Source of the DNA: an uncultured Gammaproteobacteria bacterium
GTDB lineage: Bacteria > Patescibacteriota > Patescibacteriia > UBA2591 > UBA6264
Assembly (NCBI GenBank): GCA_964596735.1
Contig: CAZQVF010000002.1
Span: 82,321-146,320 of the forward strand
Length of the DNA: 64,000 nt
Direction of reading: 5' to 3'
Part shown: piece by piece, positions 1 through 64,000 of the stretch
Layout: every line of letters begins with the position of its first letter
How positions within the stretch are numbered: position 1 is the first letter of the stretch
Program-made: the position numbers and the translations under genes
The notes under the pieces: generated by a model
Told to the model about the DNA's origin: nothing
Database searches by the model: none
Seen by the model: the letters and a program-made list of their open reading frames with translations, nothing else

Positions 1-98
1 GTTTAGTGGTGTAATGCCCCAAGTGCATGCCTGCCTTAACTAATTCATCTGTAGAAGGCATTTTAACTTTATTAGATTTTGCTTGCTTTTTCAACATA
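1..98 (-). CDS. rpsB: 30S ribosomal protein S2, N-terminal fragment (gene continues upstream of window)
   Basis: Reverse-strand translation gives MLKKQAKSNKVKMPSTDELVKAGMHLGHYTTK. The motif (E)LVKAGMHLGH matches the conserved S2 N-terminus (LLEAGVHFGHQTR). The start is either ATG 96-98 or ATG 59-61. Confidence 0.6.
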
Positions 99-231
99 AA
101 CTTAAATAGATTAAAAATTAGACCTTAATGACACTAAGTATAACATAGATATAAAAAAGGTAAAGACTGGGTTGCTAAAAATTTTATTTTTGTTATATTA
201 TATCTACTCTTAAATTTCAAAAATATTTCTT

Positions 232-489
232 ATGGCTAAAAAAGATATTCATCCAAAATATTATCCAAAAGCAAAGGTCAAATGTGCCTGTGGCGCTGAA
301 TTAAAAGTGGGCTCAACTCAAAAGCTAACCGAAGTGGAAATTTGCTCAAATTGTCATCCTCTTTATACTGGTAAACAGAAATTTATTGATACGGCTGGAA
401 GACTAGAAAGATATGAAAAAATGGTGGCTAAATCTTCTGCTTTAAAAAAGAATATTAAGGATAAAACTAAAAAGAAAAAAACAAAATAA
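232..489 (+). CDS. rpmE: 50S ribosomal protein L31 with K-rich C-terminal tail
   Basis: MAKKDIHPKYYP...CxxC...CxxC...LYTGKQK is the L31 signature. The stop TAA is embedded in the repeat element ATAAGAACC. Confidence 0.9.
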   Translation: MAKKDIHPKYYPKAKVKCACGAELKVGSTQKLTEVEICSNCHPLYTGKQKFIDTAGRLERYEKMVAKSSALKKNIKDKTKKKKTK

Positions 490-545
490 GAACCTGCGTT
501 CGCAGAATCTTGAAATTAAATAACAATTTAATTATAAGTAAAACT
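486..545 (+). repeat. Conserved intergenic element, copy 1 (stop-overlapping palindrome AAGAACCTGC-N-GCAGAA + TTGAAATTAAAT + AATTTAATTATA)
   Basis: ataagaacctgcgttcgcagaatcttgaaattaaat... is recurrent in the window (see finding). It lies between rpmE and prfA. Confidence 0.7.
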
Positions 546-572
546 TGAAACTAAATATCAAGTTAATTAAAG

Positions 573-1616
573 ATGCAAGATCAAGCTGATCAATTTAAAG
601 AACAAGCTAAGGCTTTAGAGGATCAATTACAAGATCCTAATGTTTATAATAATCCAGAAAAGTTAAGAGAAATTTCTCAAAAATACAATCAATTAAAAGA
701 TTTAATAAGGGATTTTCGTCAATTACAGGAGATTAATCAGAAGATCTTTAACACGGAAAAACTTTTGAACGAAGAACCAAACGCTGATATGATTAATCTG
801 GCTAAAAAAGAGGTTAAACTACTAGAAAAAGACAAAAAAATACTAGAGAAGAAAATAAAAGAACAAACTAAGCCTCAAAGTAAAATTGATAAAAAAAATG
901 CTATTATTGAAATCAGAGCGGGTACGGGTGGTGGTGAAGCGGCCCTATTTGCCGCTGATTTATTTAGAATGTATTCTCGCTATGCTGAAAGAAAGGTCTG
1001 GGGAATTCATCTAATTTCTTCCCATCCCACAAGCATTGGCGGGTTTAAGGAGATAATCTTTGAAATTAGAGGACCAGGGGCTTATCAGGCTTTAAAAAAT
1101 GAAAGTGGAGTTCATCGCGTTCAACGTATTCCAGAAACAGAAAAAAGCGGCCGCCTTCATACCTCGGCTGCTTCAGTTGTTGTTCTCCCTGAAGCTGATC
1201 CTATTGATATAAATATAGATCCAGGTGACCTTAAAATTGATACTTTTCGTGCTTCAGGTCATGGTGGACAAAACGTTCAAAAAAATGAAACCGCCATTAG
1301 AATTACCCACCTGCCGACTGGTTTAGTTGTTTCTTGTCAGGACGAGAGAAGTCAAAAACAAAACAAAGAAAGAGCATTAACTGTTCTTCGCTCGCGTCTA
1401 CTCGTTATTGAAGAGGAAAAAAAACATAAAAACTTAAAAAGAAAAAGACAGTCCCATATTGGCACTGGTGATCGTTCAGAAAAAATCAGAACATATAATT
1501 TTCCTCAAGATCGGGTTACTGACCATCGAGTTAAAAAATCCTGGCACGATCTTAATCAAATTCTAAATGGTGGCTTAGAACGGATTATTAAATATCTGGT
1601 AACAAAAAATAATTAA
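573..1616 (+). CDS. prfA: Peptide chain release factor 1
   Basis: GGQ motif (SGHGGQNVQK) and RVQRIPETE (PxT-type anticodon motif), IRAGTGGGEAALFAADLFRMYSRYAE. Confidence 0.9.
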   Translation: MQDQADQFKEQAKALEDQLQDPNVYNNPEKLREISQKYNQLKDLIRDFRQLQEINQKIFNTEKLLNEEPNADMINLAKKEVKLLEKDKKILEKKIKEQTKPQSKIDKKNAIIEIRAGTGGGEAALFAADLFRMYSRYAERKVWGIHLISSHPTSIGGFKEIIFEIRGPGAYQALKNESGVHRVQRIPETEKSGRLHTSAASVVVLPEADPIDINIDPGDLKIDTFRASGHGGQNVQKNETAIRITHLPTGLVVSCQDERSQKQNKERALTVLRSRLLVIEEEKKHKNLKRKRQSHIGTGDRSEKIRTYNFPQDRVTDHRVKKSWHDLNQILNGGLERIIKYLVTKNN

Positions 1617-2662
1617 TAAAGGACTTGATGATTGTTAGAAACAATCTCTATCCAAATTGACCCGGGCAAAAACTCTATTTCCTCCCCCTGAGAATTATAA
1701 TATATAGTTCTTTTATTTTTTTCTAATTTTTGCCAAGTTCCCTGAGTTAAAACACCCTTTTGAAAAATAAGTGCCTCACCCTGACCTAAGGTGGTAATCT
1801 CTCTGCGGCCAATAGCATCTAAAATTTTAATATTTGTTTTTTGAATAATTAAATTGGGAGTTTGTACCTGTCTTCCTTTTTCATCAACAAATTCTTTTCC
1901 ATTTTGATAACGTAAATAAGCTTGTTTCTCTTTGTCAAATTGCCAAATAACTGGCTCTCGATAATCAATTTTAACAATTAAATTATTTGCTTGGACATCA
2001 ATTAAATCCATTTGCTTGTAGGGCCAAGGAATAAAATCTGACCTTAACTCATTGGTCAGTTTTTTCTTTTCTATTACCTTATTAATTGATTCTTTTGAAA
2101 TGTATATATTATGGGGTTTATCTCTTTGATTGTCTCGCCAAAAATATTTTCCATCACCGCTGATTTCATCTAAATTATATATTTGATATTCTCTATTTTT
2201 TACTTTTTGTAAAAAGTCAGGGCTGCCTCCAGCATGGACAAACAAGCCACTGTATTCTTCGGCCAACTCAGCAAGATAAGGACGCGCTGATCTAACTGGT
2301 CCTATTTTATCTGGTAAAAACTCTTGATTAAAAATCATTAAAAGGCGGGTAATATCTGCTTCCATTGGCGTCTCATAGACAATAGAGGCAAAATTCACCC
2401 CGGCTATGGGCCAAGATTCACTAAAATTATCCAAAACCAAAGCAATTGGCAATTGGGTCTCGGCTCCTTGTTTTAAAGAAACATCTATCTCTATTAATGG
2501 AGCTTTTTCCATTTGAACAACTGATTCATCTTTCTGAATATTTTCTAAGGTTTCTAAAACAGGTCTTTGTTCATTTTGTCCAAAAAATATTAGAATCCAG
2601 ATTAAAATAAAAAAAAGGCCTAAAGCTATTAGCCAAAAGGTTTTGGTTAACTTAAATAACAT
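1613..2662 (-). CDS. DUF3048 (YerB-like) domain secreted/lipoprotein
   Basis: N-terminal TM/signal, VLDN...IVYE...GITR...GPVRSARPY motifs typical of DUF3048. Start taken at the internal Met (MLFKLTK) to avoid a 112-nt overlap with rplY; the ORF-track start is 2779. Confidence 0.6.
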   Translation of the reverse strand: MLFKLTKTFWLIALGLFFILIWILIFFGQNEQRPVLETLENIQKDESVVQMEKAPLIEIDVSLKQGAETQLPIALVLDNFSESWPIAGVNFASIVYETPMEADITRLLMIFNQEFLPDKIGPVRSARPYLAELAEEYSGLFVHAGGSPDFLQKVKNREYQIYNLDEISGDGKYFWRDNQRDKPHNIYISKESINKVIEKKKLTNELRSDFIPWPYKQMDLIDVQANNLIVKIDYREPVIWQFDKEKQAYLRYQNGKEFVDEKGRQVQTPNLIIQKTNIKILDAIGRREITTLGQGEALIFQKGVLTQGTWQKLEKNKRTIYYNSQGEEIEFLPGSIWIEIVSNNHQVLY

Positions 2663-2666
2663 GGGC

Positions 2667-3335
2667 CTATTTTTTTGGTTGTTCTCGTTTGCCTTCTTCA
2701 GCTGGTTTTTCTTCTTCAGCTTCTTCTTCGGCTGGCTTTTCTTCTTCAACCTCTTCTTCGGCTGGCTTTTCTTCTTCAACCTCTTGCCTTGGCCTTTCTA
2801 CTTGAACAACCATTTCTTCTGCCTCATCTATAATTTTTACTTTTGAAGGCACATTTAAATCTTTAACTCTAATAATGTCCTCAAAGGTTTTTAAAACAGA
2901 TATATCAACTTCAATTTCATGAATTAAATCTTCTGTTAAACATTCTATTTCTACCTTATCTAGGTTATGAAATAAAACTCCGCCCAATTCTTTGACCGCT
3001 GGTGCTTCACCAATAAGTTTTAATCCTGTTTCTACTTTAATTTTTTGTCCTTCCTTAATTTTATAAAAATCAATGTGTTGAAAATTGTCTTTCAAGGGGT
3101 GACGTTGCAAGTCGTGAATTAAAACCTTGATTGGTTTACCTCCCTCAATCTCTAAATTAATTAAACTGCTTTCGCCAGCCTCTTTAAAAACTTTTTTAAA
3201 ATCCAAAGCTAAAACCTGAATAGACTTGGGTTTAAATCCATGACCATAAACAACAGCGGGGATCAATCCCTGTTCTTTTATTTTTTTTGTTTTTCTTCCC
3301 TTTAATTCTCTGAGTTGTGCTTTTAAACTTAACAT
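2667..3335 (-). CDS. rplY: 50S ribosomal protein L25 / general stress protein Ctc with acidic repetitive C-terminal tail
   Basis: N-terminal L25/Ctc domain (LKAQLRELKG...IPAVVYGHG). C-terminal (V)EEEKPAEEE x3 is encoded by 30-bp in-frame tandem repeats. Confidence 0.8.
   Translation of the reverse strand: MLSLKAQLRELKGRKTKKIKEQGLIPAVVYGHGFKPKSIQVLALDFKKVFKEAGESSLINLEIEGGKPIKVLIHDLQRHPLKDNFQHIDFYKIKEGQKIKVETGLKLIGEAPAVKELGGVLFHNLDKVEIECLTEDLIHEIEVDISVLKTFEDIIRVKDLNVPSKVKIIDEAEEMVVQVERPRQEVEEEKPAEEEVEEEKPAEEEAEEEKPAEEGKREQPKK
2697..2796. repeat. ~30-bp tandem repeat (x3) inside the rplY 3' end
   Basis: cttcttcggctggcttttcttcttcaacct repeated directly; encodes the EEKPAEEEVE units. Confidence 0.8.
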
Positions 3336-3392
3336 AAACTTTTGGTTTTAAAATTAAAATACCTTAACTTCTTAGTTCCGCCAAACAGGTTC

Positions 3393-4511
3393 TCATAATG
3401 ATATCATATCTTCATATTTTGTAAATGGTTGATGAGTGACTACACTCTCTACCAGGCCAATAGATATCAGGCTGATTAATAATGAGCTCCCTCCATAGCT
3501 AACAAAAGGTAGGGGCACCCCAACAACAGGAACCAGCCCAATATTCATGCCAATATTAATAAAGGCTTGGAAGAAAATAGAAAGGGTGGTTCCTAGAATT
3601 AAAATCAAACCAAAATTATCATAAACAGTCCGAGCCAATCTAATTAAACGATAAAAAAGACCGGCGTAAATACCCAAAAGAAGTAGACAGCCGATAAAAC
3701 CAAATTCTTCAGCTAAAACAGCAAAGATAAAATCTGTTTCTCCGGCTGGTAAAAACCTTAATTGCGATTGTGGGCCCAAACCAAAGCCCCTGCCGACAAC
3801 TTGACCTGAACCAACGGCCACAATTGACTGAGTAATTTGATAGCCGCGGTCTAAGGGATCTCCTTGTGGATTAATATAGGTTAAAATTCTGTCTTTTTGA
3901 TAATCTTGCAAAAAGAATAACCAAGATGAAGAGAATACCAGAATAAGAATGACTAACAAACTAATAAAATGTTTTTTATTCTTATCAACCAAAAAGAGGA
4001 TGCCAAACCAAAGAATAATAATCATTAGAGCCGAACCTAAATCTGGCTGACGAATAATCAAAAAGATTAAAGGCAAGATCAAGATAAAACTAATTAATAT
4101 GTGTTTAAGGCGGACTGGTAAACGAGCTTCTTGCCAGAATTTAGCTAATATAATAATGGCGGTCAATTTTGCTAACTCAGCTGGTTGAAAATTAAAAAAT
4201 CCAAGGCTTAACCATCCTTGAACTCCACGAAAAACCTGACCAAAGAATAGCACACCAATTAAAAGTAAAATTGTCAGAAGATAAATTATATAAGCAGAAG
4301 AGCGGACAAAACGAAAATCAGTTAAGAAAACAATTAAAAATAAAATAAGCCCAATCAGGGCAAAAATACATTGTTTAAAAAAATCACCAGTACTTTCTCC
4401 TTCAACAGCCAAAGACAAACTATACTGAATAACTAAACCAAAAACGATTAAAAGAACCGTTAAAATAAATAAAATTGCATCAAAGCGTTTTAATTGAACA
4501 AGATTAATCAT
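3393..4511 (-). CDS. ftsW: SEDS-family peptidoglycan glycosyltransferase (FtsW/RodA)
   Basis: Polytopic membrane protein with SEDS motifs (GFGLGPQSQLRFLPAGETDFIFAV, VPVVGVPLPFVSYGGSS). Confidence 0.85.
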   Translation of the reverse strand: MINLVQLKRFDAILFILTVLLIVFGLVIQYSLSLAVEGESTGDFFKQCIFALIGLILFLIVFLTDFRFVRSSAYIIYLLTILLLIGVLFFGQVFRGVQGWLSLGFFNFQPAELAKLTAIIILAKFWQEARLPVRLKHILISFILILPLIFLIIRQPDLGSALMIIILWFGILFLVDKNKKHFISLLVILILVFSSSWLFFLQDYQKDRILTYINPQGDPLDRGYQITQSIVAVGSGQVVGRGFGLGPQSQLRFLPAGETDFIFAVLAEEFGFIGCLLLLGIYAGLFYRLIRLARTVYDNFGLILILGTTLSIFFQAFINIGMNIGLVPVVGVPLPFVSYGGSSLLISLISIGLVESVVTHQPFTKYEDMISL

Positions 4512-4520
4512 TGGGTTGAT

Positions 4521-5405
4521 CTAATATGCTGGAATAAAAATTTCTGAATCAAAGGGATTAATATCAGGAACAATCTCAATATGACTATAAGAAGAGATTT
4601 TGGGCCAAATTAATTCTATTTGTCTTTGTTCATTGCCTTGCCAGTTTTTTACTGGAATAGTATTTATTCCGACAATCTTTGACTTCTGGTAAAGAATAAC
4701 TAATAAATTAACTTGCCAAAAACTATGAATTGATTCATTTTTTATTGAAAAAGAAACTTGTGGTAAGGCAATCATCTCTTCTTCAGAAATGGCATAACCT
4801 AATTCAATGTCTCCAAAGGTAAATTGTGATGGTATTTGAAGCAGTTGATCATTAGGGTCAATTCTTTTCCAGTCAACATTAGAAAGGATAAATTCTGCCT
4901 TGGTTAGTTTTCCACCCACTTCTTGTCCTAGGGCTGAAATATACTTTTCCGCTCCTGGTAAAATAAAGCCTTTTTGTATTTGTGTTTGTCCGTTTTCCCA
5001 GGAAAAATAATATTCAATTTCTTGGACAAACCATTCCTTGCTTGGATTTTTTACTTTGATAACAAAATCATATTTTGGTTCAGCTGAAGATAATCTAAGT
5101 AAAATAGGGTTTTCTAGGATTAGATTCTCGGGTTGAAAATGTTCATGCAATTTCAAATAGTCTATTTGTTCAGTAGTTAATTCTCTCAACCCTTGTTCAT
5201 GAGCCTCTTTTAAAGAAAAGTACTTGTATAATTGATAGCCGGCTATGCTCCAAACAACAATATTTAAAAGAATAACGACAATAAGCAAAAGGAGTTTAAG
5301 CTTTTTTTTATTGGCTAAATACCACTGGGCAAATCTAAGTTGTTTAGTGGTTAATTCTTCTGCCATAACGCCCCTTATTTTACCAAACATTATTTGAAGC
5401 GGCAA
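4521..5405 (-). CDS. Hypothetical N-terminally membrane-anchored protein
   Basis: Single predicted TM helix after a K-rich N-terminus; no recognisable catalytic motifs; directly downstream of ftsW. Confidence 0.5.
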   Translation of the reverse strand: MPLQIMFGKIRGVMAEELTTKQLRFAQWYLANKKKLKLLLLIVVILLNIVVWSIAGYQLYKYFSLKEAHEQGLRELTTEQIDYLKLHEHFQPENLILENPILLRLSSAEPKYDFVIKVKNPSKEWFVQEIEYYFSWENGQTQIQKGFILPGAEKYISALGQEVGGKLTKAEFILSNVDWKRIDPNDQLLQIPSQFTFGDIELGYAISEEEMIALPQVSFSIKNESIHSFWQVNLLVILYQKSKIVGINTIPVKNWQGNEQRQIELIWPKISSYSHIEIVPDINPFDSEIFIPAY

Positions 5406-5464
5406 GGGGTTGGCAGAATAAAATTATGTGCTAAAATTATATCTTAACCGATTAAATTAAAATT

Positions 5465-5535
5465 ATAAGAACCTGCATTTGCAGAACCTTGAAATTAAAT
5501 ATTATTTATTATAGATAATAAAGTAATTTAATTAT
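5465..5535 (+). repeat. Conserved intergenic element, copy 2 (promoter-like; ends at the ATG of the 5536 gene)
   Basis: ataagaacctgcatttgcagaaccTTGAAAttaaat-17nt-TAGATAAT...gtaatttaattatATG. Confidence 0.7.
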
Positions 5536-5829
5536 ATGACAACTCAAAACTTCTTTTATATCACCTCCTCTTCTGCCATTATTATCTTGTCTCTATTGTT
5601 TGTCGTCCTGATAATCTTGGGCATTGTTATTGCCGTAAGAATTGCCAAAACATTTAGAAACGTGTCTCAGGCCTCAGAACAAGTCAATAAAACAGCAAAA
5701 GAATTAAGAGAAAAACTAAGAGTCTCTGCCTTAATGGGAACTTTTATGGAAGGGTTAAAGGAAATTATTCTCTTGGTAAAAGAAAAACGGGAGAGAAATG
5801 AAGGAAAGAAAAAAAAGAAAAAAGATTAA
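5536..5829 (+). CDS. Small membrane protein with K-rich C-terminus
   Basis: One strong TM segment (IIILSLLFVVLIILGIVIAV); follows a promoter-like repeat. Confidence 0.5.
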   Translation: MTTQNFFYITSSSAIIILSLLFVVLIILGIVIAVRIAKTFRNVSQASEQVNKTAKELREKLRVSALMGTFMEGLKEIILLVKEKRERNEGKKKKKKD

Positions 5830-5891
5830 AAGACAGTTGTTTTTTTAGTTTTACTTAACCTTAGGTTATAATTTTTTATCCTTTTTTATTT

Positions 5892-8800
5892 ATGTTTACT
5901 CATCTTCATGTCCACAGTCATTACTCTTTGCTTGATGGTTTATCAAAAATTGATGGACTGATTGATCAAGCCAAAAAACATAAAATGAAATCCTTGGCCT
6001 TAACTGATCACGGCGTAATGTATGGCGTGATTGAATTTTATCAAAAAGCAAAAGAAGCCGGAATTAAACCAATTATTGGAGTTGAGGCATATGTGGCCAG
6101 ACATGGCCATTTAAATAAAAGGGTAAAAATAGATGAAAAACCTTATCACTTAATTCTTTTGGCCAAAGATGAACAAGGGTATAAAAATTTAGTTAAACTT
6201 ACCACTATTGCTCATTTAAAAGGTTTTTACTATAAACCCAGAATAGATTTTGAGCTTTTGAAAAAATATTCTCTTGGATTGATTTGTTTGAGTGCTTGCA
6301 TTCGAGGAGAAATTCCCCAATTAATTCTTGAAAAACAAAAAGACAAAGCTATTAAAAGAGCTTTGGAGTATCAAGAAATTTTTGGTGCAGAAAATTTTTA
6401 TTTAGAAGTTCAAGATCATCCAAAAAGCAAAGAGCAGACTTTAATTAACAAGGCTCTTTTTAATATTTCTAAAAAACATAACATTCCTGTGGTCGCTACC
6501 AATGATGTTCATTATGCTAAAAAAGAAGATGCAGAAATTCAAGATATTCTTCTTTGCTTGCAAACAAAAAGAAAACAACAAGATAAAGATAGAATGTGTT
6601 CTTTGGACTATGATCTTTCTCTCCAGCCTGAAGCAGAAATAAAAGAAGCCTTTAAAAACCATCCTGAAGTGATTACTAATACTCAAAAAATTGTTCAGGC
6701 CTGCAATCTAGAGATTGAATTAAAAAAGACCAAGCTCCCCTACTTTCCTTTACCAGAGGGGGAAACAGCTGATCAATATTTAAGAGAACTTTGTGAAGAA
6801 AAAATTAGTAATCGTTATCCAAGAAAAACCAAACAAGTTACTGATCGCCTTGATCATGAATTATCAATGATTGAAAAAACTGGATTTGCCTCTTATTTTT
6901 TAATTGTTCAGGACTTTGTTAACTGGGCTAAGGATAATAATATCGTGGTTGGACTAGGTCGCGGAAGCGTCGCCGGCTCAATTGTCTCTTATGCCCTAAA
7001 CATTACTGATATCGACCCTTTAAAATATGGGTTACTTTTTGAAAGATTTTTAACTGGTTCAAGAAATGAACCACCAGATATTGACTTGGATTTTGCAGAT
7101 ACGCGACGTGATGAGGTTATTCACTATGTTGAAGAAAAATATGGCCGAGATCATGTCGCCCAAATAATTACTTTTGGGACCATGGCGGCCCGAGCAGCGA
7201 TTAGAGATGTGGGACGAGTGCTTAATTATCCTTATACCTTTTGTGATAAATTAGCTAAAATGATTCCTTTTGGTAATACTTTGGAAAAAGCCTTAAAAGT
7301 CTCTGATGAGTTAAAAAACATTTATCAAACTAATGAAGATGCTCAAAAAATTATTGACGCAGCTAAAAAGTTAGAAGGAGTAGCTCGTCACGCATCAAAA
7401 CACGCCTGTGGTGTGGTAATTGCCCCTGAGGCTTTAAACCAATATGTTCCTACCCAATATGATGTCTCTGGCGGAGAAAAAACAATTATTACTCAATATG
7501 ACATGCACGCTGTTGAAGATATTGGTCTTTTAAAAGTGGATTTTTTGGGACTGAAAAACCTAACTATCATTGAAAGAACATTAAAATTAATAAAATACCG
7601 CTATGACAAAGATATTGATATAGCTCAAATACCCCTTGATGATGCAAAGACTTTTAAACTTTTACAAAAAGCAGAAACAACTGGGGTCTTTCAATTAGAA
7701 TGTCTAACTGGAGACACTGTTGTTTCTAACACAACGATAAAAAAATTATTTGAACAAAAAAATAAGAAAGTTTTAGAATCTGTTTATTTAGATGAAGGAA
7801 AAATACACAAGAATAAAATTAAAAATATTTTATACAAGGGCGAAAAAGAGGTTTATACATTAATTGCCAATAACAATCGTTATATAAAAACAACATTAAA
7901 CCATTATTTTTTAACGGAAAATGGCTGGAAAAAATTAAAAGACATAAAAATAGGAGACAAATTATTAATTAAAGAAAAGGCTAAACATTTAGTTTATAAT
8001 ATATGTAAAAATTGTGGCAAACAAATTAGTGGTAATCCCTTAAGAAAAAGTGTGTTTTGTTATCGCTGTTCAGCAGGTTTTTATAAAAATCCCTCTAAAC
8101 CGTCTTCTAGAAAAAAAATATCAAAATCAATAATTAATTTTTATCAAAAAGGGGGCAGGCCATGGAATTATGGAATAACCACCGAAAATAGCGAATTATG
8201 GAAACAAACCGCTAAAAAAATATCAAAAGCTCTTACAGGAAAAACGCTTGAAGACCGTTATGGCAAAGAAAAAGCAGAAAGAATAAAAAAAGAGATGTCA
8301 GAAAAATTCAAAGGAAAAAATAATCCAATGTTTGGAAAGCCGTCTCCTCATCGAAAGGGTGGATTTAGAAAAGATCTAGGGCATTATGTTCGTTCTGCCT
8401 GGGAAGCAGATTTTGCCAGAATTTTAAAATTGTATCACTATAAATATGAATATGAACCGATAACATTTGAATTAAAATTACCAAATAACGAAATCTACCA
8501 TTATACCCCTGATTTTTATGTTAAATCCAATAATACCTTTTATGAAGTTAAAGGATGGATGCACGATTTAGACGAAAAGAAAATAGAACTTTTCCAAAAA
8601 CAATACCCACAATACAATTTTGTATTAATTAATAAAACAAAATTTGCTGAATTCGCTCTACAATATAAAAATTTAATTAAATGGGAATGTCCTCGTATAC
8701 CTATTGAAAATAGCTTTAAATTCATAAAAGTCAAAAAAATATTCCCTTCTGGTAAAGAAAAAACTTATGATATTGTAATGGAATCTCCTGGGAATAATTT

Positions 8801-10220
8801 TGTCGCTAATAGTTTTGTTGTACATAACAGCGGGGGGATGCAGCGATATCTAAAGCAGCTTAAGCCAACGGTTTTTGAAGATATCATTGCCATGGTTGCT
8901 CTTTACCGGCCTGGACCTATGGAATTAATTCCTGATTATATTGCTGGAAAAAAGCAGTTAAGAAAACCACACTATCTTCATCCAAAACTGAAACCTATTT
9001 TAGATAAAACATATGGTATCGCTGTTTTCCAAGAACAAGTTTTACAAATTGTTCGTGACTTGGCTGGATTTTCTTTATCTGAAGCTGATGTTTTACGTAA
9101 AGCAGTAGGAAAAAAGATTGCCAAACTCCTTCAACAGCAAAAGACAAAATTTATCCATGGATGTATTAATAACAAAATTCCTAAAGAAACAGCTGAAAGA
9201 ATCTTTGCCTTTATAGAGCCTTTTGCTGGCTATGGATTTAATTTGGCTCATGCCACCTGCTATGCAACTATTTCTTATCAAACTGCTTATTTAAAAGCAA
9301 ATTATCCAGCTGAATTTATTGCCGCTCTTTTAACTGCCCACAAAGCTGATACAGACCGCATTTCTGTTGAAGTAGAAGAAGCTCGAAAAATGGGTTTAGA
9401 GGTTCTTCCTCCTGATATTAATGAGAGTTTTAAAAATTTTACTGTTGTTGATAAAAAAAATATTCGGTTTGGATTAATAGCGATTAAAAATGTTGGCGAA
9501 GGAATTGTTCAAGCTATTATTGAAGAAAGGGAAGAAAACGGCATATTTCAAAATCTAGAAGACTTTCTCGGCCGAGTTGATTCTAAGGATTTAAATAAAA
9601 AGTCTATGGAAAGCTTGGTTAAAAGTGGAGCCTTAGACAAGTTTGGCGAACGTAATCATCTTTTAAACAATATGGAAACACTGCTTGAATTTGTTAGAAA
9701 AAAACAAAAAGACAAGAATAACGGGCAGACTAGTCTTTTCGGGCTTTTATCTTTAACTGGCAAGGTGAATTTAAAATTAAAAAAATCTGATCCGGCTACT
9801 CATCAGGAAAAACTTCTTTGGGAAAGAGAACATTTAGGATTCTTTGTCTCTGAGCATCCTTTAAAACAATATCAAGAAGTTATTAAAAAATATGTTAAAC
9901 CTATTAATCAATTAGAATTATCCAATGGCTTTAAAAATTCTTCTATAAAAATATTAGGTCTAATTACTAAAATTAAAAAAATCACTACCTCTAGTAATGA
10001 GAATATGATTTTTGTTAAAGTAGAAGATTCTTTTGGCGAAATAGAAGTCATTGTCTTTCCTAAAATATTAAAACCTACTTCTAAGCTTTGGGAAGAAAAC
10101 AAAATGGTTTCTGTTGAGGGAAGGCTTTCTGATAAAGATGGTGAATTAAAATTAATTGCTGAAAGCGTCAAAGAAGTGACTAAAAACATGCTTGATGATC
10201 TCTTGCTTAAAAAAGAATAA
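5892..10220 (+). CDS. dnaE: DNA polymerase III alpha subunit, interrupted by an in-frame intein (7701-8828)
   Basis: PHP domain HLHVHSHYSLLDG, polymerase core, and C-terminal OB fold. The extein junction VFQLE|...|SGGMQRYLK corresponds to the E. coli VFQLESRGMK region. Confidence 0.9.
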   Translation: MFTHLHVHSHYSLLDGLSKIDGLIDQAKKHKMKSLALTDHGVMYGVIEFYQKAKEAGIKPIIGVEAYVARHGHLNKRVKIDEKPYHLILLAKDEQGYKNLVKLTTIAHLKGFYYKPRIDFELLKKYSLGLICLSACIRGEIPQLILEKQKDKAIKRALEYQEIFGAENFYLEVQDHPKSKEQTLINKALFNISKKHNIPVVATNDVHYAKKEDAEIQDILLCLQTKRKQQDKDRMCSLDYDLSLQPEAEIKEAFKNHPEVITNTQKIVQACNLEIELKKTKLPYFPLPEGETADQYLRELCEEKISNRYPRKTKQVTDRLDHELSMIEKTGFASYFLIVQDFVNWAKDNNIVVGLGRGSVAGSIVSYALNITDIDPLKYGLLFERFLTGSRNEPPDIDLDFADTRRDEVIHYVEEKYGRDHVAQIITFGTMAARAAIRDVGRVLNYPYTFCDKLAKMIPFGNTLEKALKVSDELKNIYQTNEDAQKIIDAAKKLEGVARHASKHACGVVIAPEALNQYVPTQYDVSGGEKTIITQYDMHAVEDIGLLKVDFLGLKNLTIIERTLKLIKYRYDKDIDIAQIPLDDAKTFKLLQKAETTGVFQLECLTGDTVVSNTTIKKLFEQKNKKVLESVYLDEGKIHKNKIKNILYKGEKEVYTLIANNNRYIKTTLNHYFLTENGWKKLKDIKIGDKLLIKEKAKHLVYNICKNCGKQISGNPLRKSVFCYRCSAGFYKNPSKPSSRKKISKSIINFYQKGGRPWNYGITTENSELWKQTAKKISKALTGKTLEDRYGKEKAERIKKEMSEKFKGKNNPMFGKPSPHRKGGFRKDLGHYVRSAWEADFARILKLYHYKYEYEPITFELKLPNNEIYHYTPDFYVKSNNTFYEVKGWMHDLDEKKIELFQKQYPQYNFVLINKTKFAEFALQYKNLIKWECPRIPIENSFKFIKVKKIFPSGKEKTYDIVMESPGNNFVANSFVVHNSGGMQRYLKQLKPTVFEDIIAMVALYRPGPMELIPDYIAGKKQLRKPHYLHPKLKPILDKTYGIAVFQEQVLQIVRDLAGFSLSEADVLRKAVGKKIAKLLQQQKTKFIHGCINNKIPKETAERIFAFIEPFAGYGFNLAHATCYATISYQTAYLKANYPAEFIAALLTAHKADTDRISVEVEEARKMGLEVLPPDINESFKNFTVVDKKNIRFGLIAIKNVGEGIVQAIIEEREENGIFQNLEDFLGRVDSKDLNKKSMESLVKSGALDKFGERNHLLNNMETLLEFVRKKQKDKNNGQTSLFGLLSLTGKVNLKLKKSDPATHQEKLLWEREHLGFFVSEHPLKQYQEVIKKYVKPINQLELSNGFKNSSIKILGLITKIKKITTSSNENMIFVKVEDSFGEIEVIVFPKILKPTSKLWEENKMVSVEGRLSDKDGELKLIAESVKEVTKNMLDDLLLKKE
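7701..8828 (+). mobile_element. Intein (376 aa) in DnaE with putative Zn-finger/NUMOD3/PD-(D/E)xK homing-endonuclease region
   Basis: Begins with Cys (CLTGDTVV, block A), TxxH block B (TTLNHYF), ends VVHN followed by Ser (+1 nucleophile). The interior has CxxC...CxxC, NUMOD3-like K/G-rich repeats (GKTLEDRYGKEKAERIKK; KNNPMFGKPSP) and HYTPDFYV...FYEVKG (a PD...ExK pattern). The frame was checked: 7701 and 8829 are both in frame with 5892. Confidence 0.8.
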
Positions 10221-10252
10221 ATTGATAAAATTGTATTATTAAAGCTAAAAAA

Positions 10253-11404
10253 ATGCCTCAAACCTATATTTCCCCCCACAATAAAATCGCTTATTTATTT
10301 CTTTTATTAACTGCTTTGATTTTTCTTGGATTGATTCTGGGAACTTTAAGCGGGGCTTATGGAGCTCAAATTATTGTTACCCCTGTTCCTGAGGAGGTTG
10401 ATGTCAATTTTGAAGCTAAAATTGATAAAACACAAGAAAACTTAACTGATTCAGAAGAATCACTTATTTTAGTTGGTCAGGTTTTTGAAAATATTCAAGA
10501 AGGACTGGAAAAAGCTGTTCCTCAAGCCACTGTTTCCATGGAGGATTATGCAGAAGGAGAAATTACTTTAATTAACAATACCTGGTCTCCAATAAATTTT
10601 GTGGCTAGTACTCGCTTTGCCTCACCCGAAGGATTAATCTTCCGAGCCGTTGAACGCATTAGAATTGCCCCAAAAGGTGAAACAACTATTTTGGTCCGGG
10701 CTGATAAAATGGGAGAGGATTATGAAATAGATCCCACTCAATTTACTATTCCTAATTTACGTGATCCTAATTTAAAAAGTAATATTATTGCTGAGAGTAA
10801 AGAAAAAATGAGTGGCGGAATTAAAAAAGCGGGTATTGTTATGCAGGCTGATATTGACCAAGTTAAAAAAGCTCTTAAAGATAAACTTTATCAAGATGCT
10901 TTGCAAGAAATTGAAAAAGAGCTTTCTGCGGCTGACTTAAAAATTGTTGTTCACTCACAAGTGATTGACGAACAAATTAATGCTCAGGCCGGAGACGAAA
11001 AAACTGAATTTACTGTTTTTGAAAAAATAAAAATTGGAGCTGTCGCTTTTAATGAAGATGTGCTTTTAGACATAGCTTTAAATGCTCTGCGCCAAGCTAT
11101 TCCTCCTGGGAAAGAATTGACTGCTTATGAGCCAGATGGTTTATCTTATCGTTTAATTGAATATGATTCTGAGCAAGATAAAGCCATTTTAGAGGTTCAG
11201 TTTCGCGGTTACATGGTAATCAATGAAGAAAGTGATATTTTAGACAAAACTCTTTTCCGTGGTTTAAGTCCTGAGGAAATTGAAAACTATCTTAAAGACT
11301 TTAAAGAGATTAAACAGGTTCAAGTTAAGTTCTGGCCTCCCTTTATTTTAAAAAAAGCACCAGAGACAATAAATAAAATAAAAATAAAAATTAACAGAAA
11401 ATAG
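10253..11404 (+). CDS. Hypothetical N-terminally anchored extracytoplasmic protein
   Basis: N-terminal TM (IAYLFLLLTALIFLGLILGTL) then a soluble domain; no known motifs recognised. Confidence 0.5.
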   Translation: MPQTYISPHNKIAYLFLLLTALIFLGLILGTLSGAYGAQIIVTPVPEEVDVNFEAKIDKTQENLTDSEESLILVGQVFENIQEGLEKAVPQATVSMEDYAEGEITLINNTWSPINFVASTRFASPEGLIFRAVERIRIAPKGETTILVRADKMGEDYEIDPTQFTIPNLRDPNLKSNIIAESKEKMSGGIKKAGIVMQADIDQVKKALKDKLYQDALQEIEKELSAADLKIVVHSQVIDEQINAQAGDEKTEFTVFEKIKIGAVAFNEDVLLDIALNALRQAIPPGKELTAYEPDGLSYRLIEYDSEQDKAILEVQFRGYMVINEESDILDKTLFRGLSPEEIENYLKDFKEIKQVQVKFWPPFILKKAPETINKIKIKINRK

Positions 11405-11410
11405 AAATAT

Positions 11411-13210
11411 TTGTTTATGAAAAAAATACCTTTAGAAATCCTTCGTCACTCAACCAGTCATTTAATGGCCGCGGCTGTTTTAGAATTATTTCCCCAGGCC
11501 AAGTTTGGCATTGGTCCGGTAATTGCCAATGGTTTTTATTATGATTTTGACATAAAAGAAAGATTAACTCCTCAAGATTTGAATAAAATTGAAAAAAAAA
11601 TGAGGCAGTTGGCTAAAAAGAATTTAAAATTTGTTAAAAAAGAAATGACCATTGACCAAGCCATAAAGCTTTTTCAAAAATTAAAACAACCCTATAAAGT
11701 AGAGCTCTTGAAAGAAATAAAAGAACGCGGAACCACTGAAATGAAAGAACTTGTTGAAAAAACAATAAAACAAAAAACAAACAAAGTAACTATTTATGAA
11801 TTAGGTAATTTTGTTGACCTTTGTCGTGGTCCTCATGTCAGTTCCACTGGACAGTTAGGTGCCTATAAATTAAATAAAATTGCCGGGGCTTATTGGCGGG
11901 GTGATGAAAAAAATAAAATGCTTCAGAGGGTTTATGGCCTGGCTTTTTCTCAACAAAAAGAATTAGATGAATTTTTAAAACTTCAAGAACGAGCTGAAAA
12001 AAGAGATCATCGAAAATTAGGCCAAGAATTAGATTTATTTCAAATTAACGAAGATGTTGGCCCAGGGCTAATTCTTTGGCACCCCAAAGGAGCCACTTTA
12101 AAAAGAACTATTGAAAATTATGTTTTAGATGAATATATTAAAAATGGTTATCAAATAGTTAGCACACCTCATTTAGCTAAATTAAATCTTTGGAAAATAT
12201 CTGGTCATGATGATTTTTACAAAGAAAATATGTTTCCAGGCATGTCTATAAAGGAACTGGATAGAGAAGAGAAAGAAGATTATCAAGTAAAGCCAATGAA
12301 TTGTCCATTTCATATTGCTATTTATCAAAATACCATCAAAAGTTATCGTGATCTTCCTTTGCGTTATACAGAATTAGGCACGGTTTATCGTTATGAGAAC
12401 TCAGGAGTTTTACATGGTTTAACCCGGGTTCGAGGCTTTACTCAAGACGACGCTCATATTTTTTGCACCCCTGAACAGCTTGATAAAGAAATAGAAACTA
12501 CAGTTAAGTTTGCTATAAAAATATTAAAAACATTTAGTTTTAAAGAATATAGCGTTTATCTTTCTACTCAGCCAAAAAAATTTGTTGGCACTCAAACTAA
12601 TTGGAAAGAATCAACCAGCGCTTTGGAAAAAGCTTTGAAAAAATTCAAAATTAAATATGAAATTGATTTAGCCGGTGGTGTTTTTTATGGACCAAAAATT
12701 GATATTAAGATAAAAGATAGTTTGGGTCGGGGTTGGCAATGCACTACCATTCAAGTTGATTTTAATTTACCAGAAAAATTTGATGTCACTTATGTTGACA
12801 ACAAAGGAAAGAAACAGCAACCAATTATGATTCATCGAGCTCTTTTGGGCTCATTAGAAAGATTTATTGGTGTTTTAATTGAACACTATGCTGGGGATTT
12901 TCCTGTTTGGCTCTCCCCTATTCAAGTTTATTTAACTCCGGTTGGTAAGGCTCATTCTTCTGTAGCGAAAAAATTATCTCAGGAATTAGAAGAATTAGGA
13001 ATTAAAACAGAAGTTGATATTCTTAATGAAACTATTTCTTATAAGGTAAGGAAGGCGGAAAAACAAAAAATTCCCTATATCTTAGTCATCGGTGACAAAG
13101 AAGCTAAGGGAAAAACCTTGAATGTAAGAATGAAAGGAAATGTGGTTAAAAAAATGACCAAGAAACAATTTTTTGATAAAATACTAAAAGAAATCAAGGA
13201 TAAAAAATAA
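11411..13210 (+). CDS. thrS: Threonyl-tRNA synthetase (lacking the N-terminal TGS domain)
   Basis: Editing/N2 domain HSTSHLMAAAV...GIGPVIANGFYYDFD, class II core (RDHRKLG, motif 2/3) and C-terminal anticodon-binding domain. The stop TAA is inside a repeat element. Confidence 0.9.
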   Translation: MFMKKIPLEILRHSTSHLMAAAVLELFPQAKFGIGPVIANGFYYDFDIKERLTPQDLNKIEKKMRQLAKKNLKFVKKEMTIDQAIKLFQKLKQPYKVELLKEIKERGTTEMKELVEKTIKQKTNKVTIYELGNFVDLCRGPHVSSTGQLGAYKLNKIAGAYWRGDEKNKMLQRVYGLAFSQQKELDEFLKLQERAEKRDHRKLGQELDLFQINEDVGPGLILWHPKGATLKRTIENYVLDEYIKNGYQIVSTPHLAKLNLWKISGHDDFYKENMFPGMSIKELDREEKEDYQVKPMNCPFHIAIYQNTIKSYRDLPLRYTELGTVYRYENSGVLHGLTRVRGFTQDDAHIFCTPEQLDKEIETTVKFAIKILKTFSFKEYSVYLSTQPKKFVGTQTNWKESTSALEKALKKFKIKYEIDLAGGVFYGPKIDIKIKDSLGRGWQCTTIQVDFNLPEKFDVTYVDNKGKKQQPIMIHRALLGSLERFIGVLIEHYAGDFPVWLSPIQVYLTPVGKAHSSVAKKLSQELEELGIKTEVDILNETISYKVRKAEKQKIPYILVIGDKEAKGKTLNVRMKGNVVKKMTKKQFFDKILKEIKDKK

Positions 13211-13275
13211 GAACCTGCTTTGCAGAACCTTGAAATTAAATATCATTGTATATATAGTAAAGTAATTTAATTATA
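13207..13275 (+). repeat. Conserved intergenic element, copy 3
   Basis: ataagaacctgctttgcagaaccttgaaattaaatatcattgtatatatagtaaagtaatttaattata upstream of the 13301 gene. Confidence 0.7.
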
Positions 13276-13300
13276 AATAATTATTTTGATTATAAAAATT

Positions 13301-16300
13301 ATGAAAAAAACAACAAAATTATTCATTTTAGGCCTAGTTCTTGGGCTTTTTGTTTTGCCTGGAATAAAGGTCATGGCCCAAGAAACAAATGAAGAACAGC
13401 CTGTTGCTGTCCCAATAAGCGAAGAAACAGCGACCGGATCTGTTGAAGTCTCAGACGATGTTCTCTTAGATGAAGATATTATGGCTGAGGATTTAGACGT
13501 TAATGAACAAAGGCTTTTACCCACTAGTCCATATTATCCGGTTAAAACTATTTGGCGTGGCTTTCGCTCAATTATTACTTTTGATCCAGTAAAAAAAGCT
13601 GAGCTTAATCTTCGTTATGCTAATGAAAAATTAATTGAAGCAAAAAGAGTGGCTGAAGAAAAAGACAAGCCAAAAGTTGTTGCTAAAGCCTTAGAAAGAT
13701 ATAAAAAGGATTTAGAAGATGTTTCTAAAATAGTTGAAAAATCTTCAGAAGAAATTAGAACTGGGGCAGAAAATTTTGCGGAAAGAATGATTGATTATTC
13801 ATTTAAACAGCAAAAGCTAATTGATGGAATTGAAAAAAGGCTTACTCCAGAACAGTTTGAAAGGGTAAACATGGTTAGAGAAGACGGCCTTGACTATTTT
13901 AGTCATGTTGTTACTAATCTTGTTCCTCCAGAAGAAATTAAAGATAAAATCACCAATGTGATTGAAACACAAGCAGGCAGTGAATTTAAAGATTTTAAAA
14001 ACATAGAAGTTTTAAAAATCATTGAAGAAAAAATTCCTGAACAGGCCAAACAAGCTATTCAGCAGGCTCGAGAAAATACAGTCCAACGTTTACAAGAAAA
14101 AATGACAGACATGGTTGAGGTGGAAAGAAAAAAGTTTAAAGAATATGTTGAAGATGTCGGTGGTAATGAAATAAGGCATTTAGAAATTATTAATGATTTT
14201 GCCTATGAACAAATACCTGAATTTCTTCATCAGGAAATGGAAATAGCCAAAGACAAAGCCATGGAAAGAATTGAGAATAAGATGCAAGAATTTAAAAGAG
14301 AAGACCAAAAAAGAGAATTCCTCCGTCATTTAGAAGACGGTAAAATGGAGGATCTAAGAATTATTAAAGAATTGGAAAACAATTTAGCTCCAGAAACTAT
14401 TGAAAAAGTTCTTGAAATTAAAAATGCTGCTCTGGATAACTTTAGAGAGGAATTTGAAGAATTAGAGGGCGATGAAGAACAAGGAAAATTCTTAGACAAA
14501 ATGGAAAAACTCCATGATGTTAAACAATTAGAAATCTTTAAAGAAATTGAACAGGTTATTCCTCAAGATAAAAAAGATTTTTTTGAACAAATGAAACATA
14601 AGGCCATGGATGAAATGAGAAAAGAAATGGATCAGGCTAGAAATGAACGTGATAGAGCCATGATTATGGACAGACTAGTCGGTGATATGCCAGAACATAT
14701 TGAAATCATTAAAGGGTTTGCTCCACCAGAAATGATGGATGAAATGCTAAGAAAACAAGCCGATAATGTGAGAGAAAAACTTTTAAGAATAGATGACATA
14801 GAAAAGATGCAACACTTAAGGAACAGAATTGATGATACTGCTATTAGAGAGGAGCTGGAAAGAAGGGCGCCTGATATTTTCCAACAAGTGGATAGGAGAA
14901 TTGAAAACAGGTTTGAAGAAATTAGCAAAGAAAAGGCAATGGAAAAGTTAGAAAAAGCTAAAGATGAAATTAATCAAGCAGGGAAAAATTTTAAAGAATT
15001 TTTAGAAAAAGAAGGAATAGGAGAATATTTAAAGAACTCCCCTGCTCCCCAACATCTTGAAAACGCTAAGAAACATCTCCAAGAAGCTAAAACCGCTTTT
15101 GATCAAGAAAAATATGGCCACGCTCTTGGTCAGGTAAATGCTGCTTTTAATCAATTAAATTATGTTTGGCGCTTTGTTAAAGAGTTTGAATTAAAACATG
15201 AAGTGGCTCATAAGAGATTTGAAGAGATGGAAGAAACCATGGAAGACATGGTTGGTGACTTTTTAGAATTTGAGGTAATGGAAATGGAATCTGAGGAAAT
15301 GCCAATGGAAGACAAAAAAGCTTTGAATAAAATGATAAAACAAGTTAAAGAAGGAGATATGGAACAAGCTTGGGACGAATACAGGGAAAAAATGGAACAA
15401 AGACATGTTGAAGAGAAGGGCGAAATAGAAGAAGTAGAATTACCTTATGAAGAAATGAATCTTTCTAATGAACAAATAGAAAAAATCAAAGAAGCAACCA
15501 GAATTTTACCATGGGAAATTAAGCAAAAATTGCAAAACCTTCCTCCTGAAATGATTATTGAGGCAACAGAACAAATAAGAGGTAAAATACGGGCTGTTCC
15601 TGAAACAACCACAGAAAGAGTTAGGGAGAGAATTGAACAAAGAATTGAGAATAGAGGAGATCCAACTGGCCTGGCTAATCCTGCTTCTGAATTTTGTATA
15701 AAAAAAGGCGGTAAATTAGAAATTAGAACAAACGATAGTGGTGGACAATTTGGCATTTGTCATTTCCCCAACGGCACTGAATGTGAAGAATGGGCTCTTT
15801 ATAAAGGAACTTGTTTATCTGAAGACCTTAAAAAAGAACCATTGCCCTCACAAACAAGAGAAGACTGTCAACATGTGTGTAAAAACCATGGCACTCGATC
15901 TGAAGGTTGGTATGATTCTTGTACTGGAAGACTAATTGAATATGCTAAATGCGCTGGGCGCACTACTTCCGGTTCTGACTATGGTGTGCCATCTGTTTCT
16001 TCTGAAGATGTGCCTTCAACAAATTTAGATTCATCAAACATTGCCTGTCCCTCATGGGCGCCACCGGCTCCTGACTGGTGTAAGGACGGCCAACAGGTTT
16101 CTGGTGGAATCGGTCAAAACGGTTGTAAATTACCGCCTAAATGTCTTCGCGCCATTGAAGATTTGCCTTCCCCAACTGAGCCAGCTTGTATTCAAGTAAT
16201 TACTTATGCAATTAGTGGCGATCTTTGTAAGGCCTTTCCCACTCCCTGTGATGTTCCAAGTGCCTGGAGAAAGGTAGATAAATGTCCGGAAAAGACATTA

Positions 16301-16483
16301 GAAACACCAACCAAAATTATACCGACAAGGATTATCCAACAAGAAACAGGAACAAATGAATCATATATGGAACCCAAACCGATAAGAATGGAAGAAACAA
16401 AACAATTTGAAGGAACGAAGGCCCCTGAAGGTTCTCTTGGAAAGCCGTCTTTATTTGAAAAGGTAAAGGGATTGTTCCAATAG
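13301..16483 (+). CDS. Secreted ~1060-aa protein: signal peptide, long E/K/M-rich helical (coiled-coil-like) region, and a C-terminal Cys-rich region beginning with a DUF333-like module
   Basis: Signal peptide MKKTTKLFILGLVLGLFVLPGIKVMAQE. The central ~750 aa is highly charged. The C-terminal NPASEFCIKKGGKLEIRTNDSGGQFGICHFPNGTECEEWALYKGTC matches the DUF333 (putative hemolysin) pattern, followed by further Cys pairs. Start chosen at MKKTTK rather than the track's 13286. Confidence 0.6.
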   Translation: MKKTTKLFILGLVLGLFVLPGIKVMAQETNEEQPVAVPISEETATGSVEVSDDVLLDEDIMAEDLDVNEQRLLPTSPYYPVKTIWRGFRSIITFDPVKKAELNLRYANEKLIEAKRVAEEKDKPKVVAKALERYKKDLEDVSKIVEKSSEEIRTGAENFAERMIDYSFKQQKLIDGIEKRLTPEQFERVNMVREDGLDYFSHVVTNLVPPEEIKDKITNVIETQAGSEFKDFKNIEVLKIIEEKIPEQAKQAIQQARENTVQRLQEKMTDMVEVERKKFKEYVEDVGGNEIRHLEIINDFAYEQIPEFLHQEMEIAKDKAMERIENKMQEFKREDQKREFLRHLEDGKMEDLRIIKELENNLAPETIEKVLEIKNAALDNFREEFEELEGDEEQGKFLDKMEKLHDVKQLEIFKEIEQVIPQDKKDFFEQMKHKAMDEMRKEMDQARNERDRAMIMDRLVGDMPEHIEIIKGFAPPEMMDEMLRKQADNVREKLLRIDDIEKMQHLRNRIDDTAIREELERRAPDIFQQVDRRIENRFEEISKEKAMEKLEKAKDEINQAGKNFKEFLEKEGIGEYLKNSPAPQHLENAKKHLQEAKTAFDQEKYGHALGQVNAAFNQLNYVWRFVKEFELKHEVAHKRFEEMEETMEDMVGDFLEFEVMEMESEEMPMEDKKALNKMIKQVKEGDMEQAWDEYREKMEQRHVEEKGEIEEVELPYEEMNLSNEQIEKIKEATRILPWEIKQKLQNLPPEMIIEATEQIRGKIRAVPETTTERVRERIEQRIENRGDPTGLANPASEFCIKKGGKLEIRTNDSGGQFGICHFPNGTECEEWALYKGTCLSEDLKKEPLPSQTREDCQHVCKNHGTRSEGWYDSCTGRLIEYAKCAGRTTSGSDYGVPSVSSEDVPSTNLDSSNIACPSWAPPAPDWCKDGQQVSGGIGQNGCKLPPKCLRAIEDLPSPTEPACIQVITYAISGDLCKAFPTPCDVPSAWRKVDKCPEKTLETPTKIIPTRIIQQETGTNESYMEPKPIRMEETKQFEGTKAPEGSLGKPSLFEKVKGLFQ

Positions 16484-16502
16484 AAATAATAATCAATTAC
16501 TT

Positions 16503-16530
16503 AAAAAGGGGCTGATTAGCCCCTTTTTAT
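16503..16530 (+). terminator. Rho-independent terminator
   Basis: aaaaAGGGGCTgattAGCCCCTttttat: 7-bp GC-rich stem, 4-nt loop, T-run. Confidence 0.8.
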
Positions 16531-16573
16531 ATCAAAGATTGAAAAATATTTTAAATTAGAGAAGATAAGTCTT

Positions 16574-17845
16574 ATGAATTACCACTTAATCACTTTTGGC
16601 TGTCAAATGAATAAATCTGATAGTGAGAGAATTGCCTCTGTTTTGGAAAACATGGGCTATCAACCTGTAAATAAATCTGCCCAGGCTGACTTAATCATTG
16701 TTAATATGTGTTCTGTGCGCCAATCAGCCGTTGATAGGGTTTATGGTTTGGGAAGAAAGTTTACTGAACTTAAAAAACAAAATCCAAACTTAAAAACAGC
16801 TTTGACTGGTTGTGTCTTATTACCAGATAAGACCAAGCTAAAAAAGCAATTTGACTTAATTTTTGATATTAAAAATCTCACCAAGCTTTCTAATATGCTC
16901 TGTTATCCTCTTATTATCCCTCGATCCAATGCTTTGGAATATTTTTCTGTCTTTCCAGATTCAGATTCTCTTGTCACTGCCTATGTTCCTATTATGACTG
17001 GCTGTAATAATTTTTGCGCCTATTGCGTGGTTCCTTATGTTAGAGGAGAAGAAAATAGCCGACCAGCCCAGGAAATCATCGAGGAGGTGAAAAAATTAAT
17101 TAAAAAAGAGTATAAGGAAATAATTCTTTTGGGTCAAAATGTTAATTCATATAAAGATAAAAATACTAATTTTCCTCAATTACTTAAACTAATTAATGAT
17201 TTGCCAGGGGGGTTTTGGTTGCGTTTTATTACTTCTCATCCAAAAGATTTATCTGATGAATTAATTGAAACAATGGCTAAGTCAGAAAAAATCACTGAAT
17301 ATTTACACTTACCAGTTCAGGCCGGGGATAATCAAATACTTAAAAAAATGAATCGCGGTTATAGTGTTGACCAATACAAAAATTTAATTGAAAAAATTAG
17401 AAAAAGAATAAAAAATATCAGTATTTCTACTGATATTATTGTTGGTTTTCCCGGGGAAACAAAAAAACAGTTTAAACAAACAGCTAAATTAATGAAATGG
17501 GTTAAATTTGATATGGTTTATACGGCCCAATACTCTCCTCGCCCAATGACGGCTGCCTCTAAATTAAAAGATGATGTTATTAAAAAAGAAAAAAGAAGAA
17601 GAGAACAAATTTTAACTAAAATTTTAAAAAAGACCGCCCTAAAGAATAATAGAAAATATATTAACAAAACAGTTGAAGTTTTAATTGAACAAAAAACAAA
17701 AAATGATTTTTACTTAGGTAAAGCTAGAACCTTTAAAAATGTAAAAATAAAAGACCCTAAAGGATCTTTAAAAATTGGTCAATTTATTAAAACAAAAATT
17801 ATTAAAGCGACGCCCTGGGGGCTTGAAGGTCGGATCGAGAAATAA
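16574..17845 (+). CDS. miaB: tRNA-i6A37 methylthiotransferase (radical SAM)
   Basis: UPF0004 N-domain (FGCQMN), radical-SAM CNNFCAYC, and TRAM C-terminus. Confidence 0.85.
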   Translation: MNYHLITFGCQMNKSDSERIASVLENMGYQPVNKSAQADLIIVNMCSVRQSAVDRVYGLGRKFTELKKQNPNLKTALTGCVLLPDKTKLKKQFDLIFDIKNLTKLSNMLCYPLIIPRSNALEYFSVFPDSDSLVTAYVPIMTGCNNFCAYCVVPYVRGEENSRPAQEIIEEVKKLIKKEYKEIILLGQNVNSYKDKNTNFPQLLKLINDLPGGFWLRFITSHPKDLSDELIETMAKSEKITEYLHLPVQAGDNQILKKMNRGYSVDQYKNLIEKIRKRIKNISISTDIIVGFPGETKKQFKQTAKLMKWVKFDMVYTAQYSPRPMTAASKLKDDVIKKEKRRREQILTKILKKTALKNNRKYINKTVEVLIEQKTKNDFYLGKARTFKNVKIKDPKGSLKIGQFIKTKIIKATPWGLEGRIEK

Positions 17846-18557
17846 ACTTAATTTTCTTAAATATTAGGAAGTAAACAACAATTAAAAGAATGGCCAAAGG
17901 AATTAAGTTCCACCACCAGTCAAATCTAACAATAGTGTTATAAAGGCCATGGAAAAGAATGGCAATAACAACTCCCCTAAAAATAATTAGTTTTGGTCTT
18001 TTTACAGAATTGAACTTGACTAAACCTAAATGATAGCCAATAATACCACCAGCAAGAAAATGCATAAATGTACTTGTAAAGCCTCTTAATAAAATAGTAG
18101 AAGCCCCTATCATTAAATCGCCGACTAAAAACCCATAAAGTAGATTTTCAACAAAAGCCAAGCCTAAACCCAAGACCATTCCATAAACAAAACCATCTCT
18201 TAATTCATCAAAATGCACTGATTGATAAGTTCTATATCTTAAAACCAAGTATTTGCTTGTTTCTTCAATAAAACCATCAATTAAAAAGGATAAAATTATA
18301 ATAAGGGCAATTGAACCAAACCAAGAAGTGTCCTGGACTAAACGCGTTAAATAACCAGCTAAAGGGATGATTGGAATGGTAATTAAACATCCCCAAAGAA
18401 AAGTTTTAAAAATCTGCAAACCTGGTTCAGGAGCGGCCTTATCAAGCCTTAGACAAATAAAAAGCCAAAGCAATGTCGGGCCAGCGCTCAATAATAAAAA
18501 GATAACAGAATTCTGCCAATTGGCTTGTTCAATTAAATATTCAAATAAATATCCCAT
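17802..18557 (-). CDS. PrsW-family intramembrane protease-like membrane protein
   Basis: Polytopic membrane protein with FIEE..K and HxxxN-like motifs typical of PrsW/CAAX-type proteases (GFIEETSKYL, FHGLYN). Its 3' end overlaps the miaB 3' end by 44 nt (convergent). Confidence 0.55.
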   Translation of the reverse strand: MGYLFEYLIEQANWQNSVIFLLLSAGPTLLWLFICLRLDKAAPEPGLQIFKTFLWGCLITIPIIPLAGYLTRLVQDTSWFGSIALIIILSFLIDGFIEETSKYLVLRYRTYQSVHFDELRDGFVYGMVLGLGLAFVENLLYGFLVGDLMIGASTILLRGFTSTFMHFLAGGIIGYHLGLVKFNSVKRPKLIIFRGVVIAILFHGLYNTIVRFDWWWNLIPLAILLIVVYFLIFKKIKFISRSDLQAPRASL

Positions 18558-18564
18558 TTCTATA

Positions 18565-18633
18565 TTATAAGCAAAGCTTGAAATTAAATTATTATATATA
18601 GAATTAATGTAATTTAATTATAGCATAAAAATT
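18565..18633 (+). repeat. Conserved intergenic element, variant copy 4 (lacks the CTGC/GCAG palindrome)
   Basis: attataagcaaagcttgaaattaaattattatatatagaattaatgtaatttaattatagcataaaaattATG (miaA). Confidence 0.6.
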
Positions 18634-19539
18634 ATGCCTGAAAAGCGAAAATTGGTTGTTATTTGTGGACCAACTGCCTGTGGAAAAACAGGTTTATCAT
18701 TAGAATTGGCTCAAAAATATAACGGGGAAATAATCGCCGCTGACAGTCGGACTATTTACCAAGATATGAATATTGGCACAGCCAAGCCCTCTTTAGAAGA
18801 ACGTTTAAAAATCCCTCATTATTTAATTGACGTTGTTCAGCTTGATCAAGAATTCACTGTGGCTCAATTTAAACAACGAGCCTTAGGTGTTATTTACGAG
18901 ATTCTCCGCCGATATAAGGTGCCTTTTTTAGTTGGGGGCACTGGCCTATATATCAGCTCTATTGTTAATAACTTAGATATCCCTTCTATTCCTCCTGATC
19001 AGAAATTAAGAAAAAAACTGGAAAAAAAGATTGTTAAACACGGTCTTGATTATCTTTGGCAAAAATTAATAAAATTAGATCCAGACGCAGCTGGTTTTGT
19101 TCAAAAACAAAATCCCCGCCGTGTTATTAGAGCTTTAGAGGTTTGTTTAAAAGCAAAAAAACCTTTTTCCCAGTTGCGCCAGAAAAAACAATGTTTGTTT
19201 AATGTCTTACAAATTGGCATTAAACTAAGCAAAAAAGAACTGATTCAAAGAATTGATCAACGCACCGAACAAATGATTAAACAAGGACTAGTTGAAGAGG
19301 TTAAAGAATTGGTTAAAAAATATCCCTCTGATGTTTTGGCTTTGGATACTATTGGTTATCAAGAAATTATATCCTATCTACAAAATAAAATTAGATTAGA
19401 TGAGGCGGTTGATTTAATTAAAAAAAATACGTGGCAGTATGCCCGACGCCAAATGACTTGGTTTAAAAAAGATAAAACTATTAAATGGATTGAAAATACT
19501 GAAGAAGCAGAAAAACTAGTTAAAGATTTTTTAATCTAA
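18634..19539 (+). CDS. miaA: tRNA dimethylallyltransferase
   Basis: P-loop GPTACGKTG, ADSRTIYQDMNIGTAKP. Confidence 0.9.
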   Translation: MPEKRKLVVICGPTACGKTGLSLELAQKYNGEIIAADSRTIYQDMNIGTAKPSLEERLKIPHYLIDVVQLDQEFTVAQFKQRALGVIYEILRRYKVPFLVGGTGLYISSIVNNLDIPSIPPDQKLRKKLEKKIVKHGLDYLWQKLIKLDPDAAGFVQKQNPRRVIRALEVCLKAKKPFSQLRQKKQCLFNVLQIGIKLSKKELIQRIDQRTEQMIKQGLVEEVKELVKKYPSDVLALDTIGYQEIISYLQNKIRLDEAVDLIKKNTWQYARRQMTWFKKDKTIKWIENTEEAEKLVKDFLI

Positions 19540-21029
19540 TTTTTTAATTCTTTTTCTAATAATTCCTGAACTGTATTTGGCTCAGCTTGTCCCTGAGTCT
19601 TTTTCATTACTTGGCCAACTAAATATTTTATTACATTGGTTTTTCCTTTTTTTATTTTTTCGACTATTTCTGGATTATCTTCAATTACCTTTAAGATAAT
19701 TTTTCCTAAATCTAATTTATCTTCTGCTGTTTTAAAATCATATTCTTTTAAGACCCTATCCACATCTTTTTCAGTAACATACATTTTTTCTAAAACTTGT
19801 TGACCTAAATTATCAGTAAGTTTTTTTTCATACATTAGAATAATAAACTCAGCAAAATTCTCTGGAGTGATTTTAAAATCAAGCTCTTGGCTCTTTTTTT
19901 GCAAAACAAGCAAATTATTAATTAACCACTTTAATAGTAATTTAATGAATTTACCTCTATTATTCTGCCAAATTTCTTGTTCTGACCCTTCAACTGTTTC
20001 TAAAGATATGAGCCAGGCTTTAAGTTCAGAAATAACTTTTTCAACATAAGCCGCTCTTTTCTTGGTTTCCGTTAAAAGTCCTGCTTCTGAGGTACCAAAC
20101 CCATACTCTTCAATAAAACGTTCTCTTTTCTTCATTGGCAATTCAGGTAAATCTTTTTTTAAAAGCTCTAAATCAATTCCCTGCTTTTTAAAGGTGTTTT
20201 TATCAAGAGGTGGTAGATCTGGTTCTGGGAAATATCGATAATCTTTTTCCTCTTCTTTGCCTCTTTGTTCAACTGTTTTACGGCCATCCCAGCCCTGGGT
20301 TGTTTGATATTTTGGTGGACTACCCTTATCCCACAATTCTTGTTGGCGAATTATCTCATAAGACAAGGCTTTTTCCACTGCTTTAAAAGAATTAAGATTT
20401 TTAATTTCTGTTTTTGGATAAAGTTTTTTATCATTCCTTGGCCTTATAGAAATATTGGCGTCGCAGCGTAATTGTCCTTTTTCCATGTCTGCATCAGAAA
20501 TTTCCAAATACCTAACAATCTTTTGTAATTCCTCAAGAAAAACTTTGGCGTGTGTTGCATTTTTAATCTCAGGATTTGTAACAATTTCTACCAATGGAAC
20601 ACCAGCTCGATTAAAATCAACTAAACTAGACTCATTCTGATGAAAAAGTTTAGCCGTGTCTTCTTCTAAGTGGATTCGTTCTAAATGAACATCTCCTGAA
20701 TTAGTATGTACTACGCCTCCTTTAATTAAAGGCAATTGATACTGACTGATTTGATATCCTTTAGGTAAGTCTGGGTAAAAATAGTTTTTGCGGTCAAAAC
20801 AACAATTTTCAGCCACTTCTCCGTCTAAGGCTAAACCAAGTTTTAAAGCTTTAATAATTACTTCTTTGTTTAAAACTGGTAAAACACCAGGGTGACCCAT
20901 GCAAATAGGACAAATATTTAAATTAGGCTTATCTGTTTCTTGGTTAGGGCAACTACAAAAAAACTTACTTTTTGTTTTAAGCTCTAAATGAATTTCTAAA
21001 CCAATGATTGTTTCGTAATCTTTTGTCAT
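19536..21029 (-). CDS. gatB: Asp/Glu-tRNA amidotransferase subunit B
   Basis: YETIIGLEIHLELKTKSKFFC N-terminus and GatB/YqeY C-terminal domain. Confidence 0.9.
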   Translation of the reverse strand: MTKDYETIIGLEIHLELKTKSKFFCSCPNQETDKPNLNICPICMGHPGVLPVLNKEVIIKALKLGLALDGEVAENCCFDRKNYFYPDLPKGYQISQYQLPLIKGGVVHTNSGDVHLERIHLEEDTAKLFHQNESSLVDFNRAGVPLVEIVTNPEIKNATHAKVFLEELQKIVRYLEISDADMEKGQLRCDANISIRPRNDKKLYPKTEIKNLNSFKAVEKALSYEIIRQQELWDKGSPPKYQTTQGWDGRKTVEQRGKEEEKDYRYFPEPDLPPLDKNTFKKQGIDLELLKKDLPELPMKKRERFIEEYGFGTSEAGLLTETKKRAAYVEKVISELKAWLISLETVEGSEQEIWQNNRGKFIKLLLKWLINNLLVLQKKSQELDFKITPENFAEFIILMYEKKLTDNLGQQVLEKMYVTEKDVDRVLKEYDFKTAEDKLDLGKIILKVIEDNPEIVEKIKKGKTNVIKYLVGQVMKKTQGQAEPNTVQELLEKELKN

Positions 21030-21038
21030 AATGTAATA

Positions 21039-22415
21039 TTAAGCAACGTCTTTCCTGGATAAAACAACAGGAATGGTTTTTATTATAATTTGAAAATCAA
21101 AACCTAAAGACCAATTTTCAATATAGTAAATATCTAATTTGGCCTCTTCTTCAAAAGATAATTTAGAACGTCCTGATATTTGAGCTAAACCAGTAATACC
21201 TGGCTTAATAGTTAAAAGTTGTTTGTGGTGGTTTTGATATCGAGCTACTTCTTGGGGTTCGTGAGGACGAGGACCAATCAAACTCATCTCCCCTTTTAAA
21301 ACATTAAATAATTGTGGCAATTCATCAAGGCTGGCTTTGCGTAAAAACCGGCCAAACTTAGTAATACGCGGATCATTTTCCATTTTGAAAAGAGGGCCTT
21401 CTTTTCTCTCATTATACTTTGATAGCTCCCTTTTCATCTGATGGGCATCTTTAACCATGGAACGAAACTTATAAAGGTTAAACTTCTTTCCCCTTTCTCT
21501 AATTCTTTCTAGTTTTACAAAAATTGGGCCTGAAGAATCTAATTTAATAAATATGCCTAAAATTAAGAAGACAGGACTAAGAATAATCAAGCTAATAAAA
21601 GAGAAAACTAAATCAAATAAACGTTTCGCAATTCTTCCCCAGCCATCTAAAGCTGTTTTTTGAATAACAATAATAGGAATACCGCCAATTGTTTCTGTTT
21701 GCACATTAGTCGCTAAAGAATTAAAAATATCAGGGGTGTATTTAAATACAATTTGATGTTCATTACAAAATTCTATTAGCCTTAAAACATCTTGACGACT
21801 AAGTTTTGGGTCGGCTTGGATAATTTGACTAATCTGATTAGCCTTGTCAGACCATTTATTAATCAATTCCTCAACTGTCTGTAAATGGCCTAAGGTCTGA
21901 TAACCCAATCCTGGTCTAGTTTTAATGTATTGATTAATTTGCTCAGCTGTTTTATCAGCTCCTAAAACCAAAATTGGCTCTAATCCTTTTCCTTTTCGAT
22001 AATAAATCAATTGAATGTAATGGCTTAAAATTCTCCCAAAGCTAACAAAAATAAAACTCATTAGCCAGCCGGCTAAAATAATAAAGCGGGAAGAAAAATA
22101 TTCTCTTTGAAAAAAAATAAAAAGAACAATTAACATTGTTCCCACTGAACAGGCCAAAAATATTTTTGAAAATTCTTTTGAAAAATGCCTTTCTTTTAAG
22201 TTATAAAGACCAGCTAGAATAAAAACGATCAGCCAAATTAAAAAAATAATTAATAGGGTTATAAAATATCTACCAAAGGGAATCTCATAAATTACTGGTC
22301 TCAGCTCAACTAAAGCACTGAAACGAAGATAATAGACGAATACACCTGATAAGACCAGCATTAAATAGTCAAGAGGAACAAGAATAGCTGAAAAAATAAG
22401 GTCAAACTTTTTCAT
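21039..22415 (-). CDS. Polyprenyl-phosphate sugar phosphotransferase (WbaP/PglC-like bacterial sugar transferase)
   Basis: Multi-TM N-terminus plus C-terminal bacterial sugar transferase domain (FNLYKFRSM, DELPQLFNVLKGEMSLIGPRP). Confidence 0.8.
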   Translation of the reverse strand: MKKFDLIFSAILVPLDYLMLVLSGVFVYYLRFSALVELRPVIYEIPFGRYFITLLIIFLIWLIVFILAGLYNLKERHFSKEFSKIFLACSVGTMLIVLFIFFQREYFSSRFIILAGWLMSFIFVSFGRILSHYIQLIYYRKGKGLEPILVLGADKTAEQINQYIKTRPGLGYQTLGHLQTVEELINKWSDKANQISQIIQADPKLSRQDVLRLIEFCNEHQIVFKYTPDIFNSLATNVQTETIGGIPIIVIQKTALDGWGRIAKRLFDLVFSFISLIILSPVFLILGIFIKLDSSGPIFVKLERIRERGKKFNLYKFRSMVKDAHQMKRELSKYNERKEGPLFKMENDPRITKFGRFLRKASLDELPQLFNVLKGEMSLIGPRPHEPQEVARYQNHHKQLLTIKPGITGLAQISGRSKLSFEEEAKLDIYYIENWSLGFDFQIIIKTIPVVLSRKDVA

Positions 22416-22442
22416 ACTTCTATTTTACCACAAAAATCTATC

Positions 22443-22470
22443 TTGACAAGTAAATAATTTCTGTTATAAT
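22443..22470 (+). promoter_or_regulatory. Sigma70-like promoter for rnpB (TTGACA-16-TATAAT)
   Basis: TTGACA at 22443-22448 and TATAAT at 22465-22470, about 11 nt before the RNA 5' end. Confidence 0.65.
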
Positions 22471-22481
22471 AAAATAGACTT

Positions 22482-22844
22482 AAGTAGGTGGCGATCGCTC
22501 TAAATATGACCTAGTCATATTTGGGGAGGAAAGTCCGAACACTCCCTTATTTAACATGAGGAGCCGGGTAGCAGGTAACTCCTGTCGTCGCGCACATTAC
22601 GAGCATGATAGAGGTGCGAACAGAGACGCTTAAACCTGAAAAGGTAAAAGCACCCCTTGGGGTGAGCTCTAAAAGAAATTTTAGAGGTGAAACGGCTAAA
22701 CCCTTACCTGAGTGAAAGGCCAAACAAAAAACCCCTGAATTTCAAAATTCAAGGATGGTAGGCCGTTTGAGTCTAGTTGCAAAGCTAGATCTAGATAAAT
22801 GATCGCGCTCTCACGAGTAACAGAATTCGGCTTATTGCCTACTT
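22482..22844 (+). ncRNA. rnpB: RNase P RNA (bacterial type A-like)
   Basis: 5' AAGUAGGUGG pairs with 3' UUGCCUACUU (P1). Contains GGAAAGUCCGAAC (P4 5' strand) and ACAGAAUUCGGCUUA (P4 3' strand / conserved 3' region). Confidence 0.85.
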
Positions 22845-23254
22845 AAGTCTTTTTTATTCTTGTCAATCACTTGATTAACAAGCTTATCAGCTTGTTTATT
22901 TTTTTCTCTGGGAATATAATGGTAACTGATTTTTTTAAAAGACTGGGACAAATTCCACACTTTAACAAACAAAGAGCCCAGATCTCGGTTTTTTATTTTA
23001 TATCGATGATTTAACTGTTCAACAATCAACTGGCTATCCAAATAACAACTAAGTTCTTTAGCTTTTAAGGCTTTTGCTTTTTGCAAAGCTAAAATTAAAG
23101 CCTCATATTCTGCTTGATTATTAGTGGCTTTTTTTAAAAACTTAGTGTATTCTCCAATTACTTTGTTTTGTTGGTCATAAATAACCACCCCGCAACCGCC
23201 TGGTCCTGGATTCCCCCTGGCTCCACCATCTGTATAGATTTTTAATTTACTCAT
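22832..23254 (-). CDS. rnhA: Ribonuclease HI
   Basis: IYTDGGARGNPGPGGCGVVI DEDD active-site signature. The 3' end overlaps the rnpB 3' end by ~13 nt (convergent). Confidence 0.85.
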   Translation of the reverse strand: MSKLKIYTDGGARGNPGPGGCGVVIYDQQNKVIGEYTKFLKKATNNQAEYEALILALQKAKALKAKELSCYLDSQLIVEQLNHRYKIKNRDLGSLFVKVWNLSQSFKKISYHYIPREKNKQADKLVNQVIDKNKKDLSRQ

Positions 23255-23262
23255 AAACGATA

Positions 23263-24957
23263 TTATTTACTATTTTTTAAATCAATTACTTTCATTTGTA
23301 ATTCTCGAGTGCCGTTCCACTCATTAATGTCTAATTGAAAAACAATGTCTAATTTATCCCCTATCTTAATTCCTTCCATTTTATGATTGGCTTTAAAATA
23401 GATCATTTTTTTTCCTTGATCAATAATTAGACGACAATGTTGTCCATTTTTTCCAACAATTTGTTTACCTTTTAAATAGGCGTGTTTAAGTAAAAGATTG
23501 GGCTGCCAGTTGTCACGACCAAATGGCTCAAACTTAACCAACTCTTCGTATAAAGGCCAATCAATGTCATTTAATTCAACCTGGGCATCAATTCTAAGTT
23601 TAGAGACTAGGTCTTGTTTTTTTATTTGTTTTCTCCCAATTTTTAGAATTTCTTTTTTAAAATCTTCGAATTTATCTGGACTTATAGTTAGTCCGACTGC
23701 CCCGGGATGTCCTCCAAAACGAATAAAATATTTTTTTAAAAGAGATAATGCCTGATGTAAATTAAAATTTGGTAGTGAACGGCCAGAGCCAATAATTTCA
23801 TTATTTCTTTGAGTTAAAACAAGAGCTGGTCGAGAATATTGATCAAGTAGTTTACTGGCACATAAACCCAAAACGCCCTTTGGCCAATCCCCAAAAGCAA
23901 TTAAAACCATTTCTTTTGGCTTGTCTCCTATGTCTAATTTAATTTTTCGAAAAGTTTTTTCAACTAATTGTTGCCTTGTCAGATTAAACGAGTTTAAATG
24001 TTCAGCCAGTTCATCAGCCTCAAAAGGATTTTTGGCTAAAATCATATTTAAGGCTTCGTCAGCATGTTTAACTCTAGCCGCGGCATTGATTCTCGGGCTT
24101 AGTTGAAAAGTTATATTCCCTGTACTGAGTTTGCCTAATTCTAAACCACTTTTTTCTACTAAAGATCTTATTCCTAAATTAGTTGTTTTATTTAAAACAA
24201 CTAAGCCATATTTAACCAGGGTTCTATTTTCGCCCAATAAAGGCATATAATCAGCTACTGTTCCTAAGGCCACTAAGTCAAGCAACCATTTTTCTGTTGC
24301 TTCTTTATTTTCTATCTGACACCTTGAATCAGACAATAGAGCCTGAATAAACTTAAAGGCGACCCCTACTCCGGCCAAAGTTTTAAAAGGATATTTTTCT
24401 CTATTTGCCTGTGGATTAATAATGGCAAAAGCCTTGGGAAGTTCTTTTCCTTGACAATGATGATCAGTAACAATTACTTCTATTCCTGCCTGATTGGCTA
24501 AATCGATTTCTTTGTTATTAGTGATTCCACAATCACAAGTCACAATCAGATTAACTTTTTGTTCAATAAATTCTTTAACCATTTTCTCGCTTAAGCCATA
24601 GCCTTCTATCTCTCTATCTGGAATATAGGTGGTAATATCTTTTGCTCCTAATTTTTGAAAAATAGGAAGTAAAATAGCCGAAGAAGTGATGCCGTCTGTG
24701 TCATAATCACCACAAATAACAATTTTTTCTTTTGTTTCAATTGCCTTATAAATTCTATCAACCGCCTTTTTCATGTCTTGTAATAAAAAGGGGTCGTGGA
24801 GATCTTGAGAATAATCTGGCAATAAAAATTCATCAATCTTCTTTTGAGTGTCTAGGTTGCGATTAAAAAACAATTGCAAAATTATCGGATTAATTTCCGG
24901 AAATTTTTCTTTAAATTCATTTGAATATTTTGGAGTAATCTCCCAAACTTTTTCCAT
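23263..24957 (-). CDS. recJ: Single-stranded-DNA-specific exonuclease RecJ
   Basis: DHH motifs (VICGDYDTDGITS, DHH) and DHHA1 (GGHPGAVG). Confidence 0.85.
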   Translation of the reverse strand: MEKVWEITPKYSNEFKEKFPEINPIILQLFFNRNLDTQKKIDEFLLPDYSQDLHDPFLLQDMKKAVDRIYKAIETKEKIVICGDYDTDGITSSAILLPIFQKLGAKDITTYIPDREIEGYGLSEKMVKEFIEQKVNLIVTCDCGITNNKEIDLANQAGIEVIVTDHHCQGKELPKAFAIINPQANREKYPFKTLAGVGVAFKFIQALLSDSRCQIENKEATEKWLLDLVALGTVADYMPLLGENRTLVKYGLVVLNKTTNLGIRSLVEKSGLELGKLSTGNITFQLSPRINAAARVKHADEALNMILAKNPFEADELAEHLNSFNLTRQQLVEKTFRKIKLDIGDKPKEMVLIAFGDWPKGVLGLCASKLLDQYSRPALVLTQRNNEIIGSGRSLPNFNLHQALSLLKKYFIRFGGHPGAVGLTISPDKFEDFKKEILKIGRKQIKKQDLVSKLRIDAQVELNDIDWPLYEELVKFEPFGRDNWQPNLLLKHAYLKGKQIVGKNGQHCRLIIDQGKKMIYFKANHKMEGIKIGDKLDIVFQLDINEWNGTRELQMKVIDLKNSK

Positions 24958-25019
24958 ATTCTTTTATTTTAACAAAAAATTTGGCCGGTCATACCTACCA
25001 AAGAAAAGAAATTCGTTCA

Positions 25020-26285
25020 TTACTTTCTTTTTTTAATCTGTTTAAGCCCAGTATGTTTTTGTAAGACCTTGGGAATTTTAATTGAACCATCTTTTTGCTG
25101 ATAATTTTCCATAATGGCAATTAAAATCCGGCCAATAGCAAAAGCTGTTCCATTTAAAGTATGAACAAATTCTATTTTTTCTTGGTTATTTCGAAAACGA
25201 ATATTTAATCTTCTTGCTTGAAAATCTGTGCAATTTGAAGTTGAATGTGTTTCCCTGTATTTATTCTGGCCAGGCATCCAGCATTCAATGTCATATTTAC
25301 TCGCCGCTGGATCTCCTAAATCGCCTGTGCACATTTTAACCACTTGATAAGGGATTTTCAATGCTTGAACTAATTTTTCTTCTAAGCTAAGAATAAATTT
25401 ATGCTCTTCTATTGATTTATCTGGAGTACAAAAACTAAACATTTCTACTTTATCAAACTGATGGACCCTTAAAATTCCCTTAACATCTTTGCCGTAAGAA
25501 CCCGCTTCTCTTCGAAAACAGGTGGAAAAAGATACATATCTTTTGGGTAAATCCTTTTTATCTAATATCTCATTTACATGCATGGGACCAATAGATTGCT
25601 CTGAGGTCCCGACTAAATAAAAATTATCTTTTTTGGTTTGATAAACCTCATCTTCTCCTCTTTCTAAATAACCCATTGCTTTCATTTGTCCTTGCTTAAT
25701 CATTACCGGAGGAACAACCGGGACAAAGCCTTGTTTTGTCAAAGTTTGAAAAACAAACTGGACCAAGCCATATTCTAATAAAGCTAATTCATTTTTTAAA
25801 TAAGCAAATCTGGTTCCAGAGACTTTTCCTGCTCTTTGTATGTCAATTAAATCAAGGTCTTCTCCTAAGGCTAAATGGTCTTTTGCTTCAAAATCAAATA
25901 CCTTAATTTTGCCCCACTGGGATAAAACCTCATTTTCTGATTCATCTTTGCCTACCTTAACATCAGGCAGGGCTGGATTAGGAATAGAAAGCATTAATTT
26001 TTGGAATTCTGTTTCAATTTTGGTTAATTCCTTGTCTGCTTGATCTATTTTATTAACCATTTCCTTTGCCTGGTTAATTAATTTTTGCTTTTCCTCTCTT
26101 TTAAGAGAAGCTATTTTTTTAGATAATTGATTGTGTTCAGCTTTTAGAATTTCGTTTTGTTTAATTAATTTTCTTCTTTGGGTGTCAAGAGTTAAAAGCT
26201 TATTAATATCAACTTTGGCTTGCTTGTCCTGACAAGCTTTTTTTATTTTTTCTGGATTATCTCTTATTGTTTTAATATTTAACAT
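25020..26285 (-). CDS. serS: Seryl-tRNA synthetase
   Basis: N-terminal coiled coil and class II core motifs (FRREAGSYGKDVKGILRVHQF, GTAFAIGRIL). Confidence 0.9.
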   Translation of the reverse strand: MLNIKTIRDNPEKIKKACQDKQAKVDINKLLTLDTQRRKLIKQNEILKAEHNQLSKKIASLKREEKQKLINQAKEMVNKIDQADKELTKIETEFQKLMLSIPNPALPDVKVGKDESENEVLSQWGKIKVFDFEAKDHLALGEDLDLIDIQRAGKVSGTRFAYLKNELALLEYGLVQFVFQTLTKQGFVPVVPPVMIKQGQMKAMGYLERGEDEVYQTKKDNFYLVGTSEQSIGPMHVNEILDKKDLPKRYVSFSTCFRREAGSYGKDVKGILRVHQFDKVEMFSFCTPDKSIEEHKFILSLEEKLVQALKIPYQVVKMCTGDLGDPAASKYDIECWMPGQNKYRETHSTSNCTDFQARRLNIRFRNNQEKIEFVHTLNGTAFAIGRILIAIMENYQQKDGSIKIPKVLQKHTGLKQIKKRK

Positions 26286-26289
26286 AAGT

Positions 26290-27747
26290 CTATTCTTCTT
26301 GTTTGGGCTTTAAAGTGGGAAAAAGAATTACCTCTTTAATGTTGCGAGTGTTAGTTAAAAGGCAGACTATTCTATCAATGCCAATTCCTTCTCCAGCCGT
26401 CGGCGGCATCCCATGTTTTAAAGCAGTAATAAAATTTTGATCAAATGGCTGGGCTTCTTGATCACCTTTATCTAATAGTTTTTGTTGTTCTTTAAATCTT
26501 TTCTCTTGTTCTAAGGGATCGTTTAATTCTGAAAAACCATTACAGATCTCTAAACCAGCCACTAATAATTGGAATCTTTCAACATAACCTGGTCTGTCTG
26601 GAATTTGTTTAGATAAAGGAGACAGTTCAACAGGATGATTAATTAAAAAAGTCGGTTTAATAATCTTGGGTCTGACTGCTTCCTTATAGATTTCATCAAT
26701 GATTTTTCCCCTTCCCCAGGTTTTGTCTACAGGAATTTTTAACTTTTCTGCTTTTTTAGCTAATAATTTAAGATCTTTTTCTTTATCAATATCAATTCCT
26801 GTATGATTTAACAATGTCTCTCGATAATCCATTTTCGGATAAGGTGGCACGAAATTAATTTTTTTACCTTGATATTCAATGGTTAATTTTCCTGTAACCT
26901 CTTTAACTAATCTCTGTAATAATTTTTCAGTTAATTTCATTAAATCTTGATAATCAGCATATGCTTGATAAAACTCAACCTGGGTAAATTCTGGATTATG
27001 AGCCCAATCAATGCCTTCATTACGAAAACAGCGAGCAATTTCGTAAACTCTTTCAAAGCCAGCCACAATTAATCTTTTTAAATAAAGCTCGGGAGCAATT
27101 CTTAGATATAGATCAATGTCTAATGCTTGGTGATGAGTAACAAAGGGCTTAGCCGCTGCTCCGCCGGCTAAGGGTTGTAATATGGGGGTGTCTACCTCAA
27201 TATATTCTAAATCATTAAAAAATTTTCTAATTACTTTGATAATCTGGCTTCTTTTAATAAAAATATCTTTGACTTTTTTGTTAACCAATAGGTCAAGATA
27301 ACGTTGACGAAAACGAGTTTCAATATCAGCTAAGCCATGCCACTTTTCTGGTAAAGGTAAAACTGCTTTAGATAAAATTTTCCAAGAATTAACTTGAAGG
27401 GTTTTTTCTCCTTTTTTAGTGGTAAAAAGACTGCCTTGTGCTTGAATAAAATCACCGACATCAATATTTTTAACAAAAAACTTATACTCTTCTTCACCAA
27501 TATCTCTTTGGTTTAAAAAAAGCTGAAACCGTCCAGTTCCATCTTGGATATGGGCAAAACAAGCCTTACCATGTAATCTTATTAAAACAAGGCGACCAAG
27601 TAAAATAATTTTTGTTTTGCCAATCTTATTAAATTCTTTTCCAACTTGATAACAAGTATAAGAACGCTTGGATTTTGCTGGATAAGGATCAATCCCCTTC
27701 TTTTTTATTTCTGCTAATTTTTTGATTCTTTGTTGTTCTTCTCCCAT
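26290..27747 (-). CDS. lysS: Lysyl-tRNA synthetase (class II)
   Basis: N-terminal OB fold plus class II motifs (FRNEGIDWAHNPEFT, GIGIDRIV). Start placed at the internal Met (MGEEQQRIKKL); the track start is 27783. Confidence 0.85.
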   Translation of the reverse strand: MGEEQQRIKKLAEIKKKGIDPYPAKSKRSYTCYQVGKEFNKIGKTKIILLGRLVLIRLHGKACFAHIQDGTGRFQLFLNQRDIGEEEYKFFVKNIDVGDFIQAQGSLFTTKKGEKTLQVNSWKILSKAVLPLPEKWHGLADIETRFRQRYLDLLVNKKVKDIFIKRSQIIKVIRKFFNDLEYIEVDTPILQPLAGGAAAKPFVTHHQALDIDLYLRIAPELYLKRLIVAGFERVYEIARCFRNEGIDWAHNPEFTQVEFYQAYADYQDLMKLTEKLLQRLVKEVTGKLTIEYQGKKINFVPPYPKMDYRETLLNHTGIDIDKEKDLKLLAKKAEKLKIPVDKTWGRGKIIDEIYKEAVRPKIIKPTFLINHPVELSPLSKQIPDRPGYVERFQLLVAGLEICNGFSELNDPLEQEKRFKEQQKLLDKGDQEAQPFDQNFITALKHGMPPTAGEGIGIDRIVCLLTNTRNIKEVILFPTLKPKQEE

Positions 27748-27777
27748 AATGTGATATTTTAACATTGTCAGAAAATA

Positions 27778-27802
27778 AAACAAGGCCCGACAGGGCCTTG
27801 AT
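27778..27802 (-). terminator. Hairpin terminator downstream of greA
   Basis: AAGGCCCgacaGGGCCTT: 7-bp stem, followed on the minus strand by GUUUUAUUUUCU. Confidence 0.6.
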
Positions 27803-27816
27803 TAATATAGAAAAAA

Positions 27817-28269
27817 TTACTCAATCTTAATGATTTCAGCTTGTATTTCTGCTTTAGGGGTTTTAATTATCACTTTTTCCCCGACTCTCTTTTCTAATAA
27901 AGCTTGTCCAATGGGCGATTCATATGAAATACGGCCTTGGCCCGGGGCTGCCTCTTCACTGCCAACCAAAATATATATTTGAATCTCTTGATTAACTTTT
28001 ATAGTCACTGTTGTTCCAATTTCAACACAACCGCTTTTTTCGCGATTTTCAACAGGTTGGGCAGTTCTTAAGAGATTTTCTAGCTCTTGTATTCGAGATG
28101 CAACCAATGAGAGTTCTTCTTTAGCAGAAGTAAACTCGCTATTCTCAGTTAAATCTCCTTGTTCTTGAGCGCTACGAATTCTTCGGGCAATTCCTGGTTT
28201 TTTTTCCCTTAATGTCACTAATTCGTCTTCAATTTTCATTCGCCCCTCAGGCGTTATAAATTTAGGCAT
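27817..28269 (-). CDS. greA: Transcription elongation factor GreA
   Basis: Coiled-coil N-domain and FKBP-like C-domain (ISYESPIGQALLEKRVGEKV). Confidence 0.85.
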   Translation of the reverse strand: MPKFITPEGRMKIEDELVTLREKKPGIARRIRSAQEQGDLTENSEFTSAKEELSLVASRIQELENLLRTAQPVENREKSGCVEIGTTVTIKVNQEIQIYILVGSEEAAPGQGRISYESPIGQALLEKRVGEKVIIKTPKAEIQAEIIKIE

Positions 28270-28408
28270 ATAGGCATAAATGTACTACTAAACCATAAAT
28301 AAAATCAGAGCAATATAAAACATTCGCTCCTTGGAGTTCAGATTATCTATTTAATTGTTTAAAGTATATCAAATTTTTAGAAAAAGTCAACTAAGGCTGT
28401 GGAAAACT

Positions 28409-30322
28409 TTAATCCTTTGGAAAATAGGCTTGAAAAACTTCTAAAGCAGCGGGGACGGCAATCTTGTCTCCTCCACCACCATTTTCAACTAAAACCGTTA
28501 CCACAATTTCTGGATTTTCATAAGGAGCAAACCCAGTAAACCAGGCATGACTTCTTTTGTTTCCTCCTACCTGGGCCGTACCAGTTTTCCCTGCCACCAT
28601 TACTGATAAGCTATTTAATCTTCGGGCGCTTCCTTGAGTAACTGCCGCCCGTAAACCTTGTTTAATTAAATCTAAATAATCAGAATCTATAAAATCTTTT
28701 CTAATAATTTTAGGTAAAATTTGTTTTTTCTTCCCTGTTTCAGAGCTACTATATTCTTTAACCAAATGGGGTTGAAAAAGAATTCCTCCATTAGCAATGG
28801 CGGCTGTATAATTAGCCACTTGAATTGGAGTAACTAAAATATCTCCCTGACCAATTGATATGTGATAAGTATCACCAATATACCAGGGTTCCTCTTTTAC
28901 TTCTTCTTTCCATTCTGGGGTAGCTAAAAGACCTTTGTTTTCGCCAGGAATATCAATTCCTGTTTCTTCGGTTAAACCAAAAAGTTGGGCATAGTGATTG
29001 ATTCTTTCCGGTCCTAATCCTTTAATTTCACCATAGCCTCCTCCCACGTAATAAAAAAATGTGTTAACTGATTCAGCTAAAGCTTTAACTAAGTCAGTCC
29101 AACCATGTCCATTTTCTTTCCAATCAGCAAAAAACCATTGCTTGACCTTAATTCCGCCCTTGGAGAAAAATACAGTATTTTTATTAATAATTTCGTCCAT
29201 TAGGCCAGCCGCGGCAATAACAGGCTTAATCACTGAGCCACAAGGATATTCTCCGGCAATGGCTCGAAAAAACAAGGGCTTACTAGGGTCAGTTAAATAA
29301 GCTTCTGACCCTCCTTTAATAAATAGGTTATTATCATAACTTGGCCAAGAAAAAATAGATAAAATCTCTCCGTTTTTTGGATTCATAACAATAATCGTCC
29401 CTGCTTTACTTTTGCTTGCCTTTAAGTATTTTTGTAAAATTTGACTTACTTTTTCTTGTAAATTTGCATCTAAAGAAAGGATTAAATCTTGTCCTGTCTG
29501 TGGTTCTTGCTGGGAAATAATTCTTTCTTCTTTCCCCAATGAATTAACTTCTATTCTTTTTTGCCCGTCTTTGCCTTTTAATAAATTTTCATAAGATACT
29601 TCTAAACCTGTTTTACCAATGAAATCTGTTATTAAGTAATCTGGATACTCTATTAGCTCTTCTGGGCTTAGTTTTCCAACATAACCCAGGACATGAGCCA
29701 AAGTCTGCCCTCTTAAATATTCTCTTTCTGCCTCTATTCTTAGATTTATACCTGATAAATTCTTTAATTTTGTTTCTAATTTAACAGCCGTTTGATAATC
29801 AAGGTCTCTTAATAATTCTACCTCTTGATAAGAATGAGGTAATAAATTTTGAAAAATCTCCCTGATTTGGGCTTCTGTTTCTCTATTCACATTTAAGATT
29901 AAAAAAACCTGTTCTAATGTTTTTTCTTTTCCTTCTCTGTCTTTAGGTAAATCCCCGGGAATAACTACTAAAGAAAATCCGGGCCTGTTTTTGATCAAAT
30001 GTTGAAGACTTCGATCATAAATTAACCCCCGATCAGCTTTAATCGGCAAGATGCGGACCCTGTTTCCCTCAGCAATGTCTCTGTATTCTTGGCCATGAAC
30101 AACTTGTAGCCAAAAAAGGCGGCCCAGCATTAACAGGGTTAATAGAGAAATAAAAAGAAATAAAAAATAAATTCTTCCTCTTTTTATGGGCGTAGCCAAG
30201 GCGGCTGTTTCTGGCTCGCTTTCTGGTAAATAATTACCTTCGTCAAGATGACGAGAAAAATTTGGTATTTTTTTATCTTTAAAACCCTTGCCTGATGATT
30301 GGATATTAAAAGGATCACTCAT
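28409..30322 (-). CDS. mrdA: Penicillin-binding protein 2 (elongasome transpeptidase)
   Basis: N-terminal TM, PBP dimerisation domain, and transpeptidase motifs SVIKP, SxN, KTGT. It overlaps mreD by ATGA. Confidence 0.85.
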   Translation of the reverse strand: MSDPFNIQSSGKGFKDKKIPNFSRHLDEGNYLPESEPETAALATPIKRGRIYFLFLFISLLTLLMLGRLFWLQVVHGQEYRDIAEGNRVRILPIKADRGLIYDRSLQHLIKNRPGFSLVVIPGDLPKDREGKEKTLEQVFLILNVNRETEAQIREIFQNLLPHSYQEVELLRDLDYQTAVKLETKLKNLSGINLRIEAEREYLRGQTLAHVLGYVGKLSPEELIEYPDYLITDFIGKTGLEVSYENLLKGKDGQKRIEVNSLGKEERIISQQEPQTGQDLILSLDANLQEKVSQILQKYLKASKSKAGTIIVMNPKNGEILSIFSWPSYDNNLFIKGGSEAYLTDPSKPLFFRAIAGEYPCGSVIKPVIAAAGLMDEIINKNTVFFSKGGIKVKQWFFADWKENGHGWTDLVKALAESVNTFFYYVGGGYGEIKGLGPERINHYAQLFGLTEETGIDIPGENKGLLATPEWKEEVKEEPWYIGDTYHISIGQGDILVTPIQVANYTAAIANGGILFQPHLVKEYSSSETGKKKQILPKIIRKDFIDSDYLDLIKQGLRAAVTQGSARRLNSLSVMVAGKTGTAQVGGNKRSHAWFTGFAPYENPEIVVTVLVENGGGGDKIAVPAALEVFQAYFPKD

Positions 30323-30852
30323 ATGTTTATTCCTTTATACTTCTTATACTTTAATCCTATTAGTCTGATTAAGAAAGAAAAAATAGTGATTAATAAAGCA
30401 TTGAAAAAAATTGATTGAAATAAGGCAGACCAATAAAATTTATCAAAACTAATTCTTAAATCTGATAAATTTATTAAGTAAAAAAATTGGCTGATCAACA
30501 GAATAAAAACATGATAAACCAAGCCGGCGACTAAGCCAAAGACAAAAATACTTAATGACTTATTTAAATTAAATTTAGATAGTAAAAATTTGTAACAAAA
30601 ATAGCTAGTCAGAATTAGACTTAAAACAAACAAACCCGGGGGAAAAATAGAATAAACATCTAATAAAATGCCCCCCCAAATACTTATTAAAAAAACATGT
30701 TTAGTTATTTTGTTTTTCCCTGACTCAATTAAAAAAAGTATTGCCAGAATAAAAATCAAAGAAACCTCTGTAGGAATTAACGGGGAAGAAAGTTCCAAAG
30801 CAGCCAAAATTAGGACAAAAAAAACAAGGCAAATGGATTTTAAAACTGACAT
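30319..30852 (-). CDS. mreD: Rod shape-determining protein MreD (putative)
   Basis: Small polytopic membrane protein between mreC and PBP2. Start set at the Met abutting the mreC stop. Confidence 0.55.
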   Translation of the reverse strand: MSVLKSICLVFFVLILAALELSSPLIPTEVSLIFILAILFLIESGKNKITKHVFLISIWGGILLDVYSIFPPGLFVLSLILTSYFCYKFLLSKFNLNKSLSIFVFGLVAGLVYHVFILLISQFFYLINLSDLRISFDKFYWSALFQSIFFNALLITIFSFLIRLIGLKYKKYKGINI

Positions 30853-30853
30853 A

Positions 30854-31618
30854 TTATTGAGGTAAAATAATTGAAACAATTTTTGGCTTTGGCGTTAAAA
30901 GAGGTTTAACAATGACTTCTTGAAAAATATCGTTTGGTTTTTTATTAATTTCCATTACCTGACCAATAACTATTCCCCAACGAATATTGTCTTCTAGGCC
31001 AGTTGTAATCACGGCGTCTCCAATGTTTATTCTCTTATCTAAAGGAACATATTTCATTTTTAAAGTTAATCCGTACTCTCCTTGAATAACACCAGAAACG
31101 ATTCCAGGATTATTAATATCACTTTCTAAGGGCAATTGAGTTAAAGGATCATAAGTAATAATGTCAGCCGCTAAAGCTAGGTGTTGATCAAAAATTGGTT
31201 GAGAATAAGAAACAGAATCTTTAACTTTGACAACCACCCCGATTAAAACACCATTTTGGTCAACTACGGCCAAGCCTGGTTCTATCCCTTTATCTGCTCC
31301 TTGATCTAATAAAAGCCATTTAAATCCGGCGACTGATTTTTGGCCAATTACTCTAGCCAAAACACTGTTATCTTTTGTTTTGTCCAAAAAATTAAAATGA
31401 TCCCTTATAACTTCGTTTTCAACTTGAATCTTTTTTAATTTAACATTTTCTATTTTAAGTTGACGATAAAACTCATCCCCAGATAAAGATGATGCTTCTA
31501 ATTGATAAAAAGATTTTTGGATTGGCTGTAAAATTTTAAAAAAAACATTTTCTCCTTTAAGGAGAAAAATAAATATCAATAATAAAACAATAATAATAAA
31601 AACAACAAGTTTTCTCAT
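30854..31618 (-). CDS. mreC: Rod shape-determining protein MreC
   Basis: N-terminal TM, coiled coil, and beta-rich C-terminal domain (VVDQNGVLIGVV..., ITTGLED). Confidence 0.75.
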   Translation of the reverse strand: MRKLVVFIIIVLLLIFIFLLKGENVFFKILQPIQKSFYQLEASSLSGDEFYRQLKIENVKLKKIQVENEVIRDHFNFLDKTKDNSVLARVIGQKSVAGFKWLLLDQGADKGIEPGLAVVDQNGVLIGVVVKVKDSVSYSQPIFDQHLALAADIITYDPLTQLPLESDINNPGIVSGVIQGEYGLTLKMKYVPLDKRINIGDAVITTGLEDNIRWGIVIGQVMEINKKPNDIFQEVIVKPLLTPKPKIVSIILPQ

Positions 31619-31646
31619 ATTAAAATCTTATTTTATTTTGTATTTA

Positions 31647-33728
31647 TTATCTGCTTGGTACAGAAGTTACATTGCTATCAATAATTGGTCCGTCTGGATA
31701 AACTTCATCCGCTAAAATCTCAATAACGTCATCCCATTTAAAGCCTAATGCTTCAAAAACCTGGCCTGAAGCAAAGGCTCTTTTCTTGCCAGATTCAACT
31801 AAATAAACACCTGGTTGGTCAACATACTTAATCAAAGTTCCGTCTAAACGCCCGGTAACTGGATCTCCGTCAATATAGGTTTCATTGTAAGGAATTTCAA
31901 TAACGTCTTCCCATTTAAAACCTATTCTTTCAAAGACCTCACCTGAAGCAAAGGCTCTTTTCTTACCAGATTCAATTAAATAAACGCCTGGTTGATCAGG
32001 ATATTTAATTAAAGTTCCATCTACCCTACCCTGAGGTTGAACAACAAATTGGAAACTGTTAATCATCAGCTCAAAACTTGTTTTAAAGTTAGCTTCTTTT
32101 TCAGTTCCTACATTATAAGACAAGATATAAATGCGACTATCTTTCTGAATATAAAGGGTTAAGTGTTCTGGATTCCAAACTGCTTCTTGATTGTTAACAA
32201 TAGTTGAATATAACAAGGATTGATCAATGCTTGGAGATTGTCTTAAATACCATTCAACTGGCTTTAGTCCTTCGGGATTATTTTCCACAGTGATGCTAAA
32301 AAATTCACCTGTATTTGTAATAACTAATACTTCTTGATTATTAGTTTCTGGAATAGCTCTTGCCAGCCAAGATGAAGGATAAAAGAAACTGTATGAATAA
32401 GTTGGATTAGTGTAAACATTGATTAGCCCTGAAGCAGCTAACTGAGCCCCTTCTGCTTGTTGATTAGGATCTGTAAGATTAAGAATTTCTTGGCCATCAG
32501 GGGTGGTATCAGTGTCTGAGTCAGGATTATTTACTTCTGTGTGATAAAGTGTCTCTTCAACATCTGTTAAACCATCATTGTCTGTATCTAGGCTAGATTG
32601 AACTTCTGGGGCTATCTGGAACATTTCTACTTTAGGGGTAAGTTTTTCTTTGGCTACAATAATAGCTAGGGTTTTCGCTGGCATAAGATCAAGAGCAATC
32701 GTTAATGTATTTGTTTCTTCATTAAGAGAAGAAGACAGGGGTGTCCAAAGGTTGTCTTTAAAATATCCCAGGACTAAATCTTTTTCCCATGCATCTTCAA
32801 CTAAAGCTTGATGATAAAACATTTTTAAGTCTGCTGTTTTTTTAAAAATTATATCAAGTGTCTCTTCAGTTTCAACCTCAGTTTCAATTTTTTGAGAAGA
32901 AACTTGATAAAGACCTCCTATTATCTTATAATCTCCTTCTGATTCTTCACTAGCTAACTCTCCACTAATCTCTAATTTAATATCTGTCTCTATCGCCCCT
33001 TCTGGTAAATAAATTTCTGCCCAAGAGATAATAACATCTGTTTCAGTGTTTTTTAGCTCATTCTTTAGGGTTTGTACTGGTGATAAAACCGGCTCTTCAA
33101 TAATTTCTGTCTTTTCTTCTTCAACTGGTTCAACAGGCTCTTCTAATTCTGTAGCTGTTGGCTCTGTAATTGGTTCAGGGGCAACCGATTTTTGGGAATA
33201 ATTCTGAGCCCAAAAGTAAAAACCAAGTCCTCCGGCAATAATTAAGATAACAACAACTAATAAAATAATTAAAAGCTTACCCTTCTTTTTACCTGATTTT
33301 GGTTTTTTGGGTTTAGATTTTCTAAATTTATCTGCCATCACTCGAACTGTTTCCTTGTCTGAGTCCCCTCCTTCATCTGCCTCTTGAATAATCTCCTTTT
33401 TGGCTAATTCTGGAGTAGCAAATTTAGTGGCTGACGGTTGAGGTGGTGGCGGGCTTGGTTGTTCAGGTGTTGGAGGCTCTGTTGAAGGTGTTGGGGCAAC
33501 TGGTTCTTGTTGTGGCAATTCAGCCGCAGGTTCAGGAGTTGTCTCAGGGACAGATGTATCTGTGGCTGGCTCTGAAGGTGCGGGAGCAGCTGTCGGTTCA
33601 GTTACTGGTTCAGTTGCCGGAACGGCTGGCTGGGCTGCTCCTGGTTCAGCTGGAGGAACCGGCGAAGAGCCCTGGGTAGCTGGCTCCTGCGGTTGCTGTG
33701 ATGATTGTTGTTGTTTTTCATCAAACAT
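31647..33728 (-). CDS. Membrane-anchored extracellular protein: Pro/Ala/Glu-rich cytoplasmic N-terminus, TM anchor, acidic region with DxDxDG-type Ca-binding motifs, two C-terminal ~60-aa tandem repeats
   Basis: The N-terminal 100 aa are PA-rich and GC-rich in DNA. TM LLIILLVVVILIIAGGLGFYF. Motifs DTDNDGLTDVEE and DSDTDTTPDGQE. Repeats GR(V/L)DGTLIKYxDQPGVYL(I/V)ESGKKRAFASGxVFExxGFKW(E/D)DVIEI x2; the DNA repeat spans 31700-32040. Confidence 0.6.
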   Translation of the reverse strand: MFDEKQQQSSQQPQEPATQGSSPVPPAEPGAAQPAVPATEPVTEPTAAPAPSEPATDTSVPETTPEPAAELPQQEPVAPTPSTEPPTPEQPSPPPPQPSATKFATPELAKKEIIQEADEGGDSDKETVRVMADKFRKSKPKKPKSGKKKGKLLIILLVVVILIIAGGLGFYFWAQNYSQKSVAPEPITEPTATELEEPVEPVEEEKTEIIEEPVLSPVQTLKNELKNTETDVIISWAEIYLPEGAIETDIKLEISGELASEESEGDYKIIGGLYQVSSQKIETEVETEETLDIIFKKTADLKMFYHQALVEDAWEKDLVLGYFKDNLWTPLSSSLNEETNTLTIALDLMPAKTLAIIVAKEKLTPKVEMFQIAPEVQSSLDTDNDGLTDVEETLYHTEVNNPDSDTDTTPDGQEILNLTDPNQQAEGAQLAASGLINVYTNPTYSYSFFYPSSWLARAIPETNNQEVLVITNTGEFFSITVENNPEGLKPVEWYLRQSPSIDQSLLYSTIVNNQEAVWNPEHLTLYIQKDSRIYILSYNVGTEKEANFKTSFELMINSFQFVVQPQGRVDGTLIKYPDQPGVYLIESGKKRAFASGEVFERIGFKWEDVIEIPYNETYIDGDPVTGRLDGTLIKYVDQPGVYLVESGKKRAFASGQVFEALGFKWDDVIEILADEVYPDGPIIDSNVTSVPSR

Positions 33729-33751
33729 AAAAATTAATTTTAATTGTTATT

Positions 33752-34339
33752 TTATTTTATTTTTTGGATTTCTTTTTGTAAATCCAAAAGTTTTGCATTT
33801 GGATTAGGATCTTTAGGGTCACCCCCTTTTCTTACTTCTTCCCCGTCTAAAATTCCATCTTCATCTGTATCAGATTTTAATGGGTCGGTTAAATAAATTT
33901 TAACTTCTTCTTTATCAAAAAGGCCGTCTTGATCACTATCTAAACTATTTATCTGGGTCCCTAATTCGCGTTCTTCTGCATCTGTTAAACCGTCATGATC
34001 TGAGTCTAATGTTTCCTCGTCGTCCCCTGATTCTTCTAAATCTACTGGAGTTTCTGTTAATTCTTCTTGTCCTGCTTGTTCAACTGGTGTCTCAACCCTG
34101 CCTTCTTCTGAAGATTTTCCTTTTATTTTAGAAAAAACAAACCAGAGAGCAATGATAAGGATAACAATAACAATGATGATTATTATTAAACGAATTACCT
34201 TGCTTATATTAACCCTTTTTTTAAACTTTGGTTCTACTTTTTTTGTTTCAATAGATTGCCCCTCTACCTGAGCCACTGTAGAAGATGGTGTTTTTTCAAC
34301 TTTATCAAAAATGTCTTCAGTTTTATTTTCTTCTGGCAT
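33752..34339 (-). CDS. Membrane-anchored protein with three thrombospondin-type-3-like Ca-binding repeats
   Basis: TM LIIIIIVIVILIIALWFVF, then DSDHDGLTDAEE, DSDQDGLFDKEE, DTDEDGILDGEE. Confidence 0.6.
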   Translation of the reverse strand: MPEENKTEDIFDKVEKTPSSTVAQVEGQSIETKKVEPKFKKRVNISKVIRLIIIIIVIVILIIALWFVFSKIKGKSSEEGRVETPVEQAGQEELTETPVDLEESGDDEETLDSDHDGLTDAEERELGTQINSLDSDQDGLFDKEEVKIYLTDPLKSDTDEDGILDGEEVRKGGDPKDPNPNAKLLDLQKEIQKIK

Positions 34340-34366
34340 AAAATTCTATTATTTTTATTATTTATA

Positions 34367-37300
34367 TTACTGATCAAGATCTCCACAATTACGTTTGAGG
34401 CCACTTCCCGGACCACAATAATAGTCTTTATTATGAACCAAGAAATCATTGGCAAAGTAGTTATGTAGTTTATCAACTTCTAGATTATAAACTGTTTGCT
34501 GATCTATTGCCTTTTTAATTTTAATAATTTTAACAAATTCTAATCGCCCATTATTATTTATTTTCCCAACCTCATCCCAAATGTTTAAATCTTTAACTTT
34601 TAAATATCCTTTTCTAGTATAGATAGGATGAATATTTGTTACCTTTAAAACTGAATAGTCTAAAAGTGTCATTATATAATAATCTTGTTTTTCATGTTCA
34701 AATGTTTGCATTACTTTGACTTTTTGGATTCTATTTTTTTCTAAATCATACCCATTAATTATGTCTCCGACTTTAATGTCCTCAATGTTTTTAAATCCAT
34801 TCTCAGTTGTAATTAAAGTCCCGGCAATAAAACATCCTGCTTCGTCTCCACAACAAAATTGATCATCATCACAACTGCTACCACAAGTGGCAACGCAATC
34901 ACTACAATAAGTCGAATCAGTAGGACAACCATCTTCTGAAGGACCCCATTGACAATCATCTTCACAATAGCGACATTGACCCGCTCCTACATAGTCTCCC
35001 TCACCAGGTGTACATGCGTTTTTTGGAGGAAGATCACATATTCCACTTTGACACTCGCCACATGCCTCCATACACTCTGTTCCATCCGATACAGATTGAT
35101 CAGCTGGACAGCTGCTAGAAGAACCTGTGCAGGTTTCTGATATATCACACTCAGAGTCTGCTGGGCGACAAACATATTCTGAAGACCGATAATAACAACC
35201 ATCACAACAAGCTCCCGTAGTACAGTCGCAGGGAGGAACACAAGCACCATTATTACAAACTTCCCCAGTAGGACAGCAAACACCAGCACAACAAGTTCCT
35301 GTATCACAACCTAAATAAGGTGGCGGCCCTGTGTCTGTAACTGGATCACAATCTCCAGTACCATCACACTGATAACAAGTTGTACATTGAGCAGTAGATT
35401 GCCCACAACTAGCTGTTAATATATTGCCGGCATCAGCATTAATTGTCACGCCAAAAGCTCCTGAATTATCTGTTTTACAAACACCATTATAAGCACAGCT
35501 ACGATAATATATTGTTCCTGAACAAGCCCCAGAAGTACAAGAATTATCTATATCACAATAATAAGTAGATGAAACTGATATTTCTGAACCGTTAACGCAA
35601 ACCTTGTTTTCTGCCACAATTGAACCATTGTTACCAACATCATAAGAACAAGCATGTCCAGCAGAACATCTTAATTCATCTCTTGTTTTAAAACAATCTG
35701 TATTACAGTAATTCCAAGAAGAAAAATCGCAAAGTGTCGTTCCGTTTGGCGAACAACTACCGGTTAAAGTTTTGCCAGTATTAGGATAAACTGTTTGTTG
35801 GTAAGAACCTGTCGCGTCTGCTTTACAAGCTCCACTACCATCACAACCACGATAATATCTATAACCAACACAAGCACCGTTTGTACAATCATCAACAATC
35901 GCCCCGCAATAATTACTAGTGCTACGATAAGCCAGGGTGCAATCAGGATATAATACACAATTTGCCTGAGCCATGATTGGTTGTAAATGACCGCCCGTGT
36001 AGTCACCTACACCCCGGCAAGCCCCACTACCATTACATGAGCGATACCATCTAGTCCCTGAGCAACTATTATTACTGCAATTATTTTCAGGTGATCCACA
36101 ATAATTTGAGGCTGAAACAGAAGTGATTTCACCTGCTCCTGTACAAACAGAACCAGAAGGAATATTTTCTGTGCCGCCACTAGGATCACAAGACCCACTA
36201 GAACCACATAGCCCACTACCTCCCCCTCTAACACAATCACTGTCGCAAGAAATCCAACCTATTTCACACTGATTAAACGGATCTTGACCTGCTGTCTGAT
36301 TTACACAAGATCCGTTATAACATCTTTTACAAGTATCCTGGCATAATGTTGAGCCAACAGTATCTTGGGTATTATTTGTTTTATTAACACAGGTTCCAGA
36401 ACCTGCCCCATCACAAGTCTGACAAGCTGAACAATTTCTATCTCCAGAAGTATAATAATCTGTACAAAAGCCGCTGCCGTCACAATTACCAGTTAAACAT
36501 CCACTAGTATCATTGCAAATATTTCTGGGATCATTTCCTGCACTGACATTATGACAGGTTCCAGCTGATCCACCAAAACCTTCACCACAATATTCACAAC
36601 TCCCAGTACAAGACATATCACAACAAACTCCGTCAACACAACTTCCTGAATGACAATTTGCGTCACCTGAACAAGCTTCACCATTGGCTTTTAACGCACA
36701 AGAAACTCCACTCCAAGAACAATTATTACATTCAAGAAAACCGGTTGGTTCACTTTCATATCCTAAGCCTTCACATGTTGCTGCTGGAATAAATCCCTCT
36801 GATGGAAAAGTTGTTCCCGGACAATATCCTGATTGAAATGGAGAACAGCAGGTTCCATAACCACTTCCGCAATCACATTGTTCTCCGCATTGGAGTGTTC
36901 CGTCTCCGCAAACAGGTGCTCCTGGTGACTCATAAATATAATTAAAATCCCCTGAAGAATCTGATTGGGTAGTGATAACGTCTTCTTCCCCTTTCCAGAT
37001 GATTCCCCCATTACCATATTCTAAATTGACTGATAAGGTATAATATTCACCTAAACAACCTGATTGATCTGGAGCATAATATTGATAAACATGAGACCCA
37101 TCAGGAATCTCAAAAATTTGAGTACTAGGGTTATAACAAGTATTATCACATTGAGAATCTGGTTCATCAATACAACCAGCACAAGGACCATTAAATTCAT
37201 TAATTGGATCAACTGGTAATGATTCTCCTAAGGCTTGTGATAAAGTATTTGTCCAAGAAGGCCAAAGACTATTGCTTTTACTCAAGACATATGTCCCTGC

Positions 37301-40300
37301 CCCCAAGGTTGGATATTCACCTTGTTCTTGATAATGCTCTTCTAATTCATCTTTTATTTCTTGAAAATTATAAAGTCTTAATAAGTCGTTTTGTAGCTTG
37401 GGTTTATCTTCAAAATAATTATCTAAATTAATATTAAATTCCCAATTATATAATATCTGATTAAATATTTCTATTGTTTTTGGGCTTGCTCCATCATTAT
37501 ATGAAATTAAATAAACATAGGTATAAACTCCCTGATCAGCACAAGTAAGTGTTGCAATATAGCTTCCATGTCCTGTTACACCCCATGCCCCATTATTATA
37601 TCTCATATAACCTCCTCCTGATCCAGTAGTTGTGTAGGACTCAAAGCCACTGTAATTTTGATCATCAACACAATATTGCTGAGCCGTCGCGTTGTCAGGA
37701 TATAAATAATATGAACCATGTTGAGGATTAGAAAAATTATCAGTATCTGAACCCAAATTAGTTGCCCCAACATAAGTAGTTCTTCCTTCTCGCAAAGCAT
37801 AATAGTTATCAATAACAAAATTGCTCGGCTTTCCCGGATTTGGTACATTTTGTTCGTACCAGTTTAAAACACTCAGTCTTTTTGGATTATTAAATACTTT
37901 TAAGCCAATTACGTCTCCTGAATCACCAACGGAAAAAAGAAATTCTTTAATTAAAGGATCACTGCCTTCTATTGATGCCTCTGCTAATTCTGGCAATCTG
38001 TCTGCTTCGGCTTGAGCTAAGTCTCCTCGACAATAACTTAATTTAAATTGAGTATTTGGAGCAAAACCTGGACCAGCTGCATCTTCAAAAGTCCAAGGAA
38101 CTTCGCAAATAAGAACGTTTGCTTCTGTTATTCCTAAAACAGAAATAGCTGGATCAGAACCAACAATCGTGGCCGTAGCCGTAATCTGCACTCGGCCATT
38201 TCTGTCTTGAGCCATAGCTGTTTCATCTTCTGAACTAGATCCTGTTATTGAAACAACTGCTGGGTCTGAAGATTCCCATGACCAGGTCCAGTCATAAACA
38301 TCAGGAATTCCTAATATTTCATTGCCCTGATTATCATATGTGTAAGCAATTAAATTTTCTGATTCGTCCGTGGATGTGAAGTCAATTGTTTTTGGTTCAA
38401 TATCAACTTCTGACAGAGTACAAATTTGATCAGAAGTAGTAAATGTTGAATTATAATCAGCGGCCATACCAACACCATAAATGCTTTCTACTCCGTTTTC
38501 CCCGCCTAGAATTGTTATTTGATATTCTTGATTAGAATCAAGTAATCCGGCATTTATATTTACTATTGTCTTATTTTCATTATAACAAGTAAGTGTTGCA
38601 ATATAGCTTCCATGTCCTGTTACACCCCATGCCCCATTATTATATCTCATATAGCTTCCCAGTGTTAGGGTAGTTGTATAGGAGTCAAAGCCCCTGTAAT
38701 CTTGATCAAGACAATATTGCTGAGCTGTTGCACTACTAGGATATAAATAATATGAACCATGTTGAGGATTGGGAATGTCATTAGTAGGTTCTCGAAAGAT
38801 ATCGTCAACAGCTGAAACATCAACTGTCGAAGTTATATCATCCCATAAAGTAGTCCATTTAAAAAATTTTATTGTGTCTTTTGAAATACTTGATCTGTCC
38901 ATGGGTTGATCAAAAATTGCTTTAATTACTGAATTGCGACAAACATTAGAGCCAGAAGGTTGAAAAGTTTCTACATTAGGATAAATGGCTACCACTAAAT
39001 CAACAGAGTTAGTTACTGGCTCGCCTGCTGATGGAGTAGCCGTAACCTCAATTTCTGTTTCTCCTAAGTCTACGGCCGTAGCCATAGCAGTATAAGTGGG
39101 TGTTTGCGGAGCCACAGTGGCCACACCCGGTTCTGTTGATTCCCATGTCCAAGTAAATGTATCTGGTCTTAAAATCTGACAATCTGGACCAATTGGCAAA
39201 GCAGAATAATCTTTAGTTCCTGATTCAATAATTATCCCAACCGGATCTTGTTCAAATATTTCTATTGCTTGAGCAGAACAAACCTCTGCCTGGTCTTTTG
39301 TTTTAAAATACCAAGTATAGTCGTCATTGGGCGAGTCGTCTTCAATTCCGTCCTTGTTTCCGTCTAACTGATAATTATCAACCGAATCTACAATCCCTGT
39401 TTCCCCACTTTTAAGAGTAACTTGATACCAATAATTTTGATCCAACAGAACACCAGGTGTATAAATAAATCCTTTACTACAGAGTAGTGTATCAATTCTT
39501 TCTGCTGAACTTTCTTCAACCCATTCTCCGTCTACATACCTCATATAGTCATCAATTGGACCAACTGTAGAATAAGTCGCTTTAAAACTAGTATAACCGT
39601 GTTCAAAACAAAATCGATTGGCTGTTGTTATGTCTGGATATAAATGAACTGCATTGTGTTGGGGGTTAACAAATGACTTGTCTGTTTCCACAATTGTTCC
39701 GCTAACATCAGTGGTGCATGATGCTGAATCAAACATTTCATTGCCTAGATTACATTTCTCAACAATGATATTAGTGTTTGATAAATTATCTACTTCCATG
39801 TTAAAACGAGCTGAAATCAATGCATTGCGGCAGGCTTGCGAAGATAAATGACGCGGGGAAGGGGTCTGGATATTGTTTAAGCAAGTACTGTCTTCAAAAA
39901 CCTGGGGAAGATCAAAAGTTTCTGGATCTTCCGGCGGCAAAACTGGGGGGGAAAGCACACTAGTAAATTCTCCTGAACCAGAATACCCCGATATTGTTGC
40001 AGAAATATCAGTGGTCTGCTCCCCTTCTCCTTCCACAGGAGAAACCGTAGTTTCTAATGCTTGGCTAGGACTAACCACAGCGATATTAATGTCATCTGAT
40101 TGCCAGAAAAATTCTGCCACACAAATCGGGTTATTATTAAAATTATATCCCTGGGCTGTATAAATAACACTGTCTTCAAAAGATTCAACAATAGCACTGT
40201 CTGGACTAACAATAATTTCACTAATTTCGCATATATTATCTTCAGGTCCAGTTGCAAATTGCCAAGTATAATCATCCATGGAAACGCCCAGGCTATCGCG

Positions 40301-43300
40301 AATACCTTGTCCATCAAGCCCCCCAATTAATTCTACCTTGTAACCTGTGTATGGATCTAAATCACAATCTATTGGTAATAAATTAACCTGATCATTGTCT
40401 TCATTAATAATTAAATTATAACTTACGTCTTGTTCAGATGATTCCTGCCTTAAATCAACCTGATAAATTCTAATATTAGAATCATGGGGCGACTCAGACC
40501 AATCATTGTCCCACTCTAATCTAATCGTGTGCGTCCCTGCAGTAATATTACCCAATGAAACATTTGAAATCTGGTGACCTAATGTTGCGTCAGCGCAAAA
40601 ATCACCCTTTTCAACATTGTCAACAAACACTTTAACGTGATGTTGAACACCTGGTTCAGAACAAACTCCGTCTTCGCCAAAATCTTTAACATCTGCTGAA
40701 TAATTAGACGTTTCTACATAGATCTGATAATCACCATCTGCGCTAACATTAAAACTATAATCCCACCAATTAACATCACAACGGCCAGTATAAATACCTG
40801 ACTGATCAAGACAACTAGTGTATTGGGTGGTTGTATAATCTATTCCAAGCTTGGATTCAATTAAAGGAGGTAATTTTTTTAATTTAATATTATTTGTATT
40901 TAAAGAGTTTCTGTCCATGTCTTGACTGAAATTAGCCTCAATAGCTGTATTTAAACAAACCGCCTCTCCAGTTGGGCTATTACTGGTTATTGTTGGTTGA
41001 GCATAACAGCATTGATTTGGATCTAAAAATCCGCAGCCTAATCCGTTTCCACATTGGTCATCACTTTCACACCCACAGCAAAGACCACGATCATCACCAG
41101 TACAACTTCCTTGATTAGCCATACATTCCAAAGGAGCCTCGCAAGAATTTGTAATAACATCGCAGCAACATCGGCAAGTGTCTGTTGCTTCATATAGGCA
41201 ATTATAAATGGGGGTCGAACAATTATAAGGAGGGTTGTCAGGACAAAAAGTTGCCTCTTGGCAGGCTTGGCCTGGTCCGCCCGGATGTTGTAAAATATCA
41301 AAAGGCAATTCATTACTCATGCCCTGATCATTTTCAACATATACTAAACCGTCTTCTGATCCCAAAGGAACTAAAGCACTACTAATTTGTTGGTCTGACC
41401 AGGTTTGATAAACAGCTAATTTATTATTATAAAATACCACCTTACTTCCTGCTGACTCTACGCCAAATCTTATTCCTGATAAATCAACTTCTGTTTCATT
41501 TGAATAACCGGCTGACGGATTAATAGAGAAAAGACAGGGCCCATTTGCCTGTTCATTACTGTCTACATAAAACTCAACTAAATTACTAGTTAATTGATCT
41601 CCACCATCATATTCAATAGTCGCCTGGACTTCTGGCCGATCCCCTTGTGAATAAATATCTGGCACTTGTGTAGTTAAATAATTATTGTCAGATCCTTCAA
41701 TTGCTGTTTGAGTAGGTGTTCCATTAAGAATAAAATCTATTTTTATTGGAAGAGCTGGCTGAGTAGCTGTTCCCTCAAAACAGCTGCCATGAAGTGTTAT
41801 ACACTCACCTTTTGAACCTTGAGCCGGTTCTAGATGTGAAATCCAAGGTGAACAAAAGCAGTTTCCCATGGTGGCTGTTGTAAATTCCCAAAAGTCAGAA
41901 AGTAAAGTGCCTTGTTGATCAATGACTAAATCAGTTAAAACTGTTACCTGATAATCTGATTCAGTTTGTAAATTATCATCTGGATCAAAAGTAAAAACTC
42001 TAAAATGATTATTAACTGGGTCACCTGGATCATCTACTCTAAAAACACCACCAATAACTATTTCTTCATAAGGAGGGTCAAATTCACTTGGTCGCATCTC
42101 AAAATCAAAATTATCACCCCCGCCACTAATTTCAAACCTAACTAAGTTGCCATACATCTGGGTGCCAAAAGTCACACTAATATCAGTGTCCGGACAAACC
42201 AAAGTACCGGTTGGGTGCCAAAAACTAATTCCTGGTGCTTGATCATTGGTCTGGAACTCCCACTCAAGTGGTTCGTCCATCTGGTTCATGCAAAGATCTT
42301 CAATGTTGCCAACATGAATCCGATACCAGGTAAATGCTTGTAATAAATTTTCATCTCTTAAAGAAATTCTAAATCCATTACTAATCGCCCCAATTTCAAA
42401 AATCTCTTTAGCCAAAGTTTCAACTATCGTCCCCCCTTGACCATCTAACCTGGCCAGCCAAATATTTGTTTCAATTGGATAATTATTTTCATCAGCTACT
42501 GTGGTCATATCAATTGGCTCAGAAAAACTAGCCTCAATACTTGGTTTTCGGGAAACATTTTGATCTGGATAATCAGGATCACTTTGGTCAAAAATTGGAT
42601 AAGTAGCAACAATCTCTGGTGGGACGGTGTCAAGGGTTTCTCCAGTCATAAAATTCCAAAGAAAATAACTGCCAGCGTCAAGACAATCGCCAGCAGCTAA
42701 ACAGACTTGAAGAAATTCTCCCTGAGTGTCTGAAATTGCTTTGGGAAAATAAGCCTCATAAGAAGTATTAGGATCAAAAAGGTCAGGATGTTTGAAAATA
42801 ATAATATTATTTCTGGTTTGCCAACTACCACTAACCGGGCTTGCCCCGGTTTCAATTCTTAAATCCCCGGCTGTTTCTAAGTCCTCAATTATTAGCCCAT
42901 CAACTGAATGATTAAATATTGGCTGAACAGCAGAACAAAGATAAACATCCTGATGATAATTCTGCTCTAAGCCGCCATGAGTTGTTTCAATTTTTCTAAT
43001 TCTAAAAGCATCTGGAGGCAATGAACAGTCTGGATCAGAAATATTACAACTACCACCAGAATCGCAACGCAAACCCGGGCCACAGCAAAGACCTGGAGTA
43101 CAACCTCCACTGCCTCCTAGGCCTTCTCCAGTCACTCCGCTTAACCGGCCCATAATAAAAGATACTATTGCATAAGCAAAAACAATAATCAAAAGCCCGA
43201 TTAAACCACTAGAAATAATTTTCTTGGCTTTGGTTACCTTGTCAGCAACCCCCCCTGAGGTCATCCAAATAAAACCACCGGCAATCATAATGATGACGGC

Positions 43301-43498
43301 GATTAAACCTAAAAGGCTTAGTCCAATTTTAACAATGTTACCAATTACTTGGGGCAAAGGGGCTTCTCCATAACCGGCTGCTTCGCCAAAATTTATTAAC
43401 TCTTCATTTCCCAGTGTTTGAGCCTGAACCGGTAAAATAAAATAGAATAAACAAAAAACCGTAAACACCAAAAATGTAATTTTAAAAATATTTTTCAT
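34367..43498 (-). CDS. Giant (3043 aa) cell-surface protein: signal peptide + VirB2/TrbC-like pilin double-TM N-terminus, Ig/IPT-like domains, tandem internal repeats, extensive Cys-rich modules, C-terminal Hint/BIL domain
   Basis: Signal peptide MKNIFKITFLVFTVFCLFYFILPVQA. Two TM helices separated by a short loop (IGLSLLGLIAVIIMIAGGFIWM / LIGLLIIVFAYAIVSFIM). An IPT-like CSPWISHLEPAQGSKGECITLHGSCF. Repeated ...YMRYNNGAWGVTGHGSYIATLTC modules. Dense C-x-C arrays. CFIAG...FLVHN at the C-terminus. The antisense ORFs listed in the track over this region are spurious. Confidence 0.85.
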   Translation of the reverse strand: MKNIFKITFLVFTVFCLFYFILPVQAQTLGNEELINFGEAAGYGEAPLPQVIGNIVKIGLSLLGLIAVIIMIAGGFIWMTSGGVADKVTKAKKIISSGLIGLLIIVFAYAIVSFIMGRLSGVTGEGLGGSGGCTPGLCCGPGLRCDSGGSCNISDPDCSLPPDAFRIRKIETTHGGLEQNYHQDVYLCSAVQPIFNHSVDGLIIEDLETAGDLRIETGASPVSGSWQTRNNIIIFKHPDLFDPNTSYEAYFPKAISDTQGEFLQVCLAAGDCLDAGSYFLWNFMTGETLDTVPPEIVATYPIFDQSDPDYPDQNVSRKPSIEASFSEPIDMTTVADENNYPIETNIWLARLDGQGGTIVETLAKEIFEIGAISNGFRISLRDENLLQAFTWYRIHVGNIEDLCMNQMDEPLEWEFQTNDQAPGISFWHPTGTLVCPDTDISVTFGTQMYGNLVRFEISGGGDNFDFEMRPSEFDPPYEEIVIGGVFRVDDPGDPVNNHFRVFTFDPDDNLQTESDYQVTVLTDLVIDQQGTLLSDFWEFTTATMGNCFCSPWISHLEPAQGSKGECITLHGSCFEGTATQPALPIKIDFILNGTPTQTAIEGSDNNYLTTQVPDIYSQGDRPEVQATIEYDGGDQLTSNLVEFYVDSNEQANGPCLFSINPSAGYSNETEVDLSGIRFGVESAGSKVVFYNNKLAVYQTWSDQQISSALVPLGSEDGLVYVENDQGMSNELPFDILQHPGGPGQACQEATFCPDNPPYNCSTPIYNCLYEATDTCRCCCDVITNSCEAPLECMANQGSCTGDDRGLCCGCESDDQCGNGLGCGFLDPNQCCYAQPTITSNSPTGEAVCLNTAIEANFSQDMDRNSLNTNNIKLKKLPPLIESKLGIDYTTTQYTSCLDQSGIYTGRCDVNWWDYSFNVSADGDYQIYVETSNYSADVKDFGEDGVCSEPGVQHHVKVFVDNVEKGDFCADATLGHQISNVSLGNITAGTHTIRLEWDNDWSESPHDSNIRIYQVDLRQESSEQDVSYNLIINEDNDQVNLLPIDCDLDPYTGYKVELIGGLDGQGIRDSLGVSMDDYTWQFATGPEDNICEISEIIVSPDSAIVESFEDSVIYTAQGYNFNNNPICVAEFFWQSDDINIAVVSPSQALETTVSPVEGEGEQTTDISATISGYSGSGEFTSVLSPPVLPPEDPETFDLPQVFEDSTCLNNIQTPSPRHLSSQACRNALISARFNMEVDNLSNTNIIVEKCNLGNEMFDSASCTTDVSGTIVETDKSFVNPQHNAVHLYPDITTANRFCFEHGYTSFKATYSTVGPIDDYMRYVDGEWVEESSAERIDTLLCSKGFIYTPGVLLDQNYWYQVTLKSGETGIVDSVDNYQLDGNKDGIEDDSPNDDYTWYFKTKDQAEVCSAQAIEIFEQDPVGIIIESGTKDYSALPIGPDCQILRPDTFTWTWESTEPGVATVAPQTPTYTAMATAVDLGETEIEVTATPSAGEPVTNSVDLVVAIYPNVETFQPSGSNVCRNSVIKAIFDQPMDRSSISKDTIKFFKWTTLWDDITSTVDVSAVDDIFREPTNDIPNPQHGSYYLYPSSATAQQYCLDQDYRGFDSYTTTLTLGSYMRYNNGAWGVTGHGSYIATLTCYNENKTIVNINAGLLDSNQEYQITILGGENGVESIYGVGMAADYNSTFTTSDQICTLSEVDIEPKTIDFTSTDESENLIAYTYDNQGNEILGIPDVYDWTWSWESSDPAVVSITGSSSEDETAMAQDRNGRVQITATATIVGSDPAISVLGITEANVLICEVPWTFEDAAGPGFAPNTQFKLSYCRGDLAQAEADRLPELAEASIEGSDPLIKEFLFSVGDSGDVIGLKVFNNPKRLSVLNWYEQNVPNPGKPSNFVIDNYYALREGRTTYVGATNLGSDTDNFSNPQHGSYYLYPDNATAQQYCVDDQNYSGFESYTTTGSGGGYMRYNNGAWGVTGHGSYIATLTCADQGVYTYVYLISYNDGASPKTIEIFNQILYNWEFNINLDNYFEDKPKLQNDLLRLYNFQEIKDELEEHYQEQGEYPTLGAGTYVLSKSNSLWPSWTNTLSQALGESLPVDPINEFNGPCAGCIDEPDSQCDNTCYNPSTQIFEIPDGSHVYQYYAPDQSGCLGEYYTLSVNLEYGNGGIIWKGEEDVITTQSDSSGDFNYIYESPGAPVCGDGTLQCGEQCDCGSGYGTCCSPFQSGYCPGTTFPSEGFIPAATCEGLGYESEPTGFLECNNCSWSGVSCALKANGEACSGDANCHSGSCVDGVCCDMSCTGSCEYCGEGFGGSAGTCHNVSAGNDPRNICNDTSGCLTGNCDGSGFCTDYYTSGDRNCSACQTCDGAGSGTCVNKTNNTQDTVGSTLCQDTCKRCYNGSCVNQTAGQDPFNQCEIGWISCDSDCVRGGGSGLCGSSGSCDPSGGTENIPSGSVCTGAGEITSVSASNYCGSPENNCSNNSCSGTRWYRSCNGSGACRGVGDYTGGHLQPIMAQANCVLYPDCTLAYRSTSNYCGAIVDDCTNGACVGYRYYRGCDGSGACKADATGSYQQTVYPNTGKTLTGSCSPNGTTLCDFSSWNYCNTDCFKTRDELRCSAGHACSYDVGNNGSIVAENKVCVNGSEISVSSTYYCDIDNSCTSGACSGTIYYRSCAYNGVCKTDNSGAFGVTINADAGNILTASCGQSTAQCTTCYQCDGTGDCDPVTDTGPPPYLGCDTGTCCAGVCCPTGEVCNNGACVPPCDCTTGACCDGCYYRSSEYVCRPADSECDISETCTGSSSSCPADQSVSDGTECMEACGECQSGICDLPPKNACTPGEGDYVGAGQCRYCEDDCQWGPSEDGCPTDSTYCSDCVATCGSSCDDDQFCCGDEAGCFIAGTLITTENGFKNIEDIKVGDIINGYDLEKNRIQKVKVMQTFEHEKQDYYIMTLLDYSVLKVTNIHPIYTRKGYLKVKDLNIWDEVGKINNNGRLEFVKIIKIKKAIDQQTVYNLEVDKLHNYFANDFLVHNKDYYCGPGSGLKRNCGDLDQ
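34430..34834 (-). other. Hint (intein-like, BIL-type) domain, 135 aa, 20 aa from the C-terminus of the giant protein
   Basis: Starts CFIAGTLITTENG (block A-like) and ends NDFLVHN (block G His-Asn). The +1 residue is Lys, which is not a nucleophile. There is no endonuclease insert. Confidence 0.7.
37530..37760. repeat. Internal repeat A within the giant gene
   Basis: A 70-nt stretch identical to 38586-38655 (acaagtaagtgttgcaatatagcttccatgtcctgttacaccccatgccccattattatatctcatata), with flanks ~80-85% identical. Confidence 0.8.
38575..38800. repeat. Internal repeat B within the giant gene (paralogous to 37530-37760)
   Basis: See repeat A; a third, more diverged copy lies near 39540-39700. Confidence 0.8.
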
Positions 43499-43523
43499 AA
43501 AATGATTGTCTACAGTTTAGAAT

Positions 43524-43982
43524 TTAAAGTTGGGACAATTGTTCTTGAACAATTTTTTTAACTTTATCTCCTTGTACTTGACCTTTGGCTTCGGCCATAA
43601 CCTTACCCATAACCTTGCCAAAATCCTGCGGTCCAGCTGGATTTACAGCCTGGATCGCTTTAATAACTAGCTCTTTTACTTTATCATCTGAAAGTTGTTC
43701 TGGCAAGTATTGATCTAAAATAGCTAATTCTTTTTCTTCTTTCTCTGCTAATTCTTTTCTTTCCCCTTTTTTATACATTTCCGCTGCTTCTCGCCTTTTC
43801 TTTGCTTCTTTTTGGACAACTTCAATAACAATCTCTTCAGTCATTTCTTTTTTCTGAGGCTTTAATTCAATCTCTTTATTATGCAAAGCAGTTTTTAAGC
43901 CTCTTAAGACGCTTAATTTTTCTGCTTGTTTTTGCTGTAAAGCCTGCTTAAAGTCTTTTTCAATACGTTCTAATAAAGCCAT
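43524..43982 (-). CDS. GatB/YqeY-domain protein
   Basis: Typical YqeY fold sequence (LKTALHNKEIE..., EAKGQ..GKV..I) adjacent to rpsU, a conserved gene pair. Confidence 0.75.
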   Translation of the reverse strand: MALLERIEKDFKQALQQKQAEKLSVLRGLKTALHNKEIELKPQKKEMTEEIVIEVVQKEAKKRREAAEMYKKGERKELAEKEEKELAILDQYLPEQLSDDKVKELVIKAIQAVNPAGPQDFGKVMGKVMAEAKGQVQGDKVKKIVQEQLSQL

Positions 43983-43999
43983 GGATTTTATCTTAAGGC

Positions 44000-44218
44000 T
44001 TATTTAATACGACCGACTTTTTTTAAAAAAGCCATTTTTTCTGCTCTTTTTTTTCTTTGGAGAGCACTTTCTTTTTTTAATTTTTGACTTTTCGGCTTAA
44101 TATAAAACTTACCTTTTTTATGTTGATTTATTACTCCGCTTCGCTTTACTTGTTCAGAAAATCTTCTTAAAAAAACATTTAAAGGTTCTCTTTGTTTTCT
44201 TTTAGCTTCTACGCTCAT
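44000..44218 (-). CDS. rpsU: 30S ribosomal protein S21
   Basis: Basic 72-aa protein with EPLNVFLRRFSEQVKRSGV...KRAEK, an S21-like pattern. Confidence 0.75.
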   Translation of the reverse strand: MSVEAKRKQREPLNVFLRRFSEQVKRSGVINQHKKGKFYIKPKSQKLKKESALQRKKRAEKMAFLKKVGRIK

Positions 44219-45063
44219 AAATTTAATAGTTTCTTAACCAAATTATCTAATTCTTTATCTTGATAAAGTTCGATTGTAACTTTAATCTTTTTATTTCTTT
44301 TAATAATTTTTACTTTTGTTCCTAAGGCCTCAGTTAAAGCTTTTTCTTTTTCTAAAAACTTTGGGTCCAGTTCAATATTTTTTCTTACTCGTTTCCCTGA
44401 CATTATCTTCTCTGTTTCCCTTACTGTTAGCCCTAATCCTAAAATTCTTTTTAATAAAGCCTTTCGTTTTTCTTCTGTGTCTACTGAAAGTAATGCTTTG
44501 GCATGCCCTTCGGTAATTCTTTCTTGAGCAATTGCTTTTTGAATTGACTCGGGCAAGGTTAAAAGCCGTAAAGTATTGGCAATACTGGCTCGAGCCTTCC
44601 CCATTTTTTGCCCTACTTGTTCCTGAGTTAAATTAAACTCTTCCATTAAACGATGATATCCCTTTGCCCTTTCCATGGGATTAAGATCTTTTCTCTGAAT
44701 ATTTTCTAAAAGAGAAATAGCTAGTTTTTCATTTGCTTCAATTGAGCGAACAAGGGAGGGAACAGTTGTCAGTTCTAAAACCTTAGCGGCCCGCCAACGC
44801 CTTTCTCCAGCAATTATTTGATATTGATCAGTGCCAATCTTGGTCAAAATTAATGGCTGAATAATTCCATGTTCTCGAATAGAATTAATCAACTCTTCTG
44901 TTTCTAAATGAGGAAAGTTTTCTCTTGGTTGTTCTGGATTAGATTGAATCTGATTAATTCTAATTTCTAAGACCTGCTCTCCTGTTTGTACTAAAACTTC
45001 CTCTGTGGCTTTTTTTATTGTTCTGGTTGGAATTAATGATCCCAAACCACGTCCTAATGGCAT
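44215..45063 (-). CDS. parB: Chromosome partitioning protein ParB
   Basis: ParB box GERRWRAA plus HTH region. It overlaps rpsU by 4 nt. Confidence 0.85.
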   Translation of the reverse strand: MPLGRGLGSLIPTRTIKKATEEVLVQTGEQVLEIRINQIQSNPEQPRENFPHLETEELINSIREHGIIQPLILTKIGTDQYQIIAGERRWRAAKVLELTTVPSLVRSIEANEKLAISLLENIQRKDLNPMERAKGYHRLMEEFNLTQEQVGQKMGKARASIANTLRLLTLPESIQKAIAQERITEGHAKALLSVDTEEKRKALLKRILGLGLTVRETEKIMSGKRVRKNIELDPKFLEKEKALTEALGTKVKIIKRNKKIKVTIELYQDKELDNLVKKLLNL

Positions 45064-45161
45064 CCCTCACCTTTCAGCGATGCATTTTAAATAAACACAT
45101 CGGTTAATTATTTAACTATCTGACTTTTATTTTCCCCTCATCTTACAGTAAATACACTTGT

Positions 45162-45965
45162 TTAAAAATGCGAAGCATTATCGCTGCAGGGTGAGGGATT
45201 ATTAAGTAAAAATTCTTTGGCTAACCTCTTATAAGCATGAGCTCCTTTTGATTTTGGAGCGTATTCTAAAATTGTCTGACCATAACTTGGAGCTTCGGCT
45301 AAACGAACATTGCGGGGAATAATAGTGCGAAAAATTTTATAAGGAAAATGTTTATACAATTCTTCCCAGACTTCAGCTGAGAGACGTCCTCGGCCATCAT
45401 ACATAGTTATCACCGCTCCTAAAATTCCTAAATTGGGTTGCAGGTTTTCTTTAATCAATTTAATTGTTTCTAAAAGCTGGCCCAATCCTTCTAAGGCATA
45501 GTATTCTGCCTGAACCGGGATTAAAACCTGGTCAGCCGCCACCAAACTGTTAACCGTAATTAAGCTTAATGAAGGTGGGGTGTCAATAAAGATATAATCA
45601 AAATTCTCCCCTGCTTTTTCGGCTAATATATCTTTAATTACCTTAGATAAAATAAACTCTCTTTCTGGAATATTCACTAATTCAATATCTGCTCCGGCTA
45701 AATTTTCATTAGCCGGAATAATCCAAAGATTTCGTCGCGTCGCCGTAATACTTGAATGCAAAGGAATTTTTTGGCTTAAAACTTCGTAAATTCCCTGGGA
45801 GCGGTCACCAATCCCTAAACCAGAACTGGCATTAGCCTGAGGATCTAAATCAATTAACAGGATTTTTTTACCTGAAGCAGAGAGATAAGCGGCTAAATTA
45901 ATTGCAACATTAGTCTTACCCGTTCCTCCTTTTCGATTACATATAACAATGACTTTTGGCTGCAT
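45162..45965 (-). CDS. parA: Chromosome partitioning ATPase ParA/Soj
   Basis: Deviant Walker A KGGTGKTN, DLDPQAN, IDTPPS. Confidence 0.9.
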   Translation of the reverse strand: MQPKVIVICNRKGGTGKTNVAINLAAYLSASGKKILLIDLDPQANASSGLGIGDRSQGIYEVLSQKIPLHSSITATRRNLWIIPANENLAGADIELVNIPEREFILSKVIKDILAEKAGENFDYIFIDTPPSLSLITVNSLVAADQVLIPVQAEYYALEGLGQLLETIKLIKENLQPNLGILGAVITMYDGRGRLSAEVWEELYKHFPYKIFRTIIPRNVRLAEAPSYGQTILEYAPKSKGAHAYKRLAKEFLLNNPSPCSDNASHF

Positions 45966-45971
45966 ACCCGC

Positions 45972-46247
45972 CTAAATTTTTTTATTTAAATAATGTTTAA
46001 GCGACCTTTTGATATAATTCCTGCCCCACCCTGTCTTAAAAAATTTTTCTCGTCTTTTAGCGTCTTCTAAATGAAGAAAAGCTTCATAATAGATTAAAAC
46101 AAATGGCACTCTTGGTTTAGTAGATCTTGACTCTTTATTATTATGATCTTTTAATCTACGCTTTAAATCTTTTGTTAGACCAATATAGAATTTGCCATCT
46201 TTTAAACTGCGAAGAATATATACATAGTAAAAAATTTGGGCGGGCAT
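45972..46247 (-). CDS. GIY-YIG nuclease-domain protein (small, Slx1/UPF0213-like)
   Basis: YVYILRSLKDGKFYIGLTKDLKRRLKDHN matches the GIY...YIG signature with the conserved R and E downstream. Confidence 0.7.
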   Translation of the reverse strand: MPAQIFYYVYILRSLKDGKFYIGLTKDLKRRLKDHNNKESRSTKPRVPFVLIYYEAFLHLEDAKRREKFFKTGWGRNYIKRSLKHYLNKKI

Positions 46248-46304
46248 ATCTTTTTTATTAATGCAAAAACTTCAGGCAAATTCTCTTTTCCCTAGTATAA
46301 TATT

Positions 46305-46415
46305 ATAAGAACCTGCTCGCTTTACTCGCAGAACCTTGAAATTAAAGTTTAATTGTATATAAATTAAGGTAATTTAATTATAAGCAAAGCTTGAAATTAA
46401 TAAATTAATTATAAC
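46305..46415 (+). repeat. Conserved intergenic element, copy 5a (with expanded loop) directly followed by variant copy 5b
   Basis: ataagaacctgctcgctttactcgcagaaccttgaaattaaag...ggtaatttaattata then agcaaagcttgaaattaataaattaattataac. There is no plus-strand CDS downstream. Confidence 0.65.
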
Positions 46416-46441
46416 ACAAATATCTGTTTTGAATAGTAGAT

Positions 46442-46888
46442 TTATCCCCTCTTTTTTTCTTTTAAATACAGCCAAATTAAAATAAAAATTGCTCCAGCAA
46501 AATTAGCCAAAACATCAGTTAAGGTGTCGATTGGGCCCATTTGTCGAGGGGTTAAAATCAAATATGGACTAATGACATGGTCGATTAAATACTCGTAAAT
46601 CTCCCAGCAAAGACTAATAAAAAATAAAACAATTAAAGAAATTAATTGTTTATTTACTCTTATTGTTTTTGATTGTAAAAACCAATAAACGACCAAAACG
46701 ACACTGGCTCCGGCTAAAAAATGAACCAATTTGTCATAACCGTTAATACTATAATAGTATTTCCAACATCCTAAAAAATGAACAATTACAAAAAAAGGGA
46801 TAGCAATAATTAAAAATACTTTTAATTTTTTCTGCATACCCCGTAGAAGAACTTTGACAAATAATTGTGATGTTAAAATTTTAAGCAT
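46442..46888 (-). CDS. Hypothetical polytopic membrane protein
   Basis: Four predicted TM helices; no motif recognised. Confidence 0.5.
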   Translation of the reverse strand: MLKILTSQLFVKVLLRGMQKKLKVFLIIAIPFFVIVHFLGCWKYYYSINGYDKLVHFLAGASVVLVVYWFLQSKTIRVNKQLISLIVLFFISLCWEIYEYLIDHVISPYLILTPRQMGPIDTLTDVLANFAGAIFILIWLYLKEKKRG

Positions 46889-47004
46889 TAGTTGTTTCTT
46901 GATAAAAGTTATCTATTCTCTGTGTTTTATCCCGTAATTTATTTATATTTTTCCTTCGGAAAAATATAGTCAAAGTTTCTCTACGGGACATACAAGAATT
47001 AATT

Positions 47005-47055
47005 TGCAAAAGCTTAAAATTAAACATAGGTAATTCAAGATAATTTAATTTTAAT
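47005..47055 (+). repeat. Degenerate copy 6 of the intergenic element
   Basis: gcaaaagcttaaaattaaacataggtaattcaagataatttaattttaat. Confidence 0.45.
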
Positions 47056-47063
47056 AAGGTTGA

Positions 47064-47096
47064 AGGGACTACTTTGGAGAGCAGTCCCTTTTTAAA
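47064..47096. terminator. Bidirectional hairpin terminator
   Basis: GGGACTactttggagagcAGTCCC followed by TTTTT on the plus strand; on the minus strand it sits immediately 3' of the ICMT-like gene stop. Confidence 0.65.
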
Positions 47097-47655
47097 AAAT
47101 CCAAGGAATAAACCAGCTGGTTCTCTTCTTATAGTCTTGATAGTCCTGACCCAACCATTTTTTTAACAACTGCTCTTCTTTATAAGCGCAGCCCCAAACA
47201 AAAGGTGTTCCAATAATCAGAACCACAAAAAACAACCAACTCCCTATGGTCAGTTCAAAACCCAAGCCCATTAACAGGCTACCAAGGTAAATTGGATGCC
47301 TAACATAGGCGTAGATTCCTGAATCAACCAATCTTTGTGGTCGAGCAAAGGCTCTAGCTGTACTCCAGTTTTCTTTCAAAGTGTATCTCGCTAAAATGCA
47401 CAAGAATATACCGAGAAAGAAGAGAAAAATGCCAAAGTTTTGCCATTTAGCAAATGCTTGCCATTTACCAGAGTAAACATAGAGCTGGAACCAGATTATA
47501 AAAACAGTAAACAGTTCTGCTCCAATGAGCAACCACTCATAGATTTTCAATTTTAAGGTTCCGTTATTATTTCCCTGGTTTGGAGTTCTTGTTCTTATCC
47601 GACTTAGATACCAAAATACAATCCCGGCCAGCAAAACAAGTTCTATTCCATTCAT
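47092..47655 (-). CDS. Isoprenylcysteine carboxyl methyltransferase (ICMT)/phospholipid methyltransferase-family membrane protein
   Basis: RHPIYLGSLLMGLGFEL and the C-terminal EE..L pattern characteristic of the ICMT/PEMT family. Confidence 0.65.
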   Translation of the reverse strand: MNGIELVLLAGIVFWYLSRIRTRTPNQGNNNGTLKLKIYEWLLIGAELFTVFIIWFQLYVYSGKWQAFAKWQNFGIFLFFLGIFLCILARYTLKENWSTARAFARPQRLVDSGIYAYVRHPIYLGSLLMGLGFELTIGSWLFFVVLIIGTPFVWGCAYKEEQLLKKWLGQDYQDYKKRTSWFIPWIF

Positions 47656-47792
47656 CTTTCCCTCCTCTCTTTTGATTTGATTTCTAGATTAATTAGAACA
47701 TATTTTTAATCATTTGTCAAGATTAAAGAGTTGACGGCCTCGTTGAGGCCGTCATCTATTCTCCTTGTTTAAGAAGTTTTGTTGTATACATT

Positions 47793-47936
47793 TTACTTAC
47801 CATTATAAGCGAGTTTGTCGCATTTTGGGCAGGTAGCAATGTGTCCCCCGCCGTAGGGTATCAGTTCTACGACTACCTTTTCTTTACAGCTAATACAGAT
47901 AACTTTTTTTTCTTCTCGTTTTTCTGCTTTTTTCAT
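47793..47936 (-). CDS. 47-aa zinc-ribbon protein (not in the ORF track)
   Basis: MKKAEKREEKKVICISCKEKVVVELIPYGGGHIATCPKCDKLAYNGK (CxxC...CxxC). A strong SD AAAGGGGGAG lies 6-8 nt upstream. Confidence 0.55.
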   Translation of the reverse strand: MKKAEKREEKKVICISCKEKVVVELIPYGGGHIATCPKCDKLAYNGK

Positions 47937-48069
47937 TTTGCTCCCCCTTTGGGTTCATTGTATGTTTAAATTATATTTATATTAAATCATATTTTTTTGT
48001 TTTTGTCAAGGTTTAAAAATAAAAAGACAGCCTCAACTGTCTTTTTTATTGTTGATTTTTAATTAATTT

Positions 48070-48540
48070 CTAAACTTGAACTGGTCCTGATCCAGAAACA
48101 TCCTTATCTGAATCCCCTGGTTTAATTGGTGTAATTGATTCAGGAATAGGCTCTTGTGTTTCTGGCTTGGCCTCAATGTGTTTGCCAATCTTGTCTAATA
48201 TTTCAGTTAAGTGAACATCTGCTTTGATTAAATAATCAACCGCACCCAAGGCCTTTCCTTTGTTTACTTCTTTTTCTTGGCCAAGATTAGAAAGAATAAT
48301 TACTGGAATCTCCTGAGTAACTGGATCATATCTTAATTTTTCCAAAACCTCAAAACCGCTTAATTTGGGCATAACCAAATCTAGTAAAATCATATCTGGT
48401 TTTTCTTTGACGGCTAAATCAAGACTTTTTTGTCCGTCTTCAGCCGTAATCACTTCATAATCAGCACTTTCAATCATGCTTTGTAAAAGTCCTCTCATGT
48501 CTGGTTCGTCTTCACAAATTAAAATTCTTTTTTTTGCCAT
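48070..48540 (-). CDS. Response regulator, receiver domain only (CheY-like) with acidic/Pro-rich C-terminal tail
   Basis: ILICEDEPDMRG...DLVMPKLSGFEV...K. Confidence 0.8.
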   Translation of the reverse strand: MAKKRILICEDEPDMRGLLQSMIESADYEVITAEDGQKSLDLAVKEKPDMILLDLVMPKLSGFEVLEKLRYDPVTQEIPVIILSNLGQEKEVNKGKALGAVDYLIKADVHLTEILDKIGKHIEAKPETQEPIPESITPIKPGDSDKDVSGSGPVQV

Positions 48541-48564
48541 AATTGTTTAATTAAAAAATATTTA

Positions 48565-51042
48565 TTAAATATTAAATGGAAGAGTAAAACAAAAAGTTGT
48601 TCCTTTGTTTTCTTCAGATTCAAACCAAATCTTTCCGCCATGAGCTTCAACTAATCCCTTGGCCAGATAAAGGCCAAGTCCTGTCCCTGGTTTTTGACTA
48701 ACATTATCAGCCCTAAAAAATCTGGAAAATATTTTCTCTTGCTGTTCTTTGGGAATGCCTACTCCTTGATCAGTATTGGAATAAAAAAGTTCTTTTTCTC
48801 TTTGGGCAAGTTTTATTTCAATTTCTGAACCTTCTGGAGAATATTTAATGGCGTTATCAAGGAGAATAATAACTACCTGGCGAATCTTTTCTAAATCAAC
48901 GCTAACCTTGGGCATTGATTTCTCTGGTTTGGACACAGAGACTTTAGCGTTTTTCTTTTCTAAATAAGGCTTATATTCTTCTACTACTTTATCAATTAAT
49001 TCTTCAAATTGAATTTCATCTTTTTTAAATACTAATCTCCCCCCTTCTAAACGAGAAACATTGAGCAGGTCGTTAACCAGTTCAATCATGCGATTGCTAC
49101 CGCGATAAATTCGATCCACTTGTTCTCTGTCTTTTTTCCCCAATTTATGACCAATTGATTTTAACAAGGTTTCTGCTCCCCATTTAATAATGGTCACTGG
49201 GGTTCTTAGTTGATGAGAGGCTAAAGAAACAAATTCTGATTTAATTTTTTCAACCTCTCTTTCTTTGGTAACATCTCTGAATACTCCGACTGCCCCGACA
49301 ACAATACCTTTTTCATCTTTAATCGCCGCGGCTGAACAAGCAACTGGGATTTCTTTGCCATCTTTGGTCATTAAAACTGTGTGGTTGGTCATTTTACTTA
49401 ACTCCCCTGTTTGTAAAGCATGCTGCATAAAAGCAATGTTTTGCTTTTTTTCTTTTTCTGTTAAGAATTTTAAAACCTGATTATATGGTTGACCCAGACA
49501 GTCTTTTTCTTCAAAACCAGCGATTCTCTCCACGGCTGGATTTAAAAGAGCTAATCTACCTTGGGCATCAACCACAAAAACGCCATCAGCTATACTAATT
49601 AAAATCGCTTCAATTCTGTTCTTCTCCTGTTCAATCTTATTCTTGGCCAAGGCTAATTCATTAGTCCGGTCTTTAACCTTTTGTTCCAAAGTAGCATAAT
49701 ATACTTTTAAGCGTCGGGCCATTTCATTAAAACCTTGGGCCAATTCTTGAATTTCATCTTTGGTTTTAATTCTAATTTGATAATCCAGGTTACCTTTACT
49801 GATTTCAAGAGCACCTTTGGTTAACTCCTTAATCGGAGCGGTCACCAAGCGTGCACTAAAGAAAATCAGAACAATTAAAATTAAAGTAATAATACCAAGA
49901 ACAATAAAGATAAAGTTTCGAGTAGCCAAAGCACTGGCCACGATTTCTTCAACCGGAACCACTAAGCCCAGCCCCCAAGCTGTATTTTTAATTGGAGCAT
50001 AAGCAATATATTTTGTTTTTCCTCCCAGCTCAATCTTTTCCAGTCCTTCTTTGCCCGCTCCTATTAATTTAATTATTTCCCTTAGCTGAGGATTAGAAAC
50101 ATCATTTAAATTATGTTCTCTAATTTCTGCTAATTCTAATGATTCTTTTTCCCATTCTAAATCAGCCCGAGCCCTGACTGGTAAGCTGATTGGTCTGCCC
50201 TCAGAATCAATCATAAAAGCATACCCCGTCTCCCATAATTTAATATCTAAGATACGGGTGGTGATGTCTTCCAGGGTCATATCAATGCCGGTAATGGCCT
50301 CCATCTTATTATCTCTATAAACCGGAGAAAGAGCTGAAACCATTAAACCATGGCCGGTAACATCAACATAAGGCGGGCTCCATTGAGTTAACCTGCCAGA
50401 GTTATGAATTTCATTTAAATTATCCCAGAAAACCGGATCAACCCCTTCTTTGTTTAAATCAGCCGGTAAGACATCCATGGCAAAGCTTCCTTTTTGATTG
50501 GGCTTAGGATCTGAATTAGGATAAAGACGATACCAGCCATAGTTCCCGCCAATGATATATAGATTATCAATATTAGAATTCTCTTTTTTAATTGAAGGAA
50601 AAACAAAATCTAAAGCAGCTGAGAGCTCTAAATCACGTTTGGTTAAATCATTTAATTCATACCAATTAAAAACAATGACTGAGCTAGTTTCGTTTGCTCC
50701 ATTGCCATATTGTCCTTCTGAACCCTGAAACAAATTCTCAATTGACCAATAATCAGGGTGATAAAAAAGCAAAGGATTATTATAGACTTCAGTCGCATAA
50801 TCAGCCAAATTTTTACTACTGGAACCAACTTTTGATAAAACCAAATCAATCTTTTCTGCTTCATCATGAGAAAGGCTTTCTAAATAAGTGATTGCTTCTT
50901 TTTTTAATTCTTCAATGGTTCTGGAAACAGAAAAAAAGTTAAGAAGAATTGGACATAAAACAAAAAATAGAAAGATGAGAGCTAATTTTACATTTAAGCC
51001 TAAACCTTTTTTTAGTTTATTTTTTTTAAAATCAGGCTCCAT
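48565..51042 (-). CDS. Sensor histidine kinase with extracytoplasmic Cache-like domain, HAMP, PAS, HisKA and HATPase_c
   Basis: Two TM segments flank a ~330-aa sensor domain. HAMP (IKELTKGALEISKGNLDYQI), PAS (FVVDAQGRLALLNPAVERIAGF), H-box SHQLRTP, and G-boxes GTGLGL. Confidence 0.85.
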   Translation of the reverse strand: MEPDFKKNKLKKGLGLNVKLALIFLFFVLCPILLNFFSVSRTIEELKKEAITYLESLSHDEAEKIDLVLSKVGSSSKNLADYATEVYNNPLLFYHPDYWSIENLFQGSEGQYGNGANETSSVIVFNWYELNDLTKRDLELSAALDFVFPSIKKENSNIDNLYIIGGNYGWYRLYPNSDPKPNQKGSFAMDVLPADLNKEGVDPVFWDNLNEIHNSGRLTQWSPPYVDVTGHGLMVSALSPVYRDNKMEAITGIDMTLEDITTRILDIKLWETGYAFMIDSEGRPISLPVRARADLEWEKESLELAEIREHNLNDVSNPQLREIIKLIGAGKEGLEKIELGGKTKYIAYAPIKNTAWGLGLVVPVEEIVASALATRNFIFIVLGIITLILIVLIFFSARLVTAPIKELTKGALEISKGNLDYQIRIKTKDEIQELAQGFNEMARRLKVYYATLEQKVKDRTNELALAKNKIEQEKNRIEAILISIADGVFVVDAQGRLALLNPAVERIAGFEEKDCLGQPYNQVLKFLTEKEKKQNIAFMQHALQTGELSKMTNHTVLMTKDGKEIPVACSAAAIKDEKGIVVGAVGVFRDVTKEREVEKIKSEFVSLASHQLRTPVTIIKWGAETLLKSIGHKLGKKDREQVDRIYRGSNRMIELVNDLLNVSRLEGGRLVFKKDEIQFEELIDKVVEEYKPYLEKKNAKVSVSKPEKSMPKVSVDLEKIRQVVIILLDNAIKYSPEGSEIEIKLAQREKELFYSNTDQGVGIPKEQQEKIFSRFFRADNVSQKPGTGLGLYLAKGLVEAHGGKIWFESEENKGTTFCFTLPFNI

Positions 51043-51045
51043 ATA

Positions 51046-51122
51046 TTTCTATAATTAAATTACCTTGATTTTCATACGATAAATATTTAATTTCAAGGTT
51101 CTGCGAAGCAGGTTCTTATAAT
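51046..51122 (-). repeat. Conserved intergenic element, copy 7 (minus orientation; promoter-like for the histidine kinase gene)
   Basis: Minus-strand reading: ataagaacctgcttcgcagaaccttgaaattaaat...ggtaatttaattatagaaatatATG. The TAA inside it is the stop of the 51116-51808 gene. Confidence 0.7.
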
Positions 51123-51808
51123 AAATCACTTTGCTTGGCTGTCAATTCTTTTATTTCATTATGCCATTGACAAAAAGAACAATCATCAGCCGGCTCAGGC
51201 ATTTCAGCTTCTAAAATATTAATCGCTTCAGCCAAGCGGGGCAAGACTTCTTTAGAATCTGTTTTAACTTCTTGAAAATGAATGACCAATGGAACACCTT
51301 TGGCTAAATCTTTAATTTCATCTGGATAAAGATAAATCAAACAGGCTGTTTTCTCAGTTGGTTTTCTGTTCTCTTCCAACAAAAAAGCATATTCATTCAT
51401 TTGCCGTTGATAAGAAGGAAAAACTTCTTTTCTTGGTCTTGGATCAGAGCTAGCTGTTTTATAATCAATGATTATATGTTTCCCCTCCGGAGTAATTAAA
51501 CATTCATCAAGCTTGCCATAAAAACCATATTTTTGATTAACATGATAAAAATATACTTCTTGAAATGGATTTTCTAATTTTCCTTTTAATTTTCCCTGCA
51601 GAAAAGGAGGAAGTTCATTTTTCTGACGATAAGAGTTAAAATAGTTTTTAAGAATTTTATCAAACCTTGAGGGTAAACGAGAAAAAATGCCCTGGGGCTG
51701 TCTAATTCCTAAACGATATTGTAACCAAAAACAGCGTGGACATCGATACAAAATATCAAGACCAGAATGAGATAACCAGGTCTTTTTGCCTGCTCTTTGC
51801 AATTTCAT
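51116..51808 (-). CDS. PD-(D/E)xK nuclease-family protein, Cas4/RecB-like
   Basis: N-terminal Cys pair (CPRC), GKLDEC, IIDYKT (D/ExK), QMNEY (QxxxY), and C-terminal CSFC. Confidence 0.5.
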   Translation of the reverse strand: MKLQRAGKKTWLSHSGLDILYRCPRCFWLQYRLGIRQPQGIFSRLPSRFDKILKNYFNSYRQKNELPPFLQGKLKGKLENPFQEVYFYHVNQKYGFYGKLDECLITPEGKHIIIDYKTASSDPRPRKEVFPSYQRQMNEYAFLLEENRKPTEKTACLIYLYPDEIKDLAKGVPLVIHFQEVKTDSKEVLPRLAEAINILEAEMPEPADDCSFCQWHNEIKELTAKQSDLL

Positions 51809-52809
51809 TTTTTAATAACTATATTTTCTGGTTTGTTTAATAAATATTGTTTAATATTTTCTATGGTTGTTTCAATGATTCTAATCAGCGCTTCTTGACT
51901 ATAAAAAGCAATATGAGGGGTAAAAACAACGTTATCTTTACTTAAAAGAATATGGCCCTTTACCAGCTCAGCCAAGACTTCTAAATTCTTTTTATCATAT
52001 AAGAGTTGTTTTTCTTCTTTGATTAATTTCTCGCCCTCTAAAACATCTAGTCCCAGCCCTGATAAAATGCCCTGGTCTAATGCCCAGATTAAGGCTTCTG
52101 TGTCAGCAACTCCTCCTCGGGCTGTATTAATTAAAACGGCTCCTTTTTTAATTTTTTTAATTGTTTGTTTGTTAATCAAATGATGAGTCTTCTTATTATA
52201 TGGGATATGCAAGGTAATAATATCTGAATTTTTTAAGACCTGATCAAAGGCAACATATTGAAAATCTAATTCTTTAGCTAACTCCTTATTCTCTATAACA
52301 TCAAAAGCCAAAACATTCATATCAAACCCCTTGGCCATTTTAATTACGCAGGCGCCAATGTGGCCAGTGCCAATTACCCCTAATGTTTTTCCCTTTAAAT
52401 CAAAGCCCTTTAAGCCTTCAATGGAAAAATCATTTCTTAAGGTTCGAACATATGATTTATGAATATTTCTGGACAATGACAAAATCAAAGCAAAGGTATG
52501 TTCGGCTACTGTGTTTTCTCCGTAAAAGGGAACACTACAAACAGTAATCTTCTTCTTCTGGCAAACCTTTAAATCAATGTGGCCAAAGCCGGTTGAACGA
52601 GTAGTAATTAATTTTAGTTGTGGTAATTTCTTCAAAACCTTTTCATCCATTTTAGAGTAAATAAAAACAGAGACTATTTCAAAATCTCTGATTTTATCAA
52701 CATTAGCTGAACTTAAGGGCTCTTGATAAAACTCAAGGGTGTGATTTTTAAGTTCTTTTTTTAGATAGGGTTTTTCCCAGCCCTTAATTTCAAAAAATGC
52801 TATTTTCAT
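51805..52809 (-). CDS. D-isomer-specific 2-hydroxyacid dehydrogenase (NAD-binding)
   Basis: GVIGTGHIG Rossmann motif and the catalytic R/E/H pattern of the D-2-HDH family. Confidence 0.8.
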   Translation of the reverse strand: MKIAFFEIKGWEKPYLKKELKNHTLEFYQEPLSSANVDKIRDFEIVSVFIYSKMDEKVLKKLPQLKLITTRSTGFGHIDLKVCQKKKITVCSVPFYGENTVAEHTFALILSLSRNIHKSYVRTLRNDFSIEGLKGFDLKGKTLGVIGTGHIGACVIKMAKGFDMNVLAFDVIENKELAKELDFQYVAFDQVLKNSDIITLHIPYNKKTHHLINKQTIKKIKKGAVLINTARGGVADTEALIWALDQGILSGLGLDVLEGEKLIKEEKQLLYDKKNLEVLAELVKGHILLSKDNVVFTPHIAFYSQEALIRIIETTIENIKQYLLNKPENIVIKK

Positions 52810-52817
52810 AATCTGTT

Positions 52818-53402
52818 TTAATATTCTTCACATTTAATTTGATAAAAGCTTTGATCATGATCACAAGAGGGACATTCTTTTGGTGCTTCCTTGCCAAAAT
52901 AAACATAACCACATTCTCGGCAGACCCACCAAACTTCTTTATCTTTTTTAAAGACAGTTCCTGCTTCTACTTCTTTTAAAAGTTTTTTATATCTTTCTTC
53001 ATGGTGTTTTTCAGCCACAGCAATCGCCCTTAATCTCTTGGCAATTTCTGGTAAGCCTTCTTTGTCAGCCATCTCGGCAAATTCTGGATACATTTGAGTA
53101 TATTCATAATTTTCTCCAGCCGCGGCTGTTTTTAAATTTTCTGCTGTACTTCCATAAACAGTCGGGGTGCTGGCTTGGACCTGGATTTCATCTAATTTTT
53201 CTTCTGATTTTTCTTTTAATTCTTGAATATGTTCAAATAATCTTTTGGCATGTTCTTTTTCCTGTTCTGCGGTTAAAAGAAAAACTTCTCTAATTTGCTC
53301 AAACCCTTCTTTTTTAGCTATTTTAGCGTAAAAAGTATAACGATTTCTGGCTTGTGATTCACCAATAAATGCTTTGGTTAGATTTTTAATTGTTTGTTTC
53401 AT
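52818..53402 (-). CDS. Rubrerythrin
   Basis: Ferritin-like diiron ExxH motifs (EKEHAKR; EKHHEERY) and a C-terminal rubredoxin-like CxxC...CxxC. Confidence 0.85.
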
Positions 53403-53479
53403 AATTTTTATTTTATTTTATTAAGTTCTATATATTATATCAAACATATTAATTAAAGCAATTAAAAATCCGCCCAGTA

Positions 53480-54685
53480 TTAATGAGCGGATTTTTTAAC
53501 CTTGTTTCCATTCAAAAGCATTACTAATGGCAGGAAAACTATAATCACTGTTCCTGACAAAATCCAAGCTATTTCAATGCTTAGGCTTTCAGCTGCCCAG
53601 CCACCCAAAACAAGACCTAGGGCAGCGGCACCTGTTCTCATCATTGAAACAAAGGATTCTACTGTTGCCCTCTTATCAGAAGGAACATTTTCCTGTAAAA
53701 CAGCATTAGTATATGGTTGGTAAATACCCCTTACTATTTCATGGGCATAAAACCAGATTAAGGAGAGGGTGAAAACGGGAATGGCTCCGGCCAAGACCAT
53801 GGTTATTCCTAGGCTTAAACCAATAACCACATAGGCTCTCTTAACCACTGGATAATGCCTCCAGAAATATCTAACCGTTTCATTACCAATTGCTGTAAAG
53901 ACAACAATTCCGGCCCAAATAAATCCAAACTGCTGAGTACCAAGTAATGATGGGCCATATTTGGGTTGCCAAAACATATTAAGAGATTGAAACCCTAGGG
54001 TAAAGAGTATTGTCACCGCAACGATTAGGAAAATCATGTTGTCCTGAAAGCCGTAAACAATACTATCTTGAGCAATCTGTCTAATGTCTTGAACCACTTG
54101 TTTTCCTTGTCTACTTTTCTTTTGAAAGTAATCCTCTTGCATTATTCCGTAAGAAAGCATGGCTAATAACCAGTAACCTAGTCCGGCCACAGCAAAGGGA
54201 ACGGACAAGTCTTTGACGCCTAAGTAGGCCCCGATCAAACCACCCGCTAACTTTGCCAGATTAATCACTCTTCCTTCTAAATGAAAGATCTTAATCAGCT
54301 GACCATCCCAACTTACAAAGTGCAAGGAATCAACTAACCATGCTGTTAAAGCCCCTGAAGTAAGGGTCATGCCCAGAGCAATGATTATTTCTGCAGCAAT
54401 AAAGCCAGAGAAACTATTGGCTAAGCTGTAGACAAAAAACCCGATTCCATTGATCACGCTCGAAAGAACAAAAGAGAATTTTCTGCCACAGAGATCAGCT
54501 ATTGCTCCAGTCGGAACCTCAAACAAAAAGACTGAGACCATAAAGAACAGATTAACCAGGCTGACCTCAAGCAAGCTTAAACCACTTTCTAATAGATAAG
54601 TGACATAAACTGCGGCATGCAGGGCAATTAACAAGGTTGCGATTAAACTGACTAATAAATAAGTTGTAATTATTCTTTTAGCCAT
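53480..54685 (-). CDS. MFS transporter
   Basis: 12 predicted TM helices; a motif-A-like GAIADLCGRK between TM2 and TM3. Confidence 0.75.
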   Translation of the reverse strand: MAKRIITTYLLVSLIATLLIALHAAVYVTYLLESGLSLLEVSLVNLFFMVSVFLFEVPTGAIADLCGRKFSFVLSSVINGIGFFVYSLANSFSGFIAAEIIIALGMTLTSGALTAWLVDSLHFVSWDGQLIKIFHLEGRVINLAKLAGGLIGAYLGVKDLSVPFAVAGLGYWLLAMLSYGIMQEDYFQKKSRQGKQVVQDIRQIAQDSIVYGFQDNMIFLIVAVTILFTLGFQSLNMFWQPKYGPSLLGTQQFGFIWAGIVVFTAIGNETVRYFWRHYPVVKRAYVVIGLSLGITMVLAGAIPVFTLSLIWFYAHEIVRGIYQPYTNAVLQENVPSDKRATVESFVSMMRTGAAALGLVLGGWAAESLSIEIAWILSGTVIIVFLPLVMLLNGNKVKKSAH

Positions 54686-55043
54686 GATAAACCTCCTTTG
54701 TTTGTTAAGTTATGTATTAAGTTTTAATGAGTATTAAACAAAGCTCCTGGGGTTTAGCCCAGGAGCTTTGTTTAAGAATATAATCAAATTATTAGTCATC
54801 ATCTAATAAATCATAATAATTGCTTTCTACAACAATAACTACCTGGGCTAGATCTTGGGCAATAGCAAAACAAACATCGCCATGATCAGTGTCAGGAGCC
54901 ATGTTTTGGCTGTTGTCAGGCCATAAACAGTTTTTAAATTGTTGTTTCTCGTTTTCCATTTTTAAATTTATTCAGGTTATTTGCTTCTACTAACTTAGAC
55001 GAATCAACCTATGTCTTTGTTACACTTTTATTCTTAAATTAAA

Positions 55044-55073
55044 AGAAATGGCCGGCATTTGCCGGCCATTTTA
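55044..55073 (-). terminator. Rho-independent terminator
   Basis: ATGGCCGGCatttGCCGGCCAT: 9-bp GC stem flanked by A/T runs; 3' of the 55095-55340 gene. Confidence 0.75.
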
Positions 55074-55094
55074 ATGAAAAGATTATGATCAATG

Positions 55095-55340
55095 TTAGCG
55101 ATTCTTCATTGCCTGATCCAGGATCTCAGCATATTCATCCCGTTTGTGTGGGAATTTGTCCTGAAAAATCATGGCAAATTCTTCCAACGCCACTATTGAT
55201 GGATTTTTCCTTAGCATCCTCCGCAATCGCTTCATCAACTGATCAGCCGCAATCCCATTCACTTCTTTGTTAATCGTGGGTAGTTTCTCAATGGGGAATC
55301 TTATTATTACTCTTCCCTGTCTAATGACAACCGGTTTCAT
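55095..55340 (-). CDS. Hypothetical 81-aa protein
   Basis: ORF with GC content above the window average; no motif recognised. Confidence 0.4.
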   Translation of the reverse strand: MKPVVIRQGRVIIRFPIEKLPTINKEVNGIAADQLMKRLRRMLRKNPSIVALEEFAMIFQDKFPHKRDEYAEILDQAMKNR

Positions 55341-55474
55341 CTTTTCTTTGTCCTCCTTAAGCTAGATGTATTTATAGAATAAGTTGATAAAGTATAACAA
55401 GGTATTAATTTATGTCAAATGAATCGCGCCAGACATAATGCCTGGCGCTTAATTCGTTTCCAAACGACTTTTTT

Positions 55475-55705
55475 TCAAAATATACCTCTTTTAAACAGAG
55501 GTAGGGCTAACATATGTAGCCCAGCTGTCCCGAGCCCAAGCCCGATGAGCCAAATTGGAGAGGTGAGTATTGGAATATCTATTATTCCTGGATATTGACC
55601 AGGAAAACTGGTCATAAACACCAACCAACCTCCGACCAGGATAAGTATCGGCCCCGCAATTATCCGATTCCACATCTTTCTTCTCTTACTGTAAGGTTTC
55701 CGCAT
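55475..55705 (-). CDS. Small 2-TM membrane protein
   Basis: Basic N-terminus followed by two hydrophobic helices. Confidence 0.4.
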   Translation of the reverse strand: MRKPYSKRRKMWNRIIAGPILILVGGWLVFMTSFPGQYPGIIDIPILTSPIWLIGLGLGTAGLHMLALPLFKRGIF

Positions 55706-55769
55706 TTGAAAATTCCTCCTTAGATTATCTGTTGATTATTATAACAGATTTTTATGCTTTTGTCAATAT

Positions 55770-56507
55770 CTAAAAAACAAAGCCGATTATTGCCCCTAAA
55801 AAACAAATGATACTAAAAATTAAAGCAAATTTAAAAAAATCTATTTTTTTAGCCCAATTAATTAAAAAATGCAAGGTTAAAATACCTATTAAAAAACTAG
55901 AAACCAAAGCTGGCCAAGCCTTAAAAACCAAAGTAGAATCTTGTAAAATCAAATAGCCAGTTGAAGCTAATACTACTGGAGCAGACATTAGATAAGAAAG
56001 CTTTAAAATCTTGTCTGGCTTTATTCCACTTAAAGACAAACCAAAAATAGTTGCCCCTGAACGAGATAAACCAGGAATAACAGCCAGGCCTTGTAAAAAT
56101 CCAGTCATAACAGCTAAATATTTAAGATTTATTTTAAAACTTATATTTTTTTTGTGGAAATAAGCGGTGATCAATAAACCAATGCCCATGACCAATAAAA
56201 GGCCATTGCCCAAAACCATGCTCCTGATTAATTTATAAAGAGGATAACTAACAATTAAAGAAACAGCTGTTGCTATAGTTAAAAAGCGGAGTAATTTAGG
56301 ATTTTTAAATGTTAAAATTTCTTTCCAGTCTTTTCTAAAATAGATTAACACGGCAAAAAAAGTACCCAGGTGTAAAAACAAGGCTAAATCAACAGGGTTA
56401 AATGTCTTAATTAAAAAATGAGTTGTTAAAGCAGTTACTCCTTCACTAGAAATGGGCAACCATTCAAATATTCCCTGGATAATGCCGAGTAAAATATATG
56501 ACCACAT
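55770..56507 (-). CDS. uppP: Undecaprenyl-diphosphatase (BacA/UppP)
   Basis: GIIQGIFEWLPISSEG, PGLSRSG motifs. Start moved to the internal Met matching the usual BacA N-terminus (track start 56594). Confidence 0.8.
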   Translation of the reverse strand: MWSYILLGIIQGIFEWLPISSEGVTALTTHFLIKTFNPVDLALFLHLGTFFAVLIYFRKDWKEILTFKNPKLLRFLTIATAVSLIVSYPLYKLIRSMVLGNGLLLVMGIGLLITAYFHKKNISFKINLKYLAVMTGFLQGLAVIPGLSRSGATIFGLSLSGIKPDKILKLSYLMSAPVVLASTGYLILQDSTLVFKAWPALVSSFLIGILTLHFLINWAKKIDFFKFALIFSIICFLGAIIGFVF

Positions 56508-56644
56508 GTTTAAGAGGTTAACAAATAAATCCTTCTTGTCAAGAATATCTGCTTTAGGGTTATCCCCCGCCCTGGTTGACAAAAAATACATCAAAGATTA
56601 TATTTAAAATAGCTCACAACTAAAATAGGAAGGGGGTGAGAAAA

Positions 56645-57076
56645 ATGGGTAAGCAACCCAAAAGTGTCCGAAATAAATCTTCTCCTGATGAACAAGCTCT
56701 TGCGCAACTTATGGAAAAAATCAATAAACTCGGCGCCGGAATCCAACGAATCGAGATTACTCACCACGATAATGGTGCGAAAACCAAAGATAACTACAGT
56801 GGACTCTTGTTAAACGTTATAATAAAGAATGGTGCTGTAATCTACACCCTTGTCAATAATGGCAGACACGAAGCTGAGGTAAAAGCAAATGACGAATTAA
56901 ACCTTTCTCCCTGGCGCAAACTAGTGGATCCCAATCAAAGTCGTCAATTCATTCCGTTAAGTGAAAACGATGAATTAACACTTCAACTCGGTCGGATTAC
57001 GAAAATCTCGCCAGTTAGCACAGAAGAGCTTGAAAAGCGTCTACTAACCTATATTAAAAGGAGAAGAACGCGATGA
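56645..57076 (+). CDS. Hypothetical protein (144 aa)
   Basis: ORF with an SD GGGGGTGA 6 nt upstream of ATG 56645. No known motifs. Confidence 0.5.
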   Translation: MGKQPKSVRNKSSPDEQALAQLMEKINKLGAGIQRIEITHHDNGAKTKDNYSGLLLNVIIKNGAVIYTLVNNGRHEAEVKANDELNLSPWRKLVDPNQSRQFIPLSENDELTLQLGRITKISPVSTEELEKRLLTYIKRRRTR

Positions 57077-57097
57077 CACTTATAAGTGTTTCGGATA

Positions 57098-57170
57098 AAA
57101 AAGAGCCTTGTGTTACTAAATCAATTAGTCAACAAAGCAAGGCTCTTACCTTTTGTAAACTTTTTTTAAT
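57098..57170 (+). terminator. Long-stem terminator
   Basis: AAGAGCCTTG...27-nt loop...CAAGGCTCTT (10-bp perfect stem) followed by a T-rich tract. Confidence 0.6.
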
Positions 57171-57194
57171 AAATTATTTACGTAAAGATAAAAC

Positions 57195-57221
57195 TTGACA
57201 AAAACAAAAAATTATTATAAT
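57195..57221 (+). promoter_or_regulatory. Promoter TTGACAAAAACAAAAA-N-TATAAT (shared architecture with 60985-61010)
   Basis: TTGACA at 57195-57200 and TATAAT at 57216-57221 (15-nt spacer); about 45 nt upstream of a strongly SD-preceded small ORF. Confidence 0.55.
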
Positions 57222-57268
57222 ATGATACTAGAAAACATTTTTCTCAACGTGGAAAAGGAGGTGCTATC

Positions 57269-57379
57269 ATGGCCTTGAAACGAGGAAAAAGAAACGCTGG
57301 CATGAAATTTACGGCGGTTGTCATGTCAGTGATTGTTGTTGTTCTTTGGCTGATGATAAAATATAATATCATCAATTAG
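57269..57379 (+). CDS. 36-aa hydrophobic peptide (not in the ORF track)
   Basis: MALKRGKRNAGMKFTAVVMSVIVVVLWLMIKYNIIN. A perfect SD AAGGAGGTG lies 7 nt upstream. Confidence 0.5.
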   Translation: MALKRGKRNAGMKFTAVVMSVIVVVLWLMIKYNIIN

Positions 57380-57491
57380 CCAAAGGCAATTAAATTATTA
57401 ATCGCCGTGCCCTGTTCTGTAAATTATCCTATTTTATAGGATAAAAAGGACGGGGCTTTTCTTTAAAAAATTTTTATTAAAACAAAAGTTA

Positions 57492-57926
57492 TTAAAAACT
57501 ATTTTTTTTCTTAACAAACATCACTATACTACCAACCATTCCAATTAAAAACCCTATAGGGCAGACAATAATCGCTAAAAAGAAAAAAACCGGCTCATCT
57601 CCTAAACCAATCCTTTGCCAAAAATCTGAACCAAATAAATAAATGAACAGGCCATAAATAAAATTATGTAAAAGTATGCTGACAAAAAAACCTGACGAAG
57701 AAAGGCCTGTTAATATTAAAAACTTTCTCAGCATTTCCCTTGGCTCTCCTTTCATGGCTAAAACTATTAATACTATACCTAATAAAAAGAAAATGGCGAT
57801 TGGTAATAAAAAAAGGATAGAACCTCTGAAGAAGTCTCTAACCGCAGGAATAAAAAACTCACCCAATATCACTAAAAAAACTCCTATTAATACCCAAAAT
57901 GTCGCTGGTATTAAAAATTTTTTCAT
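57492..57926 (-). CDS. Hypothetical 4-TM membrane protein
   Basis: Hydropathy only. Confidence 0.45.
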   Translation of the reverse strand: MKKFLIPATFWVLIGVFLVILGEFFIPAVRDFFRGSILFLLPIAIFFLLGIVLIVLAMKGEPREMLRKFLILTGLSSSGFFVSILLHNFIYGLFIYLFGSDFWQRIGLGDEPVFFFLAIIVCPIGFLIGMVGSIVMFVKKKNSF

Positions 57927-57946
57927 TATTTAATTCTAATAATTAC

Positions 57947-58108
57947 TTAATTCTTCCTATTAAGCAATCCTATTACAATCATTACCAATCCCCCGCCCAG
58001 CCAAATAATTAGCTCAATTCCTGAATGCAAAAATATTCCAATGAGAATCCAGATAATTCCAAGGACTATATGAATTTGATAGGGAAACTTTTTTGTCATT
58101 TTTTTCAT
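57947..58108 (-). CDS. Possible 53-aa membrane protein (alternative frame to track ORF 58014-58244)
   Basis: MKKMTKKFPYQIHIVLGIIWILIGIFLHSGIELIIWLGGGLVMIVIGLLNRKN has two clean TM segments. No obvious SD. Confidence 0.3.
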   Translation of the reverse strand: MKKMTKKFPYQIHIVLGIIWILIGIFLHSGIELIIWLGGGLVMIVIGLLNRKN

Positions 58109-58336
58109 TAATAAACTTAGTTAATAATATAATTATATCATATTTTGAAAAAATTGATATGTTATTTGAATATTTAAAAATCCCTTTCTCTGCTTGACAA
58201 ATATTATACATTATGCTATATTTATTATGTTGATTATTTTTCAAGTTGATTAAAAATCAACACAAGCGAGTAAATGTAGAGATTATGTCGAGTTTCTGCT
58301 TATTACTACGTGTTAATTAACTTAATTTCTACATTT

Positions 58337-58534
58337 ATGCAAGGCACAATCAAGAAATTAACTGATAAAAACTTTGGTTTCATTAGCCAAGAAGGTAGTG
58401 AAAAAGATTTATTTTTTCATGCCAATGAATTGGCTGATGTTAACTTCAGCGACCTTAGAGAAGGTGATGCTGTCAGTTTTGAAGTAACTGACACCCCCAA
58501 GGGTCAAGCTGCAGTCAAAGTGAAAAAAGTTTAA
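58337..58534 (+). CDS. Cold-shock protein (CspA family)
   Basis: MQGTIKKLTDKNFGFISQ...DLFFHANEL is an RNP1/RNP2 cold-shock domain. Long AT-rich 5' UTR. Start at the internal Met of the track ORF. Confidence 0.85.
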   Translation: MQGTIKKLTDKNFGFISQEGSEKDLFFHANELADVNFSDLREGDAVSFEVTDTPKGQAAVKVKKV

Positions 58535-58560
58535 TTCACTTTCAATAGAACTAAATAAAA

Positions 58561-58588
58561 AGACTGCCATTTTCGGCAGTTTTTTTAT
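58561..58588 (+). terminator. Rho-independent terminator after csp
   Basis: GACTGCCattttcGGCAGTTTTTTT. Confidence 0.8.
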
Positions 58589-58686
58589 TACTATCGATGA
58601 ACATTATACCTACTTTATTAATCTAGGTTAAAGCCCCCCATTGTTGTGGGGGGCCTGTTTAAAAATTAACAGATTATTCCGGATTT

Positions 58687-59871
58687 TTATTGATTAAAAT
58701 CAGAAAGAATCTGAATCAGGTTGTAAAACGAGTATTCCAAGGCGTCTGGTCTTGAGTAGTAGAACGGATCTGGCGCTATTTCGCCGGAATTTGATGTCTC
58801 AAGAGCCAGGGTAAGCGGCTTATCAAGTCCGTCACCAATCTTCAAAACATGTTGTAACATATTTTGAAACAAAGGAGTGAGCTTAATCGGAGCATGAGAA
58901 CCACAACGACGATGTTTGGCCAATTTCCACGCATAAGTATCATTCTTGAGAATAACTCGAAGCTCTCGATGATAATCCGTGTCTGTGTCTCTTGGATCAA
59001 GAACGATTACCTGCCATGGGTTATTTCCGTGCAAATGATAATAAGATGTGTTCAACTTGGAAGCCATTTCATTAAAACTGGCTCTTTGTTGAATTGTGCG
59101 CGGAACTTTTCCATTCTCAGCAGAAAAACCAAAGAACTTTTCAAACTCAGGGTTTGGTTGAGCAAACTCTAAATTTTCAATTTCTTCAATTTCTATGCAT
59201 TCTTGATTTAATGCCTGAACCGTACCTAGTAAATGATCAAAGTCCACCACACAGTCAACGTCTGCCTCTTTCATGATATTGAACAAATCCAGATAAATTC
59301 CTGAACGGTGAGATAAGCGAGTAATTGGAAGCCACGCATTGTGTTCAGGTATCCAACAGAAATTGTTCAAATACACTGTTTCTAGTCTTGGGTAAACATC
59401 TGCCTGTCGCATCTGTGAAAGCACTTTTATATGCCATCTCGCTCCGGCAAGCCATTCTTCTGGTTCAATTCGGCAATAAAATCTACGTTCGTTTATAAGG
59501 GCCTTTTGTTTCACAATGTTAGCCCCGTGAAAAACCAAACATTCTGGTGCTGGATCCCACTGAGAAACCGTATCAATCCATTGCCAGAATTCATTTACAA
59601 AACCCTGTTCTCCTTCTCTTTCACTATGATAGAGCTTGGTCAAACATTCATTTGGGAAATGGATGCTATATGGCAAACCATTTAATGATTTTGGGTTAAA
59701 GCTCTTTGAGAAAAGACCTGGTAGTCCTTTAAGCTCAAAGCCAAAACTGATTTCATATCCAGTAGACTTAGTTACTGCATTTTTAAACCATTTTTGGCGA
59801 CTGATATATTCAGGAATACTGTTTTGTGTCCGTACTCCTGCTGGGACAAAGATTCTAAGTTGTCTCTTCAT
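58687..59871 (-). CDS. Hypothetical 394-aa protein, compositionally atypical (GC-richer than surroundings)
   Basis: Long ORF with clearly higher G+C and different codon usage than neighbouring genes; Trp/His-rich; no motif I can assign. Confidence 0.5.
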   Translation of the reverse strand: MKRQLRIFVPAGVRTQNSIPEYISRQKWFKNAVTKSTGYEISFGFELKGLPGLFSKSFNPKSLNGLPYSIHFPNECLTKLYHSEREGEQGFVNEFWQWIDTVSQWDPAPECLVFHGANIVKQKALINERRFYCRIEPEEWLAGARWHIKVLSQMRQADVYPRLETVYLNNFCWIPEHNAWLPITRLSHRSGIYLDLFNIMKEADVDCVVDFDHLLGTVQALNQECIEIEEIENLEFAQPNPEFEKFFGFSAENGKVPRTIQQRASFNEMASKLNTSYYHLHGNNPWQVIVLDPRDTDTDYHRELRVILKNDTYAWKLAKHRRCGSHAPIKLTPLFQNMLQHVLKIGDGLDKPLTLALETSNSGEIAPDPFYYSRPDALEYSFYNLIQILSDFNQ

Positions 59872-59998
59872 GGAATACTTCCTTTCCTGTTTATTTAATG
59901 AGCAGAATCAATTGTAGACCAAGTATAGCACAAATTTCTTGATTTGTCAATATTAAAATTAGGCTTAACAGAGCCTAATTTTTATTAAATCTCTAAAT

Positions 59999-60520
59999 TT
60001 ATTTTAGAGGATTCTGTAATAATTTTATGGTCTGTTTCACTTCCTCTTTAATTCCTTTAATACAGTCTAAATTCTTAACTTCTTCTTCATTAACCCAGGC
60101 ATAATCAGTGAAAGCGCCTTTTTCTGGTTTCACTTCCCCACTTTTATATTTAACAGCAAACTTTATCAATACAACTGGTGTTTCGTCTGGTCTTATAAAA
60201 ACAACGCTGTTGATATAAAATAGTTGGTCATGAATTTCTACCCCTGCCTCTTCTAAGGTTTCTCTTTTTAAGAGTTCAATTACGGCATTTTCATAATCAA
60301 GCACTTTACCATTTAATCTTGTTGGATTATTAATATCTAGATCTTTCCATTCCAGCTTTCCACCAGGAACAGCATACTTACCAGGATGAACCTTTTCTCT
60401 TTTATCTCTTTTTAAAATAAGGCAGCGTTTATCACTTTCACGAAAAACCACTGCATTGGCAACAAAATAGAAAAGTTTCTTTTTTTTAGCATTATCTATG
60501 CTTACTTTTTCAGCCGGCAT
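59999..60520 (-). CDS. NUDIX-like hydrolase
   Basis: GGKLEW...RETLEEAGVEI resembles the Nudix box (E-x7/8-REUxEExGU). Confidence 0.5.
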   Translation of the reverse strand: MPAEKVSIDNAKKKKLFYFVANAVVFRESDKRCLILKRDKREKVHPGKYAVPGGKLEWKDLDINNPTRLNGKVLDYENAVIELLKRETLEEAGVEIHDQLFYINSVVFIRPDETPVVLIKFAVKYKSGEVKPEKGAFTDYAWVNEEEVKNLDCIKGIKEEVKQTIKLLQNPLK

Positions 60521-60521
60521 A

Positions 60522-60851
60522 TTAATATATTAAAATTAAAACTAATAAGATGATTATGGTTGCTAAAAACAACCAGCCAATAGTGCAGAATAATAATTTA
60601 ATCGCCTCTTTCTTATGGTCATTTAAATAAAGATGGGCTACTCTTCCAAAAATTAAAAGACCAACAATAGCGGCAGAAACAACAAATAACAATAAAAAAG
60701 TAAAGGGGGCCCATATGGTTTTCATCTTGCCGAAAATTTTTTCTCCGGAAAAAAGAAGTTGAGAAATAACAAAAACATAAACTAAAACTCCTAAAGAGTT
60801 AATTAAACTCCATGATAATAGTTCTTTTCTTTTTTTATTTTTATTAATCAT
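60522..60851 (-). CDS. Hypothetical 3-TM membrane protein
   Basis: Hydropathy only. Confidence 0.4.
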   Translation of the reverse strand: MINKNKKRKELLSWSLINSLGVLVYVFVISQLLFSGEKIFGKMKTIWAPFTFLLLFVVSAAIVGLLIFGRVAHLYLNDHKKEAIKLLFCTIGWLFLATIIILLVLILIY

Positions 60852-60984
60852 GCTTTAAGTATAACAAAATTTCAGAATTTTAAAATATTGATAAAAGGGC
60901 TATTTCTTTGCCAAATTTTAATAATAAAAAAAGCTCTACTTTTAAAAATTTAAAAACTTGACAAAAACAAAAATTTTTGTTATT

Positions 60985-61010
60985 ATAAAAATAACAAAAT
61001 GGAGGAAACA
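60985..61010 (+). promoter_or_regulatory. Promoter TTGACAAAAACAAAAA-N-TATAAA
   Basis: Near-identical -35 context to the 57195 promoter; followed by GGAGG and a GTG start. Confidence 0.5.
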
Positions 61011-61015
61011 AAAAG

Positions 61016-61236
61016 TGAAAAACGCTCTATTTAAAATAGCAAATGGACGAGTAGCAGGAATCATTGTTGCCGTAATTTTTCTTGGTATTTTTGCCGCTCT
61101 ATTTATCGGTTACAATGTCTTACAAGGTATGTTGCTTGCTCTCGTCTCCATTGTCTTAATTGGTTTAATCTTGTACGTCTGTCCTTTGCTTGTCATGGAT
61201 TTTCTGAATTATAAAAGAGCAATGAAGAAGGGGTGA
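61016..61236 (+). CDS. 73-aa 2-TM membrane protein (GTG start)
   Basis: SD GGAGG 8 nt upstream of GTG 61016. VKNALFKIANGRVAGIIVAVIFLGIFAALFIG... The track ORF 60958 start lies inside the promoter. Confidence 0.45.
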
Positions 61237-61345
61237 AAAATTTTTCACCCCTTCAACTTTTCCATATCTACGAAAATAAAATGAGGGTTACTCTTCATGG
61301 GTTATTTCTAAGCCTGCTTTAATTATAGCGGGTTTTTGTGTTTCC

Positions 61346-61405
61346 TTAACCCAAAAAGCGAGGATTAACTTCGCTTTTTAGTCAAAAACTCCCTTGGTGG
61401 GACGC
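61346..61405 (+). repeat. Direct repeat R1 flanking the TA cassette (contains a 9-bp perfect hairpin)
   Basis: ttaacccAAAAAGCGAggattaacTTCGCTTTTTagtcaaaaactcccttggtgggacgc; 53/60 identical to R2. Confidence 0.8.
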
Positions 61406-61462
61406 TTTTCGAGCTTTTAAGTGGATTAACTGATAATTTGAACTTAAAACTTTATTAATCTA

Positions 61463-61723
61463 TTAATAAATGTCGTGTTTGCCGATAGAATAAAATCTAA
61501 CCACATTTTTCTTTTTATCTACAAAATCAAAAATAATTCTATATTCATAATTTATAGAAAATACCAGAAAACTACTCAACTTGCCATGAAGTTTATGCGT
61601 TTTTAACCTTGAATCCGATGGATTTTTGCGAAAAACTTTTTCTTTCTCCTCAGCCAAATCTTTCACTTTTATTGGCAGCTTTTTGTACTGCTTTGCAAAT
61701 TTAGGCAAATACAATATTTTCAT
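61463..61723 (-). CDS. Type II toxin, RelE/ParE family
   Basis: LKTHKLHGKLSSFLVFSINYEYRIIFDF...VVRFYSIGKHDIY fits the RelE/ParE C-terminal pattern (G.L...YE.RIGDYRIIY...IGHR.DVY). Confidence 0.75.
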   Translation of the reverse strand: MKILYLPKFAKQYKKLPIKVKDLAEEKEKVFRKNPSDSRLKTHKLHGKLSSFLVFSINYEYRIIFDFVDKKKNVVRFYSIGKHDIY

Positions 61724-61731
61724 GAATCAAT

Positions 61732-61947
61732 TTATCGTAAATCCTTCAAAGATTTTAACACTTTTCCTTTGCCGGCCTCAAACTTTAAACGATCTTTCTT
61801 TAGTTCTTCTGCTAACTTATTAGTATTCCATTCACGAATAAGATAACGAAAAAATTCGCTAACAGAAGCATATCCTTCTGCTTTAACCTCTTTTTTTATT
61901 ACCTTTACCATTTTTTCAGGTAAAGAGATGTTAACAATGTTACGCAT
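61732..61947 (-). CDS. Ribbon-helix-helix antitoxin (ParD/CopG-like)
   Basis: VNISLPEKMVKVIKKEVKAEGYASVSEFFRYLIREW is an RHH fold. It lies 8 nt upstream of the toxin gene. Confidence 0.7.
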   Translation of the reverse strand: MRNIVNISLPEKMVKVIKKEVKAEGYASVSEFFRYLIREWNTNKLAEELKKDRLKFEAGKGKVLKSLKDLR

Positions 61948-62045
61948 ATAATTATGTATTAATTGTAATAATCTGTAATAATTTATATTACATATATTAA
62001 CATGGATAATAATAACGTCAATTATAAAACTGTGGATAACCTAAT

Positions 62046-62104
62046 TAACTAAAAAAGCGAGGTTTAACTTCGCTTTTTAGTCAAAAACTCCCCAGGTGGA
62101 ATGC
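62046..62104 (+). repeat. Direct repeat R2 flanking the TA cassette
   Basis: ttaactaAAAAAGCGAggtttaacTTCGCTTTTTagtcaaaaactccccaggtggaatgc. Confidence 0.8.
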
Positions 62105-62246
62105 CTGCCCGCCGACATGGAGGGATGTTAGAACTTAATATAGTTAGATGACAAGAGGACGGGTTTTAAAATGATAATTGATGTTATCTTGCAAAAAGTC
62201 TATAATTAAAATGGACCTGCCTAATTTTTTAATAAAAGGTATTTAA

Positions 62247-64000
62247 ATGAAATCCAACAAAACATTTTACGGCATATTCTTAATATCATTAGCCGCCTTA
62301 TCATTGGAAATAAGCCTGATTAGGTTTTTTTCAATATCCCAGTGGTATCATTTTGCATTTATGATTGTTAGCATCGCTTTATTTGGTCTGGCCGCCTCTG
62401 GAACTTTTCTAACAATTAAAAAATTAAATAATCCGCTGTTTATTTCATCGATATTGTTCTCTTTATCTGTGTTAATTGGTTTTTTTATAACAAATAATTT
62501 AATTTTTGATCCTTTTAAAGCAGTTTTGGATTTTAAACATATATTTATTTTGCTGATTTACTATATTTTTCTTGGCCTGCCGTTCTTCTTTTTCGGAATT
62601 ATAATTGCCCATTCTTTTTTAAAATTTCAAAAAAGAGCCGGGAAAATTTATTTCTACAATATGTCTGGTTCGGCTTTTGGCACATTAGCTTCGCTGTTTT
62701 TCATGTCGTACTTTAACATAAAAACCATATTCATAATTTCCTTAATTGGCTTTATTTCCGCGCTATTTTTTGTTGATAAAAAAAAGAAAAAAATAATCTT
62801 TTTACTTTTTTTAATTCTTATAAATTTGTTATTATTTTTCACTCCATTAGAAATAAATATTTCAAAATACAAAGAATTAAATCAGGCGTTAAATGTTCCA
62901 GGATCTAAATTAATAAACACAGAATATAATTCATTTTCAAGAGTTGATATTATTAAGAGTTCTTTTATAAGATATGCGCCTGGTCTAAGTCCTGCTTTTA
63001 AAGGAAATTTACCAGAGCAGATTGGCATCACCATTGACGCCGGCAATATGAACGCAATCACAAAACACGAAAATCTTGATTTTATTAATAACCTGCCTTC
63101 GGCCATTCCATATTTTTTAAGCCAAAACAAAAAAACATTGATAATAAATTCTGGCGCTGGTTTGGACGTCTTAGCGGCACTAAAAAACAAGGCCATTGTA
63201 ACGGCTTTGGAAACAAATCCGGTTGTTATTGATTTATTAAAAAATGAATACTCAGACTATTCAGGAAATATTTACAACCGGGCAGACATAATTTTTGGAC
63301 AGGGCAGAAGCTTTACTAAGCATAATAAAGAAAAATTTGATATTATTGTTGTTTCTTTAGCCGGCAATGTTTTGAGTACCAGCGGAATTTCAGGTTTAAA
63401 TGAAAATTACTTACTAACGAAACAAGCATTTGAGGACTACTATGATGATTTAAATGATGATGGATTTTTAATAATAACGGATTGGCTAGTTTTTCCACCA
63501 AGAAAAAGTTTAAGATTGTTTTCTTTGTCCTTAGAAATTGATAAAGAGGCAAAAAAAACTGCGCTTTTTAGGACCTGGACTACGGTTACGTTACTTTTAT
63601 CAAAAAAGGATTTGGATCAAAATACTATTGAAAAAATAAAGGATTTTACTGAAGAAAATAAATTTGACATTATTTACCTGCCGACAGGTTTTGTTCCGAA
63701 CAAGAATCTTAAATTTAAAAAACCTTTTTATTATAATTCTGTAAAAAATCTACTGGAAAACAAAAATGAGTTTTACAAAAATTATATTTTTGACGTTAGA
63801 GCGACAACAGATGATCGGCCATTTTATTCTAATTTTTTCAAAATCTCAAAAGTTAATGAGCTGCACAAAATAGTAGACAAATGGAATCCTTTTTTTGATC
63901 CCGGATTTTTATTATTTTTTATACTGGTACAGGCCTTGATTTCAGCCTTAATATTCATACTGCTGCCCATTAAACTCTTTAACAGAACAAGTAAAAAATT
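62247..64000 (+). CDS. Membrane-anchored polyamine aminopropyltransferase (spermidine synthase)-like protein, 3' truncated by window end
   Basis: Open from ATG 62247 to the window end. N-terminal multi-TM region followed by a class-I methyltransferase-like region (LIINSGAGLD, DIIVVSL, DGFLIIT) and another C-terminal TM. Not in the ORF track because no stop lies within the window. Confidence 0.55.
   Translation, partial: MKSNKTFYGIFLISLAALSLEISLIRFFSISQWYHFAFMIVSIALFGLAASGTFLTIKKLNNPLFISSILFSLSVLIGFFITNNLIFDPFKAVLDFKHIFILLIYYIFLGLPFFFFGIIIAHSFLKFQKRAGKIYFYNMSGSAFGTLASLFFMSYFNIKTIFIISLIGFISALFFVDKKKKKIIFLLFLILINLLLFFTPLEINISKYKELNQALNVPGSKLINTEYNSFSRVDIIKSSFIRYAPGLSPAFKGNLPEQIGITIDAGNMNAITKHENLDFINNLPSAIPYFLSQNKKTLIINSGAGLDVLAALKNKAIVTALETNPVVIDLLKNEYSDYSGNIYNRADIIFGQGRSFTKHNKEKFDIIVVSLAGNVLSTSGISGLNENYLLTKQAFEDYYDDLNDDGFLIITDWLVFPPRKSLRLFSLSLEIDKEAKKTALFRTWTTVTLLLSKKDLDQNTIEKIKDFTEENKFDIIYLPTGFVPNKNLKFKKPFYYNSVKNLLENKNEFYKNYIFDVRATTDDRPFYSNFFKISKVNELHKIVDKWNPFFDPGFLLFFILVQALISALIFILLPIKLFNRTSKK

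Follow-up and report, generated by a model that had tools for sequence, protein, structure and literature searches.

A giant Patescibacteria protein with an N-terminal VirB2-type pilin module, an Ig-like stalk and a bacterial intein-like domain close to the C terminus

The 64-kb stretch of DNA analyzed here (the window) contains a 9.1-kb gene that probably (we would put it at about 60%) encodes a hypervariable giant surface fibre of the adhesin type, tethered to the membrane and carrying a distal bacterial intein-like (BIL) domain that cuts itself out. Judged from its sequence, the protein belongs to a large family of Patescibacteria proteins that is not described in the literature we found. 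At least 102 giant Patescibacteria proteins have the layout of pilin module and Ig-like domains in common, the module lying at the same position in 102 of the 106 homologues (1.7-5 kaa), and NCBI labels these homologues only as "Ig-like domain-containing protein". The earlier note on this DNA had called the architecture undescribed. As far as the pilin and Ig-like part is concerned, the architecture is that of nearly the whole family; the claim stands in the sense that no paper describing it was found. Literature searches covering fusions of PF18895 and giant CPR proteins anchored by a pilin returned no description, and the CPR "Pam" pili are an unrelated donor-strand system.

The open reading frame (34367..43498, minus strand) starts with ATG and runs intact through 3043 codons to its stop. 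An identical 3043-aa product is encoded by each of four contigs, ranging in length from 20 kb to >200 kb, and the C-terminal layout of a diverged orthologue (locus L008), with its Cys-rich region, Hint domain and 20-aa tail, matches that of the giant. Together, these two observations make it very unlikely that the long reading frame or the Hint junction was created by a frameshift or an assembly chimera, a possibility raised by the earlier note for which we found no supporting evidence. Synteny is also kept on both flanks of the gene, and we regard such an artefact as barely conceivable and the 3043-aa protein as real.

The protein begins with a Sec-type signal peptide (aa 1-26, …LPVQA/QT; 43421..43498, minus strand), read from the sequence; an "AQ" alignment column in the region of the cleavage site is conserved in small pilins and giants. 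Hydropathy analysis of the whole protein revealed only three hydrophobic segments, at aa 3-29, 48-85 and 91-123. The last two lie in a VirB2-type pilin module (aa 27-125; 43124..43420, minus strand). When aa 1-400 were scanned alone, the T4SS_pilin family PF18895 scored 28.5 bits against a gathering cut-off (GA) of 26.6; in the full-length scan the score was 25.6 bits, just below GA. Precomputed annotation lists PF18895 for the giant (P0001) and for almost all of its homologues. An AF2 model of the module (pLDDT about 90) consists of helices 48-79 and 85-122 arranged as a hairpin, with the basic loop TSGGVADKVTKAKK between them. The nearest relatives are stand-alone Patescibacteria pilins of 117-152 aa (38-49% identity), and the module profile pulls out small proteins named "pilin" or "VirB2 component" by their sources with E values of 1e-33 to 1e-44. 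The profile search that had been proposed as a check thus supports the original suggestion of a signal peptide followed by a double transmembrane segment resembling VirB2/TrbC pilins. Comparison of the hairpin model with the PDB by Foldseek returned generic helical hairpins, none at E <= 0.001, and a search of the PDB with the module's sequence profile gave spurious matches only. A Gly/Cys-rich linker with 6 Cys (aa 126-165; 43004..43123, minus strand) follows the module.

The module has much in common with the VirB2-like T4SS pilins of Patescibacteria (PF18895; Southlakia epibionticum, TM7x), including the signal peptide, the two-helix hairpin, the basic loop and the invariant Gly and Trp residues. 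Those stand-alone pilins are about 110-150 aa long and are often arrayed or found near virB4, whereas in the giant the module bears a 2,900-aa passenger, and its gene has parAB-yqeY on one side and mreC-pbp2 on the other. In the sole genetically tractable species both the T4SS and its VirB2-like pilins are essential, with substrate or adhesin unassigned (PMC10633639); no adhesins were detected according to PMC12102498, and neither of these papers (Wang 2023 and Quinonero-Coronel 2025, respectively) mentions pilin fusions with a giant passenger.

Such likeness could mean that the module is still a subunit: a modular conjugative-type pilin, extracted by the Patescibacterial T4SS into a pilus, sparsely or at one end, and displaying the giant adhesin. 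Indeed, at the profile level the module is not told apart from small pilins; residues G64, G75, W78, G83 and G101 are invariant across small pilins and giants; and no other part of the gene is as constrained as the module (98% amino acid identity and pN/pS 0.05 relative to the L002 strain), which indicates very strong purifying selection. VirB2-like pilins occur widely in Patescibacteria, as does VirB4, a pilin array is essential in Southlakia (PMC12102498, PMC10633639), and a 246-aa fusion of PF18895 with PG_binding_1 lies within a pilin array. The genomic context points elsewhere. The chromosomal order parAB-yqeY-giant-TSP3 gene-mreC-pbp2 is conserved, and ftsAZ, but not T4SS genes, are also part of the family neighbourhood. 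No T4SS genes (VirB4 and VirB6 included) or type IV pilus assembly genes were present among the ORFs of the 64-kb window, and virB4, virB6 and other T4SS assembly genes were likewise absent within ±10 kb of five related loci. Moreover, a 2,900-aa passenger on every subunit would not fit the packing of a homopolymeric pilus, and none of the solved conjugative pilins matched the hairpin significantly, the Aeropyrum conjugation pilus (8dfu) appearing at E 4.8. We therefore consider incorporation into a pilus rather unlikely and favor a hairpin that serves as a membrane anchor.

Beyond the linker lies an Ig-like stalk (aa ~166-1815; 38054..43003, minus strand) with matches to Big_5, TIG and Big_2-like domains. 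Pfam placed Big_5 in 4 stretches (E 2e-31; best aa 299-417), some of these domains being split by inserts, and two IPT/TIG domains occupy aa 545-650 and 648-745, the second scoring 21.9 bits against a GA of 20.9. Big_2-like units and a Cys-rich linker (aa 745-835, 18 Cys) complete the stalk. The Ig/IPT-like modules described from the sequence are thus present, and the Big_5 and TIG domains suggest the character of a surface fibre. Internal comparison also located the three paralogous NPQH modules that had been pointed out. Modules 1 (aa 1262-1347; 39458..39715, minus strand) and 2 (aa 1572-1638; 38585..38785, minus strand) are each inserted in a Big_5 domain, and module 3 (aa 1919-1986; 37541..37744, minus strand) is 78% identical to module 2 (E 1.5e-33). 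Next comes a family-signature domain (aa ~1990-2215; 36854..37531, minus strand), conserved in about 55 family members and weakly resembling the heads of type IV pilins in fold. Profiles of the NPQH module and of this domain gave spurious matches or none in the PDB.

The disulfide-rich region (aa 2216-2888; 34835..36853, minus strand) was recognized by its composition and internal repeats. It spans 2.0 kb and contains 94 Cys in 673 aa (14%), with three ~65-85-aa repeats at aa 2446-2520, 2526-2582 and 2628-2698. The earlier description of more than 1 kb of Cys-dense sequence is correct; that of CxC/CxxC arrays goes too far, as there are 1 CxC, 11 CxxC and 6 CC motifs with varied spacing. Pfam found nothing above cut-off in this region (Disintegrin-like reached 18.9-24.4 bits, GA 35.1), nor when fragments covering the surroundings of the NPQH modules or the Big_5 insert (aa 880-1045) were scanned separately. 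Neither Pfam nor the profile comparison with the PDB identified a binding domain of known specificity in the giant.

The Cys-rich region is followed by a 135-aa type-A BIL/PT-HINT domain (aa 2889-3023; 34430..34834, minus strand) and a 20-aa tail, or C-extein, KDYYCGPGSGLKRNCGDLDQ (34370..34429, minus strand). PT-HINT (PF07591) scored 49.9-51.2 bits against a GA of 27.7 and TIGR01443 (intein_Cterm) 22 against 15.6, in agreement with the Hint/BIL domain and 20 terminal residues predicted earlier. The best solved relative is 2LWY, annotated as "bacterial intein-like domain" (E 1.3e-12). The Hint motifs comprise G2888/C2889-F, T2954-x-x-H2957 and H3022-N3023, and the +1 residue is K3024. Residues C2889, T2954/H2957 and H3022-N3023 align to 2LWY and are kept in P0120 and P0005. 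The Hint ending is rare in the giant family (three orthologues), and the catalytic residues are conserved in all three. A canonical class 1 intein was rejected since the +1 residue is Lys rather than Cys, Ser or Thr, the host region is variable, and the Pfam Intein_splicing model stays below GA (29.4-35.5 against 35.8). The window also encodes a genuine DnaE intein. Derivation of the Hint from this intein was rejected, the likeness being at the motif level only.

That the +1 residue is Lys had been noted before and taken to make canonical splicing impossible. The residue is as stated, but it need not bar joining of the flanks. Lys is the norm in this subfamily, where the 150 nearest relatives contain 401 [VAIT]HN motifs, 233 of them followed by Lys. 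Type-A BILs are still able to join their flanks by aminolysis, with cleavage as the main outcome (PMC4031507). The view that the protein ends with a Hint also needs amendment. The 20-aa tail is there; however, the Hint-less relatives P0007, P0008 and P0009 have their C termini 16-22 aa past the aligned Hint site, and the domain is more aptly regarded as inserted 20 aa ahead of the native C terminus than as terminal.

Comparison with a close relative, the L002 strain, points to rapid change of this gene. ParB, MreC and YqeY of the two strains are 100%, 98% and 97% identical, respectively, but the giant is only 84% identical. Along the gene pS varies from 0.06 to 0.66, and the last ~900 nt are swapped for unrelated sequence in L002. 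No Hint remnants were found by tblastn in L002 or L003. Together with the signal peptide, these data fit the earlier description of a secreted, hypervariable protein. pN/pS is <1 in every 100-codon window (maximum 0.8) and therefore gives no direct indication of positive selection. Within the Hint, a 138-nt recombination tract (34472..34609, minus strand) is ~98% identical to the L008 orthologue, with an 81-nt exact run, against ~66% elsewhere; the likeness extends to synonymous sites, even though ParB and MreC of that distant organism are only 77% and 64% identical. An exact 54-mer of the tract matched only the L008 contig among GTDB species genomes and had no match in JGI metagenome contigs. 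A foreign origin of the Hint on the ground of its 26% GC was rejected: GC3 is 0.21, as in the rest of the gene, and the low GC is due to a composition rich in Lys, Ile and Asn.

Exchange of the 3′ end between strains is also a property of polymorphic toxins, and the Hint could have stood before a toxin cassette that is now lost, the 20-aa tail being a functionless remnant. Pfam defines PT-HINT as the family of pre-toxin Hints, NCBI calls relatives "polymorphic toxin-type HINT domain-containing protein", the distant Rhs matches P0105 and P0106 carry a C-terminal extension of 80-115 aa beyond the Hint, and in P0005 about 395 aa follow the same domain. The region in P0005 consists, however, of Cys-rich repeats and not of a toxin. 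L008, at only 51-60% identity elsewhere, keeps the length of the tail and both of its Cys; relatives that have no Hint end in a tail of comparable length; and of the 150 Hint proteins nearest to this one, about 30 likewise end <=25 aa after the domain. The gene downstream of the giant (33752..34339, minus strand), which encodes a 195-aa single-pass membrane protein with TSP3_bac Ca-binding repeats and is kept in related loci (L001, L002, L008 and L010), also occurs in Hint-less loci, and hence is not an immunity gene. Like the toxins with a pre-toxin Hint (Rhs, CdiA, MafB), the giant has PT-HINT near its C terminus and a 3′ cassette that is replaced between strains; unlike them, it has no toxin domain, immunity gene or T5/T6/T7 trafficking domain. 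We judge descent from a toxin to be highly improbable.

A more serious, if still doubtful, alternative treats the Hint as an intein-like insertion, selfish or neutral, which spreads by recombination and only removes itself, adding nothing to the function of the adhesin. The insertion is clean relative to Hint-less relatives, the domain is absent from the nearest strain, GC3 is native-like, and the recombination tract fits such a mode of spread. Against this reading, there is no homing endonuclease, and in the absence of a +1 nucleophile precise splicing should be inefficient (PMC4031507), so that a selfish element damaging its host protein would be selected against. Conservation of the catalytic residues in all three orthologues likewise speaks against it. 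Hint relatives are also plentiful (14,354 matches), and C-terminal or tandem Hints recur in thousands of secreted proteins, which suggests a use.

We favor the reading of an anchored fibre with a self-excising domain, which would work as follows. The protein would be exported by Sec and its signal peptide removed. The hairpin would then remain embedded in the cytoplasmic membrane, its basic loop facing the cytoplasm and its two ends the exterior, so that an ectodomain of ~2,900 aa would project from the cell; the inserted NPQH and Cys-rich modules are its likely binding parts. The BIL would form a thioester at Gly2888-Cys2889 and cyclize Asn3023, leading to self-excision, by analogy with characterized type-A BILs mostly through cleavage, while some ligation of the 20-aa tail onto Gly2888 might generate the junction …GDEAG-KDYYCGPGSGLK…. 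Finally, the 3′ end, including the BIL, would act as an exchangeable cassette that diversifies the tip between strains. The type-A BIL chemistry is taken from PMC4031507 and PMC5874633; autoprocessing, topology and binding of the giant itself are what we infer. Against the proposal, Cys1 of the BIL must stay reduced beside an extracellular region that is presumably disulfide bonded. Alternatively, the Hint could fold in the cytoplasm and act before export.

The closest parallel for the C-terminal part is the type-A BIL of Clostridium thermocellum (2LWY; the system of Amitai 2003 and Dassa 2004, as cited in PMC4031507), with which the giant shares Cys1, TxxH, His-Asn, the lack of a +1 nucleophile and a position within the variable part of a secreted protein. 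It differs in its host protein, which is new, in having only 20 residues after the domain, and in the recent cross-species recombination tract. Hedgehog and Hog proteins also consist of secreted cargo followed by a C-terminal Hint with a Gly/Cys-Phe junction, and their N-S acyl shift chemistry (PMC5874633) would produce a cargo bearing a reactive thioester. The giant lacks a sterol-recognition region, nothing following the Hint beyond the 20-aa tail, and PF01079 matches in its N-terminal part only (21.8 bits, GA 29.7); its His-Asn makes C-terminal cleavage possible as well.

In overall design the giant resembles giant Ig-repeat adhesins such as RTX adhesins and modular type IV pilins such as those of Streptococcus sanguinis, in which one end is kept at the cell and an Ig-like stalk carries distal modules; a domain grafted on a pilin follows the same design. 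What sets it apart is the anchor, a VirB2 conjugative-type hairpin in place of an RTX retention module, LPXTG motif or type IV pilin helix. Giant surface proteins are on record for another CPR bacterium, Vampirococcus (PMC8080830).

A role of the giant in attachment to a host, together with an episymbiotic lifestyle, is plausible. In a bolder version, the VirB2 module would be a general display device, a T4SS pilus would carry megadalton adhesins, and the BIL thioester at Gly2888 would couple the tip to a host nucleophile. We think this improbable; if true, such a Hedgehog-like "reactive tip" would serve episymbiotic attachment. How Patescibacteria recognize and hold their hosts is largely unexplained, and the giant family supplies a candidate: core-genome, fast-recombining surface proteins that start with a VirB2-type pilin module, and with them a concrete connection of T4SS pilins with host attachment that can be tested. 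If the hairpin is only an anchor, a PF18895 match cannot be taken for a pilus subunit until the length of the protein has been checked. The recombination tract is evidence that Hint-coding DNA moves between species, and the BIL-tipped alleles offer a natural case for learning what C-terminal Hints do on secreted proteins.

The gene for the giant protein (34367..43498, minus strand) is real and intact: it begins with ATG, encodes 3,043 residues and is called with an identical product on four contigs of 20-50 kb to >200 kb, and its C-terminal layout is repeated in one diverged orthologue. This makes a frameshift or chimera very unlikely, and an assembly artefact as the source of the ORF deserves almost no credence. 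Its neighbours in the window, where GC content is 30-39%, include parA, parB, yqeY, mreC, pbp2, greA, tRNA synthetases and recJ, and the named organisms among its homologues are Kerfeld-, Komeili-, Buchanan- and Jacksonbacteria. Together, the genes of the window and these names assign the organism to the Patescibacteria (CPR). Synteny is conserved across the five loci compared, with parAB-(S21)-yqeY upstream and, downstream, a TSP3-repeat membrane protein, a protein of ~700-800 aa and mreC-pbp2 (or ftsA-ftsZ). In the window, these downstream partners are a TSP3-repeat single-pass membrane protein (33752-34339, minus) and a 693-aa Pro/Glu-rich membrane protein (31647-33728, minus); both diverge quickly from strain to strain, at 80% and 79% identity against 98-100% for ParB and MreC. 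A Kerfeldbacteria locus (L010, CP181398.1, 1-20074) carries two family members in tandem (3314 and 3357 aa), after which come genes for a He_PIG/Big_7 protein and a TSP3 protein and then ftsA-ftsZ. Elsewhere in the window, a 1065-aa ORF with DUF5667 and DUF333 domains (13286-16483, plus) encodes a large uncharacterised envelope-type protein.

Hydrophobic stretches occur only at aa 3-29, 48-85 and 91-123 of the entire giant protein. A signal peptide (aa 1-26, ending …VQA/QT) precedes a pilin module (aa 27-125), predicted by AlphaFold2 to fold as a helix-loop-helix (helices 48-79 and 85-122, pLDDT about 90). The resemblance to VirB2/TrbC pilins that the earlier note had seen here is borne out: the Pfam T4SS_pilin model PF18895 scores 28.5 bits on the first 400 residues alone and 25.6 bits in a full-length scan (cut-off 26.6). 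Both the module and a profile derived from it recover small stand-alone proteins (106-330 aa; identity 34-61% when the profile is the query), named "pilin" or "VirB2 component" at source, some with a TrbC match; one of them, P0108, belongs to a four-gene pilin array. Invariant Gly and Trp positions are common to the aligned small pilins and giants. When two strains were compared, the module was the most constrained portion of the giant gene (pN/pS 0.05). A full-length search returned 106 homologues of 1.7-5 kaa, almost all from Patescibacteria, and in 102 of them the module recurs at residues ~27-140. On these sequence grounds we take the pilin module to be real and its fusion to be common. 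Smaller fusions exist too: in an array of four PF18895 genes (L004, 8250-10459), the first gene joins PF18895 to the peptidoglycan-binding domain PG_binding_1 in a 246-aa protein.

A Gly/Cys linker leads into an Ig-like stalk of Big_5, IPT/TIG and Big_2-like units, in agreement with the Ig/IPT-like modules noted earlier (Big_5, E 2e-31 in Pfam; two IPT/TIG units, one exceeding the cut-off). Inserts interrupt several Big_5 domains, and a Cys-rich linker places 18 Cys at aa 745-835. The three paralogous NPQH modules were found at aa 1262-1347, 1572-1638 and 1919-1986; two Cys are invariant in every copy, the second and third copies share 78% identity, and no relatives were detected in Pfam or PDB. 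They are followed by a family-signature domain (aa ~1990-2215) kept in about 55 family members and by a Cys-rich region (aa 2216-2888) with three internal repeats. The latter was thought to hold dense CxC/CxxC arrays; it is indeed rich in Cys (94 of 673 residues), but few CxC and CxxC motifs are present.

The chain ends with a Hint domain (aa 2889-3023) and a short tail (aa 3024-3043). PT-HINT, the pre-toxin Hint family, matches with 50 bits, the closest solved relative is 2LWY (E 1.3e-12), and the G/C-F junction, T-x-x-H and H-N are kept in the three Hint-bearing orthologues, so that the domain can be classed as a type-A bacterial intein-like (BIL) domain. Such domains form a thioester at their N terminus, and their last Asn cyclises; cleavage products predominate, and flanks may be ligated via the freed amino group (PMC4031507). 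The +1 residue is Lys, as stated previously, but this is no oddity: among the 150 nearest representatives (from 14,354 matches at E <= 0.001), K follows 233 of 401 [VAIT]HN motifs and is the norm of this subfamily. Many of these representatives (P0119-P0268) contain 2-10 tandem Hints spaced by Gly-rich linkers (…VHNKGGGG…), an architecture for which we met no explanation, and in about 30 of the 150 the chain stops <=25 residues past the last Hint. The window also encodes a genuine intein in DnaE (Pol III alpha; 5892-10220, plus; Intein_splicing at aa 613-979, E 2.8e-19), which has a Phage_endo_I-like endonuclease insert, ends VVHN/S and is not closely related to the Hint of the giant protein.

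Could the Hint and tail be the remnant of a lost toxin? The Hint-less relatives P0007, P0008 and P0009 align to the insertion point and then end after 16-22 residues, and in the diverged orthologue (locus L008), which is just 51-60% identical elsewhere, the tail is likewise 20 aa long and retains both Cys. The reading that fits best is thus an insertion of the Hint close to the native C terminus, and a toxin stump is highly improbable. In P0005, a Hint at the same site is followed by about 395 aa of Cys-rich repeats. The C terminus of P0009 (…FCCSPIKGCNFIPGNYINPCLESDI) has "GCNFIPG" at the position where the Hint of the giant protein opens with "GCFIAG"; this may mark a site that lost its Hint and kept a scar, and not one that was never occupied.

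Strain comparison shows that this end of the gene can be replaced. Judged by ParB (100%), MreC (98%) and YqeY (97% identity), L002 comes from almost the same organism, yet over the first ~2743 codons its giant gene has just 87.5% DNA identity. Along the gene, synonymous divergence ranges from 0.06 to 0.66, indicating a recombination mosaic. In place of the last ~900 nt, which encode the terminal Cys module, the Hint and the tail, L002 has unrelated sequence and an extra small gene; homology returns in the gene downstream. The L008 organism is far more distant (ParB 77%, MreC 64%), yet a 138-nt tract within the Hint (window 34472-34609, minus; L008 ~12,340-12,480) is ~98% identical, versus ~66% elsewhere, with an 81-nt exact run and matching synonymous sites. 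This points to a recent passage of Hint DNA from one species to another, by gene conversion or transfer; neither a donor nor a third copy of the tract turned up. That the Hint is a purely selfish insertion we consider unlikely, though a serious contender. The L008 giant gene (GCA_964642485.1, CAZXPA010000004.1) is called as 2025-aa and 1510-aa pieces, owing to a short run of ambiguous bases at 7,860-7,880 that shifts the frame, and the contig, recorded as "uncultured Gammaproteobacteria" with Patescibacteria-like gene content, is probably mis-binned.

Most economically, the giant protein would be a hypervariable, membrane-tethered, adhesin-type fibre: the distal BIL domain would excise itself after synthesis, and the 3' end of the gene would serve as an exchangeable cassette. 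The sequences establish which domains and catalytic residues are present, how the Hint is inserted, the synteny, the replacement of the cassette and the recombination tract, whereas Sec export, topology, autoprocessing and the adhesive role are inferred. Each part is of an already known kind. The earlier note held the architecture to be undescribed; the combination of VirB2 module and giant Ig stalk is in fact abundant in databases, but as far as our searches reach no published description of such fusions exists. Within this architecture, alleles with a BIL tip such as the present one are rare. Alternatively, a type IV secretion system (T4SS) might incorporate the giant protein into a pilus. 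Pilin gene arrays are known from Patescibacteria (PMC12102498) and in Southlakia such an array is essential (PMC10633639). The 64-kb window, however, contains no gene for a T4SS or for a type IV pilus, and no T4SS genes adjoin the giant-family genes at the five loci. Pilus incorporation is a doubtful reading, but one worth testing, because, if true, it would supply the essential Patescibacterial T4SS with its missing adhesin.

Follow-up and report, generated by a model that had tools for sequence, protein, structure and literature searches.

A toxin-antitoxin cassette between modular terminator-like repeats in a variable gene array of a Patescibacteria chromosome

Bacteria of the CPR/Patescibacteria have tiny genomes and are host-dependent, and gene gain and loss in these organisms is little understood. 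Toxin-antitoxin (TA) cassettes are typical of chromosomal integrons, and Acinetobacter plasmids carry pdif (Xer) modules, small units, often TA pairs, that a recombinase of the host, with its gene outside the module, moves from one replicon to another. The pdif sites themselves are 28-bp XerC/XerD sites that alternate in orientation on these plasmids. A different arrangement has been described for the ssrA islands of Dehalococcoides, which consist of tandem units with the 3' end of a t(m)RNA gene directly repeated at their borders and with insertion in the T-loop (PMC3146451), and in work on the accretion of ICEs, IMEs and CIMEs, the CIMEs (cis-mobilizable elements) are without integration genes and keep both att sites (PMC5704250). 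The locus described here lies in a stretch of 64,000 nucleotides from the chromosome of an uncultured Patescibacteria bacterium (referred to as the window), where modular intergenic elements appear to punctuate a hypervariable gene array. Within a limited search of the literature, no description of such arrays in Patescibacteria/CPR was found.

The first-pass annotation of the window had pointed to a RelE toxin gene and a ribbon-helix-helix (RHH) antitoxin gene between two direct repeats, R1 and R2, and these two genes, both located on the minus strand, are indeed the only ones between the repeats. The toxin gene (61463..61723, minus strand) codes for a protein of 86 aa that belongs to the RelE/StbE family, based on a score of 34.1 bits against TIGR02385 (cutoff 27.9) and a match with the RelE-like PHROG 1213 (6e-9). 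Its Pfam matches with HigB, YafQ and ParE were all below the cutoffs, and of its 528 homologues every named one is from Patescibacteria. The antitoxin gene (61732..61947, minus strand) codes for an RHH protein of 71 aa (RHH_1, E=2e-8, 34.3 bits against a cutoff of 20.5) with weak matches to ParD/CopG structures in the PDB, and it ends 8 nt before the start codon of the toxin gene on the same strand. Judged by their sequences, the RelE/StbE toxin and the RHH antitoxin form a type II toxin-antitoxin operon. As in other type II RelE/ParE and RHH systems, the toxin scores above the RelE/StbE cutoff, the RHH gene is the upstream gene of the operon, and tandem operator-like repeats are found at the promoter. 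The TA pair itself showed no unusual features, and its family is very common in Patescibacteria.

A TTGACT hexamer within R2 had been proposed as the -35 box of this operon. However, there is no matching -10 box, and R1 contains the same hexamer without any gene behind it. The more convincing, and probable, promoter, TTGACG-16-TAATAT with a TG (62021-61994, minus strand), is located outside R2, between R2 and the antitoxin gene, and is kept both in relatives and in a second copy of the TA pair, TA_A, which is described below. The stretch from the -10 box to the start codon contains a 10-nt sequence (coding strand ATTATTACAR) twice in tandem (61963..61982, minus strand); these repeats are conserved in TA_A and are probably the operator for the antitoxin. 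Conservation of the TA unit in distant relatives starts at a GTTATCCACA box with a perfect DnaA-box 9-mer (62031..62040, minus strand). We considered this box as the boundary of the cassette and rejected it, since it is approximately 25-fold enriched in the clade, yet also occurs at ordinary promoters.

The repeats were found largely as first described: R1 (61346..61405, minus strand), downstream of the toxin gene, and R2 (62045..62104, minus strand), upstream of the TA promoter, are in direct orientation, share 53 of 60 positions (88%) and are 699 bp apart from start to start, the start of R2 being corrected from 62046 to 62045. Both contain a 41-nt core, AAAAAGCGAGG[A/T]TTAACTTCGCTTTTTAGTCAAAAACTCCC, in which one loop base differs and which includes a perfectly matching stretch of 29 nt. 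This core is present in exactly 2 copies in the 64 kb, and it was found 0 times in 100 shuffles. On the coding (minus) strand, R1 is organized as GCGTCCCACCAAGGGAG-TTTTTGACT-hairpin-TTTTTGGGTTAA. The perfect 9-bp hairpin noted before is present in each repeat, and folding showed that a G.T and a G-C pair extend the 9 Watson-Crick pairs to a stem of 11 pairs, with a loop of 5 nt and an A-run and a T-run as flanks. In R1, the folded A-run/stem/loop/stem/T-run (61353..61379) resembles a bidirectional intrinsic terminator. The hairpin is followed by T5-6 on both strands, with z-scores ranging from -1.4 to -4.0; it was not flagged by a simple terminator scan, and the R1/R2 stem on the coding strand contains an A.C mismatch. 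Its position fits the suggestion that R1 ends the operon on the minus strand, and the hairpin is probably the terminator of the TA operon. The stem change just mentioned, G.T on the plus strand and A.C on the minus strand, is common to R1 and R2 only, and other members of the repeat family do not have it. Because this derived change is seen in no other member, R1 and R2 are each other's closest relatives, as would be expected if they are the two products of one event, or if they have been converted against each other.

JGI contig Ga0118720_1000011 overlaps the window by 12.5 kb, and the two sequences do not differ there. On this contig, elements labelled E1 to E6 are located after several genes, and one more element precedes a TA pair of the Phd/YefM type. 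In the following, cassette orientation refers to the minus strand of the window. R1 corresponds to element E6, with a full-length profile match of 67 bits (61403-61344, minus strand), and R2 is the core of element E5, with a match of 61.8 bits. E5 also has a left arm (62105..62136, minus strand), composed of a T-loop-like box and one GC-rich unit (AAGTTCTAACATCCCTCCATGTCGGCGGGCA), that is missing in R1 and is found in E4 and in elements of a related strain, represented by contig L142. Next to E5 starts the gene of a membrane protein of 759 aa (62247..64000, plus strand), which continues past the end of the window and is followed by a convergent methyltransferase gene, the two forming a block between E5 and E4. 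Beyond this block lies the second RHH and RelE pair, TA_A, which is 92% identical to the pair in the window, TA_B, at a distance of 4 kb. Their alignment runs from the upstream terminator element to the downstream one and diverges outside.

In total, the local family comprises at least 11 full-length elements in an array of at least 13.5 kb. In cassette orientation, the modules of an element are a T-loop-like box, GTTYKAAC, a CCAC..GGGAG segment that is sometimes extended with CCA, the hairpin AAAGCGAGG-loop-CCTCGCTTTTT, and GGGTTRR. Some elements contain in addition 1-3 GC-rich tandem units of 20-21 nt each, and the repeats span 60-170 nt. Using a profile built from 7 elements, full-length matches of 38-67 bits were found only in the arrays of this clade (5 in contig L148 and 4 in L142). 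Contig L163 gave 2 weaker matches of 14-18 bits, and in 129 control loci the profile matched the hairpin part only, with at most 35 bits. No element module, either as a full or as a partial copy, is present in the remaining 61 kb of the window, and other terminators in this genome have stems that are unrelated to the element hairpin. A genome-wide REP/BIME-like repeat or generic terminator was rejected for lack of copies in these 61 kb.

The hairpin taken by itself gave a different picture from the full unit. A scan of genome contigs yielded single matches with the bare hairpin, AAAGCGARG-N5-CCTCGYTTTTT, in more than 118 unrelated genomes, none of which contains the GGGAGTTT..CTAAAAAGCGA flank. 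Metagenome contigs, from a collection without this organism, were scanned with GGGAG-gap-hairpin and gave 9 matches, all of them unrelated terminators. Viral contigs gave 2 unrelated matches with the bare hairpin and none with the element arm or the toxin, and there was no match among plasmids and phages. As a sequence, the hairpin alone is thus of a generic terminator type, and the full 60-nt unit is not. The concern that the repeat could be a common terminator motif of the genome is not borne out for the 60-nt unit within the window. Also, the repeats do flank the TA module, but they are not specific to this TA pair, as the local family bounds many different cargo genes.

Empty sites and extra copies had been named as the observations to look for, and both exist. 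Four independent assemblies (contigs L142 to L145) represent one strain that is 95.9% identical over 3,069 bp. At the R1/R2 site, referred to as locus B, these contigs contain the left flank of R1, one element, the right flank of R2 and the promoter of the 759-aa gene, without the TA pair, and this empty sequence is identical in all four. A terminator-like hairpin to the left of R1 (CCTGCTTTAATTATAGCGGG; 61310..61335, plus strand) is kept beside the single repeat at the empty site. Alignment with the empty site of L142 defined an insertion/deletion unit of 699 bp (61346..62044, minus strand), consisting of one repeat and the TA operon, the register of which is arbitrary within the shared core. 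The event at locus B is either an insertion or a deletion; distant homologues of the flanking gene were found in archaeal genomes without a comparable junction. This alignment shows the TA pair plus one repeat to be a discrete cassette. No circular or excised form of it was seen.

At locus A, located 4 kb away, the situation is reversed. Here, TA_A and the methyltransferase gene are separated by a single element (E4) in the window genome, and L142 has an element, a BrnT/BrnA pair and another element. The left side of E4 matches the first of these two L142 elements and the right side matches the second, with the switch in the hairpin/TTTTTGGGTT region. The RelE fragment at locus A of L142 is 98.7% identical to the toxin at locus B of the window, and the short contigs L007 and L008 have this combination as well; thus one cassette allele sits at different element-bounded sites across strains. 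In strains that are approximately 96% identical, cassettes of less than 1 kb have been gained or lost at defined repeats, reciprocally at the two loci. The further copies, of the repeat as well as of the cassette, are those described above for the element family and TA_A.

The comparison of strains shows that recombination inside the shared element core adds or removes the 699-bp RelE/RHH cassette and leaves one element. A recombinase, if a dedicated one is involved, would act in trans. The search for such an enzyme, suggested together with the mobile cassette, revealed no integrase, resolvase, transposase or other recombinase in approximately 78 kb around the array (20 ORFs of the window were screened, together with the annotations of the array contigs), and none was found in L142, L163 or the Patescibacteria contig L091 described below. 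An ORFan of 394 aa near the array was considered as a hidden recombinase and rejected, having no family match and a low-confidence model with weak TIM-barrel matches only.

The absence of a recombinase gene in this region is in line with the main alternative, in which there is no dedicated system and similar terminators are recombined by RecA-dependent homologous recombination, using either resident or competence-acquired DNA, so that the genes between them are deleted, duplicated or swapped and the TA cassette is a passive passenger. The 29-nt perfect stretch in the R1/R2 core would be enough for a precise deletion leading to the observed empty site, and alleles appear to have been exchanged between the two RelE copies, as in gene conversion. 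However, elements at different loci have an exact match of only 11-19 nt (11 nt for E3 and E5, 19 nt for E4 and E6), which is marginal in view of the minimal homology lengths for RecA-dependent recombination. In the P0006 clade, the TA unit is preceded by at least three different contexts, which meet it at ..GGAGCCA| and have only 7-9 nt in common. Moreover, junctions recur at one position in the element despite different cargo, which points toward a site-specific enzyme that acts in trans. Homologous recombination alone is possible, but we consider it the less likely explanation.

The alignment of TA_A and TA_B from upstream to downstream terminator would also fit a one-off segmental duplication, in which the neighbouring TA copy, 4 kb away, was duplicated together with its flanking terminators and the repeats play no role. 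Yet a complete element is already present at the empty-site junction, the unrelated BrnT/BrnA pair shows the same one- versus two-element pattern at another site, and the left arm of the element that contains R2 matches the resident site and not the upstream element of the donor. Such a duplication is very improbable.

The cargo between the elements is diverse. In this array, the elements separate unrelated genes, comprising four types of TA pairs and a block of two genes that appears to come from archaea, and across genomes the cargo includes RelE/RHH, Phd/YefM, BrnT/BrnA and HigB-like/HTH pairs, CMAS, MerR with DUF4325, and a gene for a protein of 218 aa. Contig L163, which comes from a study shared with L142, has, all on one strand, a HigB-like Gp49/HTH pair, HIT, cupin, an RHH/RelE pair, APH with a nucleotidyltransferase, a CMAS methyltransferase, and MerR with DUF4325. 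Several spacers in L163 follow a shared plan, GTTCGAAC..CCAC..GGAGAGCCA, then a terminator, and then the next promoter. The CMAS, MerR with DUF4325 and 218-aa genes have different neighbours in L148, L163, L157 and L142, and the boundaries of the cargo are not always at one motif, as exemplified by the CMAS block.

The block of the methyltransferase and the 759-aa membrane protein has homologues that are 72-76% identical and in which the convergent partner is kept. In contig L168, these homologues adjoin archaeal hallmark genes (tRNA-splicing endonuclease, XPG/FEN1 and Trm5/TYW2), whereas the window, to judge from its RNase P class A, RF-1, FtsW, MiaA/B and ParAB, is bacterial. Because of this difference in context, what lies between E4 and E5 seems to have been acquired across domains, being of the DPANN-archaeal type, and to have settled inside the array.

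Small, unrelated genes on one strand, as in L163, and TA cassettes in the array, as in chromosomal integrons, would suit an integron cassette array or a CALIN, with R1 and R2 as attC sites. Most elements also have GTTRR directly after the hairpin (GTTAAGG, GTTAATT, GTTGATG and GTTGGGA), which loosely recalls the R' core GTTRRRY. Nevertheless, the architecture of attC, with its R''-L''/L'-R' cores, was not found when the elements were folded. An attC site is one imperfect hairpin, R'' pairing with R' and L'' with L', that contains bulged bases and an unpaired spacer in its centre. Single-stranded DNA folds of R1, R2 and longer elements, in either strand, gave only the perfect hairpin, with its 10-11 pairs and a loop of 5 nt. 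A long imperfect closing stem, pairing of R'' with R', bulged bases and a conserved RYYYAAC partner are all lacking. In addition, the cassettes have their own promoters, and no IntI-like gene, which an integron requires and a CALIN does not, was found in the approximately 78 kb. We regard the identification with attC as extremely improbable. What stands of the initial proposal of a mobile cassette or site-specific recombination product is the discrete unit; neither attC architecture nor, in the approximately 78 kb, a recombinase was found. A non-autonomous transposable element (IS200/IS605-type or MITE) with a transposase encoded elsewhere could account for the hairpins at both ends, as IS200/IS605-family ends have subterminal hairpins in direct orientation, but what remains at the empty site is a full element and not merely a target of 4-5 nt. 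Neither terminal inverted repeats nor a target-site duplication were found, nor was a transposase in the approximately 78 kb, and the chance that this explanation is correct is close to negligible.

Several observations connect the elements with the 3' end of tRNA genes. In L157, a homologous TA unit is located directly after tRNA-Asn, and in L165 after tRNA-Asp and its terminator, the toxins of these relatives being 78-86% identical. In sister contigs of L157, the junction of the TA unit reads ..GGGGAGCCA| after unrelated, non-tRNA sequence. Contig L091, which surfaced from the genome scan with the bare hairpin, has AAAAAAGCGAGGTAATTCCTCGCTTTTTTGGTTGGGG 8 nt after tRNA-Met, with stem, loop and GGTTGGGG tail as in the elements of L142. 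L091 has three more copies of the hairpin, which adjoin tRNA-3'-like fragments. The tail of R1 and R2, GGTCAA..AAAACTCCCC, recurs in one of these copies. A T-loop-like box is located upstream of 9 of the 11 elements, compared to a background of 11.6%, these copies being related and not independent, with one of the nine boxes probably incidental. GGAG(CCA) ends also occur.

The resemblance to tRNA is partial. Rfam gave no tRNA match on the elements even at E<=10, and a sensitive scan of the array gave chance-level matches only. The tRNA-like region can be aligned to tRNA only with an insertion of at least 5 nt. Neither the window nor L148 (approximately 78 kb) contains a real tRNA gene, so that the array is without a visible tRNA head. 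Whether the hairpin is a general terminator of tRNA genes was also considered, and this was rejected, since it directly follows a tRNA in only 4 of the 129 control loci. Weighing these data, we lean slightly toward the view that the elements are remnants or mimics of the 3' end of a tRNA gene plus its terminator.

The explanation that we favour overall, and consider reasonably probable, is that modular elements of the tRNA-end type bound the cassettes and that recombination takes place at the element core. In this explanation the hairpins, acting as terminators, probably insulate each self-promoted cassette. With moderate confidence, we suggest that the elements are attachment-type repeats left by repeated integration at a tRNA, and that the array may have become longer as very small units without an integrase accreted in tandem. 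As in chromosomal integrons, the TA pairs plausibly protect the array from being lost. A broader proposal, which we put forward as a tentative and rather doubtful one, is that CPR chromosomes carry a cassette-capture system that is integron-like but differently built, with sites that mimic a tRNA 3' end and terminator, a recombinase encoded elsewhere, self-promoted and insulated cassettes, an array held by TA pairs, and cross-domain uptake of genes. If a dedicated recombinase is involved, the array would represent a new way, similar to that of integrons, in which a major lineage of uncultured bacteria captures genes, and the repeats would provide a sequence handle for finding arrays and their cargo in metagenomes. 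If homologous recombination is all there is, the locus would be a clear example of terminator-type repeats serving as portable homology arms.

Compared with the systems outlined at the beginning, the array shares with pdif modules the small units, often TA pairs, between short recombination sites. The repeats of the array, however, are direct, 60-170 nt long, chromosomal and hairpin-containing, and no dif-like 11-6-11 site was seen in them. With chromosomal integrons and CALINs, the array has in common small, unrelated and often same-strand genes with structured repeats between them, a repeat at the 3' end of the unit, several TA cassettes, single units that vary between strains, and apparent cross-domain cargo. 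In contrast to integrons, the repeats are without attC architecture, no IntI or attI was found, each cassette is transcribed from a promoter of its own, to judge from the sequence, and the hairpin is like that of an ordinary intrinsic terminator. Tandem t(m)RNA islands and CIMEs show the same head-to-tail units, direct repeats, single copy at the empty site and variability between strains. They differ from the array in several respects: the units of the array are 0.7-3 kb and those of islands about 7-60 kb, no integrase is present in any array unit examined, and the repeat of the array runs through the terminator hairpin downstream of the tRNA-like end. Moreover, this array has no intact tRNA at its head (in approximately 78 kb), its resemblance to tRNA is partial, and the host is a CPR bacterium. 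By analogy, then, the array would resemble an integron cassette array in function, and in structure its nearest counterparts appear to be the tandem islands at t(m)RNA ends and the CIMEs.

RelE/RHH was not the only toxin-antitoxin (TA) type in the arrays of structured intergenic repeats (a T-loop-like box, GGGAG(CCA) and a terminator hairpin, hereafter elements). The same arrays hold three further types: a Phd/YefM-like gene with a 79-aa partner at 1133-1667 of L148, the contig of the window's own genome, BrnT/BrnA at 5896-6448 of L142, the sister strain, and a Gp49 (HigB-like)/HTH pair at 1361-2021 of the array contig L163. For a region this short, TA pairs are packed unusually densely.

Several of these TA pairs, differing in type (RelE/RHH, BrnT/BrnA and HigB-like), have a GTTATCCACA box directly upstream of their promoters, and inside this box lies a perfect DnaA-box 9-mer. 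In the window it is found at 62031-62040 on the minus strand, and its contig positions are 9685 and 13821 in L148, 6504 in L142, 1287 and 3937 in L163, 1168 and 4793 in L155, 249 and 5680 in L157, and 9695 in L165, the last two being contigs of relatives with a TA unit after a tRNA gene. Some ordinary genes also carry a copy just 5' of the promoter. Compared to control loci the box was enriched approximately 25-fold (12 in 149 kb versus 3 in 961 kb). The box is a possible regulatory site shared across the clade.

A further intergenic repeat, longer than the first (~200 nt) and with the pattern ..TGTCTCAT..GACCGACCTC..GGGAACGCTCTCTGGGCTTG.., was found repeatedly between cassettes (L163 1062-1360, 2022-2385 and 3597-4028; L162 723-1024; L148 1668-1818), and frequently contains a terminal T-loop-like box/GGAGCCA module. 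The elements themselves contain GC-rich tandem units of 20-21 nt, GCCTGCCCGCCCTT(T)GGCGTG, which are conspicuous against the genome background of ~30% GC. Their copy number differs among sites and strains, with one unit in the window (62105-62125) and two to three in L142 (2376-2426 and 6592-6644). Logan assemblies are interrupted within these units.

Two variants within the population were also noted. In the first, the short contigs L007 and L008 join the flank of locus A (peptidase M29), the site of the second RelE/RHH copy, to an allele resembling that of the window pair. In the second, present in one sample series (L003/L149 8015-8490), the flavodoxin gene is split into ORFs of 86 and 68 aa, and the probable cause is a frameshift or a nonsense mutation. 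The interval between R1, the repeat copy on the left of the window pair, and the 92-aa gene (61237-61345) contains a promoter-like GCTATAAT, a 17-codon mini-ORF and two terminators, and its GCTATAATTAAA motif recurs after the hairpin in L142 elements; the interval may be what is left of a lost cassette, or else a promoter directed outwards. An Rfam match to 'sraA' in this interval was weak, at chance level.

No tRNA genes were detected in the window (1-64000, 64 kb). In L091, another Patescibacteria contig, an apparent tRNA gene (4100-5000; 5' part near 4180, 3' part, ..GGGTTCGAGTCCCGTCCCCGCA, near 4960) is interrupted by a ~0.8-kb insertion that encodes a 179-aa ORF without a Pfam match; the insertion is a possible intron carrying a homing-endonuclease-like gene. 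The window also contains ParA/ParB at 44215-45965, so the replication origin may lie close by, and a 394-aa ORFan at 58687-59871 on the minus strand, with 40-43% GC in surroundings of ~30%. The latter has no match in Pfam, NCBIfam or PHROG, and a set of 1.84 billion representatives contains no more than 17 of its relatives; its low-confidence predicted model (pLDDT 57) gave weak TIM-barrel matches (psicose epimerase, UVDE).

Finally, two elements exactly bracket a block consisting of a 759-aa membrane 'spermidine-synthase-like' protein and a convergent PCMT-type methyltransferase (window 62247-64000 and beyond, plus strand for the window part; L148 10529-13614). Homologues of both, with 72-76% identity, carry the labels DPANN, Nanoarchaeota or Woesearchaeota (L167, L168, L169), and in L168 they are surrounded by archaeal hallmark genes (tRNA-splicing endonuclease, XPG/FEN1, Trm5/TYW2). 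Unlike this archaeal setting, the window itself is clearly bacterial, and the block looks like a CPR-DPANN cross-domain transfer.
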